Notes: generated by a model not told the origin, from the letters alone. Positions 1 to 64,000 are shown, counted from the first letter of the stretch. The stretch is DNA of 64,000 bases from an uncultured Nitrososphaerales archaeon (GCA_963841565.1 CAWJCY010000002.1:39573-103572); one strand, 5' to 3'. Numbers and translations: made by a program.

Positions 1-744
1 CCTATCAACGTTAGCCTAAATGATGTAGCTGCGCACTATACTGCCGAGCCTTATGATGAAACAGAGGTAAGTGACGGCGACGTACTCAAGATCGACATAG
101 GAGTGCAAATTGACGGATATATAGCTGATACGGCTGTAACCGTATGCTACGACGCGAAGTATGACCCTCTAGTAAGAGCATCCGAGTCCGCACTAGCCGA
201 AGCGGTTAGATACGCCACCGCTAACGCCCGCGTGAACGATATAGGAAAAGTTATTGAAAGCACGATAGCTAAATTTGGCTTCAAACCTATTCAGAACTTG
301 AGCGGTCATTCGTTGGATCGATACACTATTCACGCAGGGAAATCGATACCGAATATCCGCACCATAGGACCCTCATTTGGGTTATTGGAAAACCAAGCTT
401 ACGCAATTGAACCCTTTGTGACCACAAAGAATGGTCATGGGGTTGTATTCGAGGGGAAAACAAGAAACATCTTTGCGATTCGATCTAGGAAATCTTCCAA
501 AGACAAGAAAGCTGATAAAGTCTTGGAAACAATATGGAACAAGTACAAGACCTTGCCATTCGCAGCTAGATGGTTAATGGATAGCTACGAAGCCGCTGAA
601 GTGCTCAGCTCAATAAACGTCCTAGTCGCAAAGAAAAATATCCATGCCTATCCTATCCTGGTAGAGACTCAAGGCCAGATCGTAACTCAGTCTGAACACA
701 CCATAATACCCAAGATTGATCATGTGGACATTATTACTCTTTAG
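1..744 (+). CDS. map: Methionine aminopeptidase type II (5' end outside window)
   Basis: Frame open from base 1 (PINVSLNDVAAHYT); KIDIGVQIDGYIADTA, NLSGH, AIEPF and QSEHT metal-binding motifs. Confidence 0.95.
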   Translation, partial: PINVSLNDVAAHYTAEPYDETEVSDGDVLKIDIGVQIDGYIADTAVTVCYDAKYDPLVRASESALAEAVRYATANARVNDIGKVIESTIAKFGFKPIQNLSGHSLDRYTIHAGKSIPNIRTIGPSFGLLENQAYAIEPFVTTKNGHGVVFEGKTRNIFAIRSRKSSKDKKADKVLETIWNKYKTLPFAARWLMDSYEAAEVLSSINVLVAKKNIHAYPILVETQGQIVTQSEHTIIPKIDHVDIITL

Positions 745-1026
745 GCAATTTAAGTAAAAAACAAAAATAGACCATCATTTACATTCCTGAAGATTGTTTG
801 CATTTATTCCCACAGTGTCATGCTATTCCATGACTAAATAGGACTAAGTCAGTTCAAAGCTAGTTTGTATCCTGCGAATAAGTCTATGGTACAAAGGTTG
901 TTCAATGACCAAACTGAAGGGTGAACAACGAACAAAGATACTCTCAAACGATCGATACTGCGTAAGGGTCAAGAAAAAGGTACGATATCGGAATAGACAA
1001 CAAAAAATTAAGCTAATTTCAGAATT

Positions 1027-2073
1027 TTAACCAAATTCCTTTTCTAGCATTCCTTTCTTTTCGCTAATTTGAAACAATTCGTCTGTTTTTTTTAGTGCTT
1101 CCGACCTAGGTCTTCGCATAATCATTGACTGGAGAAGAAGATGATTCTCTGGGATTACAAGGCCTGTTTGGTCATCGGAATACACAATCTTTAGAGTTTC
1201 ACCCTGGACGCGTAGCACATCTTGATGAATGTGTACCATGTTCGTATCTCCATGTTCAAATCCGAGCTCTATTGCTTTCATTCTAACATCCGCTGTTCCT
1301 TTAGCAGAATTTAAAATGGCTACAGCGAATTCATTCGTAAATAGGTCTAGAATTTGGTCCTTGGTGGGGGATCTTGAACGGAAACGGACAATCATCTGGT
1401 GAAGATGCATCATTCTAGAAGGTACTTTAAAGGCCTCAACATAAAGATTGGCATGAGGAATAAAGTCCTTCACGTCCTCTTGATGATGAGGATTTTTATC
1501 CCACTGGATGGAATCCTTCACGTCTTTGGAATCTTCTAGATCTGCCCACCTTCTAACCAACGTGACATCAAAACGTTGGATTTCATCTCCAAACTTTTCC
1601 ATCAGCGGCTGCATGACTTTGCCCATTCCAGATACATTACAGCTGCCTTGGATGATGTATTGTTTTCCTGAGGCTTCATCGTAATTTACTCTAGAATTAT
1701 GGATCATTTTTGCGACTGCTCTGTCACCATGTCGTTCTTCTCCTCCCTGAAAGATAGCAGGTTTTCTCATAGGTTCATAGAGTTTTGTTTTATTGCTGTA
1801 TCCGTTACCTTCCTTAGCCGCGTCTAACACTAGGTCACATTCAAAGACAGCTTCCTTCACAGAACCGGCTATCGAGTTCTTGTATTTATGAAGCAAGTTT
1901 TCAGGGACGTAAATATCAAATTTATTCTTGAGATCTTTTAATATCTGCTCATCTAAAGTATATTTGGCTATCCCCAACAAACCAAATTCGTTGTCCTTTG
2001 ATAGGGCGGAAGCGAGTCTCCTTCCTATATTCCCATATCCGTTAACGAATATCTTGACCTTTTGCTTCACCAT
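1027..2073 (-). CDS. gap: Archaeal type II glyceraldehyde-3-phosphate dehydrogenase
   Basis: VNGYGNIGRR Rossmann motif, IFQGGE, catalytic SCN; ATG at 2073 preferred over the ORF-track start 2145. Confidence 0.9.
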   Translation of the reverse strand: MVKQKVKIFVNGYGNIGRRLASALSKDNEFGLLGIAKYTLDEQILKDLKNKFDIYVPENLLHKYKNSIAGSVKEAVFECDLVLDAAKEGNGYSNKTKLYEPMRKPAIFQGGEERHGDRAVAKMIHNSRVNYDEASGKQYIIQGSCNVSGMGKVMQPLMEKFGDEIQRFDVTLVRRWADLEDSKDVKDSIQWDKNPHHQEDVKDFIPHANLYVEAFKVPSRMMHLHQMIVRFRSRSPTKDQILDLFTNEFAVAILNSAKGTADVRMKAIELGFEHGDTNMVHIHQDVLRVQGETLKIVYSDDQTGLVIPENHLLLQSMIMRRPRSEALKKTDELFQISEKKGMLEKEFG

Positions 2074-2259
2074 AGGATAAGAAGCAGAAGGTTTGCTTTT
2101 ATATACTGTAGTTGACCTATAGAGTTGAGACGGACCGATTATCAATTAGATTTTTATAGGTTGAAGAAAATTAATAGGAGCATACACTCGTGATCGATTC
2201 ACTTCCGGCTTCAGCTACAAATGAACTGCAGGGATTTCACATGGAGGTGATATTTCAAC

Positions 2260-2847
2260 TTGAAAATCCTTATCATTGACAACTATGACTCTTTTGTTTA
2301 CAATGTGGCTCAACTGATTGGCAAGCTAGGATATAGGCCTACTGTGATCCGAAATGATGAAAGAACAGTAAAGGATATTAGGAAAATGAATCCGGATGGT
2401 ATCGTGATATCACCAGGCCCAGGAACTCCTACAGAAAAGCGAGACTTTGGAGTATGCGGTGGTGTTATTAGTCACCTAGGCCCTTCGTTTCCTATACTAG
2501 GGATTTGTCTGGGACATCAAGGCATAGTCAGCTCATTTGGTGGAAGGATTATTAATGCTAAGGAAATCAGGCATGGAAAGGTAAGTGAAATAAAATACGC
2601 ATCTAGTGATTTGTTCATCGATCTTGATAATCCATTTGTAGCGACACGATATCATTCACTTGTTGCTGATCCGTCCAAGATCCCGGATTGCCTGGAAGTT
2701 ACGGCACTTTCCAATGACGATCATGAGATAATGGCAGTGAGGCATAAGAAGTATCTAATTGAAGGGGTACAGTTCCACCCTGAATCAGTAATGACATCGC
2801 AAGGTCCTCAGATTCTTCTAAATTTTTTGAATATGATAAGGAGATGA
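2260..2847 (+). CDS. trpG: Anthranilate synthase component II (glutamine amidotransferase)
   Basis: IDNYDSF, SPGPG, LGICLGHQ, RYHSL, QFHPES; overlaps trpD. Confidence 0.93.
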   Translation: MKILIIDNYDSFVYNVAQLIGKLGYRPTVIRNDERTVKDIRKMNPDGIVISPGPGTPTEKRDFGVCGGVISHLGPSFPILGICLGHQGIVSSFGGRIINAKEIRHGKVSEIKYASSDLFIDLDNPFVATRYHSLVADPSKIPDCLEVTALSNDDHEIMAVRHKKYLIEGVQFHPESVMTSQGPQILLNFLNMIRR

Positions 2848-3926
2848 AATCTGCTAGATCTCCATTGCAAGTATTGATCGAGAGAGTGGTCACAGAAAAG
2901 GCTAATCTAAGCAGAGCAGATACGGTCTTCGCATTCGAGTGTATGTTCAATGGTAGTGAATCTGACACAGCTATTGGTTCGTTTCTTACTGCTTTGGCCA
3001 TGAAGGGTGAATCCGATGACGAGATATTGGGAACCTATGAAGCAGTTAGGAAGAAAGAAAACATGTTTGGGCCTGCATTGGGACCGTCCATTGATATCTG
3101 CGGTACGGGTGGAGAAGCACTAAAAACTTTTAACATAAGCACTGCTGCCGCCATTGTCACAGCGGCTTCTGGTTGCCGAGTTGCAAAACACGGAAACCGT
3201 TCCATGTCTGGTCCTTGTGGAAGTGCAGATTTCCTTGAGGCTGTAGGGTTTGATCTACTTTCGCCTAACGAGAGGTTGTTGCGTTCGCTTGATAAAGTGG
3301 GACTTACCTTTCTGTTCGCGCCCAATTTTCATCCCTTGATGAAAAATATTTCCAACGCGCGGAGGGCATTGGCAATAAGAACAATTCTAAATATTGTCGG
3401 TCCACTTTGCAATCCTTGTGTTAATTTAAGTGGGCAGCTAATAGGTGTGTCCAAGGCATCCTTATTAACACAGATATCTAATGTGATGAAAAAATCAAAT
3501 CTTAAGAGATTCATGGTAGCTTATTCACAAGATGGATTTGATGAGTTGACCAATACTTGCGATAGTAATGTTATCTACTTCAATCAAGGCCAGCTAAGCA
3601 AACTTCTCATCCACCCACAGGAATATGATTTGGCTCTCTCGGAAAAGGATGATCTGACAATAAGTTCGAAAGAGGAGTGTATTAGACTAACCATGGAAAC
3701 CATATATGGCTATGCTCCAGTGAAGATACTGGATGCAATTGTGTTAAACGCTGCTGCTGCTTTGCTAATAGGGAATTTAGTTGACAAGCTTAGTGAAGGG
3801 ATAGAGTTAGCTAGAAATAACATAAAGAATGGAAATGCACGCGCAATTCTTCATGAGCTCATAAGGGAGTGTGGCGACGAGGAGAAACTGCTAAGGGTCG
3901 AACGAACTCTTCGTAAGCGACATTAA
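2844..3926 (+). CDS. trpD: Anthranilate phosphoribosyltransferase
   Basis: DICGTGG, FNIST, KHGNRS, GSAD, DGFDE motifs. Confidence 0.95.
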   Translation: MKSARSPLQVLIERVVTEKANLSRADTVFAFECMFNGSESDTAIGSFLTALAMKGESDDEILGTYEAVRKKENMFGPALGPSIDICGTGGEALKTFNISTAAAIVTAASGCRVAKHGNRSMSGPCGSADFLEAVGFDLLSPNERLLRSLDKVGLTFLFAPNFHPLMKNISNARRALAIRTILNIVGPLCNPCVNLSGQLIGVSKASLLTQISNVMKKSNLKRFMVAYSQDGFDELTNTCDSNVIYFNQGQLSKLLIHPQEYDLALSEKDDLTISSKEECIRLTMETIYGYAPVKILDAIVLNAAAALLIGNLVDKLSEGIELARNNIKNGNARAILHELIRECGDEEKLLRVERTLRKRH

Positions 3927-4143
3927 GAGGAAAATCATTCATGAGGCCGCCAGAAGGCGAATCTACTGCGTCGACGCTACTCTTACCGATAAGAGCCGCT
4001 GCGGGGATTTCAAGTTGCTTTTTTTCTATAGTAATTTAATAGAATTTGGTTTTGTCGATCAATGACCGGGATTATTGCTATTAAAGGAAGAAAAAATTTG
4101 TTATCTAACACTTGCTTGCGTTTATCAAGTGCAGATCATTTAT

Positions 4144-4404
4144 TCACTTTTTTTTAGTTTTTGACTTCGGCTTAGCCTTAACCTTAGCCTTAGAGCTTGA
4201 TTTCTTTGCTACTTTTCTCTTGCCTGCCTTAGCCTTAGGAGCAGCTGCAGTTTTTACCCTGCCACCACCTATTTTGAACATTTTTGTACTACAAACAGGA
4301 CAAGTTCCTGACAAAGCCCTTTGACCATTTTTCATCGTTATCTGCTTTTCATCTTCCATATCTCGTTTTGCCTTACATTTTACACAATACGCTTGTGTTG
4401 CCAA
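4144..4404 (-). CDS. DUF5679-like small zinc-finger protein with Lys/Ala-rich tail (possible nucleoid protein)
   Basis: AYCVKC...GTCPVC..KMFKI followed by a highly basic tail. Confidence 0.75.
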   Translation of the reverse strand: MATQAYCVKCKAKRDMEDEKQITMKNGQRALSGTCPVCSTKMFKIGGGRVKTAAAPKAKAGKRKVAKKSSSKAKVKAKPKSKTKKK

Positions 4405-4906
4405 CTACAGATAATCTATCCTGCTTAAATATAAGAATAGCTCCTATCACAGAGTCGTTGTAGTCTTTATTACCATATCAATACAGGGATCATGATACTT
4501 TTTTCCAGAAACGAGTATTCTAACTTCGACACGTGGTCCAAATTCTCTATTGTTCTACGGAATGGTGTTTACTATCCAAGAGATTTGGATTGTCCTCTTG
4601 CAAGGGAAGCTTCCTAGTAAAGGCGCTTCGACGAAATCTTGTAGTTCTTCAATGGGACTTTCGTTAGAGATGAAACATTCATCGATGGTAAGATGGAATT
4701 ATGTTGTATCTAGGGGTGTCTTAGTCCAATAGTTAAATATGATTCGAAATTTGAAGTTTAATCAAATCAGGCAATTTGTAGTTCTACATTTGCAGTCCGA
4801 GCTACCCTAATTTCAGTCACTCGTTATCTATTACCTAACAAAAATGAACTGAATGCAAGTACGAGTGCTATTAATTTTAATATTGAATGCAAGTAGATGA
4901 TTTTGC

Positions 4907-6430
4907 CTAAGTGGTGAGTTTTGAATCATTCATTCCGAATATCTTAGTAAAGTAATCTGCCTGTTCATGGTCTAGTTCTTCTGTTTCACCTTCGTGGACG
5001 TTTGCCAATTTCTTTGCCAACTTCTTTTTGTATCCCAACTGCATTTGTCTTGCAATCTGTATGCGTTGGGCCTGGGGTGAACCCGCCCCATGCATAGACT
5101 CGGTAAGATATCCCACTGCGTTCCTACCAAGTGTCATGTTTTCAATTAATCTTAATATTCTTACACGGTTTTCCGTTGATACGCCTTTTCTTCCCTTCAA
5201 ATATTTTTCAAGCAGAGGCCCAACTATTGGGCTCTTAAAATCCTTCTCAGATGGCATGGTAACCATTAAGCCTCCTGCCACATCCTGGGCTATTCTGCTC
5301 AGCTCATAAGGAAATCTAGTTACATTGTGCTTGCAGACATTAGCAAGCATATCGTCGTTTTGAAAATTACCAGAGGCAGTCTGTTGGGACTGGTACGATG
5401 ATGCAATCCCTGCTGCAAAAATGGTCTCATTCAAATGAGTCATTTCTACTAGCTTGTCCTTGATATGAGAAGCGTTTGCCACTCCATTGTAATCGGCGAT
5501 TGCAGCAGCAGCTCCGATCAAGACGTCTCCTAAGCCAGTCTTACAAACGTAGCTCCGTCTATGATAGCAGGTAAAGCGCTCTACAAGCATTGAGGCGTAC
5601 TCAACTTCTCCATCCATGAAAATCCTTTCTTTTGGAATGAACACGTCCTTAAAAATTATCATGGCCTCTTGACCAGAAAACTGTGCATTTCCGGGGTCAA
5701 TATCTCCACCTTCCATGCTTCGAGTATCGCATGATTGTCTGCCGTAAATGTAAGTTATCCCAGGAGCATCAACGGGCACTGCACCCACTATCGCGTAATC
5801 CCTATCTTCGGATCGTAATCTCATTGTAGGCATGACCATTATCCAATGTGAATTAATGCAGCCAGTCTGATGCGCTTTGGCTCCAGTCACGTATACCCCA
5901 TTTTCATCTCTTTTTGAAACATGCAGAAACATATCTGGGTCGTCCTGTTGGCTGGGAGAAAGGCTCCGATCACCCTTTACGTCAGTCATTGCTCCGCCAA
6001 TGACCAAATTTTCAGTTTGAACAAATTTTATAAATTCCTTGAGTCTGGGATGATACGCGGTATTATGCTTCTTGTCGATTTCATAAGTAGTGGAATATAA
6101 AGAATTCAAGGCATCCATTCCGACACATCTCTGAAAACAAGTGGCAGTCAGTTGTCCTAATTTTCGCTGCATACGATTCTGGTTGACTAAATCCGCTGCA
6201 CTTTCGGTAATGTGTAAGAATCTATTCACTCTCGTATCAGACAAGGAAGAATGAACCGAAGCCAGCTCAGGCTCCTTCTCGGCCAATTCATATGTTTCAG
6301 CAACAGCATTAATCGAAGGTCGTATCATAGGATGATCAACGGGTTCATTTACAAGTTCTCCAAACAAATATACCTCTAGATTTCGTCCTCTGAGACTCTG
6401 TATATATTCCGCCCCACTGCGAATAGGCAT
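4907..6430 (-). CDS. abfD: 4-hydroxybutyryl-CoA dehydratase (HP/HB carbon fixation cycle)
   Basis: CFQRCVGMD Fe-S motif, AMTDVKGDRS, GAKAHQTG, HRRSYVCK, ESMHGAGSPQAQ. Confidence 0.95.
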   Translation of the reverse strand: MPIRSGAEYIQSLRGRNLEVYLFGELVNEPVDHPMIRPSINAVAETYELAEKEPELASVHSSLSDTRVNRFLHITESAADLVNQNRMQRKLGQLTATCFQRCVGMDALNSLYSTTYEIDKKHNTAYHPRLKEFIKFVQTENLVIGGAMTDVKGDRSLSPSQQDDPDMFLHVSKRDENGVYVTGAKAHQTGCINSHWIMVMPTMRLRSEDRDYAIVGAVPVDAPGITYIYGRQSCDTRSMEGGDIDPGNAQFSGQEAMIIFKDVFIPKERIFMDGEVEYASMLVERFTCYHRRSYVCKTGLGDVLIGAAAAIADYNGVANASHIKDKLVEMTHLNETIFAAGIASSYQSQQTASGNFQNDDMLANVCKHNVTRFPYELSRIAQDVAGGLMVTMPSEKDFKSPIVGPLLEKYLKGRKGVSTENRVRILRLIENMTLGRNAVGYLTESMHGAGSPQAQRIQIARQMQLGYKKKLAKKLANVHEGETEELDHEQADYFTKIFGMNDSKLTT

Positions 6431-6753
6431 GGTTAACTAATATTATCTTTGATATTATTTATATCTTCATTTCAACTTTTTGAAAAGTACTCTCACTATG
6501 ATAGAATTATTTCACTAAATTGAGAACAAAGCATTTGTCTTATGCGATAAGATGCTAGCGCAAATAGGTATAGTGTAAATAGAAGTTGAAGATATAACAT
6601 TCAAGTTTCTCGTCTTGAAAAGAAATCTAATTAACAAATAGGCAAAATATATAGAAATAGAATTAAACAAAAGGTTGGACGTATTAGCTTCTTGACGCTT
6701 TCGTATCTAAGCTTAGAAAGGTTTTTTATTCACCGGATTTCCGTAGGGATTTA

Positions 6754-7287
6754 TTGGCTGCAAAACCACTTGATCTAAAGAAGTTAATAAAGAATTTTCC
6801 CGATTTCCCAAAACAAGGGGTATTATTCAGGGATATTAATCCTCTAATTAGTGACGGAGGTGCCTTGAATTATATCTCGGAAGAATTTTATCGCAGGTTT
6901 AGTGCAGAAAAACCTACGATGATCGCAGGAATTGAATCTAGAGGCTTTATTATTGCGACCTGTATCGCAATTAGATTTGGCGTAGGTGTGATCATGATTA
7001 GAAAAGCTGGAAAATTGCCAGGCAAGATTAGTCGGCAATCATATCAGATTGAATACGGCACAGCGGAGATGGAAATTCAACAAGGCAGTCTTCTACCAGG
7101 ACAAAATGTCATTGTTGCTGATGATTTGATAGCAACGGGCGGCACGGCCTTGGCAGCTGCGAGGTTATTGAGAGAAGAGGGGGCTAATATCTCTGGATTC
7201 GCTTTTTTGATAGAACTAGGTGACCTGAGAGGTGGAGCTGCTTTACGCGAATTAGGATATAATACCCAGTCATTAATAGAGTACTAG
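6754..7287 (+). CDS. apt: Adenine phosphoribosyltransferase
   Basis: PDFPKQGVLFRDI, ESRGF, RKAGKLPG, DDLIATGGT PRPP motif. Confidence 0.95.
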   Translation: MAAKPLDLKKLIKNFPDFPKQGVLFRDINPLISDGGALNYISEEFYRRFSAEKPTMIAGIESRGFIIATCIAIRFGVGVIMIRKAGKLPGKISRQSYQIEYGTAEMEIQQGSLLPGQNVIVADDLIATGGTALAAARLLREEGANISGFAFLIELGDLRGGAALRELGYNTQSLIEY

Positions 7288-7293
7288 TTCAAA

Positions 7294-8097
7294 ATGACGT
7301 CCGAGATCACTGCCGATATTGCAATTATTGGGGGAACAGGCATGTATGATACTACCATACTCACAAATCTAGTAGAAGCTAAGATGAGCACTCCATTTGG
7401 ACATCCTTCTGACCTCATCACCATAGGTGAATTGGAAGGTGTAAAGGTGGCATTTTTGCCTCGACACGGTAGAAATCATACAATACCTCCTCATGGCATT
7501 AACTATAGAGCAAACATTTGGGCGTTAAAGGAGATTGGAGTAACAAGAATAATTTCTCCCTCCGCTGTCGGAAGCCTTGATAGGGCTTTTGTCCCAGGGG
7601 ACATCATATTACCTGACCAATTTGTAGATTTTACTAAAAGGAGAGAACAAACCTTCTACTCGGGAGGAAGAGTTTGTCATATTTCAGTAGCCGACCCATT
7701 CTGTCCTGAGCTTAGAGATATAACTGCCAAATTGGCTAGAAAACATTCATTCCCTTGTCATGATCAGGCCGCATACTTGTGCATAGAAGGCCCGAGATTC
7801 TCAACAAGGGCGGAATCCAAATATTACCGCGAGGTGGTAGGCGCCCAAATAATCGGGATGACCCTAGTTCCTGAATGTGTGTTGGCGAGAGAGGCGGAAA
7901 TTTGCTATTTATCATTGGCAACAATTACTGACTTTGATGTATGGGCTCAACAACCCGTTAGCTCTCAAGGTATTTTGACCCAATTGAAAGAAAATATTGG
8001 GAAGATTAAGACCCTGATCAAGGAACTAATCTTAGAGATACCGAAAAGTAGAAGTAGATGCAGCTGTGGAATCTCACTCAAAGATGCCTTGGTCTAG
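7294..8097 (+). CDS. mtnP: S-methyl-5'-thioadenosine phosphorylase
   Basis: IIGGTG, RHG..H, NYRANI, EGPRFSTRAES, GMTLVPE, TDFD. Confidence 0.93.
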   Translation: MTSEITADIAIIGGTGMYDTTILTNLVEAKMSTPFGHPSDLITIGELEGVKVAFLPRHGRNHTIPPHGINYRANIWALKEIGVTRIISPSAVGSLDRAFVPGDIILPDQFVDFTKRREQTFYSGGRVCHISVADPFCPELRDITAKLARKHSFPCHDQAAYLCIEGPRFSTRAESKYYREVVGAQIIGMTLVPECVLAREAEICYLSLATITDFDVWAQQPVSSQGILTQLKENIGKIKTLIKELILEIPKSRSRCSCGISLKDALV

Positions 8098-8435
8098 ACA
8101 GTCATTTTATCTATATCCCCTTGCCGATTCGGTTTCAGAATGACGTCCCCCTCAATAAGTTTTCTCTGGAGACTCAGTGAAAGTTTTTCGCCATCTAGAC
8201 CCATTTTTGTGACCTCAGCAAGAGTTTTCTTTGAAAGATTTAAGCTAATGTTATGCCCACCGATCCTCCCAAATGCTAACGCATTAAAATTGAATTTCTT
8301 ACCATCTATCAATAAATATCCTCTCAACTTGCTTGCAATGTTTCCTCCTCTAGAGGAAGTTATCACCACAGTATAAGGGTGAGGGAATTCTGGAATCTTA
8401 TTTGGTTGCATTTCCAGGAAGAACCTCAGTAACAT
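8094..8435 (-). CDS. Hypothetical protein (start uncertain)
   Basis: 113 aa ORF in a co-oriented cluster; AFGRIGGHN core looks protein-like. Confidence 0.65.
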   Translation of the reverse strand: MLLRFFLEMQPNKIPEFPHPYTVVITSSRGGNIASKLRGYLLIDGKKFNFNALAFGRIGGHNISLNLSKKTLAEVTKMGLDGEKLSLSLQRKLIEGDVILKPNRQGDIDKMTV

Positions 8436-8835
8436 CTAATGTTCGATTTACATTGGGCTCAACCAAAAAACTCCACCAATCAGCATCAACAATACTAAAG
8501 TTCTCACTATTGACATCAACCACTGACTCATCATCTGAATCAATGAATCGTTGAAGACCCTCTACAGCAAGTTCTACTAGCTTCCATCTGTTAGTCCCAC
8601 TTCGCTTTCTATTTACTGCTACCGCCCATTTCTTACTTTTGTCAATTCTATGCAGCCCGATCTTGTCTGAAATATCTAGGACACCGATTCTTTTTTCTTC
8701 ACAGAATAACTCTTTCGTCACTACGCTTCGCCAGACATCAACAGATCCAATATTTCTATGTCCTTCATTTATATTGATAACCCCAAAATACACAACTCCG
8801 GTGACTGAATTGGAATTACTCGAATCCGATGCCAA
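8398..8835 (-). CDS. Hypothetical protein
   Basis: 145 aa ORF co-oriented with neighbours. Confidence 0.7.
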   Translation of the reverse strand: MASDSSNSNSVTGVVYFGVININEGHRNIGSVDVWRSVVTKELFCEEKRIGVLDISDKIGLHRIDKSKKWAVAVNRKRSGTNRWKLVELAVEGLQRFIDSDDESVVDVNSENFSIVDADWWSFLVEPNVNRTLDVTEVLPGNATK

Positions 8836-8868
8836 TCAATTCGTCCTTAGATTTAACCATCGGTATAT

Positions 8869-9228
8869 TTAATTGGTTCTCGCCAAATCGTAGTACTTTT
8901 CTAAATAGACTGCTAGGCTATCCACTTTATCGTTCTTACCATATTCCACGCCAAGCTCATTGCATCTCCTTCTATACCTGTTAGAGAGGGCGAATCGGGG
9001 ATGAAGTGATTCAAATTTATCGTCTCCGATTTCGATAAACATTCCTTTCTCCGTCAACATAGTTGAATAGAGCTTGGCCTTCTCAGCATTCCAACTGCAA
9101 GCCTCTGCAATTTTGGATACAGTCAATTTCCCAGAATATACGACCAACAAGTAAAGTTGGGCTTCATTTGGATCCAGCCCTAATATTGATGTTAATGTAT
9201 AATCGGAATTTCTACGACGCGCAATCAC
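8869..9228 (-). CDS. TrmB-family helix-turn-helix protein
   Basis: LGLDPNEAQLYLLVV...LTVSKIA...LTEKGM matches the TrmB N-terminal wHTH pattern. Confidence 0.7.
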   Translation of the reverse strand: MIARRRNSDYTLTSILGLDPNEAQLYLLVVYSGKLTVSKIAEACSWNAEKAKLYSTMLTEKGMFIEIGDDKFESLHPRFALSNRYRRRCNELGVEYGKNDKVDSLAVYLEKYYDLARTN

Positions 9229-9306
9229 GACAGTTCCCAGTACTTTGCAATAGCCTTTATTAAGGTATAATCGCTTTGTTCAGCTAAAATCCAGGTGTAA
9301 ATTAAT

Positions 9307-10164
9307 TTAATACACTACTTGATTCATCGTAACCTGAGCACCCAGCCCGGAGAACACAAGAATATTAACAATGACTACAGAAATTACAATAAGCGCCGGA
9401 AATGTCAATCCTTTTACCCCTCCCGGGATTATCTGGTGCCTGAAAATAACCAAGAATGCAGCAGCGAGAATACCTGTTATAGATAAAGATGATATCAAAC
9501 TTGCATTTGCGATTAGCTCAGTGGCATAAGAAACACTAGAAATCACACCGATCTGTGTATAAAGCCCCGAGAAAACTATCAGATTCACGGCCACCACCGA
9601 TGCTACAGTAACCGTAGATAAGAAGACGCCTTTCGTTCCCCTAGGAATTATCTGCCTCCTGAACATAATCAGGAACGCCGCAGCGAGAATACCTGTTATC
9701 GATAAAGATGATATCAAACTTGCATTTGCGATCATCTTGTCTAAATCCAATCCAGGGAGGCCCAAAGCCGAATTAACCTGCAATACAGATATTATTGCAG
9801 CAACGATACCTGCATAAGGAATTATCCACATAAACTCCTTTAATGACTGTCGCCCTATGCTTCCTCTGGATGGCATCTGATCCTCCATCACCTTAGGAGA
9901 GACAGAAACTTGCTCTGGTCGATTGTCGATGTAACTATGATCGATTTCTTGAAGAAACCGAAATCCTTGGTCAGTAAGGGTATATTGCTTCGAATTTTTT
10001 CCTACATAATTAGCCATTCGCTCAAGATGATAGTATATGGAGCCGGTAGAAAGTCCGGTAGAATTTCTTATGTCGGAGAACCGTGCAGCTCCTCTCTTTT
10101 CTGCTATCGCTCTCAAGATCTTTATTCTAGTTCGTCTTGCCCGCAGCTGCGTCTCTCCGGTCAA
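9307..10164 (-). CDS. Winged-helix regulator with C-terminal membrane domain containing an internal duplication
   Basis: RIKIL...RFSDI...LSTGSIYYHL...YTLTDQG wHTH, then about 5 hydrophobic helices; IANASLISSLSITGILAAAFL occurs twice. Confidence 0.8.
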   Translation of the reverse strand: MTGETQLRARRTRIKILRAIAEKRGAARFSDIRNSTGLSTGSIYYHLERMANYVGKNSKQYTLTDQGFRFLQEIDHSYIDNRPEQVSVSPKVMEDQMPSRGSIGRQSLKEFMWIIPYAGIVAAIISVLQVNSALGLPGLDLDKMIANASLISSLSITGILAAAFLIMFRRQIIPRGTKGVFLSTVTVASVVAVNLIVFSGLYTQIGVISSVSYATELIANASLISSLSITGILAAAFLVIFRHQIIPGGVKGLTFPALIVISVVIVNILVFSGLGAQVTMNQVVY

Positions 10165-10284
10165 TATCGTTGGGTATGCTCCGAAATTATTTATCTCTTT
10201 CCTTGATAGGTATTCATACCTAAATCATCTAGGTGGCGGAGATACGCTGATATTACGCTTCAATATTTACAGCCGTTGCTGGGT

Positions 10285-10422
10285 GGGGTCGTAGCGAAGC
10301 CAGGGATCGCAACGGGCTCCAGATCTTACATCCCAACCAACGTAATTGGGCAGAAACCCGTGGATCAAGGGTTCAATTACTGACACTTAATGGTGCAGGT
10401 AGAACATATCCCTTCGGCCCCA
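10285..10422 (+). tRNA. trnW: tRNA-Trp(CCA) with two introns (37/38: 10323-10355; 58/59: 10377-10407)
   Basis: Acceptor stem GGGGTCG/CGGCCCC-A; anticodon arm ACGGG-CT-CCA-G|A-CCCGT; T arm AAGGG-TTCAA|AT-CCCTT; BHB helix GTTC/GAAC with 3-nt bulges at the second intron. Confidence 0.9.
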
Positions 10423-10560
10423 TCCCTTCATATTATGAATATTTAGACTCAAGTATGTGGTAATCACGCTAAAACCGAAATGCTCCCCAGGTTACGGCAT
10501 GAGTAGATTGTTGGTTTTCATACTAAAGGTGTATGCCTGTTGTAACGTTATTGAATCAAC

Positions 10561-10848
10561 CTATGTGATTTTTCTCGTATTGCGCCACATTCCTAGCCTT
10601 AGCAATAATATTCCTGCAGCTATTCCTGCCAAAGACACAATTAAGGTAATAGGTTGGACAATACCTCTAAGGGGTTCAGGAGCATCAGAAATGAATTCAC
10701 ACTTGTCAGTGCTATCTTCACAGTATTTTGAGACTGGGAAAGCCAAAAGTACAATAATCAACGTCACCAGGATGGCAACTCCTATCAGAGAGGAAATTGC
10801 CCCACCCTTGATCAAGACATCTTCAAACCGATCCAATCTTTTACTCAC
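10561..10848 (-). CDS. Small membrane protein with two TM helices
   Basis: Two hydrophobic segments flanking a loop with a Cys pair. Confidence 0.7.
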   Translation of the reverse strand: MSKRLDRFEDVLIKGGAISSLIGVAILVTLIIVLLAFPVSKYCEDSTDKCEFISDAPEPLRGIVQPITLIVSLAGIAAGILLLRLGMWRNTRKIT

Positions 10849-10871
10849 TCATTATTCAAAATAAATTTGAA

Positions 10872-11477
10872 TCATAGATGGCGAAGTCGCTTGACGTCCA
10901 TTACCTTGAAATAATATGTTGAGTCGACTGAAACTTGCACAAACTTATCATTATGGTACAAAAAGGGAATTGAGCCCCTCACATGGCCTTCCCATAGATC
11001 ATGCACCAATGAAAAATACTCTTTTCTATGTCTTCCTAGGAGTCTCAAACACTCATGAGTAAGAAGGTGAGATATTTTTGTACAGTTGTTTTCCGCAAAG
11101 AATCTGGATCTATCATAACCAACTACATTATCTTCTGGTCTCTTCCAATAAACCATCGAAAAATTTTCGGCTGAATAACCCTCAATCTTACAATCAGTCC
11201 AGATCGGTTTAAAATAGGCCAAATAGAAATGATAAGTTGATGAACCTCGTTCTTTGTGATCTCTTGTCAGGTAGCCAATTGACATTCGATCGAACAAATG
11301 GCCTGGAATCACAGGCAATATATCAGCATCTAATGTGAAACTAATATTGAAATTCCTTTTCATCCACCAATTGAAAAAACGTACCATGGATAGAACATAA
11401 TTCCAATCTTGACTTTCTCTGTCCTTCCATTCTGACTCTTTGGCAACATAGATGAAAAATAATTTTCCTCTATTCAT
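10872..11477 (-). CDS. Hypothetical protein (possible zincin-like fold)
   Basis: 202 codons from ATG 11477; SHLLTHE motif. Confidence 0.7.
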   Translation of the reverse strand: MNRGKLFFIYVAKESEWKDRESQDWNYVLSMVRFFNWWMKRNFNISFTLDADILPVIPGHLFDRMSIGYLTRDHKERGSSTYHFYLAYFKPIWTDCKIEGYSAENFSMVYWKRPEDNVVGYDRSRFFAENNCTKISHLLTHECLRLLGRHRKEYFSLVHDLWEGHVRGSIPFLYHNDKFVQVSVDSTYYFKVMDVKRLRHL

Positions 11478-11569
11478 AAAGGATTCCAGACACAACTCTA
11501 GATATAGACATTTTTCTGCCCGTGCAGTCCAATAATTGATGCTTTGTGTTACCTCCGATTCAGTTATGG

Positions 11570-11768
11570 TATCTAACAAAAGAGCCGCCCAGAGGCCCTC
11601 CTATGCAAACAAAAATGATGCGATAAAGCAATATTGACTTATTTGTTATAGGGCGCTAGCGTGGCGGTAAATGGAGGCAAGGGGGGAAGATGTCATGTTA
11701 TTTCGTGTCTCTACTTCCGTCAGTGTAACGGACCCAATAGTATTGGCTGGTTCCTAGGCTGTTAGATA
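11570..11768. ncRNA. Candidate structured RNA or non-autonomous element, family unassigned
   Basis: Complementary ends TATCTAACA/TGTTAGATA plus AGCC/GGCT enclose several hairpins; more GC-rich than other intergenic DNA. Confidence 0.4.
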
Positions 11769-11880
11769 GATAAAAATATCTTCAAATCAGAAGACGGACT
11801 CACAATCTGAGCAATTAAAAGTAAAGATATGCAACGAAGTGCATCCCCCTTATATCGCTGATAAGGTATATTTTATCCGG

Positions 11881-13359
11881 ATGATAGACGATATTCTTTG
11901 GCGGAAATTGGCAAACAAGGCATACACTGATCAATGGACACGTCTCATAAACTCAGTTGATGCTAGTCATTTTCAGGTCCATCCGTCAATGGTCTTTGTC
12001 CCTGATGACGTGACAGATGTAATCAACATTTGTCAATATGCATATAGAAAAGAAATTCCATTAACTCCTAGAGGAGGTGGGACGGGTCTGCTTGGACAAG
12101 CGCTAACGCAGGGGATAGTAGTTGACATTAGCAAACAGTTGAACAGGATTATCGAAATCGAAGAAAGTTATGTGGTGGTTGAACCCGGAGTCGTAAAGAC
12201 AGTACTGGACATAGAGCTCAAGAAAAAGGGAAAGTTCTTCCCTCCCGATCCATCGAGCAGTAATTTTTGCACAATTGGGGGCATGATTGCCAACAATTCA
12301 AGTGGGGCTCACACATTAAGATATGGTAGTACTATTGATTACGTTGAAGAATTGGATGTTGTATACTCTGATGGATCCATGAGTACAATCGGTTCTTCAA
12401 TACAGCCTGATCATCGTTGTGCGTCGCTACTGCCAATAGTCTTGACAAAGCTGGGCCTAATCGGAGCATCTTACCCAGATACCTCAAAAAATTCCTCTGG
12501 ATTTAGGTTGGATGCTTTGGTCCGAAATGGATCATATTTTCCTCAAAGGGTTTTTGCAGGTGCAGAGGGTACGCTTGGTATAATAACCAAAGCCAAACTG
12601 AGGACAGTAGACATCCCACAGTTTGAGATTCTCCTTGTGTGTGAATTTTTAGATTTGAAAGGCTTACTGCAATCTATCTCGAAAATACTATCCTTTCATC
12701 CTTCGGCTGTCGAGCTCTTAAGTTTCGGAAGCCTTCGCTCAGAGATGGTTCAGGATAGCGAGAGAGGCCTAACGGAATTCCCCACAATCTATGTGGAGTT
12801 CTGTGGAGAATCCATAACAAAACTAGATCGACAGGTTGATCGATGTAGATCCTCCCTTCAACAGAGATGCATTTCTATAGAAACCTTGTCTGACGCGACT
12901 AGCTTTAATGCCGCATGGAAAGACAGAAGAAACTCATTAAATCATATACTGCGAATCAGTGACGGTAACAAGAAAGCTGTAGGAATTATTGAGGATACTA
13001 TTGTTAATCCGTCCCTATTAGAAGAATACATTCCATTCATTCAGAGAATTTATGATAAGTATATGTTAGACTATGTGATGTACGGTCATATTGGTAATGG
13101 GAATATTCACACAAGACCGCTAATAAATGCACAGTCTGCTCAAGGTGAACAAGTCATTGAGCATCTTGCCGGTGAAGTTTTTTTGAAAGTGAAGGAGCTC
13201 AGAGGAAGCATAAGTGCGGAGCATGGGGACGGGTTGGCGCGTTCTAGATACATTAAGGAAATGTTCGGTGTTGATACTCACCGGCTTTTCGTCCAAGTAA
13301 AGAAGGTTTTCGATAACAAAAACATTATGAATCCAGGAAAAAAAGTGTTGCCCGCCTAA
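11881..13359 (+). CDS. FAD-binding oxidoreductase, GlcD/D-lactate dehydrogenase family
   Basis: PRGGGTGLLGQ, PPDPSS, TIGGMIANNSSG, GAEGTLG, GHIGNGNIH, SAEHGDG, NPGK. Confidence 0.9.
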   Translation: MIDDILWRKLANKAYTDQWTRLINSVDASHFQVHPSMVFVPDDVTDVINICQYAYRKEIPLTPRGGGTGLLGQALTQGIVVDISKQLNRIIEIEESYVVVEPGVVKTVLDIELKKKGKFFPPDPSSSNFCTIGGMIANNSSGAHTLRYGSTIDYVEELDVVYSDGSMSTIGSSIQPDHRCASLLPIVLTKLGLIGASYPDTSKNSSGFRLDALVRNGSYFPQRVFAGAEGTLGIITKAKLRTVDIPQFEILLVCEFLDLKGLLQSISKILSFHPSAVELLSFGSLRSEMVQDSERGLTEFPTIYVEFCGESITKLDRQVDRCRSSLQQRCISIETLSDATSFNAAWKDRRNSLNHILRISDGNKKAVGIIEDTIVNPSLLEEYIPFIQRIYDKYMLDYVMYGHIGNGNIHTRPLINAQSAQGEQVIEHLAGEVFLKVKELRGSISAEHGDGLARSRYIKEMFGVDTHRLFVQVKKVFDNKNIMNPGKKVLPA

Positions 13360-13424
13360 TAATGGAATTTGAGCAAATTTTCAAGAGGATTTTATTATCC
13401 TTCCTAAAGTTAGATTGCGTGATA

Positions 13425-14054
13425 TCACCTTGGAAGAAATTCAATCTTCAAGTCAGATGAAAACCTAGTAGCAGTGTATCTCCAAGGTCTATCTATGGCT
13501 TTTGATACCCCTATCCTTGTGCTTGCTATAAAGTCGGCGATATCCAGCCCATGATGGATAGTGATAAGGGAGGTCTCTTTAGTAACGTCCAAGCCATTGT
13601 CAGCCAGCGTTATTGACATAGCCTCTGTAATTCGACCAGGACCCGTTGTCAAATTTTTAGAATACTTTCTATTCTTGCTCATCATATCTTGTCCCGCCAA
13701 GGGCAGAATGGATCGTATTAGTACTGCACCAGCTTCGGTATCGTTCTTTCTTGCGGTGACGTTAGCACAAAAGTGCCTACCATAAACAAAATATACATAT
13801 AAACAGCCCACATCCCCGAACATGACAGAGTTCCTTGGCCTAAGACCACTGAACGCATGACTAGCAGGGTCATCACTGTAACCATAAGCTTCAGTTTCTG
13901 TGATGTAACCAGCTAACCTTAAGATACGACCAGGTAATGCCAATTTCCGTACAAGGATCTTCCCCAAAAGTGATTTTGCTACCTCAGTGGTATCCTTCTC
14001 GTAGAAAGTACGTTCTAAGCAAGCTATTACATGATTGAGAAATTCGATCGTCAT
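13425..14054 (-). CDS. mpg: DNA-3-methyladenine glycosylase (AAG/Mpg family)
   Basis: LLGKILV, ITETEAY, DPASH, YVYFVYG.H, AVLIR, GPG, RIGVS. Confidence 0.93.
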   Translation of the reverse strand: MTIEFLNHVIACLERTFYEKDTTEVAKSLLGKILVRKLALPGRILRLAGYITETEAYGYSDDPASHAFSGLRPRNSVMFGDVGCLYVYFVYGRHFCANVTARKNDTEAGAVLIRSILPLAGQDMMSKNRKYSKNLTTGPGRITEAMSITLADNGLDVTKETSLITIHHGLDIADFIASTRIGVSKAIDRPWRYTATRFSSDLKIEFLPR

Positions 14055-14108
14055 AAGTGCATGGTTACTTCCTGTTTCGAAAGAACAAGCTTAAAAAATC
14101 TTCGAAGA

Positions 14109-15008
14109 CTAAAGCTGTGTTAATGTTCGGTAGAGGTGAAATCTTTTGCTAATTTCTTCGTTGTCGATGTTAAGAAGTCTGGTTAGACCAAAATCTTCTA
14201 CTGCAAATGAACCCATGACGTTACCGTAAACCACTGCTGATCTAAATTCTTTTACGCCGTTAGTCTCAATTGAGGCCAAGTGCCCCATAAATCCTCCAGC
14301 AAAGGAATCACCGGCTCCAGTAGGATCGACGATCTCTTCCAGGGGATAAGCAGGAGCAACAAATAGCATGTCTGATCGCACCAAAACCGAGCCGTGTTCC
14401 CCCTTTTTGACGATAACAAATTCTGGACCCCATGACAGTATCTCTTTAGCGCATTTAATTAGGTTTGACATGCCACAAAGCATTCTGGCTTCTTGATCGT
14501 TAATAATAACACCATGTACCATTCCGAACATTTTCTTCACTGCATCGGGCTTTGTTTGAATCCAAAATTCTATGGTATCACAAACTACCAACTTTGGATT
14601 TGTGAATTGTTTGAGCATCTTGATGTTCTGGATAGGATCGTTGTTCGCCAAATAGACATACTGTGAAGTCTTAAGTAGATCTGGAACCGACGGTTCGTAT
14701 TCTGCGATTACGTTTAGCTCCGTCTTGTTAGTAGTCCTGTGTGAAAGATCGTAATTAAATGAAGAATCGTATCTAAATGTTCTTTTACCAGATTTCGTCT
14801 CCAATCCTGATGTTCCAACTTTTGATCTCAAGATCTCCAGGTATTTTTCTGGAAAATCAGATCCGATTACCCCCAGAATTTCTGTTTCGACAAACTTGCT
14901 AGAGGCAAGAGTTGCATAAGTAGCAGCGCCTCCCATTATTTCCACTTCCGTTCTAAATGGAGTTCTAGTGGTGTCCAATGCAAGACTTCCAAAAACTGTT
15001 AAGCGCAT
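14109..15008 (-). CDS. PfkB-family carbohydrate/nucleoside kinase
   Basis: GGAATY, INDQEA, KKGEHG, DPTGAGDSF. Confidence 0.9.
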   Translation of the reverse strand: MRLTVFGSLALDTTRTPFRTEVEIMGGAATYATLASSKFVETEILGVIGSDFPEKYLEILRSKVGTSGLETKSGKRTFRYDSSFNYDLSHRTTNKTELNVIAEYEPSVPDLLKTSQYVYLANNDPIQNIKMLKQFTNPKLVVCDTIEFWIQTKPDAVKKMFGMVHGVIINDQEARMLCGMSNLIKCAKEILSWGPEFVIVKKGEHGSVLVRSDMLFVAPAYPLEEIVDPTGAGDSFAGGFMGHLASIETNGVKEFRSAVVYGNVMGSFAVEDFGLTRLLNIDNEEISKRFHLYRTLTQL

Positions 15009-15103
15009 CCGTGGAACTCTCTTAGTTAAAAGTACATTAATTTGTTTTTGTTACTGTTAGGTCATCAGGAATAAATAGGAATTGGCTTTTACTAAGGTGG
15101 AAT

Positions 15104-15676
15104 ATGAAATTCATAGTAGGGATCACCGGAGGCTCTGGAGTTATTTATGGGATAAAATTTCTAGAGGCACTTTTTGAGTTGAATATTGAAAGTCATTTGA
15201 TTATCAGTGAATGGGGCGAAAAAACCATTAGGATTGAAACGAATTTCACCACTAAGTACGTTAAATCACTTGCATCTGTAAATTACGATCCTCTTAATAT
15301 GGCATCGGAAATATCCAGCGGGTCGTTTATCTCAGATGGCATGGTGATAATACCTTGTAGCATGAAAACGTTGTCAAGCATAGCGAATGGCTATGATGAC
15401 AATCTAATTTCACGTGCTGCAGACGTTTGTTTGAAAGAGTCACGGAGATTGGTGATAGTTCCGCGCGAAACGCCACTATCCAGAATTCATCTTTTAAACA
15501 TGCTTCGACTGAATAAGGCGGGTGCCGTATTGCTACCTGCCATGCCCGGTTTCTACCATAAACCTGAATCTGTCGACGATCTAGTGAACCACATCGTAGG
15601 AAAGGTCCTAGATCAATTCCGTATTCCAAATACCGTCTTCAGGCGATGGGCACAAAGCCTTGATAGAACGAAATAG
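15104..15676 (+). CDS. ubiX: Flavin prenyltransferase
   Basis: GITGGSG, PCSMKTL, RAADVCLKE, RETP, PGFYHKP. Confidence 0.95.
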   Translation: MKFIVGITGGSGVIYGIKFLEALFELNIESHLIISEWGEKTIRIETNFTTKYVKSLASVNYDPLNMASEISSGSFISDGMVIIPCSMKTLSSIANGYDDNLISRAADVCLKESRRLVIVPRETPLSRIHLLNMLRLNKAGAVLLPAMPGFYHKPESVDDLVNHIVGKVLDQFRIPNTVFRRWAQSLDRTK

Positions 15677-15745
15677 ATACCCACCGTTCCAATATTCAGA
15701 AGCAGGAGCTGAATAAGGGTTCGGCCTAAATGTTGAAGTCCTGAC

Positions 15746-16390
15746 CTAAATCTCAGCTGAATTTAGCTGTTCTCCCCACAGAGACAGTTTTTCTTGTTTT
15801 AATTTTCGTCTGTAGTTCTGCAACATTGTATAAACATTCTTGTGAGAACTTCCTTTCAATAATAGAATTATAGCCTCAACTGCTACCTTAATGGCCTCAA
15901 AAATTCCAATAAAACCAACGGTGTGTCCGTAGACTGAAACATCGGCCCCGCTTAGCTCTTCGATGGTACGTCTAGACTTTCCACCTTCACCGATGATTCT
16001 GCCCTTTAATCTGCGTATTGAACTCTGCGAGTTCCCTACATAGTCCCTCATATCAAGCAGCTGAAAAACAACGTCTTCATGGAGCAATTTGAAGGCCCTC
16101 TCTGGTGAAAAGCCTCTGGCAATCGCAGAGATTATCTCAAGCCCTTTGAAAGGATTTCCTTCACGTAGAGACCCGGAGTCGTATCCAACAATCACATTTC
16201 CGGTCTCACTCTCAATCTCAACGTTAACCCTACATTCCTGTTTTATTCTTTCTACGACTGCGCCTTTCTTTCCTATCAGGACCCCTATCCTTTCTCCGGG
16301 AACCTTGATTAACTGTTGGGAGACTTCTGGTCCATATTTAGACGTTCCCAAGTTATCTTCTAAGCTCAATCCTGGTATTTCCCTGTTCAT
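15746..16390 (-). CDS. KH-domain rRNA processing protein (Dim2/Pno1-like)
   Basis: IGVLIGKKG and GRIIGEGG KH motifs, AIARGFSPE. Confidence 0.9.
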   Translation of the reverse strand: MNREIPGLSLEDNLGTSKYGPEVSQQLIKVPGERIGVLIGKKGAVVERIKQECRVNVEIESETGNVIVGYDSGSLREGNPFKGLEIISAIARGFSPERAFKLLHEDVVFQLLDMRDYVGNSQSSIRRLKGRIIGEGGKSRRTIEELSGADVSVYGHTVGFIGIFEAIKVAVEAIILLLKGSSHKNVYTMLQNYRRKLKQEKLSLWGEQLNSAEI

Positions 16391-16466
16391 TCATTTGGAT
16401 AAGTTAGATATATTAAAGTAACAGCCTTGAAAATTCAAAAAATTCAAAAAAAGTCGAACAACAATT

Positions 16467-16811
16467 CTACCTGTGGTAGAACTTGAAAATCATTAAGAAT
16501 GGGATGCCGCAGATTCGTTTCACACTAACCTCTCGTGCTAGTCCCATAGAAATGGCCATCGCGACTATCCTCTCGCCAACAAGATTGGCAACAGAGCACT
16601 TGTTAAGAAGGTAAGCGGCTTTCTCCTTTTCAATTACTTCTTCCTGAAAATAATCTCGCGACAAGGAAATGACGATTTCTCCCTGAGTTAATGTTTTACC
16701 AACCAGATCTGCATCGCAGACGCTTATCATTAGGGAGTCACTATATTTTGTCGTTCTGGCGGCATAAATTTGGCTATCTCCGCGCATTGAATTCATGTAT
16801 GAAAGTCCCAT
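16467..16811 (-). CDS. DUF424-family protein
   Basis: SVCDADLVGK, YF, ANLVGERIV, GIP. Confidence 0.85.
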   Translation of the reverse strand: MGLSYMNSMRGDSQIYAARTTKYSDSLMISVCDADLVGKTLTQGEIVISLSRDYFQEEVIEKEKAAYLLNKCSVANLVGERIVAMAISMGLAREVSVKRICGIPFLMIFKFYHR

Positions 16812-16980
16812 GTTAATAAATCAACTATGACATATTTGCATAAACCAGTCTGAAAATGAAGTGAAGATTTCAATGTCGTCGATTTTTCCGTTTCATGTTT
16901 AGATGTTATTTTCTCAGATCTCTTATTGATCAGATTAATTAGGAGGTTCAACCTTCTTGTAACTTGTACGTGCCCTCTAA

Positions 16981-18162
16981 ATGCCAGATGTAATCGGTAA
17001 GAGTAAAGGATATCGAAAGAGTTTGCTTTCATCCTCAGAGGAAATCATAAAGAGACCCGGATCACATAACAAGATTCTTGTCCTTTGTGTTGATAGAGAT
17101 GACGACATAGGCTCTAAGGGAGGTCTGCAGACGCCTATTGTTGGACGAAGTTCATGTATAAATGCAGGGATACGCTTGGCAATCGAAGACCCTGAAGATC
17201 CTGATGCAAATGCTATCTTTGGAGCAGTGAAAACGTATGAAGAGTTGATATCTAAGGGACATAATGCCGAGGTCGCACTGGTAGCTGGAAGATATGAGAG
17301 AGGGATAGAGGCTGATGAAAAGATCTATTCAGAAGTTCAACTAATTATTAATTCGTACCAAGCAGACGCGGTTGTTTTGGTATCTGACGGAGAAGATGAC
17401 GAAGCAGTAGTCCCTGTTTTGCAAACACTAGTGCCTATTATTTCACTGCAACGGATAATAATTAAGCATAGCAGGAGTGTGGAGTATTCATACGCGGTTC
17501 TAGGCAGATATATAAAAATGCTAGTGTATGATCCAAGATATTCCAAATTCTTTTTGGGTGTTCCCGGAGCGCTGTTGGTTGCGACGGGGGTCGCTACTGT
17601 TTTTGGGCTTACCAAGGAAGCAGTTGCCCTTGCCTTAAGCATTCTTGGCATTGCCTTCATCATGCGAGCCTTTGATTTAGATAAAGCAATCGGGTCGTTA
17701 GGCAGGCCTACACCTTCTGGTTTCATTAGAATATTTTCGGTTTTCTCAGGAATACTCATAATTCTGGTTGCAATAGTAAATGGATTTTCAAGCATTCCCT
17801 CTAATTTAATCGAACCTAATTCCGGCATCACTGCAATAATTACGAATAGGATGATAGTTGGGTCTTTTATCCAAGGCACAATTACGCTCCTGTGGATAGG
17901 TATTGCTACTATATTTGTTGGTTCGCTGCTCAGCAATTGGTTCAAAGGTAGTATCAGGACAATGTCAGATATTCTCAGATTGGTAGTCCTGGCGTTGCTT
18001 TATATACCAGTCCTTCAGTTCACTTCGATTCTTACCGGGAGAGCAAATCCCTTTAGTCTGATATCATCTATCCTGATTGGTTTGGCAGTTACACTTGTCG
18101 CGGCTACATTTTTGTTCCAGTACTTTAGAAATAGAAAGGGCGGAGAAGTCCTGAAACACTAG
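16981..18162 (+). CDS. DUF373-family membrane protein
   Basis: LVLCVDRDDDIG, DPEDPDAN, VSDGEDDE, HSRSVE followed by TM helices. Confidence 0.88.
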   Translation: MPDVIGKSKGYRKSLLSSSEEIIKRPGSHNKILVLCVDRDDDIGSKGGLQTPIVGRSSCINAGIRLAIEDPEDPDANAIFGAVKTYEELISKGHNAEVALVAGRYERGIEADEKIYSEVQLIINSYQADAVVLVSDGEDDEAVVPVLQTLVPIISLQRIIIKHSRSVEYSYAVLGRYIKMLVYDPRYSKFFLGVPGALLVATGVATVFGLTKEAVALALSILGIAFIMRAFDLDKAIGSLGRPTPSGFIRIFSVFSGILIILVAIVNGFSSIPSNLIEPNSGITAIITNRMIVGSFIQGTITLLWIGIATIFVGSLLSNWFKGSIRTMSDILRLVVLALLYIPVLQFTSILTGRANPFSLISSILIGLAVTLVAATFLFQYFRNRKGGEVLKH

Positions 18163-18234
18163 GCTCACTGATCCTAAATTAGGTCCAAACAATAAAATCG
18201 CAGTTGAGGCTTTCGCCTGTTTGGATAGGCTCCA

Positions 18235-19044
18235 ATGCAGACAATTGAGAACGGGAAGGCATTTGCTGAGACTCTTCTCCAACTGAGCGGGCTATACCAA
18301 TATTATGAGAGAAAACTTCAATCACACATTTTGCATAATCCGTTACCAAATCACGTCGCGATAATTCTGGATGGAAACAGGCGTTGGGCGAGACTAAATC
18401 TCTTAAATGTTGATAAAGGACATTTTGTGGGCGCAGACAAGGCCGAAGAGCTTCTCAACTGGATCCATGACATTGGTATTCGAATTACTACCCTCTATAT
18501 CCTCTCTACTGAAAACCTCAATAGAGATGATGAAGAAATAAACAATATTTATGACCTACTTTGTATAAAATTGCAAAGGCTCTACAACGATTCGCGTATT
18601 CATAAAAGAAGAATGAAGATAAAGGCCATTGGGAACGTAAAGCTAGTGCCCCCCAAGCTACAAAAGATACTATACGAGTTAGAAAAAGCAACCTGTGAAT
18701 ATGACACGATGTTTTTAAATATAGCCGTGGCCTACGGCGGTCAAAAGGAGCTTGTTGATGCGATTAGGCGAATAGCTGGAATGGCCGTCTCAGGTGAAAT
18801 TAGAGTGGGGGATATCAACGAAAAAACGATTGAATCTTGCCTCTATACTTCCCACTTACCGCAACCAGAGCCTGATCTCGTTCTACGGACCTCTGGAGAA
18901 AAGCGTCTCAGCGGCTTCCTGTTATGGCAGAGCGCATATAGCGAGATCGTATTCATGGATGTTTTCTGGCCTCAATTCAGGAAGATCGACTTTATGAGAG
19001 CAATTAGAATTTATCAGAACAGAGTAAGAAAATATGGTCTTTAG
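18235..19044 (+). CDS. uppS: cis-prenyltransferase (polyprenyl diphosphate synthase)
   Basis: HVAIILDGNRRWA, STENLNR, AYGG, RTSGEKRLSGFLLWQ. Confidence 0.95.
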   Translation: MQTIENGKAFAETLLQLSGLYQYYERKLQSHILHNPLPNHVAIILDGNRRWARLNLLNVDKGHFVGADKAEELLNWIHDIGIRITTLYILSTENLNRDDEEINNIYDLLCIKLQRLYNDSRIHKRRMKIKAIGNVKLVPPKLQKILYELEKATCEYDTMFLNIAVAYGGQKELVDAIRRIAGMAVSGEIRVGDINEKTIESCLYTSHLPQPEPDLVLRTSGEKRLSGFLLWQSAYSEIVFMDVFWPQFRKIDFMRAIRIYQNRVRKYGL

Positions 19045-19242
19045 AAAATTATGCTATTTGTATTGTCAGGTAACATTTGATTTTATGGATAAATGTTGCA
19101 TCGATTCCAAACTGCCAAATGAAATATATCGTAGGCGAAGAATGGATCTCCTTCGTCAGCGTAGCGGTTGGCGTAGTGAACAGAGTAACTTCTGCAGGCT
19201 GAGACTTGGACGATTGTTCGCTGGTCATGAACGTTCCAAAAA

Positions 19243-19671
19243 ATGATTAAGGAGCATTCAGCGGGAGCAGTTCTTTATCGATACTTGACAAATGTTGAAC
19301 GAAAGTTTTTGTTGCTGCACTATTCTTCAGGTCATTGGGACTTCCCGAAAGGTAATATAGAAACAGGGGAGACTGAAGTAGATACTGTCATTAGGGAAAT
19401 TTTCGAAGAGACTGGAATAACCGACTTGAAATTCGTAGAAGGATTTATCCAACCAATATTTTATAATTATAGACGAGATGGAAATTTGGTGCAAAAGAAG
19501 GTCAGCTTTTACCTTGCCCAAACGCTAACCAGAAATATCAAGCTCTCAAATGAACATCAGGATTTTCTCTGGGCGGATTATCCTTCAGCTTTATCGGCTC
19601 TAACTTACAGATCGGCTAGAGATATTCTCATCTTAGCAAACAAGTTTGTCAAGGGCAGGCAGGCATTATGA
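19243..19671 (+). CDS. Nudix hydrolase (asymmetrical Ap4A hydrolase-like)
   Basis: HWDFPKG...GE......REIFEETGI Nudix box, LSNEH. Confidence 0.9.
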   Translation: MIKEHSAGAVLYRYLTNVERKFLLLHYSSGHWDFPKGNIETGETEVDTVIREIFEETGITDLKFVEGFIQPIFYNYRRDGNLVQKKVSFYLAQTLTRNIKLSNEHQDFLWADYPSALSALTYRSARDILILANKFVKGRQAL

Positions 19672-19679
19672 ACATGGCA

Positions 19680-20441
19680 CTAACATTTTCTTAGACTATC
19701 CTGGAGGAAACCCAGGGTCTTCAATGGTTCTGCACTCTGAATTATGCTTCTCCCAACGATAAAATAATCTACCCCATACGTCGAGGCTTCCGATATGCTA
19801 CCCCCCTGACGACCTATTCCTGGAGAGAAAATCGGTGCTGGTTTTGCTGATGCAACTTCCCTTATTATGTTGTGCCTTGTAGCTCCTACAACCAATCCAT
19901 CCACCCTTGCTTCCTTGGCATACCTCAAAAGTATTTTATATAATGGCACTTTTCTATTTCCATTCTCTTCAGACTTATCATAGACTTGGATTCCGTACGT
20001 TTGGGAGGCGCCCGGATGGCTCATGTAGATTAGCGCTAAAATGCCTGCACCTAGTGAGTGGGCTTTTTTTGCTAATTCAATTATCTCCAATCTGCCGATA
20101 ATGGGATTCACTATTACTGCGTCAAAACCCTCTTCAATTAGGCATTTCAAGGCTATCTCATTGGTCGAAGGGATATCATTAAGTTTAATGTCCGCTATTA
20201 CTTGTATACCAAATGAATGGCACAACTGTATTATTTTAGTCATTTCATCTTGACCTAGAGGTACGATTACATGAAGGTTAAATTTGATGGCGCAAATGCC
20301 AGATTCTAGGAGATCGATAGTTTCAAACAAATATTTGGATAGGTCATTTTTTTGGATGGGATCGAGTGCCAAGATAATGTTACTTTGCTTTTTCTTGGAA
20401 GATTTCCAAATCCGAGAGGAGAAATCATCAACTGAACTCAA
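19680..20441 (-). CDS. pyrF: Orotidine-5'-phosphate decarboxylase
   Basis: ALD, DIKLNDIPST, VVGAT, PGIG.QGG, IVGRSI. Confidence 0.93.
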   Translation of the reverse strand: MSSVDDFSSRIWKSSKKKQSNIILALDPIQKNDLSKYLFETIDLLESGICAIKFNLHVIVPLGQDEMTKIIQLCHSFGIQVIADIKLNDIPSTNEIALKCLIEEGFDAVIVNPIIGRLEIIELAKKAHSLGAGILALIYMSHPGASQTYGIQVYDKSEENGNRKVPLYKILLRYAKEARVDGLVVGATRHNIIREVASAKPAPIFSPGIGRQGGSISEASTYGVDYFIVGRSIIQSAEPLKTLGFLQDSLRKC

Positions 20442-21132
20442 AGGATCTCACTAATGGATGGGGTTTTGCAAGTCGTATCAATTTGAGGTATATATAGCCG
20501 TGTTCATCAATTCTGTTGTAAAATGAGGTAGCCTCGGATTTCTGGCTTGAATATCTTAGGAATGATGCTGCTGGACTTTCATCCAAAACTACATAATAGA
20601 AATAAGAGAAAGTGTCGCTCTCACTTACGCTCATCGGCGCTCCTATGATGTACTTTATTTGACCTTCGATTTTTTGTTCAAATACCAAAAGAGGTAAGGG
20701 TGGTTCTTCATAGATGGTCTTGTAGGCACACACCTTGGACAAACTTGCAAGATCCGCCAGTCTGATCGCTATATACTCAAACGTAGAAGTGACCTTGCTT
20801 GACCTCGAAAAACTTTTGGGAGATTTATCGATCTTCACAATTGGAGAATAGACAAAAGTGGGATTGGATACATAATCGACCAGTGTTACCTCTTCCGCTT
20901 CACCTACAATTCGATACGCTAAATACTCCCCCACCCTCCCAAACTCATTCTTGACAAAGAATATGACAGGTCTCCCATTCACAAAATCGACCTGTACTGC
21001 CAAGGCTGGAGCTCCATTCAGCGAAAGGGCAAACGACGGGAGAGGTACACGTTCCAGAGCACAAACAAGCCTGCCAAAGTCCCTCAACCCAGAAAGCTCA
21101 ACATACCATGGAGATTTTATCCGCAATTTCAA
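20428..21132 (-). CDS. Hypothetical protein
   Basis: 234 aa ORF overlapping the pyrF start. Confidence 0.75.
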   Translation of the reverse strand: MKLRIKSPWYVELSGLRDFGRLVCALERVPLPSFALSLNGAPALAVQVDFVNGRPVIFFVKNEFGRVGEYLAYRIVGEAEEVTLVDYVSNPTFVYSPIVKIDKSPKSFSRSSKVTSTFEYIAIRLADLASLSKVCAYKTIYEEPPLPLLVFEQKIEGQIKYIIGAPMSVSESDTFSYFYYVVLDESPAASFLRYSSQKSEATSFYNRIDEHGYIYLKLIRLAKPHPLVRSFEFS

Positions 21133-21445
21133 ATAGATTCATCAGAGATCCTATTAAAAGCATGTGAAAAAAATACACGATGCTTCCATACGGGATACTT
21201 AAAAATGTCAGGATGAGCTATTCTATTTTTAATTGATGGTATTGCCTTTCGACAACATGGCTCGACAATATTTAGGTCGCCAAGTTCAAGTAGCCGGGTT
21301 CTTGTCGGTTTGAGGATATTAACGCTACAGATTTGATAGGTGAATTAAGCTTCTCTTCCTCCCTCTATCAAATTAAACCGCAAAACCAAGTGCTTGGACC
21401 TTAACAATGAATGAGATTTGGTTCGACTTGATTTGGATTGAACTA

Positions 21446-22453
21446 TTATCTGCGATCTATTATGTCATCAAGTTCTTGTCCGGTTCCTATTACTGCAACT
21501 TTTAGACCTATTTCTTTTTCCATATTATTAACAAACCTTTTGGCCACATTGGACAGATTATTGAACTTCCTTTTTCCTGCGTCAGAAGGAAAAACAATAT
21601 CGAGTTTCGTTAATGCTACCTGTGTGGCGCTGTTCAACATTATTGAACGTCTGGCTAACTCAAAATTGAAAGGCGAGGCTCTCCTCAGTCGTCCCGTGAC
21701 ACTACCAAATTCAGTCCATCCTTTTGAAGTAGTTTCTTCTTGTTCCAGTTCCCCCTCTAGGGGACCTGATCCTACTCTTGTAACATATGCCTTGAATACT
21801 ACCATTACCTCACTTACTTTTTTTGGTCCAATTCCAACATCAGAACATATAGCAGATGCCGTCACATCCTTTGAGGTCACGAAAGGATAGGTCCCATGGT
21901 AAAGAGAGAGGAACGTACCTTGTGTGCCTTCAATTAGAACAGTCTTATCACTGTCTATCGAGCTGTTTACAATACTAGGTATGTCCTGTAAATATTCCGA
22001 GAGCTCAAATGAATCCCTTGCAAGAAAAGCTTTTCGCAACGCTCTGTCGGCATTTGCAGGTCCTGTTCCCGTTCCAGTTGTTCCTATCCTATTTAGATTT
22101 GGGTCGGAGGCATCCTTTTCAATGTGAGTACTATCTATTATGCCACACTGAGGATCAACAAATGTTCTATCTTTCGTATTGAAATTTTTAATTTCTTCAA
22201 GGAGGACGTTCACGTTAATAAGAACTCCTGGGCCGATCATAAGTCTGGTGTGATTGCATACTAACGCACTTGGTAACATTCTGGTTTTATGTTCTTTTCC
22301 ATGGAACATTATCGTATGCCCTGCATTGGGTCCTACACCGCCTCGAACCGCAACATCGGCTTTATCTTTCCTAGCTAGATATGCAACAATTTTCCCCTTT
22401 CCTTCGTCGCCATAAAATCCACCTACTATTACTGTGCACGGCATCCCTCTCAT
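21446..22453 (-). CDS. purA: Adenylosuccinate synthetase (short archaeal form)
   Basis: GDEGKGK, GPNAGHT, EGTQG, YPFVTS, TRVG, VTGRLRR, TKLD. Confidence 0.96.
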   Translation of the reverse strand: MRGMPCTVIVGGFYGDEGKGKIVAYLARKDKADVAVRGGVGPNAGHTIMFHGKEHKTRMLPSALVCNHTRLMIGPGVLINVNVLLEEIKNFNTKDRTFVDPQCGIIDSTHIEKDASDPNLNRIGTTGTGTGPANADRALRKAFLARDSFELSEYLQDIPSIVNSSIDSDKTVLIEGTQGTFLSLYHGTYPFVTSKDVTASAICSDVGIGPKKVSEVMVVFKAYVTRVGSGPLEGELEQEETTSKGWTEFGSVTGRLRRASPFNFELARRSIMLNSATQVALTKLDIVFPSDAGKRKFNNLSNVAKRFVNNMEKEIGLKVAVIGTGQELDDIIDRR

Positions 22454-22544
22454 AGGTAAGGATCTCAGATATTTTAAGCAAATGGCACTATTGTGGTGAT
22501 CAAAATACCATCTTACATAAGTGAGATTTCAAAATTACTAAAAT

Positions 22545-23009
22545 ATGCATGATGAATTGCAGCAATACCCTACCGAGAATATTGTTCTAATATTGTCGAA
22601 GCTTCCTGAATTCCTACGTGAGTCGATGATGAGAAGTCGACTTCAGGAGCTTTGTGCCAAGGATTCAAAGGCGCGGGAAGAATTCATCGACTCGATGTTG
22701 ATGGGTCTTTCCTTGGCAGAAAAGGATTCCTTGAGGAAGGTAATTCGAACCTGGCTCGGAGTAATATCAAGGCTAGAGAACAACGAAATCTTGACTGTAT
22801 TTACCGCATTTATAGACATTTACGAAAGGGAGCCTACTTTATGCGAAAAGGATTACTTTGAAGTTCTCTTTGAAGCTTATCAATCATTAGAAGAAAATCA
22901 AAGGGTTATACTTCGTGATTGTTTTGTTGAAGTGGTACTCAATCAATATCTAGGTAGACATACAATGTTTACTTTGCCTATGAAAGTACGTTCAGCGCTA
23001 GTGTTGTGA
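22545..23009 (+). CDS. Hypothetical helical protein
   Basis: 154 aa ORF filling the gap between purA and the next gene. Confidence 0.7.
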   Translation: MHDELQQYPTENIVLILSKLPEFLRESMMRSRLQELCAKDSKAREEFIDSMLMGLSLAEKDSLRKVIRTWLGVISRLENNEILTVFTAFIDIYEREPTLCEKDYFEVLFEAYQSLEENQRVILRDCFVEVVLNQYLGRHTMFTLPMKVRSALVL

Positions 23010-23273
23010 TGAATTGTTTTGATCCATGTTGTCGGGATTCTTTTGCAATTCCTCTGGCTTCTCCAATCCAAAGAACATTCTTTCATGTTTGCGTAGCGCT
23101 TTTCTATGTTCGGGAAGAGACATATCAAGTCTCAGTTCGTTGATTACCATCACGGAATAAGTGTTCCATTCAGCCCAACAAGTCGGACATGAAGGATACT
23201 TCTGGGACATCGGGTCAGTAATAGAGGAATCATCAAAATCCTTCCCACATTTCATGCAGGTTTTAGACATCAA
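22998..23273 (-). CDS. Fe(II)-trafficking protein, YggX-like
   Basis: CWAEW...MVINELRLDMS..HRK.L......FF pattern. Confidence 0.75.
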   Translation of the reverse strand: MMSKTCMKCGKDFDDSSITDPMSQKYPSCPTCWAEWNTYSVMVINELRLDMSLPEHRKALRKHERMFFGLEKPEELQKNPDNMDQNNSSQH

Positions 23274-23387
23274 CCGACTTTTAGCTTTCGAATATTTTAT
23301 TGTTTGTTACTTTACTAATAAAAGGCTACACAGGAATCTTCTAGGGTGTTTCCCTTCAATTTTTTTTGCAAATTCATAGCCTAACCG

Positions 23388-23585
23388 TTAGATTCTCTTA
23401 TTGCTGTAGCTATGAAATTTCATGATGTGAGCCCGCATTTGTTCCATCCCAAAATATTCCAGTCCGCAGGAGTTACATCTATAGGATTTGTCTTTTCCAT
23501 GAACGACTTGTTGGTGTTGCATTAACTCTTCGATTTTTCTAAATGATTTCCCACATTCTACGCACTTATTTTTCTTAAGAAGCAA
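23388..23585 (-). CDS. Tandem C2H2 zinc-finger protein
   Basis: CVECGKSF..L..H..VH and CNSC..MRAHIMKFH. Confidence 0.85.
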   Translation of the reverse strand: MLLKKNKCVECGKSFRKIEELMQHQQVVHGKDKSYRCNSCGLEYFGMEQMRAHIMKFHSYSNKRI

Positions 23586-23717
23586 ATTTGTGGTCGACGT
23601 TCTCCTTTTGTGTTTGGTACCGCAAATTAACAGATGATTTCAAATTAGTTGTCATTTCCGAATTCCTCTCGTATTCTAATCTCATAATACTTTAATAAAA
23701 GGTCATTGTTTAGCTAA

Positions 23718-24074
23718 TTGACTCCACCTTTGAAAAAGATAGAGGCAATCTTGCCACACGCACGTCTGGAACTTGTGTTTTCGGCGTTAAGGGATATGGG
23801 ATTGGGAGGCCTAACGTATTACGAGTCAAAGGGTAGAGGGCAGAACCCACGTCCGATATTACATTCTGGGAGAGGCACGTCCACCTATACCCCTGAATTC
23901 AATCTCAACGCTACTTTGGTGGTCGTGGCTCGAGACTCAGCCATAGATAGCATAATTAACACTATACTAGAGAATTCTAGCACTGGACTCAAGGGAGAAG
24001 GAAAGATATTCGTCTACGATCTGGATGATGCCGTAGACATAGGGTCAAAGTCCAGAGGTGAAGCAGCGATCTGA
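23718..24074 (+). CDS. P-II nitrogen regulatory protein
   Basis: KKIEAI, KGRG T-loop start, GEGKIFV, GEAAI. Confidence 0.9.
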   Translation: MTPPLKKIEAILPHARLELVFSALRDMGLGGLTYYESKGRGQNPRPILHSGRGTSTYTPEFNLNATLVVVARDSAIDSIINTILENSSTGLKGEGKIFVYDLDDAVDIGSKSRGEAAI

Positions 24075-24346
24075 AAATCATTTTGGTTGGAGTGACACCG
24101 TACATTAAATACGCCTCGGCTTCATCGCTGGGAATATTACTATGCAGTTCGTAGTGTATTCGAATTAGATCTTAGTTATGCTGGCAATAATCGGAGATAC
24201 TTAGAATGTATCCTATTTGCAGGAATTGGTTTTAAAGATGATTCATTATTAATCTAGTTATGATTTGTAATAATCATAGTTTGCTACCCCTCAACTAGAT
24301 TGGGAGAGAAGGGCGACGCTGCATCACGGAACAACCTCTGTCCGTT

Positions 24347-24739
24347 CTAACCTTTCGCTCGCACTACTTTAATTCGTTCTAGCACTCTCCAGTATTCAAC
24401 TTCGCCGCCCTGCCTGATCTTGTCTTTCATTTCATCATCAGCGGCCTCTGTCTCGAATACTTCAAAGGTTTCAAGGTCCATAATTTGTAGCGACTGGCCA
24501 GACATTGATATGATTTGACCGCTCCGTTTGTCAATAAGTGGCACATCAACGTTAGCAGAGACTGGCGAAACCATACTATGTTTAGAACCATCGAAAACGC
24601 CAATCGCTGAGATTCGAGCCTTAGCTGACCCGTGCTTGCCAGGTTTGCTATGGTCGTAAGATACTATTCTACAGGGTTCATTGTCGATTATTATATAGGA
24701 TCCCACTTTTAGGCTACCCAATTCCATTGGCTTACTCAA
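24347..24739 (-). CDS. eif5a: Translation factor aIF-5A
   Basis: SKPGKHGSAK hypusine motif. Confidence 0.96.
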   Translation of the reverse strand: MSKPMELGSLKVGSYIIIDNEPCRIVSYDHSKPGKHGSAKARISAIGVFDGSKHSMVSPVSANVDVPLIDKRSGQIISMSGQSLQIMDLETFEVFETEAADDEMKDKIRQGGEVEYWRVLERIKVVRAKG

Positions 24740-24792
24740 TGTCGATCAGGTATCAGGAACTTGAAGGGATGTATTTAATATTTCTGCTCAGG

Positions 24793-25398
24793 TTACTTAA
24801 ATTCCTCTAGAATGGAAAAATTAAACAAGTTAGACAGGGACATACCCTTTCGTATTGCATCTCGTCTAGTCCTTTCACAGTACCTTTGATCACTCTGATG
24901 AGTACGACCACCATCTACTTCAAGGATCAATAGATTCCTTGAATAGGGAAAGCTAAACTTAGGTTTCATTGAACAGGACAGTGTCATTTCCGCCAGTGCG
25001 GCCTTTGTTACTCTGTCTCTCTTCGCCAGTGAAGTGGCCAGGTCGATCAGTTCTTTCTGCCCATAAGAGTACCTCATGAAATAAATGGAAACATAGTTAA
25101 GTCGCTCACATAGTCTTTCAAAGAGAGTAGTAGTTATCTTAAACTCAAATACGTGTCTCTCCTGGGTGGAAATTATTTCCGTTGTGTTCTCCTTGTCTTG
25201 CTGACCTAGATTCGAGATCAAGATATAATGATTTGCTCTGCCTGGGAAATAGAGCCTGGTTTCTTCCGTAAATGTTGCAGTTACAAAGTACACCCTCTTG
25301 GGTCTCTGGGAGCCTTTCCATTTTTCAAGAGACATATCAAGGCTCGCATGATGTGGAATACACAAGTAGCTCTGATCACTATCTCGCTGGTGCTCCAA
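24793..25398 (-). CDS. Hypothetical protein (start may be ~25336)
   Basis: About 200 aa ORF co-oriented with neighbours. Confidence 0.7.
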   Translation of the reverse strand: MEHQRDSDQSYLCIPHHASLDMSLEKWKGSQRPKRVYFVTATFTEETRLYFPGRANHYILISNLGQQDKENTTEIISTQERHVFEFKITTTLFERLCERLNYVSIYFMRYSYGQKELIDLATSLAKRDRVTKAALAEMTLSCSMKPKFSFPYSRNLLILEVDGGRTHQSDQRYCERTRRDAIRKGMSLSNLFNFSILEEFK

Positions 25399-25506
25399 CC
25401 CAGAGGTTTTCTATTATGGAAAGTATTTATATGCTACGATATTTTGTTACTTCGCTTTGGAACCTTAGGTCCAGAAAGGCAATTCTGAATAATGAAAAAT
25501 TGCTAT

Positions 25507-26421
25507 TTAGTCCGCCACTTTAGCTTTTGTGGAGGTTGCAATCGCCCATTTGTACGAATTAGTTCCGGGGAGTCTCGAACTATAGAAAGGGAGAAGGCAA
25601 GAACATAGGAGCATAAAAAAAGCATTAATAGGATTGCCATAGGCAGTCTTTATAGATGCCATCAAAACTGACCACGGCGAAGCTTTGATTCCAAGCCTTC
25701 GTACCTGAGTGGAAATTTGTCTGTGGCCATTCCTAGACCTCAAGACCTGGGATGCAAAGTCCCTCATAGTAGATGGTGGTGTGAAATATACCCTGGCTTT
25801 TTCTCTGTAAAGGATGTGATATCCCATTTCTAGAATTCTGCATTGCAGATACAGGTCGATTGCAATCGTTTCTTTAGGAATAATAATCCTCTTGGCCAAG
25901 TCATTGCGTATAGAAAGCGATCTACCCATAACAGTGTATTGGGAAAGTCCACGCCTTCTGATAGATTCTAACCAACTTGAGATGAACGAAGCAGCTCTTG
26001 CGGTTGACGAAGCTGGTTTGAGGCAAATGGGATTTGATGCACATAATCCTACTTTGTTGCTCGCCATACTTGGCGCAAGTTCACCTATACATTCTTTGAG
26101 GGGCAAGACATCTGCGTCGAAGAGCACAATGATGTCACCTGTAGCTAAGGAAAAAATTTCATTCCATGCCGAAGCAGCGCCCCCTCTTTCGTCATGATGC
26201 ACTAAATGTATCGGTAGGTAACGGTGTTGAGACATGAACGACCTTAAGATCTGAGGTGTCGAATCAGAAGAATGGTCACAAATTATTACTTCACTAATTC
26301 GAACTTCATCTGCATTGAGCGTACTTTCATATACAGATCTAATTAACGATATGATTCTATCTCCTTCATTGTAGGATGGGATTCCTATTGTTAGTCTCAA
26401 GATGATCCCTTCGATGGGCAA
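25507..26421 (-). CDS. Glycosyltransferase family 2
   Basis: IGIPSYNE, SSDST, LFDADV (DxD). Confidence 0.88.
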   Translation of the reverse strand: MPIEGIILRLTIGIPSYNEGDRIISLIRSVYESTLNADEVRISEVIICDHSSDSTPQILRSFMSQHRYLPIHLVHHDERGGAASAWNEIFSLATGDIIVLFDADVLPLKECIGELAPSMASNKVGLCASNPICLKPASSTARAASFISSWLESIRRRGLSQYTVMGRSLSIRNDLAKRIIIPKETIAIDLYLQCRILEMGYHILYREKARVYFTPPSTMRDFASQVLRSRNGHRQISTQVRRLGIKASPWSVLMASIKTAYGNPINAFFMLLCSCLLPFYSSRLPGTNSYKWAIATSTKAKVAD

Positions 26422-26613
26422 TGAGGTATTACTATTTAATATTTTGCATACAGATACGACAAGCGTTTAGAGAAGAAATACGCATGCTGATTCAAATTTT
26501 TAATTCTTGCCATGCACTTCTTTTTTTGTCGAGCTCTAGCCTGATGACTTTCGCACGACACAGAACTCGGAATGATATGATATTATAGTGGGAAGCTGAA
26601 ATTCTGTAGCTAA

Positions 26614-27561
26614 ATGTCCTTAACGGTCTCAGACCTAATTATACCTATTCTAGTTTATCCGAGGAGCCTGCAACATCTCATTTTCGACATTAGAAAAGGT
26701 GTTCCGATACTAGCCTCTTCAGATGACGAGATCTGTTTACTTGTGAATGATTTGATTAAGAATGGAATCACCGACGTCCTTTTATTCGGACTGCCTTCTA
26801 AGAGAGATCAGAATGGAACATCGGCGGCAGACAAATCGGGAGCAGTTCAGGTTGCTATTAAAGAGATTAAACGAGACATTGGTTCGGCTGTAAATGTGAT
26901 TAGCGATGTCTGCGTATGTCAATACAATTTTTCAGGACATTGTGGGATATCGGGCAATAGCCAAGATAACGTGGATAATTTCAAATCTCTTGCTCAACTT
27001 GATAAAATAGCAATTAGTCATGCAGATAGCGGAGCCGACTGCGTTGCACCATCTTCCATGATGGATGGGCAAGTATATTCGATTAGGAAGTCCCTTGATT
27101 CTTGTGGTTTTGGGGCCGTCAAAATAATGTCCTATTCGGCAAAGCATGCGTCCTCATTGTATGGTCCGTTTAGATCAGTTGCCTTCGCTAGGGGTAAGTC
27201 TCGTGATATTGCATTTGACAAATCAACGTATCAATTATCATATTCTAATAGAAGAGAAGCCATACGAGAAATTGAGCAAGATATCAGCGAAGGTGCAAAT
27301 ATGGTGATGATCAAACCAACTTTATGGTATTTAGATTTGGTGTACGAAGTCAAAAAAATGATTGATGTACCATTGGTGGTTCAAGTGGTTTCTGGAGAAT
27401 ATTTGATGCTCATGATGGGGGAGAAAATAGGAGTACAAATACGTGACGGATCTGACGAGTTAGTTGAAACGCTGATCTCGGTCAAGCGTGCAGGATCAGA
27501 TAGAGTGATAACATATATCGCAATGGATCTTCTTGAACAAATTAACAAAAGGCTTTCTTGA
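26614..27561 (+). CDS. hemB: Porphobilinogen synthase (Zn type)
   Basis: DVCVCQY..GHCG, APSSMMDG, SYSAK, YGPFR, MIKP, VSGEY. Confidence 0.93.
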   Translation: MSLTVSDLIIPILVYPRSLQHLIFDIRKGVPILASSDDEICLLVNDLIKNGITDVLLFGLPSKRDQNGTSAADKSGAVQVAIKEIKRDIGSAVNVISDVCVCQYNFSGHCGISGNSQDNVDNFKSLAQLDKIAISHADSGADCVAPSSMMDGQVYSIRKSLDSCGFGAVKIMSYSAKHASSLYGPFRSVAFARGKSRDIAFDKSTYQLSYSNRREAIREIEQDISEGANMVMIKPTLWYLDLVYEVKKMIDVPLVVQVVSGEYLMLMMGEKIGVQIRDGSDELVETLISVKRAGSDRVITYIAMDLLEQINKRLS

Positions 27562-27690
27562 AGCCATGCTTCGATCTAAATTGGGTTCCCGATTCACTTA
27601 TCAACTTTCAGTGTAAAAGATTATGAAAAGATAGATAACAGAACCAAGCGGCATCACAATTATATATCATGAACTTGACGATTGGATTAT

Positions 27691-27856
27691 CCCGCGGTAG
27701 CTCAGCCTGGTAGAGCTTTCGGCTGTAGATGTCGGCAAATGTTGGTGCTGACCGCGTGAAGCAGCCTATCGGGCTAACATGTTAGCAGTAACCGAAGAGT
27801 CGCAGGCTCAATCAATAATGCAGAATTGCATTTTGGAGCAAATCCTGCCCGCGGGA
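27691..27856 (+). tRNA. trnY: tRNA-Tyr(GTA) with two introns (37/38: 27729-27790; 58/59: 27812-27841)
   Basis: C1:G72 acceptor CCCGCGG/CCGCGGG-A; anticodon arm TTCGG-CT-GTA-G|A-CCGAA; BHB helices CTGT/GCAG and GCTC/GAGC. Confidence 0.92.
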
Positions 27857-27977
27857 TACAGTTTCACATTTAAGATGTAATACACTATCTCATCTTACGT
27901 ATTAGCAATTAGGCGTAGAAGTGATTGTAATTGGCAACGTTTAGAGCCGAATCATCATTATTTTCTAAAAGTGCGAT

Positions 27978-28328
27978 CTAAGACTTAGTAATGGTACCTA
28001 AGACAGTTCCAAGAACATTTTTTTTAATCACGACACGAGTCCTCAAACTCCTTAATGTCCCTGAAATGTCCAAGACCACCGCTGAATGTTCATTGTCGAT
28101 CAAGGTAAGTACACACAAAACCTCTCCCAAAAACTCTGACCTGCATCGGATCACGTGTAAGTCAGGCCCAATCTTGTCTATTAATTTTAGGAATGCCTTT
28201 TGAGCTAAAACGTAGCCGAACATGTCTGCCGCCTTACTTCTTGTGATTGAGATAAGCTCCTCGGATGAGGAATTACATAATACTAATATGTATCTACGCT
28301 TGTATCTTCTCTTAAGCGTCACAGGCAT
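27978..28328 (-). CDS. RNase P protein Pop5/Rpp14
   Basis: KRRYILV, FG, ISGTLRSL; downstream of Rpp30. Confidence 0.8.
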   Translation of the reverse strand: MPVTLKRRYKRRYILVLCNSSSEELISITRSKAADMFGYVLAQKAFLKLIDKIGPDLHVIRCRSEFLGEVLCVLTLIDNEHSAVVLDISGTLRSLRTRVVIKKNVLGTVLGTITKS

Positions 28329-28911
28329 AACATCTCATGCTAATCTTATGCTCTAACCAATTATTCAAACTAATCCAATATGTCTCAGGTTTAATATCAC
28401 ATAATTTGAGCAAGGCATCGAAACATCTTCCTGATACCATTTCGAATACCGATGAAGCACCACTGGTGAGAACTAGTTGATTACCGTACTTCTCTGTGAG
28501 ACTGTGAATTGCCTTGATAAGCGCTATATTCTTTGCAAGCTTTTGGCCATTGGTAGCACGTAGCCTGCTAACAGTAATCTCAATGCCTAGTTTTTTTGAA
28601 GGTGTATGCTTTAGCATTTCATAAAATTGTTGATCGATATCTGTTATCTCTACAAGATCCAAGTCTTTCGAGGCTAAGTCGTGGTAATTGTTTGAAGCAA
28701 CCAAGTAAGGAAATGTAGTAGAGGCTAAAGGCTTTTTCTTCAACAGACGTATTACATTTGCCTCCACACCATTAGTACTATTACCAATACCAGTACTAAA
28801 TTCAGCACCAATTATCTTCAGCCCGAGCAGATCTTTAAACCTTATAACTGACTGAAGATCGCGAATTAGTACATGGAGATCTAATCGTTCGAACCTAAAA
28901 GCCTCCCATAT
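28312..28911 (-). CDS. RNase P protein Rpp30-like; start codon uncertain (frame open well upstream of GTG 28767)
   Basis: GIEI, LVLTSGASSVFEM; the in-frame upstream extension contains DLHV. Confidence 0.7.
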   Translation of the reverse strand: MWEAFRFERLDLHVLIRDLQSVIRFKDLLGLKIIGAEFSTGIGNSTNGVEANVIRLLKKKPLASTTFPYLVASNNYHDLASKDLDLVEITDIDQQFYEMLKHTPSKKLGIEITVSRLRATNGQKLAKNIALIKAIHSLTEKYGNQLVLTSGASSVFEMVSGRCFDALLKLCDIKPETYWISLNNWLEHKISMRCYACDA

Positions 28912-29342
28912 TCTAGAATGTAATCTTGCTTACTTCTACTAAAAAATAGCTTCGGTTTGAATTTCATTTTAAGAGAATCTATGTCTGAAAGCTCAATCTT
29001 GCCCTCACAAATCTTTTGCTTATCGAGACGGAGATACAATGTCCCTTTGTCATCAACGTAATCGTCCAAAGAGTAAAGTATTTTCTTTCGATCATAAGTA
29101 TCAAGGGAGGTGAGAATATTGCTTGCAATGTCATTAGCGAATTTTCCCTTTAGGCTACCTTTAATCATCTCGATTTGATTCCCCCAATGACCAAGGAGGT
29201 TTTCTGACTCAAATTCATCCTTGTCGACAATTAGAACTGATGACACCTGATTAATCACTCGATCTTTATCCTCGGTCGCGTGAATCAAAAAGCTGATTTC
29301 TGCAACAGCTATCTCGAAGGACCTTAATTTTTCCTTTTGCAT
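28881..29342 (-). CDS. DUF54/UPF0201 RNA-binding protein
   Basis: HATED.DRV, GHWGN.I, LYLRLDKQ. Confidence 0.85.
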   Translation of the reverse strand: MQKEKLRSFEIAVAEISFLIHATEDKDRVINQVSSVLIVDKDEFESENLLGHWGNQIEMIKGSLKGKFANDIASNILTSLDTYDRKKILYSLDDYVDDKGTLYLRLDKQKICEGKIELSDIDSLKMKFKPKLFFSRSKQDYILEYGRLLGSND

Positions 29343-29437
29343 CTATAAAGCAGTCTGCAGATTATATAGTCATATTAAAATCACAAAGAAAAACTGGAGC
29401 GTCAACCATTCGGAGCGTACACAAATTTGCTTTATTT

Positions 29438-30292
29438 TCATGATTCTGATCCCATTGTTGCTTCCTCTGTGGATGGTGATCCCATTGTTGCTTCCTCTGT
29501 GGATGGTGATCCCATTGTTGCTTCCTCTGTGGATGGTGATCCCATTGTTGCTTCCTCTGTGGATGGTGATCCCATTGTTGCTTCCTCTGTGGATGGTGAT
29601 CCCATTGTTGCTTCCTCTGTGGATGGTGATCCCATTGTTGCTTCCTCTGTGGATGGTGATCCCATTGTTGCTTCCTCTGTGGATGGTGATTCGACATTCG
29701 TGGGAGTCAATATTAATTTTGTTTTCTTGATGCCTATATGCCTAAGCGGAGTCAATTTCTTCGCAGCTTCCAGTAAATCATTGTTTAAATTTCCCAATGG
29801 AACTTCCTTTATGAATTCATCAACAGTCATTTTTGGTAACCGCTCTTGCAGGAACTGACGACAAAGGACTCTAATTTGGTGTTTCTTTTCGGTATTTATT
29901 CTCCTCTGACTAAACGCGACTAGGGAAACTCTGAAGACGTACCCGTCCACAGTCTTGTAATCATCTACGTAACTTACCATTGAACTTCCTCTCCTCACTA
30001 AGCTCCTGAGAAACTCCTTAGCATACTCGTGTCCTTTGAAAATTGTGGATGCAGTACCATTAGCGATGCTTACTATCTGCACAAATACCTTAGTCTGGTG
30101 TTGTAAAGGGTCTTGCTTTAAAATATCATACATAGTATTTTCAATCACTCGCCCGCGAGCACTATTGACATCGCTGACGGGGACGTAATTTATAACGCTA
30201 CCGCCTAAAGCAGCAGGTGCATTAACCATAATCCATTGCTTATCTTTCCATTTGTCACGAACCCTACCCCCTCTTTTGGAACCTTTGGGCAT
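29438..30292 (-). CDS. rps3ae: 30S ribosomal protein S3Ae (eS1) with repetitive acidic C-terminal tail
   Basis: RDKWKDKQW, GRVIE, FKGHEY..EFLRSLVRRGSS. Confidence 0.93.
   Translation of the reverse strand: MPKGSKRGGRVRDKWKDKQWIMVNAPAALGGSVINYVPVSDVNSARGRVIENTMYDILKQDPLQHQTKVFVQIVSIANGTASTIFKGHEYAKEFLRSLVRRGSSMVSYVDDYKTVDGYVFRVSLVAFSQRRINTEKKHQIRVLCRQFLQERLPKMTVDEFIKEVPLGNLNNDLLEAAKKLTPLRHIGIKKTKLILTPTNVESPSTEEATMGSPSTEEATMGSPSTEEATMGSPSTEEATMGSPSTEEATMGSPSTEEATMGSPSTEEATMGSPSTEEATMGSES
29448..29690. repeat. Perfect tandem repeat, 8 x 30 bp (GATCCCATTGTTGCTTCCTCTGTGGATGGT), encoding SPSTEEATMG
   Basis: Read directly from the sequence. Confidence 0.97.
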
Positions 30293-31171
30293 GTGAATTA
30301 ATCATTTTCATCCCCAGAATATAAGTTGTATGATAACATGGTCATAATTCGCTCCTCACCCCACCACTGAGCCTCCTCTAGCAAGTCCCCAATTTCAGTC
30401 CTGATTTTCCTGGGAAGTGAGATGAATATCATAAGTATCTTATGTATGTTAAATGACAATTCTGATTTTTCGCCATACTGGGGAATAACTATGTGCGCGT
30501 TATATAGTTTCATAAAGCATGGAGAATTGGGTCGTTCAAGAATAGGTTTCTGAGTATTCGCAGCAAAAGCTCATTTGAAATCAATCCTGTACTGGAGAAG
30601 ACAGTAAATGATCTCACTTTGTTTGTCATCGAAATGAGGACACAATAGTAAGCTCCTCGAACGCAGGAATATTATCAACTTTGTGAATGAAGAGTACATA
30701 ATTAAGAATTGGGCACCCATAATTTTGTATTGCTAAAGAAATTTCGTCGGCCCGTCTTCTTTTACGTAATCCTAACTGCGGTAACGAATATGCCTTCTAA
30801 GAATTCAATTAAGCAAGGGTTTTGACACTATCGAACTCGACTCAGAATTTCTTTGAATATCCTAATTAATCTTAATGTTATGGACATGGACTATCTATCC
30901 CCCAATTAGATTGCTTCACTCAACCCTAGAAAAACCCAAAATTCTTAATTTAGAAATGAATTCCTTATAGCTGATAAATGGAAAACAACTTTTTTCAGAT
31001 CTCTAAAATAATTGATAATCAGATATCTCCTACGTTGATGCCGTAGCTTGAGATAGACCTTTAAGCCAGCAACAATTGATATTTTCCTTTTTAAAATTTG
31101 TTTGTTTTATTTGATAAAGAACTTTCTACCCGTTACCTCGACTGGAGATTTTCAGTCTTTATTCTATTGGA

Positions 31172-31510
31172 TCATATGGCGTCTTCATCCATTTTCCCCG
31201 TGCTAAGATCCACCGCTATAGGGACGTCAATTACAAATAACTTGCCTCCTATGTTATCGCCCAACCTGTTTCTAAAAGCGGTGATCAGTCTTTCGACCTT
31301 CTCGTCGCTGACAACTACTTCCACCTTTGTTCGAGGAATAAATTTTGGCTTGTACGTCATGGTGCCTCTACCTACATAGATTTCCTCTGGTTTGATTTTG
31401 CCTCTACCTTCTATCCTATAGTGACTCATGCCACCTATATTTGCATCCTTGAGTACTTCAACAACATCATCCAATCTACGATCGGGAATAAATAGTTCTA
31501 TTTTTTTCAT
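31172..31510 (-). CDS. P-II nitrogen regulatory protein (second paralog)
   Basis: MKKIE, EGRG, KVEVVV, GGKLFV. Confidence 0.9.
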   Translation of the reverse strand: MKKIELFIPDRRLDDVVEVLKDANIGGMSHYRIEGRGKIKPEEIYVGRGTMTYKPKFIPRTKVEVVVSDEKVERLITAFRNRLGDNIGGKLFVIDVPIAVDLSTGKMDEDAI

Positions 31511-31794
31511 AATAACTAACTCACTTGATGCATATTAAAGATTGTTCGATCAAGATTGAATATGGGATTTGTTATGTAGTTCCTTTTCAATGAGATCGCA
31601 TCTTACAAGGACGGATTTATCTTCTACTAGAGTAGATTTCAGATTCGCAATGGATCTATTCATTTTCGAAATATTTGATTTAAAATCATTATGTAACTGC
31701 ACTATCCGCGTTAATGACTAGTCTGCTGTAATTTTTGCACTATTTTGACATAGGGTAACGTAATGGATAAATAATCACAAATTCCATAAAAAAC

Positions 31795-33196
31795 GTGATC
31801 AAAATTATAGCGCTGGAATTTTTGGCAGCGCCTCTCATATTCATTCTAATCTTTTGCAGTGGCATAACCATTTTAGATATGGATAGCCACGCATCAGCTT
31901 CTATCACTTCCTCCGATGGGGATATAGCCACAAATCCAGTGCCCTATCTTCCCCCTTTTCATAGTAGTGACGATGGAATGCGGGAAGACCCGAGAATCAA
32001 TCCAATTTCCGATACTGGGTCAATTACTGTAAAAAAAGTTAAAGTTGGAACGTTAGAGCAGCTTGGAAACGCCACGCTTATGTTCACCCCAAATCCTTAC
32101 ACACTGAAAGATTCATTAATTGTTGCCGATAATGGTATAGCAGATTCAGATCCCACTGATGGTAGCTTCCAATTAAACAATGTAGGCTTTGGATCGTACG
32201 TTATAAACGAGACTATTTCGCCAGAGGGATATGGTCCAATACTATTGAAGACCCGTGTGACAGTTCATCCTACTAATCAGAATCCAATAGTTCAAATTGA
32301 GAACAGAGACATAAACGTTCCTTTCGAAGGGACTGCAATAGTCACTCCTCCATCGCTAAATTCTACTTCCTTTGATTCTTTTGTGAGAAATGGTGCAACG
32401 GTAGGGAATTCGACCATTAAAGAAGTAGATGCTCTACCTCCAGGCTTTATCGGGACTACAGTAACGGAAATCCGACAAGAAAGTACTTACCTCCAACAGG
32501 TAGTATTCAAAGAATCCCGTCCAGCTAACTCTACCGCATCTGAGATCTATGATTCACTCATAATTCCAACGTATCCAGCACCAGTCAAAAACATCTCTTC
32601 AAGTATCACTTACCTCTCGCCTGTTTTCGTTGTTCCTCAAGCAAATGAAAGTGAAGGTAATTTTTTGTTAACTCCAATCATAGCAAAGACATTTCCTGGA
32701 ATGTCACTCCTGGTCGAACAAAACTCATCGACAATCGGGAAGATAGACTGAGGTGCAGAATATCATGATGCAGTTTGCAAATGAAAGCAGCAATGTAGGA
32801 TTTAGTTTCGGAATCTCTGATTCAATACCCAAGTCATTAATGTTACCAAGGCCTCCTGTAGAATCCATAAAATTTATTGATGTTGATTTTGTGGGCACGA
32901 CTACTGTCAACCGATACACAAATTTCTCAAATACCGATAGCTTCACAACCTCCCCTCAAATAGGGATTACAGTCGACAGATCTGCGAATTTTGCTAAACT
33001 AGAAGATGGATGTCCAGGTATCAGGTTGTTTGCTCTAGATAACTCAGAGGGGAATATGTGGGAAGTTCTTTCGGAGCCTTTAAGAGATAAGATAAATGAT
33101 ACCGATACTGCCTGTGCCTATATTTTAGATCTCGAGCATTTTTCAAAGTTCTCAGTGGGCGGTGTTAGGCCCTCTTCACCCCAAACTTTGGAATAG
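31795..33196 (+). pseudogene. Secreted/surface beta-rich protein split by a frameshift near 32745 (ORFs 31795-32751 and 32753-33196)
   Basis: N-terminal hydrophobic signal, prealbumin-like GSYVINET.SPEGY; second part ends in HFSKFSVGG, typical of archaeal surface-protein C-terminal domains. Confidence 0.6.
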
Positions 33197-33384
33197 GCGA
33201 GTCGAATTGTAAACCGATTCGTTTTCATTTCCTTATTCGCCGAAGTACTTTATCTTAATGCTCGTGTAGGAGAACCGTGATAAATCTCTTTTGATACATT
33301 TCAACGAATAAATATCCAAAAAGTATAAGGCACATTCTGCCCCAGTATTTAGAATGAATAGCGTCAGATCTGTTGATTTAGGCT

Positions 33385-34614
33385 ATGAATACCACCAAAG
33401 CTGATTTCAATCTAATTCATGCGCACTTTTTTTTCATCGATATAATAGGGCTTTCTGATCCTTCAGTATCTACTCGGATTCAAATCAAAAAGATTCAGAC
33501 CCTTAATTCCATCGTAATGAATTCGACGAGTTTCAGATTCACTCCTAAGGACACTATGCTGGTTTTACCAACTGGCGACGGTATGGCGATTGGGTTCTTA
33601 CAAGGTCCTGAATTGCCATTGAATCTTGCAATAGAAATTCATAAGATGCTTTCCAAATATAACAAGGCCAGGATACCCGCTGAAATAATTCGAGTTAGAA
33701 TTGGAATACATAGTGGAGCTGCATTTATAGTTGACGACGTACTCAATAACAAAAACATCTGGGGCCCCGGCATCATATTGGCGCGAAGAATTATGGACAT
33801 TGGAGATGACGGACATATTTTGCTAAGTTCAAGAATTTCAGAGGATTTAAGAGAAATTTCAGACTATTATAAACAGATCCTTAGGCCAGTACAAAAATAT
33901 AGTATAAAACATGGGCAAACAATCTCACTTTATTCTGCTTATGATAAGGGATTTGGTAATCCGAGGCCCCCTGCGACCAAGTCGTCAGTGGAGAAGACTA
34001 TTCGCGAAAGGAATGAGAATTTCCCTATTGCAGTAACGATCTATCCTCATATGGAAGTTAACATAACCATAAAGAGTCCTAAAAGTCAATTAGTACATTA
34101 TAGAAGACTGTATGAAATTAAGAATACATCTGAAAATCCGATATACGAGGTAGTTCACGGGATAGCCACTGACGTGGAGGCGAATTTGTCTGATCTTGGA
34201 ATTAAGGTTTATGACGAAGATAATGTGATTCTTCCAATATCTAACGTTATAATAGATAAACCCTACCAAAAAGAGTTTACTACCGTATTTAATAGACCAA
34301 TCGAAAAACTACAGAAAGGTCGTTTCTACGTTTTAGAGTACCAAGTGAAGGAAAAAGAGAAGTATTTCGAAAATCATTTTGGAGTAGACTGTAACAAATT
34401 TGTTGTTACAATTGATTACCCCAAAGGTGTAAGCTATCCGGTGGTTTACGACATAAACCTGGAGGCAGAGTCAAAGAAAAGGTGCAAGTTGCAGCCAAAA
34501 ATTGTCACCAAGAAGAGGATGATCAACACAGGACTTGATACAGATCGAACACAGGTAAGATGGGCAAAAAAGAATATCAGCAGAGGTCAATGTTTTAGAT
34601 TTGAATGGAAGTGA
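33385..34614 (+). CDS. Class III adenylate/guanylate cyclase with C-terminal beta domain
   Basis: FIDIIG.S, TGDG, RIGIHSG, IWGPGIILARRIMD. Confidence 0.88.
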   Translation: MNTTKADFNLIHAHFFFIDIIGLSDPSVSTRIQIKKIQTLNSIVMNSTSFRFTPKDTMLVLPTGDGMAIGFLQGPELPLNLAIEIHKMLSKYNKARIPAEIIRVRIGIHSGAAFIVDDVLNNKNIWGPGIILARRIMDIGDDGHILLSSRISEDLREISDYYKQILRPVQKYSIKHGQTISLYSAYDKGFGNPRPPATKSSVEKTIRERNENFPIAVTIYPHMEVNITIKSPKSQLVHYRRLYEIKNTSENPIYEVVHGIATDVEANLSDLGIKVYDEDNVILPISNVIIDKPYQKEFTTVFNRPIEKLQKGRFYVLEYQVKEKEKYFENHFGVDCNKFVVTIDYPKGVSYPVVYDINLEAESKKRCKLQPKIVTKKRMINTGLDTDRTQVRWAKKNISRGQCFRFEWK

Positions 34615-34946
34615 AATCTGTTTACTTGTCATCGTCAGTTTCTTTTCAGGCGATTTCGAAATTATGTCACGATTAAGTCCAGGAATAGAATAGCGTTGTT
34701 CGATAGAAAGATGTAAGCTGTTCCACGGGGGAAGGCGGCCTGTGCGTTGCATTAACATTTGGCATCAACAACAAAAAATAAGGTTACTTTCCTACATCTC
34801 TAGGTCTAGACAACTTGCCTACCTGCCACCGGTCATAATTCTTGTTGGACCTGAGGCTAGGACTTGACATCCTTATAGTGTCTTTCAATGGTTGTGGATG
34901 GTATATAATGCCATAGTTTATATAGGGAAAGTAGTGAATTAGAGGT

Positions 34947-35552
34947 ATGTCTTCCACAAAGAAAGATCAAACAGCAGCAGCAACGACATCATCATTTCAG
35001 CAACAGCAGCAGCAACAAGCCGAACGCCTCCAAGAAAGTACTGAAAGAATGCTTGATGAAACCAAGCAGAATATACAAAGATCATTAGAAGAGGCACGTA
35101 GTCAGATCCCTCGTTATAATCAAGCAATCTACAACTACCAGGAACAGGTTGTAAATGCTACAGGAGAAATTGCAACCAGTTATATTGACACTCAGAATGC
35201 CATTATACATGCATTCAACGCTTCAGTTGCTCCATACTTTGAGAATATTCAAAATACATATCGACAATACTACAGCATAAACCCCCAAAATGTCCAAGAA
35301 TTCTATTCTCAAACCATTAGCAACATTGCCAACAATAGTGTAACTGTTGTCAGATTGGTAAATAACACAATTTTTACAAACTTTGACTTGCTCAAGACTT
35401 CATGGCAACAAGCTAGAGATAACGTCAAAGAGATATCAAGAGTTACTTCAAATACCGCAAGAGCTTTTGAACAGAGTAACAAAGAGGCTTCTGCAGTAGT
35501 CGCTACCACCGCCGCAAATGCAGCAGCGGCATTAAAGCCAACAAACGCGTAG
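34947..35552 (+). CDS. Gln/Asn-rich amphipathic helical protein (phasin-like?)
   Basis: 201 aa, Q/N/T-rich, helical periodicity; function is inference only. Confidence 0.7.
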   Translation: MSSTKKDQTAAATTSSFQQQQQQQAERLQESTERMLDETKQNIQRSLEEARSQIPRYNQAIYNYQEQVVNATGEIATSYIDTQNAIIHAFNASVAPYFENIQNTYRQYYSINPQNVQEFYSQTISNIANNSVTVVRLVNNTIFTNFDLLKTSWQQARDNVKEISRVTSNTARAFEQSNKEASAVVATTAANAAAALKPTNA

Positions 35553-35729
35553 AAGTGGGTAGATCCACCCATAAACTACGGTTTTATTTCTTCTTTTTTT
35601 GTTCAAATTTTGATTTTAGGGCGACACTCTGTTTTTTGGCTACGAGTGAAATTGTTCATAAATTCGTGCGAGCCTGACCCTTTCCTTACACACAAATCCC
35701 TATAAGGAGTTCGATTGAGAAAGATCCTC

Positions 35730-36140
35730 GTGAATAATGATTTGAATAGCACCTTCGCAGTGGAAATTTTTCAGAAATCCTTGCGCAAGAAAATATTCTA
35801 CTTTCAGTGAACAGCGGAAGTGGAATTTGTGAAGCAAGAATAAAAAAGGGTTTGCCCTTCAGAATTCGAGAAAAGTGGGCGACCATAGGGGATGAAAGTA
35901 GACCATGGCATATACACCTCAACATGGAAGAGGTCAAGGAAGCCAAGTTTGTAAAGGAAGCTCGAATCCGATGGGAGACAAAGTTATAGCATAAGATTTT
36001 TTGATTCAAGAGGGAATCTTGCTATGAGGGCTAACTTTATTGATTTGTATGATTCAAATGGTAATTTGAAAAAGGATAGAATCGACAAATACGATGAAAT
36101 CCATAGAAAATTTGGAGGGAAAGATTCACTTATGCTCTAA
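35730..36140 (+). pseudogene. ChuX/HutX-like heme-utilisation protein, two frameshifts (~35768, ~35965)
   Basis: Joined frames: EILAQENILLSVNSGSGICE...WHIHLNMEEVKEAKFVKE..DGRQSYSIRFFDSRGNLAMRANF. Confidence 0.6.
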
Positions 36141-36610
36141 GGTGACAATTTGGCACAATGGTTTCGTCTGACAACTGGCTGCACAAATCAGGGTAAGAGA
36201 CTAAACAATCACTCGTAATTTTTGATAGGGAGCAGCCCTTGTTCTCACAACTTATGACTCAAAGAAAGCGTCGATTAATAAATGGAGATCTTACTCCATC
36301 CTAGAAATGTTGTGCCGATGCTTATTAAAAATACAATACTGAAGGGAAACCTTTCTCCCGTTCTGTAAATCATTACGTAGGCGTCTCAAATGTTAGTCTT
36401 GTGCTAGATACAAGAAGATATCTCAATATTCCGATTCAGAAAATGAAAGTCTGTGATCACCTAGGGGCCGGCATATGACGATTAAATGAATTAGTAGACG
36501 GTATATGAATGGCATTTCAGTTTTATCTGTTACAAATCACCATAAAATTTTTATTCTGTGGCATTACATGTTCTCCTAATACTTGAAGTGAGAATAATTT
36601 TGGAGATATC

Positions 36611-37090
36611 ATGACTCAAACAGATCTCAGGGGTAGTAAAAGACCAGATTCTGGGACTGAGGATAAGGAGCAGATGATATCTCATCGAAAAATCAGTTCG
36701 GCGTCATCGAATTCTCCCTTGCATAAGAGGATTTTGGTTGTCGATGATAATTCTGATATCGCTCTTACTTTAAGGATAGGATTGGAAGAGAGCGATCCGA
36801 CAATGCAAGTTCATAGCTTTGATAATCCGGTAAATGCATTATTGGAATTTAAACCAGATTTTTACGACTTGTTGCTCATAGATGTAAACATGCCTTTGAT
36901 GGACGGTTTTCAGTTGACTCAGAAATTATTACAGAAAGATACCAATGTCAGAGTGTGTTTCATGACTTCAGGGGAAATAAATATGGATGCAGCAAGAGAA
37001 GTGCATCCACTCAAGAGCATAGGTTGCTTCATCAAGAAACCCATCTCAACAGATCAGTTAGTAAAACGCCTCAAAGCAGAATTAGAATAG
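36611..37090 (+). CDS. Stand-alone response regulator receiver protein
   Basis: ILVVDD, LLIDVNMPLMDG, FMTS, KKP. Confidence 0.9.
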   Translation: MTQTDLRGSKRPDSGTEDKEQMISHRKISSASSNSPLHKRILVVDDNSDIALTLRIGLEESDPTMQVHSFDNPVNALLEFKPDFYDLLLIDVNMPLMDGFQLTQKLLQKDTNVRVCFMTSGEINMDAAREVHPLKSIGCFIKKPISTDQLVKRLKAELE

Positions 37091-38008
37091 ATAAGTTTTG
37101 ATGCATAGAACATTCTGGTAAGAATTTTACTGTCAATATGGATCTACCGGTGCTACCTGTTACAATCTTTCCTATGTTCAAGTGTTATGTGTAAGTCGCT
37201 GTCTTATTCTAGGTGATTTGAATTAGGGAGGTCTTTCCGGAAAATATTTTTCTGGTTAACACACTACAATCCCAAGTTAATGTTCCTATTTCCGGTATTT
37301 ATACAGAGAGCGGATGGCTGAATTGGAAGGCAGAATTCAAAACTCTCAAATCAGATATTCTGTTACCGCTCGTTAGTTAGTGCAAATCTTCATAACATTC
37401 ACGATCAGTTTCTCCGGTGATGTGAAGTGAATTAGGGAAACCCTAAAAATATAAGAGAACAAACTGGTTTCCAATCCATTTAAGTGGTAAGCATTTATAA
37501 TACTTATCTTACGGATGACCTGTACATATCTTATTAATGAAACAAATCGTTCCAGCACAAAAACTAATTATTAATCAAGAGGTAATTATATTGGTATTCT
37601 TCATAGTATGTCAAAATTGTTCTTTTCAATTTGAATAAGTGTTCTCTATACTCTTGCCCTAATTGTTGTTAGAGTAATTCTGGCGTTATAAAAAGTATTC
37701 AGTAAAGAAGCTTATTCAGTAAAACCTCAACACTTCCACAATCACTTTATCATTCATTTTCAACAAGCGTTCAATTTGATTTCACGCACAGCCGTTCAAA
37801 ATATTCTAAATGAACAGCCCCGTTTTGAACGACTGCAAAAAATTTGCCTAGCTGGCGCTTATTCAGCATCGTTCAAAATTCTGTGGTAATCTACGAGCTA
37901 AACGATCTTAAATATGGTCAAATTTTCATTTTGCCGAAGAATCATTCGAGCCAAGCATTAACAACATGACTTGACCTCTCAGTTTGTGAGGTTGGCTATT
38001 TCGTTTGC

Positions 38009-38471
38009 CTAGACTTGCCTCTTCACAGCTTGATAGAGTTTTTTAAATTGTTGATAATTGTATGAATCTCTTTCAATTGCTGACGCGGATTTCAGAAATG
38101 TGTCTTCGTAATAACTGATTATCATAGGTTTGACGTACTCAATCAATTTTTTGTCAGTAATTATTTTTTCATTGATCATAAACGAAAGCCATTCTAGGCT
38201 ATTGAACATGCGAGAATACCATGAACTTCTAACATCATCATATTGAGATCCTAAAGGTATTTTTGCCAGTTCGCGATCCACATCTCGTCAGCTCTTTCAT
38301 GACATCGCCTAATGATGTGATTTGATCTAGTCTCTTCGAGCGCTGAAATGTGACAATAGCATAAAATAATGTTATTGCATATATCGCGGCGACAATAATT
38401 TGAATGTATTGTGAAGGAATTTCCTGAAGGGACTTATGAACATAGTATGATTTTAGAGTTGGGTTCATCAA
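38009..38471 (-). pseudogene. Single-TM hypothetical protein split by a frameshift near 38283
   Basis: ORFs 38238-38471 and 38009-38281 join into one TM helix plus helical domain (FNSLEWLSFMIN). Confidence 0.55.
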
Positions 38472-38640
38472 AATAGAGTTATTATTTGTATATTAGAAAA
38501 AAGAGGATCAATGTGTAATTGGCTCAGCAACACATTAGAACATCGAATCAACAGTTCAGTCGTATGCGATCTTATAAGAATCTATGGATCCAATCGGAAA
38601 TCAAGCAACGGCAGATTCTCAAAATAAGGTATGAATCTAT

Positions 38641-39531
38641 ATGAATCAATTAAAGCTCTGGGTAGTAATTATTACCTTGTCTGTTACTGTTGGCTCAAGT
38701 TTCATAGCTATCAAAATTGTGCTTGATTCTATATCGCCACTTTTTGCCTTTAGCATTAGATTTATGATCACAGGTGGTGTTTTGATACTAATTTCTCATG
38801 TTTTTGATAAAAAAAATCAAGAGATTAAAGAACTCAAACTTTGGAGAAACGCTCTGGTTATTGGTGCAATCCTGATAGTTGGTGGACATGGGTTGATAGC
38901 ATGGGGAACACAATACCTTTCTGCAGGTATTGCCTCTTTACTAAATTCAACAATTCCCTTATGGGTAGTGTTATTTATGTTCTTGATATTTCACAGTAAA
39001 ATTACAAATTCAGTAAAGATAGGTCTTGCTTTAGGTTTTGGAGGTATGATAATCCTCGTTGGACCATCGATTGGAGGTCAAGGACTAAGTCTAATAGGAG
39101 TCGCGTCTTTGCTGATAAGTTCAATGTTGTGGGCATTAGGATCCATCTATTCCGGGAAATCTTTCCTACCTCAAAATTTTTTGTTATCTGCGGGAATGGT
39201 TACGTTAGTAGGCGGGGCATTACTAATTATTCCTAGCGTTCTGGTTGGAGAATTTAATATGCTACCCTCTTTTTCTGATATAGACCTAGACTTAGTCATA
39301 TCATATACATTTTTAATTTTTATCGGGACTGTTGTACCATTCGCTGAATTTTATTGGTTACTTAAAGTAAGTACACCACCAGTTGCTAATACCTTTGCTT
39401 ATATAGCACCAATTGTAGCAGTATTTTTGGGATGGGCTATTCTTGAAGAATCAGTAACTTATCTAACCATTATCGCTGCAATCGTTATTTTGCTAGGTGT
39501 AGCTTTGATAGTTAGAACGTTGAACAGGTGA
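38641..39531 (+). CDS. EamA/DMT transporter
   Basis: About 10 TM helices, GSSFIAIK, RF, AY..PIVAVFLG...L.E. Confidence 0.9.
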   Translation: MNQLKLWVVIITLSVTVGSSFIAIKIVLDSISPLFAFSIRFMITGGVLILISHVFDKKNQEIKELKLWRNALVIGAILIVGGHGLIAWGTQYLSAGIASLLNSTIPLWVVLFMFLIFHSKITNSVKIGLALGFGGMIILVGPSIGGQGLSLIGVASLLISSMLWALGSIYSGKSFLPQNFLLSAGMVTLVGGALLIIPSVLVGEFNMLPSFSDIDLDLVISYTFLIFIGTVVPFAEFYWLLKVSTPPVANTFAYIAPIVAVFLGWAILEESVTYLTIIAAIVILLGVALIVRTLNR

Positions 39532-39689
39532 TTTTGATTGCAATGTGTTCCTCAATCTATGAACAACATTATTCTTGTCTCCACCTTCTTCTGCGGGATG
39601 CCCTATGCCATTGCTGGTAATACTATCATAGTTGGGATCGTTGCTGCTCCTGTGATATGCTATCTGACTATTAGTATTGCTGGTATTAC

Positions 39690-39854
39690 CTAGATTATTG
39701 CTGGCAGCATATTCGTGTTAATAGGTTGATTGAAAACAAGAATCATTGGTACTATCGCGGGAAACATCTTAGCAGCCATTCCTGTTGTCCATATAACCAA
39801 AAACAAAGATAGTGCTGCTGGATTGTAGTAAAATGTCATCATGGTTGAAATCAT
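39690..39854 (-). pseudogene. DUF2182 membrane-protein N-terminal remnant
   Basis: Hand translation ALSLFLVIWTTGMAAKMFPAIVPMIL resembles the W..M.AAMM.P...P motif; truncated. Confidence 0.55.
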
Positions 39855-40029
39855 TGCATTATGCTGCTATATCGACACTAACCATGTCAACACAGAGATC
39901 GATATTACAATCGTAATGATTACTAAGGTTGAAGTTTCATATTAACTTTATGTTTAGGAGATCTTGTAAATGGGAAAAGGTAATGTGGTCTAGAATTTGT
40001 CCTCATCATGTTGGCACAACAATACAGCT

Positions 40030-40445
40030 AGGGCATTTGAGGGGTAGCAGTCGTGTACCCAGAATTGAGGGAAGTCATGACCGGCCTCATCCCGGCCCTT
40101 TGGAACTATGTCAGGATATTGGTACGTCACATTAAAGATATCTATGCCACGAGCATAGGCTGAATAGGTGTGAAAGGCGATCCCTGCGGGATCTTTGTAA
40201 AATACGCTGACTCCGGGTGCCTCGGAAATGACTGGGTCTAGTGTAGTAAAGTTGTATAATGCTTCCTTCTTGGATAACTTTTCCTTTGTAAAAGATACAC
40301 GAAAGTCTTAATTGAAATCTGTGCCGTAGGAAGAGATCCATTTGAGATCCCAGCCCATCCGCTTTTGGTACGCCGCCAGCTTGCTGTATGGCGCCCGAGA
40401 AACAGCAATCATGCTCATATCTCTATGATTCAAGTGTACAAGGAT
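40030..40445 (-). pseudogene. DUF899 thioredoxin-like protein remnant with in-frame TAA at ~40310
   Basis: Hand translation HLNHRD...VSRAPYSKLAAYQKRMGW...WISSYGTDFN*DF...PGVSVF...FHTYSAYARG...DIVPKGRDE. Confidence 0.8.
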
Positions 40446-40740
40446 CTATATTCTACATCAATGCCAGAAATGCACTGACAACCTAAACGCATCAAATAAG
40501 TAGTCGCGTCAAGTTGCTTCCTGAAACTTTTTCGCTCACAAATGTAAGATTTGTTCGGTATAGATAATCGTCTTAACTAAGGTATCATAAATATTAGTAT
40601 GGATAATCTGCCTAACTGAGATAAAACCTATTACGAATGTAAAATGTGAACTATGAGATGGAACGTACCTATCTGGTTAGGATGTTTCTCGATAGCAGTT
40701 AAACTCCTATGTGTGCCGGAAAAATAAGGAAAATGACTGT

Positions 40741-40962
40741 TTATTTAACTTTGTATTCCTCGATCTCTTTCAGCACATTATTGTAAGCATTCATATCCAT
40801 GAAGGCTTTTCCTGCTTTCTCAAAATCATCCCGAAAATAGGCATCTTCAAACTCACTTCTTGCATTACTAAACTTATCTCGATAATACTGCACCAAACGA
40901 GCATTGGCATTTATTCTTATGTCGAGGATAATCCTGTCTCTTTCACTCGGGCCTTCTGACAT
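40741..40962 (-). CDS. Small hypothetical protein
   Basis: 73 aa ATG ORF preceded by a TATA-like sequence. Confidence 0.5.
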   Translation of the reverse strand: MSEGPSERDRIILDIRINANARLVQYYRDKFSNARSEFEDAYFRDDFEKAGKAFMDMNAYNNVLKEIEEYKVK

Positions 40963-41560
40963 AATGTAGCCTAAACCAAAGTATAAGGAAGAAGAATTAA
41001 AGTTTTGTTGCCTCTGGCTAAAAAATAACCTGAAGATAAACAGAAGGACATTTTTAGGATGAAGATAATTGATGATCTTGTATCCTCTTTACTTACCGCT
41101 GGAGAGAACCCTCCATCAACTTATGTTCTCAGTTCAAGAAAGGCAGAGCTGGGCTGTAGTCTCATTAGAAAGGAGCATTAGTTTGATCATATTTCATTAT
41201 AGCCGGTTAGAGAGGGACACATCTTCTTTAATCGGACCAACAGTTAACCATCTGAAGCAATCCATTAGCGTTTCTAATGATGTTTCCCACAAGCTAAGGT
41301 TGAAGAATGTAGAGAAGGAAGCAGATCAATTGGAGTATCTTTATCTTTTTAGTTGAAATAATATGCGTGGTAAGGAAAAAAAGAGACTCCTAGACTTCAT
41401 ATTGTCCAAGACTGCTAACGAACCTACACAAATCATCATTAACACCCTCAAACAAAAGAGGAGGGAATTGCACTTCAGCTTTGAGCCTGGGGTCGGACTA
41501 TCGAAAGAAATACACAATTGCACATTTCAGATAACATTGAACAATACAAATACCAATGCC

Positions 41561-41986
41561 TAAGTGTTTAGCATGTTCTGTATTTCGTTCAGTATTGGTG
41601 TTCTGTCGTCAGCATAGTTCTTACCCTTCGGTAATCCTCTTGTGAGCTTCCTTCAAGGTACATTGAGATCATTCTTTTCACAAAAGAGCTTCATGGCCTT
41701 AACGTAGTTACGAAGTATTGAACTTGTAATTTCCTTGTCGCTAATTCTAGCCTTCTGATGTTGAAGGAATTGGAACACTACGTCTATTAGCCATCTGTTT
41801 TCAGCTCTTGCCTTTTTTTGTAAATAATCTGTATATCTCCGGTATTGTAAACTTCTCTTGATCGATTCCAATAATTTCGAAGAACTTCATCCTTGAAACA
41901 TATTTTTCCCGGGTCTGTTCGGCGTTAATAGCAAATATGAATAATTCATAGGGTTCTGATTCCTTCCCTACGTCTAAATATGACAT
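41561..41986 (-). pseudogene. Tyrosine recombinase/integrase N-terminal remnant (frameshifted; catalytic domain absent)
   Basis: PYELFIFAINAEQTREKY...FF; LRNYVKAMKLFCEKND...P*RKLTRGLPKGKNYADDRTP resembles Nitrososphaera-type integrase N-termini. Confidence 0.75.
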
Positions 41987-42047
41987 ACTCAATCTGTTCT
42001 TTCTCTCTTTTCTGGTCGGAGATTCCCATTCGAGAACTAATGTTACA

Positions 42048-42064
42048 GTGGGCCCAAGGGGGTT
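42048..42064 (-). repeat. att-like site copy 1 (core only; + strand GTGGGCCCAAGGGGGTT)
   Basis: Core shared with 44294, 46499 and 59431; about 60 bp upstream of the integrase start. Confidence 0.7.
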
Positions 42065-42469
42065 ATATTCCCGTAGATAAGGGGGCTCATTACTAGTATT
42101 GGAGATTACCACCTAAAGAATGTTTCAGTTTATAGAACCATGCTATAATAGGCTTTACAGGCAGATAAATGGTTCATTAAAAAGCCTGTAAACTGTCTCT
42201 GCTCATTTCTCTTCATTTAACACTCTATTTCTTAGAACCGAATGAAGGTCAGATTTTGATAAACTTACTTTTCCTTCTAATGATATTATGTGAGCTATTT
42301 CATATCCTATAGCTGATACTGAGTAACCCCGGCAATCTTTCTATAAGTGCTAAAGTTGAAAATATCGCAAACCTCTCAAAATTACCTTTATTTGGATATA
42401 CATTGCTATAATATAGCAATCTAGATAGTGCCAATGCAGACTTTATACTTTGGTGGAAGATCCAGTTCT

Positions 42470-42787
42470 CTAACTGGTTACTCCATCACAGGATCCTAGA
42501 GCGGCAGTAATCTCGTCCGCAGATCGATATGCGCCTATACTTACCTGTGATAATACTTCGTTCCTACATAGCACATATGCCGTTGAATAGTGGCCTGAGG
42601 TGTATCCCATATATGCAAACCCGACGCCTATCAGTATTGACAATCCTACGACGAAGACGATCGTAAGCATCAATGTCCTATGGTTGGTCGTTAAGGGTTT
42701 ATCCGTAGGTCCTTCTTCCTTCTTTACTACTAGTTTTTTTACATACATCAGTTTACTCATAATGTCCAATATAGGAGCGATGCTCAA
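42470..42787 (-). CDS. Single-TM hypothetical protein
   Basis: One hydrophobic helix followed by a Cys pair. Confidence 0.6.
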   Translation of the reverse strand: MSIAPILDIMSKLMYVKKLVVKKEEGPTDKPLTTNHRTLMLTIVFVVGLSILIGVGFAYMGYTSGHYSTAYVLCRNEVLSQVSIGAYRSADEITAALGSCDGVTS

Positions 42788-43417
42788 TAAGTTTTGTATA
42801 TGCTGTTTATGATTAATAGAGAATCCTCCTTGTTTGAATAAAAGATTATGAATTATAATAACTCATTATTCTTCTTGATATGAATAATAGAAATATATAC
42901 AAAGGTTGCCAGAAAAACGTTTCCTAAATGTACATTAGGTTGTACCTAATATTCACCATTACTCACAATATGAGCGTTCAAGATCACGAACACATTACCT
43001 GCAGAACCAGAGTTGTTCTGTATCGTATAGGTATGGATTATATTTCTAGTGCAGTTCAAACATTTGTTGAACGGACTGCATTATCGTAAGCTCGGACATA
43101 GGTTCATTAGAGACTGTGAGATAAACTACCATTGATAAATGGAATGACCTTCTTGAAACCCAAGGTAAACCAACTAACAAATTCTATTAGTTCTATACAT
43201 TGGATACATCGGATAATCTATTGGGATTAACGCTCCTAAGTATTATCTTTGGTCTGCCAAGATTGTTCGTTACTGATTACCAAATAGTATGTTTAATCGT
43301 AATTCATCAACATACGTAGTAAGTGGTTATAACGATACTACATAAGAAACTGAAGCTACTATATGTATGAACTATAGATTAAGGAAGAAGGATGTAATTG
43401 GAGGTGTTTTACGGTAG

Positions 43418-43873
43418 TTGTTAAGTGTCATACGGTTTGGCGTAAAAACTTTTTTGTTCGAAAATCATGCCCTATTCTACATTGCCGCAACAACTACAAT
43501 GATTGCAGGCATTCTATACTTAATGATGATCGGGTCTTCATTGAAGCAGATTAATTTTCCCATGGAATTGCTTCCATACACTGATGGCTTATTCCTTGTA
43601 TCTGGAATAGCACAAATCTCCTGGACGATACCAATGGCATTAAACTGGAATACACGTTGGTTCTATGCAGGTCTAATTGGCACTATTGCATTAACCTCAC
43701 TGATAGCATTGACAAGGATTCCAAGTGAAATAACAGGCATAGCATTACAGGATAAGAATCCAATGGCTTTGTTAACCGAAGTAATGCAGACTACATATAT
43801 TTTTACAACGCTAACCATAATTCTTAACAAGAAGAGGGCGATCTTTAGATTAGTTACGCATCGAACATTATAA
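43418..43873 (+). CDS. Four-TM membrane protein
   Basis: IAGILYL, FLVSGIAQ..W, YAGLIGT, TR.P. Confidence 0.7.
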   Translation: MLSVIRFGVKTFLFENHALFYIAATTTMIAGILYLMMIGSSLKQINFPMELLPYTDGLFLVSGIAQISWTIPMALNWNTRWFYAGLIGTIALTSLIALTRIPSEITGIALQDKNPMALLTEVMQTTYIFTTLTIILNKKRAIFRLVTHRTL

Positions 43874-44293
43874 ATCCAATCATCAGATATTCCAATGTAA
43901 TGTTCTATTATTTTAGCTATTATAGACAGAGTCAGGCTAAATATGTGGCTCAAACCCTTGTTTGTAGCGTTCAGACCTGATCTTTGGGGCTATTTTATGA
44001 TTAGCTAACCAGTTTCTATTGTATAGTAGTATTGTATCGTCTAAGGTGAGAAAATTGATGGCTCTCAGATATTCTCCAAGAGTTCATTTTCAGTAATCCG
44101 GTAATAACCATCGGAGATTCCACTTGAATGCCGCTTATGATATGACATTGTTATGATAGTTAGAGACCTCGATGAACGCATAGGGAACGTAATTACTAAG
44201 GCAAGAGAACAAGATACATGCATTTCTCTCAAAATGAACGAGGTTGGAACACACTTCTATCAATTAAGAAAAAAATAAAACTTGAAATTGCAA

Positions 44294-44350
44294 TGGGCCC
44301 AAGGGGGGTTTGGCAAGACTTAAGTGTACTGAATATTTCACGAAGGATTC
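44294..44350 (-). repeat. att-like site copy 2 (~57 bp)
   Basis: + strand TGGGCCCAAGGGGGGTTTGGCAAGACTTAAGTGTACTGAATATTTCACG. Confidence 0.8.
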
Positions 44351-44594
44351 TTGCTCTGGTCATATAACATTCTTTTGCCTTACCAGGATCTCATCCCTGT
44401 GCATGCTTGCAAATAAAATCGATTACTTCATTACATATTTTTTAGTTTAAGATTAATTCGCATACAAGGAGGTCGATGTTTACATGAGGTTATTTTATTA
44501 ATATTGAACGGTCTAATTGAACGTTCTGAACAAATCATCAAGAATGCCCACAAGGTAAATCAATCTGTCATCTTGAACAAAAACGCGTTCAATT

Positions 44595-44796
44595 GCAGCG
44601 TTCAATTGATTTGAGCGTGAAACATAATGAATGGTAGTGATTATCTGTTAACGGTTAACAAATCTGTAAACGCAGGACAAACCTGTTAACGAAATTTGTA
44701 AACAGTCGTTAACGGACCCGCAGCATTCAATTGATTTGAGCGTGAAACATAATGAATGGTAGTGATTATCTGTTAACGGTTAACAAATCTGTAAAC
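44595..44796. repeat. 77 bp direct repeat (44595-44671 and 44720-44796, one mismatch) rich in GTTAAC/GTAAAC/GTTCAA
   Basis: Read directly from the sequence. Confidence 0.92.
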
Positions 44797-45405
44797 ACGT
44801 GTAAACCATAGGGACTTGGGTCCGCGAATTCCTCAAACTCCCGTTTACGAAACAATCGGAACCAACAACCGCCGTTCAGCGATTATATCTGGGATATCGG
44901 GGAAAAGAGTGAGATAATGCTTGATTCAATGATTGAACGAAGTTAGCGTAAATGCTCGTCGTCATGACAAGTTTGGAAACTAATTCATTTGGGTGATTTC
45001 ATAATGGTGTCAGATCTGTAGGCGAGTTATCCAACGTTCTGTCATGATCTAATAAATCAGATTTAATCTTAGTATCAAGAAAGCGCATTCACCACGGTGA
45101 AAGTTTTACTAGCATAATCTTACCTTACGCCATCGTGTTAATCTATGTTTCAAATATACGAACCCACGCACAAAATGGGGCCATTGGTTTGTGAACCAGA
45201 TTTGACGTAATTTCAAGGTCCCATTTCGGATGTATATCACTGGTCTGGGTCCGGCCTATTCGATCTTTTATGCCACTTATGTAGCCAGGATTGGAGGCGT
45301 CAGATGGGTGTTATCTTGGTCCTACCTTCTACTCTGGTGACAACGACTGATTAAATCATGGCAAGCCAGATAACTACGTACAAGGTATCTGATCAAGAAT
45401 TTATC

Positions 45406-46218
45406 CTACGCCTTCATCGCTAGTGTGAGGAGGTAGTCAAGCCTTGTCAAATTCTCATGTACGTAAGGTGTTATGGATCTAATAAAGTCATTTTCTAGTT
45501 CCTTGACCTTGGTAGGACTCTGTCCTCCAAGTGCTTGGATAGCACGTATCAGGGGCCCATATTTTGTACTAAACAAGTGCCAAAAATGATTTGGGCTCAA
45601 TACAGGAATGTTTACGGCGCCTCGTTCGAAGTGAAGATCCTTGACGTTGCTGCCGAGACGCTCCCGTACCATCTCTGGAATTCCCCATTGCATCGGAGAA
45701 GGAGGGCTGTTAGGAGGAGGTGGGACATGCCTTCCAATAGCTGCGAAGAACCTTCCTACGGCATTTTCAGGAGGCCAAGTCGTAAATGCAATAAAGCCTC
45801 CTACCTTTGTGACTCTGATGAGCTCTTCTGCAGCAATTGTTGGTCGAGGAGCAAACATATGTCCTAGACTTGAGAACACTATGTCAAATGAATTGTCAGG
45901 AAATGGAAAATCTTCAGCATCACCATGTTTCCACTCAATCCCTTCTATTAAACCAGCAAGGGCTGCTTCTTCCTTTGCACGTTCCAAAAGATCAGGTGTG
46001 ATGTCTATCCCAATTACTTTTGCCCCTGCTCTGCACGCAGTAATGGCTGTAATGCCAGTACCACATGCTACGTCGAGCACTTGCTCACCACGACTAACAC
46101 CAGTGGCTCGTACTAAGTGAGCAGACATAGGTGAAAGGAAGGTTGCTATGTCGTTATAAGATCCCAAGGCCCAAGTTGCCTTCGCTTTTTCCTTTAAATC
46201 TGCAACGGGGTCGCTCAA
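45406..46218 (-). CDS. Class I SAM-dependent methyltransferase
   Basis: VLDVACGTG, GIDITP, GDAEDFPFPDNSFD, GHMFAP. Confidence 0.92.
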   Translation of the reverse strand: MSDPVADLKEKAKATWALGSYNDIATFLSPMSAHLVRATGVSRGEQVLDVACGTGITAITACRAGAKVIGIDITPDLLERAKEEAALAGLIEGIEWKHGDAEDFPFPDNSFDIVFSSLGHMFAPRPTIAAEELIRVTKVGGFIAFTTWPPENAVGRFFAAIGRHVPPPPNSPPSPMQWGIPEMVRERLGSNVKDLHFERGAVNIPVLSPNHFWHLFSTKYGPLIRAIQALGGQSPTKVKELENDFIRSITPYVHENLTRLDYLLTLAMKA

Positions 46219-46498
46219 ATCAAATCTAGAAAGCCCTGCCCGATAATAAGGCTTATGTTCTATGGGATGACATCGCTATATTTTAGGCTACTCGAACAAA
46301 GGATCATCTAGAAAGCATGTAGTTCGTCTTCCACTGTCAACACCACCGCTGTACAGGATTCATAGATATAATATTGCCTTTGGTTTATTGATATAATACC
46401 CTTTTACTTATTGAAGACATCCAATCTCAAACTAATCAGTCATTGGATATTCTGTCAAATTACTAAAGTATCCAGAAACATATAAATCCACGTAGTAG

Positions 46499-46558
46499 GT
46501 GGGCCCAAGGGGGTTTGGCAAGACTTTAAAGTGTATTCAATAATCCATGCGGTTCCAA
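46499..46558 (-). repeat. att-like site copy 3 (~60 bp)
   Basis: + strand GTGGGCCCAAGGGGGTTTGGCAAGACTTTAAAGTGTATTCAATAATCCATGCGGTTCCAA. Confidence 0.8.
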
Positions 46559-46625
46559 TACGAGTTAATAGAGAGTTAGCAGTTTTCTTAGTTAAATTAT
46601 AGACCAGTCATTTTACATTTAGTTG

Positions 46626-49600
46626 TTATTGGTCGGTAAGCAGCAACATAAAGTAAAAGGTAGCTCCCTTTTCTCCATAAGCATCACTATTATTTTCAGC
46701 CCAAATCCTACCTCCATGTGCTTCTACAATATTTTTGGAGATGAATAATCCCAATCCAGTACCTTCGAAAGATTTTGCAGCGAATTTAGAAAACAATCTA
46801 GGTAGTATTTCATGGTCTATGCCTGACCCAGTATCTTTGATACTAACAATAACTTGATTGTCATTCCTTTGTGTACTAATAGTTATAGTTCCTTCTGTGG
46901 TAAATTTAATAGCATTACTTACTAGGTTAGAAACGACTTGGGTTATCCTGCTTCTGTCAGCTTCTAAAATAATATCCTGATTGCTGGGGCTATCTAATAA
47001 TTTTATGTCTCTATTATTTTTTTCAATTTCATTCTTATGGTCCTGAACAGTATTGGATATCAATTCATTCAGGTTAAACCTTTCCTTCTTTAGTTTTAAT
47101 GAATAACTTTCAATTCGAGTAACGTCCAGTATATCTTCTGTAAGTCGATGTAATCTCTTTGCATTTCTTATGATGGCATCTAGTATTTTTTGTTCGTCTC
47201 CTACTCCAGTCCCGCCAATGAGGGTTATTCTAGAACGAAGTATTTCAGATAAACCAAGTATTGGTTGAATAGGAGTACGTAGCTCATGAGCTGCTATATT
47301 GATAAAGTCATTCTGTATTTTGTTATGAACTTTTAGTTGTTCATTAGCCTCTGCAAGTTGTTTGTTTAATTCTTCTAATTGTTCATTCAACTCGGTTTGT
47401 TTCCAAAAACTTTCAAAAATAGAAATGTATGATGAAACAATTGAATTGCTATCAGAGTATGTAGTTAAACCTGCCGCATTGTAGGAATTATCTTCTGCGT
47501 CGTCCTTCGATTCTACAATAACACATTCCCTTCTGTCAACTAATACTATTGAGATTCTAGTCTGTAGGCTCCTATCTATCCTTCTAATATCAATCTGCGC
47601 AGGGATCGACTTCGTTTCCTTACCTATTATTGACATAATATTATCATCGTCTGCGGGAATTAGTACCCTTATCTTTGCGCTATTCTCCTCTGATGCTTTT
47701 TTTAAAAATTGAAGCCCACCCATCTCAAATAGGCTACGTGCAGCATTCGCTGAGGAAAACATTATCAATACTTCTTCTTTTGCTGATCTTATAATATTCC
47801 AAGCACGTTTTATTCCTTCTTTTGGATTTGAAATAATTTCTATATTAGCTTGGTCAACTCCTTCTTCAATCTCTCTTATTCTATCTGAAGCATCAATCCC
47901 ATTCTTCCACAACTCTTCAAAAATGGAAGCAAAATGATTAATGTATGCTAGTTCATTACTAACCAACAGACTCTGAGCCATCTCGCCACCTTCCATCTTC
48001 TCTATTGTGGCCATCATTACTTTATCTGAAACAGCGAAATCAATTGGCGGCATATTTTTGACATGTCTTATCTGTACACCTATATCCAGGAATATTCTAA
48101 CCAGATCTGCATTATCTTTGTCTTTAATAGAAGTAATCCATCTTATGCCTTGGTGTTGTCCATTTCTATATTTCAGCATAACTTCTTCGAACGTATCAAA
48201 GTAGTTGTTATAGACTAATCGCATTCCAGCAAATTTTGAACACGCTAAAAACTCTATAGAGCTCTCCAAAATGTCTTTTCCTTTCCTTAAGATTTCATCA
48301 ATGTTTTGTAATACCTTAATTTCTCTTAATACTGTTGACAGATATTGTTTCATGTCATGCTCCGTAAGAGAAAGTTGCACTCCAGTCTGCTCTGTCATGC
48401 CAGTTGCATGGTCTTTTGCCATCCTTATCACCTTTTTCTCTAATTTCTGCTCCATCTGATCAGATCCGACACCAACCAGTAGTTTTGATTCAGTTGCGGC
48501 AGATTTTCTAATCGCCTGACGTAACTTTACATCTTGAGACATAGAAATTGTTGAATAATAAATGCCAATTAGAATCAGATAGCATGATAATCCTACAAAT
48601 GAGACGCTGGCAAGTCCAAGAGGTGGATAAGAGGCTAGCATTACACTACCTGAAGTTGCTAGTGCAAAAAGCGCAAATCCAGATCCAGCAATAATCATAT
48701 AATCTTTTAATATACTACTATAGTTGAGTCTCCTTGCTATCATTAAAAAGGGAAGACCAAATAAGACGCTGCTGATTGCTGCTGGAATAGTATAGCCCAA
48801 GGCATCTACTATTATTTTGAAAATCGTGTCCATATCACTACTATCATGTGATACACTCATAACAAATGGAGTTACAATAACAAAAATACTTAGAAAAGAT
48901 GCTATAGGAATAGTGATGATAGCCCAGAATTTGACTTTGCCTAATTTTTTAGAATATGTATGTAGAAGCATGGTTGTGCTACCCCACAATAACAAAAAGC
49001 TCAAAATATGTGATACAACATAGACAATCTGGGCTATACCTGGTATTGTAGATTGATCAAATTTTCTGATATCTGGTCCATGGCCAACTTCTTCTTGTTC
49101 TGAATGGCCAACTTCTTCTTGTTCTGAATGGCCAACTTCTTCTTGTTCTGACGTAAGCTCTGTTGGCGATGGAGCTATTATCTCAGCGGGCATACCTTGT
49201 AGTATAACGGTGAAAAAAACAAGTGATGATACAACACTGAAACTAGTAATTATAGATGATATACCATAAAGCAAGACTACAGAATTCCTATTAGATTTGT
49301 ACCAAGAAAAAAACTCTAATGCGAGTGTCACCATTATAAAGCCCGCTACTGCATAACTGATGGACGAGCTCCAAGTTAACATAGATGTAGGGTAATAGGA
49401 GTATACAAACATTTGTAAAATAATGAATACAATAATGGCTGTCAGAACATACTGTACTATTGTCATTATTGTGTGTAGTCTATTAAAATGTGGAGACCGG
49501 AATCTTATGTTCTTACTTTTCTGTTTCACGAAATCTAAAATGAGATATTGTCCTGCTGCATATACAATTGCTATAGCAATAAATGCAGCAAAACCCCAAT

Positions 49601-49736
49601 TGGTAGATACGCTTATCATATCTGAAATATTGCTAAGTGATATATCTATTATTAACGCAGAAATTACAATTGAAATGATGACCAAAAATTTTCTACTGCT
49701 ATATCCTGTAACGCTTGCAGGCAAAAGAGAAGTCAT
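46626..49736 (-). CDS. Membrane sensor histidine kinase (multi-TM, two TrmB/PLD-like domains, HisKA/HATPase)
   Basis: AAHELRTP H-box, NLVSNAIKFT, DTGSG, GTGLGL; two domains ending FEELWK/FESFWK. Confidence 0.93.
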   Translation of the reverse strand: MTSLLPASVTGYSSRKFLVIISIVISALIIDISLSNISDMISVSTNWGFAAFIAIAIVYAAGQYLILDFVKQKSKNIRFRSPHFNRLHTIMTIVQYVLTAIIVFIILQMFVYSYYPTSMLTWSSSISYAVAGFIMVTLALEFFSWYKSNRNSVVLLYGISSIITSFSVVSSLVFFTVILQGMPAEIIAPSPTELTSEQEEVGHSEQEEVGHSEQEEVGHGPDIRKFDQSTIPGIAQIVYVVSHILSFLLLWGSTTMLLHTYSKKLGKVKFWAIITIPIASFLSIFVIVTPFVMSVSHDSSDMDTIFKIIVDALGYTIPAAISSVLFGLPFLMIARRLNYSSILKDYMIIAGSGFALFALATSGSVMLASYPPLGLASVSFVGLSCYLILIGIYYSTISMSQDVKLRQAIRKSAATESKLLVGVGSDQMEQKLEKKVIRMAKDHATGMTEQTGVQLSLTEHDMKQYLSTVLREIKVLQNIDEILRKGKDILESSIEFLACSKFAGMRLVYNNYFDTFEEVMLKYRNGQHQGIRWITSIKDKDNADLVRIFLDIGVQIRHVKNMPPIDFAVSDKVMMATIEKMEGGEMAQSLLVSNELAYINHFASIFEELWKNGIDASDRIREIEEGVDQANIEIISNPKEGIKRAWNIIRSAKEEVLIMFSSANAARSLFEMGGLQFLKKASEENSAKIRVLIPADDDNIMSIIGKETKSIPAQIDIRRIDRSLQTRISIVLVDRRECVIVESKDDAEDNSYNAAGLTTYSDSNSIVSSYISIFESFWKQTELNEQLEELNKQLAEANEQLKVHNKIQNDFINIAAHELRTPIQPILGLSEILRSRITLIGGTGVGDEQKILDAIIRNAKRLHRLTEDILDVTRIESYSLKLKKERFNLNELISNTVQDHKNEIEKNNRDIKLLDSPSNQDIILEADRSRITQVVSNLVSNAIKFTTEGTITISTQRNDNQVIVSIKDTGSGIDHEILPRLFSKFAAKSFEGTGLGLFISKNIVEAHGGRIWAENNSDAYGEKGATFYFMLLLTDQ
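49080..49151. repeat. 3 x 24 bp perfect tandem repeat encoding SEQEEVGH in a kinase loop
   Basis: ATGGCCAACTTCTTCTTGTTCTGA x3. Confidence 0.93.
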
Positions 49737-49931
49737 TTCCTGGTCATAGTCCCCTATAATTTACTTGCAACTAATAAATATGCTTTCTTCGGTAATACAG
49801 CTTAAAGAGGAACTTGAAACACATAGTCTCTTGTTTGAACACTGCGAGATACAATTTATCTCCAAATTGTTGTAATTGGAAACCCATATAGCATTTAGCC
49901 CCCTATGCTAATGGTATGAGAGGTGTAAGAA

Positions 49932-50249
49932 TTGAGCGCAGATTTTGTAAAGGTTGCTGAAACAAAAGACATCAAACCATCTACAATGAAAGCAATCGAC
50001 CTAGCAGGTGAGAGGGTTTGCATTGTTAATGTCGAAGGAAATTACTACGCAATAGGAAATGTATGTACTCACGTTGGTGGACCCCTAAATGAGGGTACAC
50101 TTGAAGGATACGATGTTGAGTGTCCTTGGCATGGTTCTAAATTTGATGTTAGGACAGGTAAGCCAACCAGACCTCCAGCACGCCAATCAGTTCCAACGTA
50201 TGTAGTAAAGATAGAAGATAATAACCTACTAGTTAGAAAGCAACAATGA
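49932..50249 (+). CDS. Rieske [2Fe-2S] ferredoxin
   Basis: CTH and CPWHGSKFD motifs. Confidence 0.93.
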   Translation: MSADFVKVAETKDIKPSTMKAIDLAGERVCIVNVEGNYYAIGNVCTHVGGPLNEGTLEGYDVECPWHGSKFDVRTGKPTRPPARQSVPTYVVKIEDNNLLVRKQQ

Positions 50250-50261
50250 CGAGGCCTACCA

Positions 50262-50663
50262 ATGAGTAACGGCCCTGATGAACGGGAAGAAACTCTTTGG
50301 CGTCATGATATCAAGAAGGGTTGGCTACGTAAAAAGGTCGTGTATTCTTACCTTATCACGAATAAGCGGATTGTATCTGGCTCTCAAGTCCTGAACTTGG
50401 ATGATGTGTCTGATTGTGTTTCTGTGAATGAAGAAAGGTTTTATGGAGGGGGAGTTAATAGTGTAGGAACTCATACAAGAGGACCTAACGCCCGTTTGAG
50501 TTCGTACCGTGGAAGAGGCCGCGTTATTGGTGATGTGATCTTTACGAGTCATTCAAACCAAGATACCATTTTTCATGATGTGCCTGACCCTGATGGTGTG
50601 GTTAGATTAGTCAAGACTTTAATGAAGCCTAGAAAGGGAAATGCGGAAGAGGATGGAAGATGA
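50262..50663 (+). CDS. Bacterial-PH-like domain protein
   Basis: EETLW, YLITNKRIV, IGDVIF, FHDVPDP. Confidence 0.65.
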   Translation: MSNGPDEREETLWRHDIKKGWLRKKVVYSYLITNKRIVSGSQVLNLDDVSDCVSVNEERFYGGGVNSVGTHTRGPNARLSSYRGRGRVIGDVIFTSHSNQDTIFHDVPDPDGVVRLVKTLMKPRKGNAEEDGR

Positions 50664-51100
50664 CTGAAAAATATCTTGGACGCAAAAAAAGTATGCCCAA
50701 GGGTGTATGAACCATATTTTACTCAAAGTTAGGTTTCGAAACAGCCCAAGTTGGATTTAGGATTCTAAATATTTCGATCGGTATTCGCTCAATGTAAAAA
50801 AGCGAAGACATTAGTCTTCAATTTAATTTTTTTGTTTCTTTCGGCGGAATGCATTTAGAGGCAAAGGATTCTCCATACTGAAGTGACTAACCTTGGAGAT
50901 AAATCTATTTAATGCGATGACAATAATGAACTGACTATCTTTATACAGCACTGACCCATAATTCATGTCAAGCAAATTCTCATTTAAGGCAAATATCCTA
51001 TTTTTTTGATGATATTATAATTAAGTGCGAGTAATCTAGCAAATCATTCATTTTACAAAATAATGTCAATAACTTCACGTAGTTGCGAAGTGGGACTTGA

Positions 51101-51793
51101 TCAAATTAATAGTGAATAAAAGTGTTCATCATCTAAACGTAATCTATATATCTTGTTACTCTTAGTCAAGAATACTGTATTATGAGCATTAAACAATTCA
51201 AATAAATCGTCAAATGATCCGGCAAGAACAGTTTTTGTGTTCGCAATACAGTAAGTAATTCCTGGTAGAGATTTACTCTCATACCACTCACAAACCCCTG
51301 CAGCCTTTTTTACAGATCCTTCACGAGAGATATCTTCAACTAAGAAAGTAATTATCAGTGGTAATAGATTCATATTATCTCTGTTTCTGCCGTTGCTTCT
51401 TCTTTCCTCAATTTTGCTATTGATAGTATCAAGAACTTTAATCGCCGTTTCTTGTGGTTTCTCCAAAAACTGTTCATAACGTTCACCTGCTGCATCAACC
51501 CACCTTTTCTTATTTAGAATTTGTATACCAGGATGTTTCGCCGGACCACAATATGATTTGAGCCAAATGTCTGAGGCCAGCTTATCAATTTCGTCCAGTA
51601 ATTTCTTTAATGATATTTGATCAGAATACAAGATCAAGTTGTGCCTGTGTTTATTCTTTTCGTAATTCTTAATCCACTTATCAATAGCATCCGTTACGAT
51701 TGAAGAGAGGGTAGTTCGATCATTTGTGGCAATTTGAGCAGCCTTTGCATGAAGTTTTTCATCGAAACCTCGAACAAACAAGTCCTTTACCAT
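51101..51793 (-). CDS. Ribbon-helix-helix protein fused to a MEDS-like domain
   Basis: DLFVRGFDEKLH...TLSSIVTDAIDKWI RHH pattern; HNLILY...YC...HNTV sensor-like part. Confidence 0.7.
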   Translation of the reverse strand: MVKDLFVRGFDEKLHAKAAQIATNDRTTLSSIVTDAIDKWIKNYEKNKHRHNLILYSDQISLKKLLDEIDKLASDIWLKSYCGPAKHPGIQILNKKRWVDAAGERYEQFLEKPQETAIKVLDTINSKIEERRSNGRNRDNMNLLPLIITFLVEDISREGSVKKAAGVCEWYESKSLPGITYCIANTKTVLAGSFDDLFELFNAHNTVFLTKSNKIYRLRLDDEHFYSLLI

Positions 51794-51823
51794 ACTATTT
51801 TTTTCTCAATTGCTATTATTAAG

Positions 51824-51878
51824 GATATCTAGATATCTAGAATCGATAGAATTAAATATCAGATATCTAGATATCTAG
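51824..51878. promoter_or_regulatory. Two blocks of (GATATCTA)2 palindromic repeats next to a TATA-like box: likely operator
   Basis: GATATCTAGATATCTAG at 51824-51840 and 51862-51878. Confidence 0.65.
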
Positions 51879-52272
51879 TTCATGGTGAATTGTCTATGTC
51901 TCTGTTACTAGATATAGTGCATGAAACAGATTGGGCTCATTGGTAACATGGGAGAACCATGTACTACTTCATTCCTCCTCTAAAAGATCACGTTTTGATT
52001 CCTTTATCCTATCATAGTTCGATTTAACGGGGAATGTACCAAAAGCAGGCATTTCAATGGATCCGGCTGAACCACTCCCGGAAAATAGATCTGAATCAGG
52101 CGATGAATTTGAAGACTAGATAGGTGAAACGAAATCGCAAAAATTATCCGGGATGAATAATATGATTGTAGCACTTGAGTCACACGGCTCAGTTTCCTCC
52201 GAAAAATTTCAGGCAATTGGATATGAGTGGAAATAAGTATATTTTATAAGGAAATTTGACCCGATGGGTAGA

Positions 52273-52461
52273 CTATATTATATGATGTTTGATAGCACAA
52301 TCTTTATGGTAATAGTGTCTAGGTCGTCCACTGCTAACCACGACATGATCATTAGTTATACGTTGTTTACACGAAACGCATTTCCCATTCTGTTTCTCTT
52401 CAATCAATTTTAGTATCCGGTTTATTCGTTCATGTGGATAAATCGTTAATGGTTGATTCAA
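52273..52461 (-). CDS. Small zinc-binding protein (CxxC...HxxC)
   Basis: CVSC and YYHKDCA; overlaps the stop of the upstream gene. Confidence 0.7.
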   Translation of the reverse strand: MNQPLTIYPHERINRILKLIEEKQNGKCVSCKQRITNDHVVVSSGRPRHYYHKDCAIKHHII

Positions 52462-52772
52462 TTCTTTGGTCTAGAAAATATAGAAAGCAGTATAGGCAGG
52501 AGCATCTTAGGCTCTTGCTCTTCGGGGATAATTTCTTGAGCTACTTTATTTAAATCTAAAGCTTCATTCCCATAAGCTTGTAGACCGTACTGTATGCAGT
52601 CACTACAGGTCACTTCTACAAATGAATACTTTAGCCCATTCTCTAGAACTGTTAAACTCGTAGATATCTTGGTAATATTATTTAAACGCGATAAGTCGCG
52701 TAGCGCTTCTATGCTGCTGCCATAACCAGTAGGCATATCGGATAGTATCTCTTTCTCCAACTCGCATTCCAT
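52458..52772 (-). CDS. Hypothetical protein
   Basis: 104 aa ORF coupled to the downstream gene. Confidence 0.65.
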   Translation of the reverse strand: MECELEKEILSDMPTGYGSSIEALRDLSRLNNITKISTSLTVLENGLKYSFVEVTCSDCIQYGLQAYGNEALDLNKVAQEIIPEEQEPKMLLPILLSIFSRPKN

Positions 52773-53372
52773 TCGTGTCGAAGAAGATTAATGCTATTCA
52801 CAGGTGGCTATGACGAATCATGACGTAAGCTTACAATTCATAGCATAAACAAAATCAACTAACGTCTAAGGCTTTTTTTTTGCTCTGAATCTTGACCGTC
52901 AACTAGAATGTATCACACTACAAAATCTGGCTATATTAATTATAATCAAAATATAGCCCATAGAAGAGGAAATTGATCTACCGCTTGCTCTATCTAATTT
53001 ATCCTGAGGAGCTCCTATCGCCTGGCATATAATCACAACATGATAACACTAATCGTGTAGCTTCTGGGCTTGGAGCGATCGTAGGATGTGCTACACGATA
53101 CAATAATGAACTTTGAAGAATGTACGAAGGTGATGAGACAGAGGGAGAGTCAGACGATAACGAATGTAGACTTAGAGAGGGTTGGCTAATTAGGGTGCTG
53201 TAACAAACTATCTTAAATCCATGATTGGTTGACATCGGTAATGGTACGTGACTCAGTTCAAGTCAAAATCTAGTTGCATTCAGATCATCCCCCTACAGGT
53301 TGAGACCTTGCAATCGGGTTGAATTTGGGTTGAATTTGGAAATGATTTGGGAAATCCCATAAGTAGTATTTC

Positions 53373-53858
53373 ATGAAGGTCTTTGTAATGAGTCTAGTAG
53401 AACAGGTAAGGGATCAAATCTGCAGTAGGAGCTATTCTGATATAGAGGCCGCGAATCTCGACACTTCATGCCCATCATGGAATGACAAGACTATATTATT
53501 AGTTGATGATCAGATTGATGTACTTATTACTATTAAGATTATGCTCGAAACATGTGGCTATGCAGTCAATGCATTTAATGATCCTTTACTGGCATTGGAT
53601 CATTTTAGAAGACATTCGCATGACTACAGGATAGTAATTTCTGATATGATACTGCCATCCATGTCTGGCCTTGAATTTATAAAGAAAATCAGGATAGTGA
53701 ATCCCGAAATAGTAACATTCATCATAACGGCATTGGATAACATAAAGGATATTAGCAAGGATCTGTTATACGATTCGACAGTGTTTCAATTAGATGGTAT
53801 CATTCATAAACCAATTTTATTGGATGATCTATGTAGATCGGTAGGGAAAAGGAGATAG
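53373..53858 (+). CDS. Response regulator receiver protein
   Basis: ILLVDD, VISDMILPSMSG, ITA, KP. Confidence 0.88.
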   Translation: MKVFVMSLVEQVRDQICSRSYSDIEAANLDTSCPSWNDKTILLVDDQIDVLITIKIMLETCGYAVNAFNDPLLALDHFRRHSHDYRIVISDMILPSMSGLEFIKKIRIVNPEIVTFIITALDNIKDISKDLLYDSTVFQLDGIIHKPILLDDLCRSVGKRR

Positions 53859-53860
53859 GG

Positions 53861-55021
<1,161 letters not shown>

Positions 55022-55097
55022 GGACAAATACTATAAGTACAGCAGTTAATTTAATCGATAGATAATGCACAACACTATCAGTATGATTTAATAATTT

Positions 55098-55757
55098 ATG
55101 GAAAATTGTGCAGGGTGCGGTTTTGACCTAAAAGGAACTGAAAAGTTCTGCCCTTCCTGTGGAAATTCTGTTTCTGCAGACCACTCTTCGTAAGCCGAGA
55201 TCATTCTAGATATAACTCTCCATATCTTTTTAGAAGCCATTAAGACTAACCTTGAAAACCCTTTGGTTATAAAAGTGGGAGGGGCTAGTCTTGACTTTTA
55301 CCCTTACTATGTCATTGAGTATAAATTAGAGATATCCAAAAATGATCCTTCAGGTAAAAAGCACAATATTCAGAACCAAGAAATAGTTATTGTGGATGCT
55401 TTCAACGGTGAATTGTTATCGTTATCCGATAAGAAGAGGACTAAGGTTGTGAACAAACTCAATCCGTTCCTTTCTCAAAGGAATGCGGATTTAGCATCTA
55501 GTGACATCGCAGAAAGAAATCAGATCACTAATGATTTGAAAAATATCGAATCTATAGTGAATCTTAAATTACATCCTGCGGGAGATTATGCGATTAACCT
55601 TATCGATAATAAGGTATCACCTGATTTAGGGAAATTAGTATTACCGCCATGTGATGGAAGGTTTCAAGACTGTATAACTAGGAATGGCCATTTCTGCAAT
55701 GCGGGAGATACTACAGAGAGTACATGTGATGTAGAGACGATACGAGTGATCTCCTAA
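55098..55757 (+). pseudogene. Zinc-ribbon protein remnant with in-frame TAA at 55191, probably chimeric
   Basis: MENCAGCG....EKFCPSCG is in frame with ORF 55263-55757. Confidence 0.55.
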
Positions 55758-55953
55758 TCATTCTAAGTATTAAGAACTAGTAAAAAAGTATAAAGAGAGA
55801 GCGGTATAAGATAAAGATGATTGAGAATTGATTAGTAGAACAAAAGCAGTATCTCTATTAGTAGCAATCTTCACATCAGCCATATCGGCATTACCTATAG
55901 CGTTTGTGGGTACTTGGTGTACTAGAAAATGCACAAGACTGGTATGATGCGGG

Positions 55954-58561
55954 TTATGAAGATGGGCGAGACTCCCCTACTGAAGGTGGAGCAACGTCAT
56001 CACCATCTTCCTCATCGCCTGGTCTACCGGCGTCTTCCCAATCTTCTTGTGCTTGTTCTGCTTGCTCCTGTAGACTTCCTCCATAATCACCTTCAGTCCA
56101 ACCATCATCTTCGGTACTGACCATCTTATCAGAAGCAGTTGGCGTAAGGGTAGTAGCAGGAGCAAGAGTATTAATACCACCTGAAGCAGGATCTATCTCA
56201 ACTATTTGGGCTGAACGCATCACAATTCCTGGAGCCGCATCAATCCGGATATTAACTTCATCCTCATCTACCTGTGGTCTGAATCCATCAACACCATTTG
56301 AGCTTTCTACATCTTTTGTCCATCCTGACCCTTTATTGCTATACATCTCTAGCTTCTCTCCTTTTCCGATATTTACAGCTGCTAATTTAACAGGAGTATT
56401 GACAAGATTACCGATACTGTTTCCAGTAACAACACATAGATCAGTTGATGGATGATCCTCTTCTTTTCCAATACAGGCCTCACCTGATTCAAATGAGTAA
56501 GTATTGTCATACCAGCCGCTGCCCATATGAGTGCCTCCAAACTTGAAACTTATAGTGTCATCGTGATCGATCTCCGTTAGAGTGATGTCTATTATGATCG
56601 CGTAATTTTGAGCAGAAGTTTCTCCACTCCATTCATGAGTTATGTCGTCAGGTTTTCCTGAGGCGTAGTGTCTGGTTCCCCAACCTTCATCCTCCATGTC
56701 TTGAGGTGAGCCAACGAATGCATATGGAAAATTATTATTGGTTGGAGGAGGCGGAGTAGTGGATGTCTTTGGTCCCATTACAAATGCTTCTAGTCTTCCA
56801 TTAGTATTAGGTACTACTGCTGGATCAGTATTATCTCTCAAGCCTCCACCAAGTGAAGTCCATGATGAGGACCAGGTATTGCCGTTAGGTGAGGACTGTG
56901 TCTTGTAGTACCAGCTGATTATTTGCACCTACAACAAACGCCTGCAATCTACCATCGTTATTTCTTGCAACAGCTGGACTTGTATCTGCTTTTATTCCTC
57001 CACCCAGAGAAGTCCATGCTGGAGACCAGGTATCGCCGTTAGGTGAGGACTGTGTCTTGTAGTACCAGCTGATTATTTGTACCTACAACAAACACCTGCA
57101 GCCTACCATCGTTATTCGCTATTACTATTGGATCTGTATTGGCTCTCAAACCTCCACCCAGGGATGCCCATGCTGGAGACCATGTGCTGCTACCAGCTGC
57201 TGTCTGAGCTCGGTATTGTAATTGGTTATTTGTACCTACAACAAACACCTGCAGCCTACCGTCACTATTTCTTGCAACAGCTGGACTTGTATCTGCTTTT
57301 ATTCCTCCACCGAGGGATGTCCATGCTGGAGACCAGGTATTGCTGTTAGGTGAGGACTGTGTCTTGTAGAGCAGCTGATTATTTGTACCTACAACAAACA
57401 CCTGCAGCCTACCATCGTTATTTGCTATTACTATTGGATCTGTATTGGCTCTCAAACCTCCACCCAGGGATGTCCATGCTGAAGACCATGTGCTGCTACC
57501 TGCTGCTGTCTGTGTCTTGTAGTACCAGCTGATTATTTGTACCTACAACAAACACCTGCAGCCTACCGTCACTATTTCTTGCAACAGCTGGACTTGTATC
57601 TGCTTTTATTCCTCCACCGAGGGATGTCCATCCGGTCCAAGTGCTGCCTACCTGCTGCTGTCTGTATCTTGTAGTACACCTGATTATTTGCACCTACAAT
57701 AAACACCTGCAGCCTACCATCGCTATTCATGGCGATAGCCGAATCAGTGTCAGGTGCTACGTCACCACTAAGTGATGAGTAAGGAGACCACGTACTACCA
57801 CCGGCTGTGGTTTGCAATTTATGGAAGAGGGTTCCTATTACATTGCTGCCACCGCCACCGCCTCCTCCACTAGTAGCGCCACCGAAGACAGAAATTTCAT
57901 TAATGCTTGCCCAGTCATTTTCCGTATTACCATTTACGGTAATTCGTACGTATCTTCCTTCAGTACCTCCAGGTAAGGTATATTTCTCAGCAGCTGTACC
58001 AAGACTGCTAGTATCAGTGAGTTTATTAGTGAAGGTAGTACCATCATCTGATACAGATATCACGAAATTATTTTGTCTAAGATCGCCACGGTACCAAGGA
58101 ATATCGACGCTGCATATGCTCTTCTTTGAACCCAGGTCAAGTTGAATCCATGATCCCTGTCCGAGATTAGACCATCTGGTATTCAAATTATTATCTATTA
58201 CATTGGACGGGATGTTACCATCATTTCCAATAGCAGTGACGGAGGTTACAGGCAACTTTTCACATGTTGCTAGTGTGGATACAGTACTCTCCAATAGTTG
58301 CAGCTCTTCAGGTAAGCTTTCTAAACTGTAGGTCGTATTTTGGAGATTTGCTTTTGTATTAATAGAGAGATCGGTAGTACCGGTCTCAATTGGTATCCCA
58401 ATAGGAATATCATACTTATTATCTATCGAGGAAGGTTTGAGAGATGGGAAGGCACTTAAATTGCTGTATCCAAGAGGAGACAAGATTAGTATCATCAAAA
58501 TGAGGTGCAAAGCACACTTCCGGGTCGATATCCATTCGTAAATATACAGTAATTTGTCCAA
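55954..58561 (-). pseudogene. Secreted protein with F5/8 type C (discoidin) domain, lectin-like beta-propeller repeats and acidic tail; four +1 frameshifts
   Basis: DNNLNTRWS..GSWIQLDLG, RYVRITV; about 7 repeats of W.SLGG....P......DGRLQVFVVG.NN.L. Confidence 0.8.
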
Positions 58562-59430
58562 TTCCTTTATTGAAATAGATCAATATCTATTTACGCAGAA
58601 CACCTAATTTTGTTCTAGATCCGATCATGATATTTTTTATCAAAGAAACATTCGTAAATATATACAGTATAACCCATTCGTGAACTATAGAAATGTATTT
58701 GGAATAGTAACGATTCTTCTATAAACATGTTAATGTACTGCGATGATTGGGGGGTATTAACACAATTAGATCAGATACGGTTAGGAATAATTTTTACTAA
58801 GAATTGATGTACAACTGACTAGAAATATTCTGCAGAGGTTTGTTCCTTTGTTTTTACAAAAAATCCAATAATCATTGAAGATATACTAGTCCTCATCTGC
58901 ATTATCATCTTTGACTTGCCTTCCGTGTAACCACTACGTCTGGAGGCAAGATGTGTGGTGGGTTGAATAATAATAGACTGTTTTTATCCATTCGTCTTTT
59001 TATTTGGTTAGAATAAGGAGCTTCCCATTAATAGCTTGGTAACAAGTAATAACATGACAGAAATATCAAAAATAGTATAATTACATTTGCCGTCACCCAC
59101 ACCTTTTATATAACAAAGAATAAACCAATTGATAACTACGTATTTCGAATATTTATGATCTTTAAGAAAAGAATACTCTCTTCTGTGCCGCTTCCTTAAT
59201 CTTTTTCGTACTTGTCTCAATCGTTGTGTCAACACATTCTGAGTCAATAGTTTGACTTTAAAAGCAGAAAAAAAGGTTGCCTGGAGCAGCCTTGGTAATT
59301 AAAGATTTGAGACTTTTTATGAATATACTGATAAGAATTGCCAGGCAGTGTCAGTTGAAACATTTTGTCTCTAAACACATGGAACTAGATGCTGTAAACC
59401 AGCTGTAAGTGCTTTGAACCAACTTTAAAT

Positions 59431-59489
59431 TGGGCCAAAGGGGGTTTGACAAGACTTTATAGTGTATTAAAAGATTCACGAGGTTCCAA
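59431..59489 (-). repeat. att-like site copy 4 (~59 bp)
   Basis: + strand TGGGCCAAAGGGGGTTTGACAAGACTTTATAGTGTATTAAAAGATTCACGAGGTTCCAA. Confidence 0.8.
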
Positions 59490-59526
59490 AAAAATATAGA
59501 TACCAGAAAATACTAGGGTTGTTGGA

Positions 59527-60051
59527 ATGAGAATTTCATCACAAATGGAAAAAGCGATCAATGATCAAATTGCTTATGAAGCATCAGCTATCAATGCATA
59601 TGTTGCGACGGGATCATGGTGTGAAAGAACTGGATACGACGGAAGTGCAGCATTCTTTTTCGAACAAGCAGTTGAGGAAAATATACACATGTTAAAGTTC
59701 GTTCATTATCTTAATAATGCTGAGGCCGAAGCTATAATTCCAGCAATAGAAAAACCTCAAGGTAAATTCGATTCACTAGAATCTACTTTTCATTCCGCTT
59801 TAAAGAGTGAACAGACTGTTACAAAGCTCATCAACAATTTAGTAGAAATTGCCGACAAAGAAAAAGACCGTGCTACATACTTGTTCTTACAATGGTTTGT
59901 AAGCGAACAGGTAGAGGAAGAGATCCTATTTCAATCAATTCTTCAAAAGTTTGAGATATTTGGAAGAGAGAAATTGGCGGTATATCAAATTGATCAATCC
60001 CTGGCATCAATTAGATCTCAGGTTATGGCTAAGAAGCAGATCTCTCGTTGA
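59527..60051 (+). CDS. ftn: Non-heme ferritin
   Basis: INDQIAYE, Y, QAVEENIH, SE, FLQWFVSEQVEEE ferroxidase ligands. Confidence 0.92.
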   Translation: MRISSQMEKAINDQIAYEASAINAYVATGSWCERTGYDGSAAFFFEQAVEENIHMLKFVHYLNNAEAEAIIPAIEKPQGKFDSLESTFHSALKSEQTVTKLINNLVEIADKEKDRATYLFLQWFVSEQVEEEILFQSILQKFEIFGREKLAVYQIDQSLASIRSQVMAKKQISR

Positions 60052-60286
60052 TCTCACTTTTTGTTTAGAATATTTCGATTAGGCTAATGGATGGTTAATA
60101 ATTAAGTAGGTCCATGGGAGTCCGGAGTAATATTGATTCTGTAACGGGATTCCGATAATTAGAAACGATAGACTATCATAAAAAGTTTATTCTCACTTGA
60201 TATTAATTTTCTGGTATTATTATTCAAAGTTAGATTACCGTGTTGCTCCCGGTCAGCTCGATTCTCGTGTCCACCCGATTGATAAT

Positions 60287-61208
60287 TCACTTATTTTGGC
60301 TTGTATTCGATATAAATGTATTTAATATCTTACTGATTTCATCCGGATATTGAACCATTACTGCATGACCAGCATCTTTTATCTGTACAAGCCAGGCTTC
60401 AGGGATCTTTCCTGCAAGAATTAAAGAATTAGCTGGTGCCATCGTAAAATCATCGGTTCCAGTTATGATCAAAGTAGGATTGGATATTTTTGAAAGTTCA
60501 TCACAAATGCCATTCCAGTTGGTTGCTCTCCAGTTTTCTACAACCTTATACTGCTGCACCAGAGTATTAAGGGGAATATTAGTGTACAAATCTTTTGCTT
60601 CTGGGAGGGTGTCAAGAGATTCAGAATGCAGTTTGATCCATGCTGGTCCTAACGCGGTAGGCGCCATCAGCTTTATTTCCTGCTGAGTAATGGGAATATT
60701 ATTTAATGATTTATTTATAACCTCCCTACCAAGTTTTGCAAGTTGAGGACTTGGAGGTATACTCTCTTTCCCACCACATGTCGTTGTGACAAGTATAAGT
60801 CTGTTAAACTTTTCTGGATGTGTAACTGCAACCTGTTGAGCAATTATTCCGCCCATAGAATATCCAAAGGCATCTGCCTGCTGTATTTTCAGAGCATCCA
60901 TTAAACCAGCCGTATCATTGGCAAGTAGCTGAACAGTATATGGTTTGAAACTAGCTGTTGTATTTCCAATTCCACGACTATCAAACACAATTACTGTGTG
61001 ATTTGAAGAAAGACCTTTTAAAAAGACGGGTCCCAGGCATCCATACCATCATAAGGCCATTAAAAAGTAAAATAGGGTCACCTTTACCAAACATCTTGTA
61101 CGCAATATCAATATCTCCTACAGGGACTTTTTCTAATGGGATAGTTTGTATATTTACCGAATTCGTAGTATTGGAATTCATTTGGTCTGGATCTATTTGA
61201 CCATACAC
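60287..61208 (-). pseudogene. Alpha/beta hydrolase with frameshifts at ~61015-61050
   Basis: IAYKMFGKGDP.., FDSRGIG, GYSMGG nucleophile, GTDD, AGH. Confidence 0.8.
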
Positions 61209-61886
61209 TACTTTAGTGATGTCAAAAGAACCGTATTTACTAATTGATGAGCTTGCGATATTCTTTAATTGGAATGACGGGACTCCTCCGGAGTCTATCG
61301 CAGGTTATGCGACCTCCTTTCCAATTGAGGAACATTCTTTAGTTTTATATCTGACGCTGGGCATTTATTAAACTTGGAGAAAAGATTTGTGTAATGTTAT
61401 TCTACAACTTAAGCAATTGGAAGACATCGTGCATCCTCTCTGGCAGAAAGAAAAGAGGCATAAAGGAAGAAACCCAAGCGTGGCTAGACTTAGTGAGGCC
61501 ATGTCATATGACTGGATTACAAAAGAACAGGGTCAGAAAATGTAACCAGTTGTACTATCAGCTGATTTTAATACAATAAAGCTGTCTTATATAATCGCAT
61601 CTTCTATAGAAGATAATGCATAGGGCAACAGGACTTCTTTCCGTACTTGCCAGTGACACTAGTCAAGCAGCGGCAGTAAGTAAATCATGTTTAAACCCTA
61701 TATTAGATTCGGATACGCTCGATAATATGGTTGATGTAGTCAATTGTGGCGACACAGTATGGCAACAGGATGGATCAGGTCAGGCTTCGGCACCGATAAC
61801 TCACCAGACTGCGAATCCAACTGACGGAATTACGAATTGTTTCATCTTAAATGCTCCTGGGCTTAGCGGCCTCGACGGAGGGCACC

Positions 61887-62531
61887 ATGACACAGGTTGA
61901 CTGGTACATCGAAGGTGCCGAGTTCAGCAATTGCAACTGCGACTACGCCTGTCCTTGTCAGTTCGAGTCACGCCGCCCCACGCACGGAGACTGTCGCGGC
62001 TTCGCTGCCGTTCGCATCGATAAGGGCCACTTTGGAGACGTGGCGCTCGATCGCCTCGGCGCAGCCCTCCTCTACGCCTGGCCGGGACCGATCTACAAGG
62101 GCAACGGCGAGATTCAGGCCGTCATCGATGAGCGGGCAGACGGCAAGCAACGAGACGCACTTACTACCATCCTGTACGGTGGAGAGACCAACGAGGGGGC
62201 AACCCATTGGTGGGTCTATCGGATGATGTCAAGCACCGTCCATCCCCCGCTTTTCAAACACATCGAGTTTGACGTGAATATCGAGCGTCGAAAAGCACGC
62301 ATCGTGATCCCCGACGTGCTCGAGTCTACCGCCCGTCCGATCCGAAGCCCTGCGACGGGGGCTGAGCATCGCGTCCGAATCAACCTCCCGAATGGCATCG
62401 AGTTCGACCTCGCGGAGATCGGCAGTGGCACCACCAAGACGACGGCCTCAATCGCCCTCGACCTCAAGGACACCTACTTTCATTTCACTGTTCTGCGCCA
62501 GTCGGGCATGGGGGTGGTCCGCTCACGTTAG
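61887..62531 (+). CDS. DUF1326-family protein, GC-rich and bacterial-like
   Basis: CNCDYACPC, PTHGDC, IDKGHFGDVALD, IDERA..QRDAL; GGAGG Shine-Dalgarno before ATG 61887. Confidence 0.88.
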   Translation: MTQVDWYIEGAEFSNCNCDYACPCQFESRRPTHGDCRGFAAVRIDKGHFGDVALDRLGAALLYAWPGPIYKGNGEIQAVIDERADGKQRDALTTILYGGETNEGATHWWVYRMMSSTVHPPLFKHIEFDVNIERRKARIVIPDVLESTARPIRSPATGAEHRVRINLPNGIEFDLAEIGSGTTKTTASIALDLKDTYFHFTVLRQSGMGVVRSR

Positions 62532-63106
62532 AATCCAACTGTGTCCACACCGGGGATCTTACACTCCCCTGTTATCGAGTTGCTTGGCCAACCGAGAACA
62601 GGGCGGACTCCATTAGCCCCACAATGGCTCGCATTCTGCAACGCGATGCGCGGGCTCGCTTATATCAACAGACTACATTTTTTAGTCAGAGAATGATGCG
62701 GCATTCGCTATTGCGGCAGAAGACGTTACTAGTCAGAAACTATCAATCTTTCCCTCGCTAGCGATATTTAAAATCTGGAAGAACAAGACAATGTTTCCTG
62801 TTTAATATTGACAAAGAGGTTACTTCACATTATGACCTTTTTGATAGTTTTAGATTGTCTCTGCAGTTCTGGCACTGATAATTACATTCTAAGGTGTACT
62901 AGATATATTCTACATCACACGATGATTTATTTGATGCCTTCAGAATGTCGTTAATGTTCTGGCATTAAATGAAACAAACAGCATGAAATTATTTATCGTT
63001 AACGCAAGCAATACTACAAATTACTGACAAATGATTAGACTGGATATCCACTATGTGGAGTGATAATGCCGTCAGCGATAAATAATACCAGAACTATTTA
63101 GAACAT

Positions 63107-63556
63107 ATGTCAAGACTTGCCGAAATGGATGAAAACATGGAGAATATGGCAAAGAAAAAAGTCCTCTTTTTAGGCATTGACCCCAAATCGATTGATGTCA
63201 ACTTAGCCACTACGACTGGATGGGATGCCAATCGGGTGAAGGCGGTAGCACAAGAGGCAAATAATAAACTAACGGAACTGGGATACGATGTGCAAAACTG
63301 TCTGGTTGACTTTGGAGAGACTGCTGAAAGTGTTGTTTTAGACACACTTTCACGAGAAAAATTCGACTGCATCATGGTTGGTGCTGGCGTTAGAATATTG
63401 CCACAGCATACTGTTTTGTTTGAGAAAATAATCAATGCTATCCATCAGAAGGCACCACCATCTTCTAAAATATGTTTCAATACTAATCCCAGCGACACTG
63501 TTGAAGCAGTCCTCCGTTGGGGTAGCAACAAACCCAAAAAGTCGATGCGCTCATAA
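63107..63556 (+). CDS. Hypothetical protein
   Basis: FDCIMVGAGVR...LFEKIINAIH..AP..KICFNTNP motif-like content. Confidence 0.75.
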   Translation: MSRLAEMDENMENMAKKKVLFLGIDPKSIDVNLATTTGWDANRVKAVAQEANNKLTELGYDVQNCLVDFGETAESVVLDTLSREKFDCIMVGAGVRILPQHTVLFEKIINAIHQKAPPSSKICFNTNPSDTVEAVLRWGSNKPKKSMRS

Positions 63557-63690
63557 TTTACAGTGCCAAACAAATGACGGTATTCTCTGCTTCAGAAGGT
63601 TAGAATACAGCCTTTGGATGGATCTACGTCCATTTGCTTAGATAGTTTCAGATTGTTGTTAATCTTCTGGCATTGACACAATCAAACTTG

Positions 63691-63960
63691 TTAATATCGA
63701 ACCTCCCACTGACAAGGGCATACTTGTCCTAAGCCAGTCGTTCCTATCCCCTTCTTGGCTCGTGCTGTATCCTCGGTAATGCTGCAAACCTGGCAGCATT
63801 TCTTTGTATTCAAAGTAGGATTCTCTAACGCAGCAGACCAATCACTTGGGTCTACCATTATGATTGTCTGTGGTACTCTGCCTTTTGCCGTGGGATATTT
63901 CTCGATAAAGTTCACTACGTGCAGTGTATGATTGGGGTTCTTACATTTACATCTCTTCAA
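63691..63960 (-). CDS. Cys-rich hypothetical protein
   Basis: CKC..H, CC.VC and CPC clusters. Confidence 0.45.
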   Translation of the reverse strand: MKRCKCKNPNHTLHVVNFIEKYPTAKGRVPQTIIMVDPSDWSAALENPTLNTKKCCQVCSITEDTARAKKGIGTTGLGQVCPCQWEVRY

Positions 63961-64000
63961 GCAACTACAGTGTTCTGAATCTTCATAAAAAATGTTATAG

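Follow-up and report, generated by a model that had tools for sequence, protein, structure and literature searches.

The window analysed was a 64,000-nt stretch of the genome of an uncultured Nitrososphaerales archaeon, an ammonia oxidiser of soil (GCA_963841565.1 CAWJCY010000002.1:39573-103572), and it contained a conserved chromosomal flank followed by a variable island. The last gene of the flank encoded a REC-domain protein (36611..37090, plus strand), and synteny with two relatives (G003:C10 and G012:C40) ended at its stop codon (37085-37090). The island occupied the remainder of the window (37091..64000), up to the end of contig C2, which was also the window end. GC content in the island was mostly 0.34-0.39, with spikes to 0.51, and upstream was approximately 0.40-0.43.

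Four clear copies of a 16-19 nt core, TGGGCCCAAGGGGG(G)TT(TG), were found in the window, all on the plus strand and thus all read on the minus strand when read as a tRNA. Site A (42049..42064) was an exact 16-nt copy of the 3' end of a tRNA-Met, site B (44294..44312) carried one additional G, site C (46500..46517) was exact over 18 nt, and site E (59431..59448) had one mismatch. Two degenerate sites lay on the same reading strand: site D (50692..50745), containing a core with two mismatches to the pattern and an arm termed X2, and site F (60103..60140), containing a stub resembling the F arm described below, a broken core, and an X4 arm with a 15-nt exact match. Site F was homologous to G003 sites at approximately 1044.4 kb and 1018.5 kb. 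A 13-nt core pattern allowing up to two mismatches matched the window four times (0.32 expected), a number reached in 0 of 100 shuffles, and a 26-nt core-and-arm pattern allowing up to three mismatches matched three times (0.00 expected). Those three, all forward, were the only matches to the longer pattern in the whole 2.05-Mb assembly. The co-oriented sites that the earlier note had placed at 44294, 46499 and 59431, with a core alone at 42048, were therefore upheld, as was its observation that no site interrupted a credible gene. Its possible degenerate copy at 50691 proved to be real and degenerate, but it did not align with the three X1 sites and belonged to the second arm class, X2.

The resemblance of the core to a tRNA 3' end, also noticed earlier, was traced to a specific gene. 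Reverse-complemented, the core matched exactly the final 18 nt of a tRNA-Met(CAT) gene located outside the window, on contig C1 of the same genome (G000:C1:13101-13176; ARAGORN; Rfam RF00005, 69.9 bits). Site C matched C1:13091-13120 exactly over 30 nt, 12 nt of which lay past the tRNA. The DNA at C1:13253-16261 matched that upstream of tRNA-Met in G003:C10 (81-86%), and window positions 34876-37085 matched G003:C10 approximately 198 kb beyond that point. Synteny thus placed the array between tRNA-Met and the conserved flank, spanning approximately 198 kb in G003 and at least 40 kb here. The orientation of C1 and C2, together with the synteny, fit a join of the two contigs; their ends showed no overlap in the range 15-200 nt. 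Judging from this synteny, the array very probably runs from tRNA-Met on C1 to window position 37090. An X2 arm in inverted orientation, with no core, lay at C1:806-835, so either a simple head-to-tail picture is incomplete or the contigs are separated by additional DNA. The left border (37091-41568) showed no terminal att.

In the tRNA-strand reading, each site had the layout X arm-core-Y arm. Across this genome and its congeners, the X side was one of four arm classes (X1-X4) or the tRNA body, the Y side was one of four classes (F and Y0-Y2), and the classes were combined in many pairings (hybrid junctions). Y arms ran into tyrosine-integrase genes. The X1 arm, to the right of the core on the plus strand, had the aligned form GCAAGACTTTAAAGTGTATT..TCACG.GGTTCC at sites B (44313..44350), C (46518..46558) and E (59449..59489). 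At site B it was followed by a conserved block extending to approximately 44966; window positions 44293-44966 were 84-95% identical to several congener loci, with matches beginning at the core, and no ORF of at least 60 aa was found between 44300 and 45400. The site C arm was 91-93% identical to the X1 arms of loci L034 and L022. X1 was also the far end of a 13-kb integrase-bearing element next to tRNA-Met in G003, and it adjoined the core in 12 of 13 congeners, one of them G013 (unpublished). This agrees with the earlier suggestion that the approximately 40 nt conserved beyond the tRNA-like part were an element-derived arm. At least four unrelated sequences followed X1.

Site A was an X3-core-Y1 junction. 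Its Y1 arm (42002..42048) was 87% identical over 47 nt to that of L034 and its X3 arm (42065..42090) was 92% identical over 24 nt to that of L032, with similarity visible farther out; the same junction recurred in G010:C23 (L032). Site C was an X1-core-F junction with an F arm stub (46463..46499), the arm of F-type elements, and window positions 46463-46517 were 87% identical to C1:13066-13120. In C1, G003 and G004 the F arm ran into an integrase starting approximately 310 nt from the core; at site C no integrase followed, and a methyltransferase gene (45406-46218) was found instead. Site E was a cognate X1-core-Y0 pair, and over 17 nt its Y0 arm (59413..59430) shared 94% identity with the Y0 arm adjoining tRNA-Met in G003. 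Site D shared GCCCAAGGG.GT.TGAACCAT.TTT with five X2 sites of relatives. All of these arms read on the minus strand.

In total, 33 distinct junctions were compared, drawn from the window, the C1 head and fetched loci, with fetching by similarity to X1 and F sites biasing the set towards X1; one junction (L008) came from G013. The X side was tRNA body in 4, X1 in 19, X2 in 5, X3 in 2, X4 in 1 and another sequence in 2. The Y side was F in 10, Y0 in 3, Y1 in 9, Y2 in 3 and another sequence in 8. Inverted-repeat scores stood out for X1/Y0 (z 5.3-6.9) and X4/Y1 (z 5.9-7.1), with the remaining pairs at 3.7 or below. A variant core half, CACACCC, accompanied the X2 arm.

Integrase homologues lay on one side of the core. 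Of 27 cores, 14 had one within 1.8 kb and on the same strand on the Y side, the tRNA-proximal end of the units, compared with 1 of 26 on the X side. The distance from integrase start to core was 42-60 nt for Y0 and Y1 or approximately 310 nt for F, and three of the Y-side homologues were full length (L024, L033 and L034). In the window, integrase fragments were kept at three of the six sites. At site A, the tyrosine-integrase remnant that the earlier note had put about 60 bp from the core (41569..41992, minus strand) began 56 nt from it. It covered aa 1-143 of the 415-aa integrase of a congener (L034:1333-2577; tblastn, 68% and 67% identity, E 1e-48), with a frameshift near 41814 and an in-frame stop near 41656, and it had no catalytic domain. 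Pfam and PHROGs alone did not recognise this remnant; its congener homologues lay within open frames of 399-476 aa. At site B, a C-terminal remnant (44024..44130, minus strand; aa 318-353, the HS.GISD.YY region; tblastn, 75% and 53% identity, E 3e-6) lay only 164 nt from the core, which indicates an internal deletion of the integrase gene. At site E, an N-terminal remnant (59285..59381, minus strand; aa 8-39 of a 406-aa Y0-type integrase; tblastn, 61% and 71% identity, E 9e-4) began 50 nt from the core. A further integrase-like remnant at 51037..51306 (minus strand; aa 34-112, 31% identity, three stops, tblastn E 2e-4) was weak and was not relied on.

The 406-aa integrase beside tRNA-Met of G003 passed the curated cut-off of the PF00589 catalytic domain (35.4 bits vs 27.1); the window copies were fragments with no complete catalytic domain. 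The 415-aa integrase was homologous to it (29% identity, E 7e-40). By itself this protein gave no Pfam match and a weak NCBIfam match to XerA. XerA was also the sole match of these integrases in a PDB sequence search (E 1e-3). The assembly, 88% complete, yielded no intact member of these integrase families. An SSV-type integrase that splits its own gene was ruled out, as the core lay upstream of the complete 406- and 415-aa frames and not inside the gene.

Genes between the sites lay on both strands. The cargo comprised ferritin, a histidine kinase, a methyltransferase, and lectin-like and membrane proteins, and pseudogenes were also present. The ferritin gene (59527..60051, plus strand; PF00210, E 7.6e-33), the terminal cargo adjoining X1, had its own TATA-like box approximately 30 nt upstream of the start. 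It followed the last clear site, as the earlier note had it, but that note missed the degenerate site at 60103-60140. The ferritin segment measured 663 bp between cores at 59431 and approximately 60112. In at least nine congeners the core-X1-ferritin module was 91-96% identical, against 73-89% for the neighbouring conserved flank. The module adjoined differing Y arms across genomes, and homology stopped at the core in four of five aligned copies. Its far edge was inconsistent: in the alignment, two of three relatives ended just past the stop codon and none had a core there. A second ferritin copy (G000:C12:16807-17413) shared sequence only from window position 59475 onward, and so was without the core and the TATA-like palindrome.

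Homology with relatives broke at the sites. In G012:C40 the same flank was followed by 9.3 kb of unrelated DNA before homology returned exactly at the core at 59431, and homology with G008:C6 also began at this core. Content thus varied among relatives with breakpoints at the att site at 59431, and blocks beginning at core 44294 recurred in congeners. G003 contained a complete unit: tRNA-Met, Y0, the 406-aa integrase, 13 kb, X1, a variant core, Y0, and an integrase C-terminal stub. A core-X1 query (E ≤ 0.01) had matches in 12 of 13 congeners, a single genome containing as many as 14, and in 3 of 27 other genomes. Among representatives of 185,579 species, the exact 33-nt X1 and core sequence occurred at 13 loci in eight assemblies, all titled as Nitrososphaerales, Nitrososphaeraceae or Thermoproteota MAGs.

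Taken together, the sites are very likely att junctions between integrative elements arrayed in tandem, which were serially inserted at the 3' end of tRNA-Met(CAT) and have largely decayed. That the sites arose through site-specific recombination by tyrosine integrases is shown by the hybrid X/Y junctions and by the integrase genes or remnants set to one side at a constant distance. Each element would have carried an attP composed of X arm, core, Y arm and integrase, its core being a copy of the last 16-22 nt of the tRNA. The integrase would have recombined this core with the identical core in the chromosome or in an already resident element, which would leave all cores of the array co-oriented, each between the X arm (far end) of one element and the Y arm (integrase end) of the next. 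At least six such junctions had accumulated at the one tRNA-Met target within 27 kb of the window. X1 belongs with Y0 and X4 with Y1; since the arms of each pair are inverted repeats of each other, they are likely, on these repeat scores, to be integrase-binding sites. Strand exchange was most likely within the CCCTTGGGCCCA part of the core, given that the CACACCC variant of one half accompanies the X2 arm. Subsequent deletions would have taken out most integrase genes and element backbones and left cargo and pseudogenes trapped between scars. Pfam and PHROGs searches found no mobile-element hallmark gene beyond integrase fragments in the array segments of the window, and several array genes had close homologues elsewhere in the chromosomes of relatives (the kinase in G003:C5, the methyltransferase at G003:C10:1114 kb); accordingly, we infer rather than observe a full element as the origin of each segment.

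The earlier note had read the locus as either a tandem accretion island or an integron-like cassette array. The array is a tandem accretion of integrative elements and not an integron. Like chromosomal integrons, it is a co-oriented array of short recombination sites dividing unrelated genes, and an integron-like reading would have element integrases act in trans on X1-core modules (the 663-bp ferritin segment, for example) and insert them as single-gene cassettes at tRNA-Met, with X1-core serving as attC. The higher conservation of the ferritin module relative to the flank, its place between two cores beside differing Y arms, and the unrelated sequences preceded by X1 are in keeping with this. 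We nevertheless consider it improbable. A resident intact integrase (intI), an attI and a common promoter (Pc) were absent, and the window had integrase fragments only, none of them above the cut-off, scattered through the array as expected from decay of whole elements. The sites were derived from a tRNA, and attC-like folding was absent from three sites examined on both strands (z -0.87 to +0.66). Genes on both strands with their own promoters, the inconsistent far edge of the ferritin module, and kinase homology in relatives that excluded X1-core also speak against cassettes.

It is very unlikely that the sites are a regulatory or RNA element, either the operator and TATA box of a regulon or a small RNA gene, with an incidental likeness to a tRNA. 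The palindromic ACTTTAAAGT in X1 does resemble an archaeal TATA box, and one copy lay 38 nt upstream of the ferritin start codon, but two of the three X1 copies had no downstream gene on that strand, and the second ferritin copy lacked the palindrome altogether. No Rfam match and no folding signal was found for the sites on either strand, the tRNA match continued 12 nt past the gene, and integrases lay specifically on one side. Just as doubtful is an origin in metagenome assembly or binning, by chimeric joins at a repeated 18-60-nt sequence. Repeats of such length can mis-join short-read contigs, and the assembly had 13 contigs with 4.4% estimated contamination; yet junctions such as X3-core-Y1 and X1-core-F recurred in independent assemblies, the G003 array lay on a single 1.13-Mb contig, and at least half of the sampled words of window positions 41500-50500 were present in each of 19 runs from 14 studies.

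Tandem accretion of this kind has counterparts elsewhere. Bacterial tandem islands at tRNA and tmRNA genes have co-oriented tRNA-3'-end repeats, tRNA-proximal integrases, hybrid junctions and decay, all of which were found here, whereas the present host is an archaeon and its integrases are only distantly related (35 bits to PF00589; XerA E 1e-3). In Sulfolobus, work by She and colleagues in 2001-2004 reportedly showed that plasmids and viruses integrate at tRNA genes and that, once the integrase is lost or broken, foreign genes stay trapped between direct repeats; the present array shares tRNA integration, integrase loss and genes trapped between repeats. In the classical Sulfolobus case, SSV-type integrases split their own gene upon integration, whereas here a much shorter att lay 42-60 nt (or approximately 310 nt) upstream of an unsplit gene.

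In archaea, elements are known to integrate in tandem and to lose the integrase afterwards (PMC8371274). Thaumarchaeal att sites measure 17 bp at the median, tRNA genes receive 57% of integrations, and arrays arise where one site is used again (Krupovic et al., 2019; PMC6563490). The cryptic integrated elements described in that survey resemble those here in having an integrase beside the att, a short att (16-22 nt here, a median of 17 bp in the survey) at the 3' end of a tRNA, a size of approximately 13-17 kb (13 kb for the G003 unit), stress and metabolic cargo, and arrays from site re-use. As far as the survey's text describes them, they differ in that the elements here are mostly scars, occur in an uncultured Nitrososphaeraceae genus outside the survey, and share one tRNA-Met site with at least six junctions in 27 kb, or approximately 198 kb in a congener. 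The term 'tRNA-Met' is absent from the main text of that survey.

Serial insertion and decay at a tRNA gene is a well-known route by which genomes gather foreign genes. There is also a small chance that the X1-core unit (55-60 nt) is a portable recombination tag, with integrases of larger elements acting in trans to move short tagged modules, ferritin being the clearest case, between congeneric species. If so, the tRNA-Met site would be an archaeal, tRNA-based counterpart of the integron platform, growing to approximately 200 kb.

Four copies of the core TGGGCCCAAGGGGG(G)TT(TG) were identified by pattern matching on the + strand of the window: 42049-42064, 44294-44312, 46500-46517 and 59431-59448. 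With up to two mismatches allowed, the 13-nt core pattern matched four times (0.32 expected), a count not reached in any of 100 shuffles of the window. The 26-nt pattern of core and arm matched three times in the window (0 expected) and nowhere else in the 2.05-Mb assembly; to the right of the core, the three sites had roughly 40 more bases in common (alignment A1). No core site overlapped a credible gene, and no tRNA (ARAGORN) or RNA family (Rfam) was found in the window. The repetition of co-oriented sites and their position outside credible genes, both claimed from inspection of the sequence, were borne out.

The earlier note had likened the core to a tRNA 3′ end, and a search for the parent identified it as tRNA-Met(CAT) on the minus strand of contig C1 of the studied assembly, G000 (C1:13101-13176, ARAGORN; repeated on locus L049). 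The last 18 nt of this gene, reverse-complemented, give the core; the gene scored 69.9 bits with Rfam RF00005 and may encode an elongator Met or an Ile2 tRNA. An exact 30-nt match linked site 46500 to C1:13091-13120, and window 46463-46517 was matched by C1:13066-13120 at 87% identity; the likeness therefore continues past the tRNA into the downstream DNA.

Cores with at most two mismatches were read on the tRNA strand in the window, at the head of C1 and in loci fetched from relatives. The X side of the core was either an intact tRNA-Met body (C1 of G000 and, in three relatives, G003:C10 at 850.6 kb, G004:C59 and G016:C14) or one of four arms that recurred among the loci: X1 (..CACTTTAAAGTCTTGCCA), present in the window at 44294, 46500 and 59431; X2 (..AAGTCAAAAATGGTTCA), present in the window at 50692, a degenerate site (alignment A4); X3 at window 42049 and in G010:C23; and X4 at the degenerate window site 60103-60140 and two G003 sites. 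On the Y side, which leads into a tyrosine integrase, F occupied window 46463-46499 and also lay downstream of the C1 tRNA, Y0 occupied 59413-59430, Y1 occupied 42002-42048, and Y2 occurred in relatives only. The possibility that F represents native chromosomal sequence flanking the tRNA was considered and rejected, as F was present at several G003 loci and leads into an integrase.

The 33 distinct junctions, one of them (L008) from the unpublished genome G013, came from loci fetched by likeness to the X1 and F sites, which biases the following proportions: X1 was joined to F (5), Y0 (1), Y1 (5), Y2 (2) and other sequences (6); X2 to F (2), Y0 (1) and Y1 (2); and the tRNA body to F (2), Y0 (1) and one other sequence. 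Arms re-assort freely around one core, as expected of core recombination between different elements. Scoring the reverse complement of each X arm against each Y arm revealed two symmetric pairs, X1/Y0 (z 5.3-6.9; CTTTAAAGTG..TTCAA) and X4/Y1 (z 5.9-7.1; GTAATATT..TTCT..GGATTCT), with z at most 3.7 for the remaining pairs. At actual junctions the inverted-repeat symmetry was mostly non-significant; it emerged only when cognate arms were set against each other. From these sequences we infer that the two inverted repeats are the integrase-binding sites of two attP types. Site 59431 (X1-core-Y0) would then join two elements of the same type, and the junctions at 42049, 46500 and 60103 would be hybrid. 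A variant half-core, CACACCC, accompanied X2 in four of five relatives, and a degenerate version of it did so at window 50692; the crossover would therefore lie in the remaining part of the core, CCCTTGGGCCCA.

Two intact integrases gave access to the remnants in the window, which were recognised only through these intact homologues of congeners. In G003, Y0 came after an intact tRNA-Met, and 42 nt further on lay a 406-aa open frame whose product passed PF00589 (35.4 bits; cut-off 27.1) and had archaeal XerA as its sole PDB sequence match (E 1e-3). In contig C203 of G007, another relative, a 415-aa frame lay 55 nt beyond X1-core-Y1; its product had a weak NCBIfam XerA match and no Pfam match, and shared 29% identity with the 406-aa protein across 388 residues (E 7e-40). 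Using both proteins and one F-type fragment as queries within 1.8 kb of the core, an integrase homologue was found on the Y side, in the same strand sense, at 14 of 27 cores and on the X side at 1 of 26; three of the 14 were full length. The att site lies outside the integrase gene, and self-splitting integrases of the SSV type were therefore ruled out.

All integrase remnants in the window lay on the minus strand. The one claimed near 42048 was confirmed at 41992-41569, where residues 1-143 were recognisable at 67-68% identity (E 1e-48); a frameshift and a stop interrupt the frame. Residues 318-353, the catalytic tyrosine region, were matched at 44130-44024; only 164 nt separate this remnant from core 44294, so the gene has been internally deleted. 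Residues 8-39 of the Y0 type were matched at 59381-59285 (E 9e-4), and a weak integrase-like match was obtained by sequence search at 51306-51037. Short ORFs beside the sites returned nothing usable from Pfam (E up to 10) or PHROGs. On C1 the tRNA-Met was followed by F, then by an integrase disrupted into three overlapping frames, and some 12 kb of element-like genes came after it. The 88%-complete G000 assembly yielded no intact integrase of these families, and PF00589 gave two sub-threshold matches across it, both outside the window. Elsewhere in G000, an integrase remnant (C12:110302-110713; 38-43% identity to residues 63-200 of the 415-aa integrase) lay directly downstream of tRNA-Lys(CTT) at c[110961-111054], and is a second tRNA-linked integration scar.

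A complete unit was present on contig C10 of G003, in the order tRNA-Met, Y0, 406-aa integrase, 13 kb, X1, variant core and Y0, the second Y0 being followed by only the last ~35 codons of another integrase. X1 is therefore the far end of a Y0-type element. The 13 frames of this 13-kb unit included, by Pfam, a UPF0060 membrane protein, a SIS protein and two receiver-domain proteins.

Synteny with G003 located the array. C1:13253-16261, upstream of the tRNA, matched the DNA just upstream of the G003:C10 tRNA-Met at 81-86% identity; window 30002-35595 matched G003:C10:1049210-1054632 at 80%, and window 36985-37085 matched at ~1,048,932. One G003 contig therefore holds the tRNA-Met, an array of ~198 kb and then the conserved flank; of the nine core+X1 matches in this array, seven were on one strand and two, weak, on the other. 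G000 has these two borders on separate contigs, C1 and C2, in orientations that match, and the island thus comprises C1:13100-1 plus window 64000-37091, at least 40 kb, across a putative join of the two contigs. No overlap of 15-200 nt was found between the end of C2, which is the window end, and any contig end. At C1:806-835 an X2 arm ran against the direction of the tRNA-Met array and was not followed by a core, which suggests an inversion or illegitimate junction inside the island, so more DNA or rearrangement may intervene between the contigs. The REC-only gene at the island border (window 36611-37090) belonged to a large multi-copy family, with dozens of matches (73-82%) across the genus, including C8 and C12 of G000.

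The comparison of strains at the sites, suggested in the earlier note, placed breaks in homology at the cores. Contig C40 of G012, another relative, carried the flank (window 27970-37090) at 73-87% identity, then 9.3 kb without likeness to the window array; the core-X1-ferritin module (92%) marked the return of homology, which began precisely at core 59431. This module was present at 91-96% identity in at least nine congeners, one being the unpublished G013. Its likeness stopped at the core in four of five aligned copies, followed by differing Y arms (alignment A3), and its other edge was inconsistent (alignment A2). Blocks beginning at core 44294 recurred in several congeners at 84-95% identity. 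The kinase, methyltransferase and membrane-protein genes had their closest relatives scattered in other genomes.

Several further features of the cargo were observed. Window 44313-44966, directly after X1, contained no ORF of at least 60 aa, was found at several congener loci (84-95%), and could be an element's non-coding end or a decayed gene. A second ferritin copy (G000:C12:16807-17413; 93% identity to the window copy) shared upstream sequence only from window 59475, keeping distal X1 with no palindrome and no core, and is probably another scar. A 1.15-kb stretch (window 53897-55047; ORF 53861-55021, + strand) had three more G000 copies at 97-98% identity (C6:34962-36100, C4:12442-13533 and C12:347738-348830) and was present in congeners at 84-89%. 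Its 386-aa frame matched UDP-glucose/GDP-mannose dehydrogenase domains; four near-identical copies of such a gene in a 2-Mb genome are unusual. The reading frame of an alpha/beta-hydrolase gene (window 60287-61208, minus strand) is apparently split in two, with 60287-60988 overlapping 60981-61208, which probably makes the gene a frameshifted pseudogene. A DUF1326 gene (window 61851-62531) lay within 1 kb of sequence with a GC of 0.51, the surroundings being at 0.35-0.42; the gene looks like a recent acquisition from a GC-richer source.

The search for the consensus in this genome and its relatives confined the 26-nt pattern to the three window sites in G000. A 100-nt query around site 46500 had matches in 12 of 13 congeners (up to 14 per genome) and weak matches in 3 of 27 other genomes at E ≤ 0.01. 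Among representatives of 185,579 species, exact 33-nt X1+core was found at 13 loci in eight assemblies, all titled Nitrososphaerales, Nitrososphaeraceae or Thermoproteota MAGs. IMG/VR contained 0 loci with exact X1+core and no relatives of the 406-aa and 415-aa integrases, so the search there turned up no free form, viral or plasmid. An empty site, sought in five genomes of the family's other genera, yielded scattered 65-82% matches without synteny. In total, 19 sequencing runs from 14 studies each contained at least half of the sampled words of window 41500-50500; no RNA run was among those listed.

The earlier note had left a choice between an integron and tandem accretion. Accretion held, with its hybrid arms and Y-side integrases. 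Integron-like cassettes are unlikely: the ferritin module sustains such a reading, but the array lacks a resident integrase, an attI and a common promoter, has genes in both orientations and contains integrase fragments, and three sites examined for RNA folding gave no signal on either strand. That missing fold also counts against the repeat being a promoter or small RNA, which we consider very improbable given that two of three X1 copies have no downstream gene and that the second ferritin copy dispenses with palindrome and core. There is equally little chance that the junctions are an assembly artefact, since the same junction types occur in independent assemblies and the G003 array lies on a single 1.13-Mb contig. 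We therefore read the sites as junctions of a largely decayed tandem array of integrative elements at one tRNA-Met(CAT) gene.

Gene capture in Sulfolobus has reportedly been described by She et al. One survey of Thaumarchaeota gives a short att, with a median of 17 bp, places 57% of integrations in tRNA genes and reports that tyrosine-recombinase elements re-use a site to give arrays; tRNA-Met is absent from its main text (PMC6563490). Tandem integration, integrase loss after integration and module exchange in tandem arrays are described in PMC8371274. The present array extends a known mechanism and reveals no new one; what is new is a matter of detail, namely the array scale, the use of a single tRNA throughout the genus, and the two arm pairs.

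Island borders in further assemblies of the group can be marked with these arm and core definitions. Together with their short sites, the 406- and 415-aa integrases are candidate genetic tools for ammonia-oxidising archaea, for which we know of none as yet. The anatomy of this integration hot spot in an uncultured soil Nitrososphaeraceae, namely its core, two cognate arm pairs and integrase families, accounts for the patchwork of unrelated genes and pseudogenes in the stretch. In G003 the tRNA-Met array makes up ~5% of the assembly (198 kb of 4.1 Mb), and one tRNA-Met gene is a main entry point of foreign DNA across the genus.
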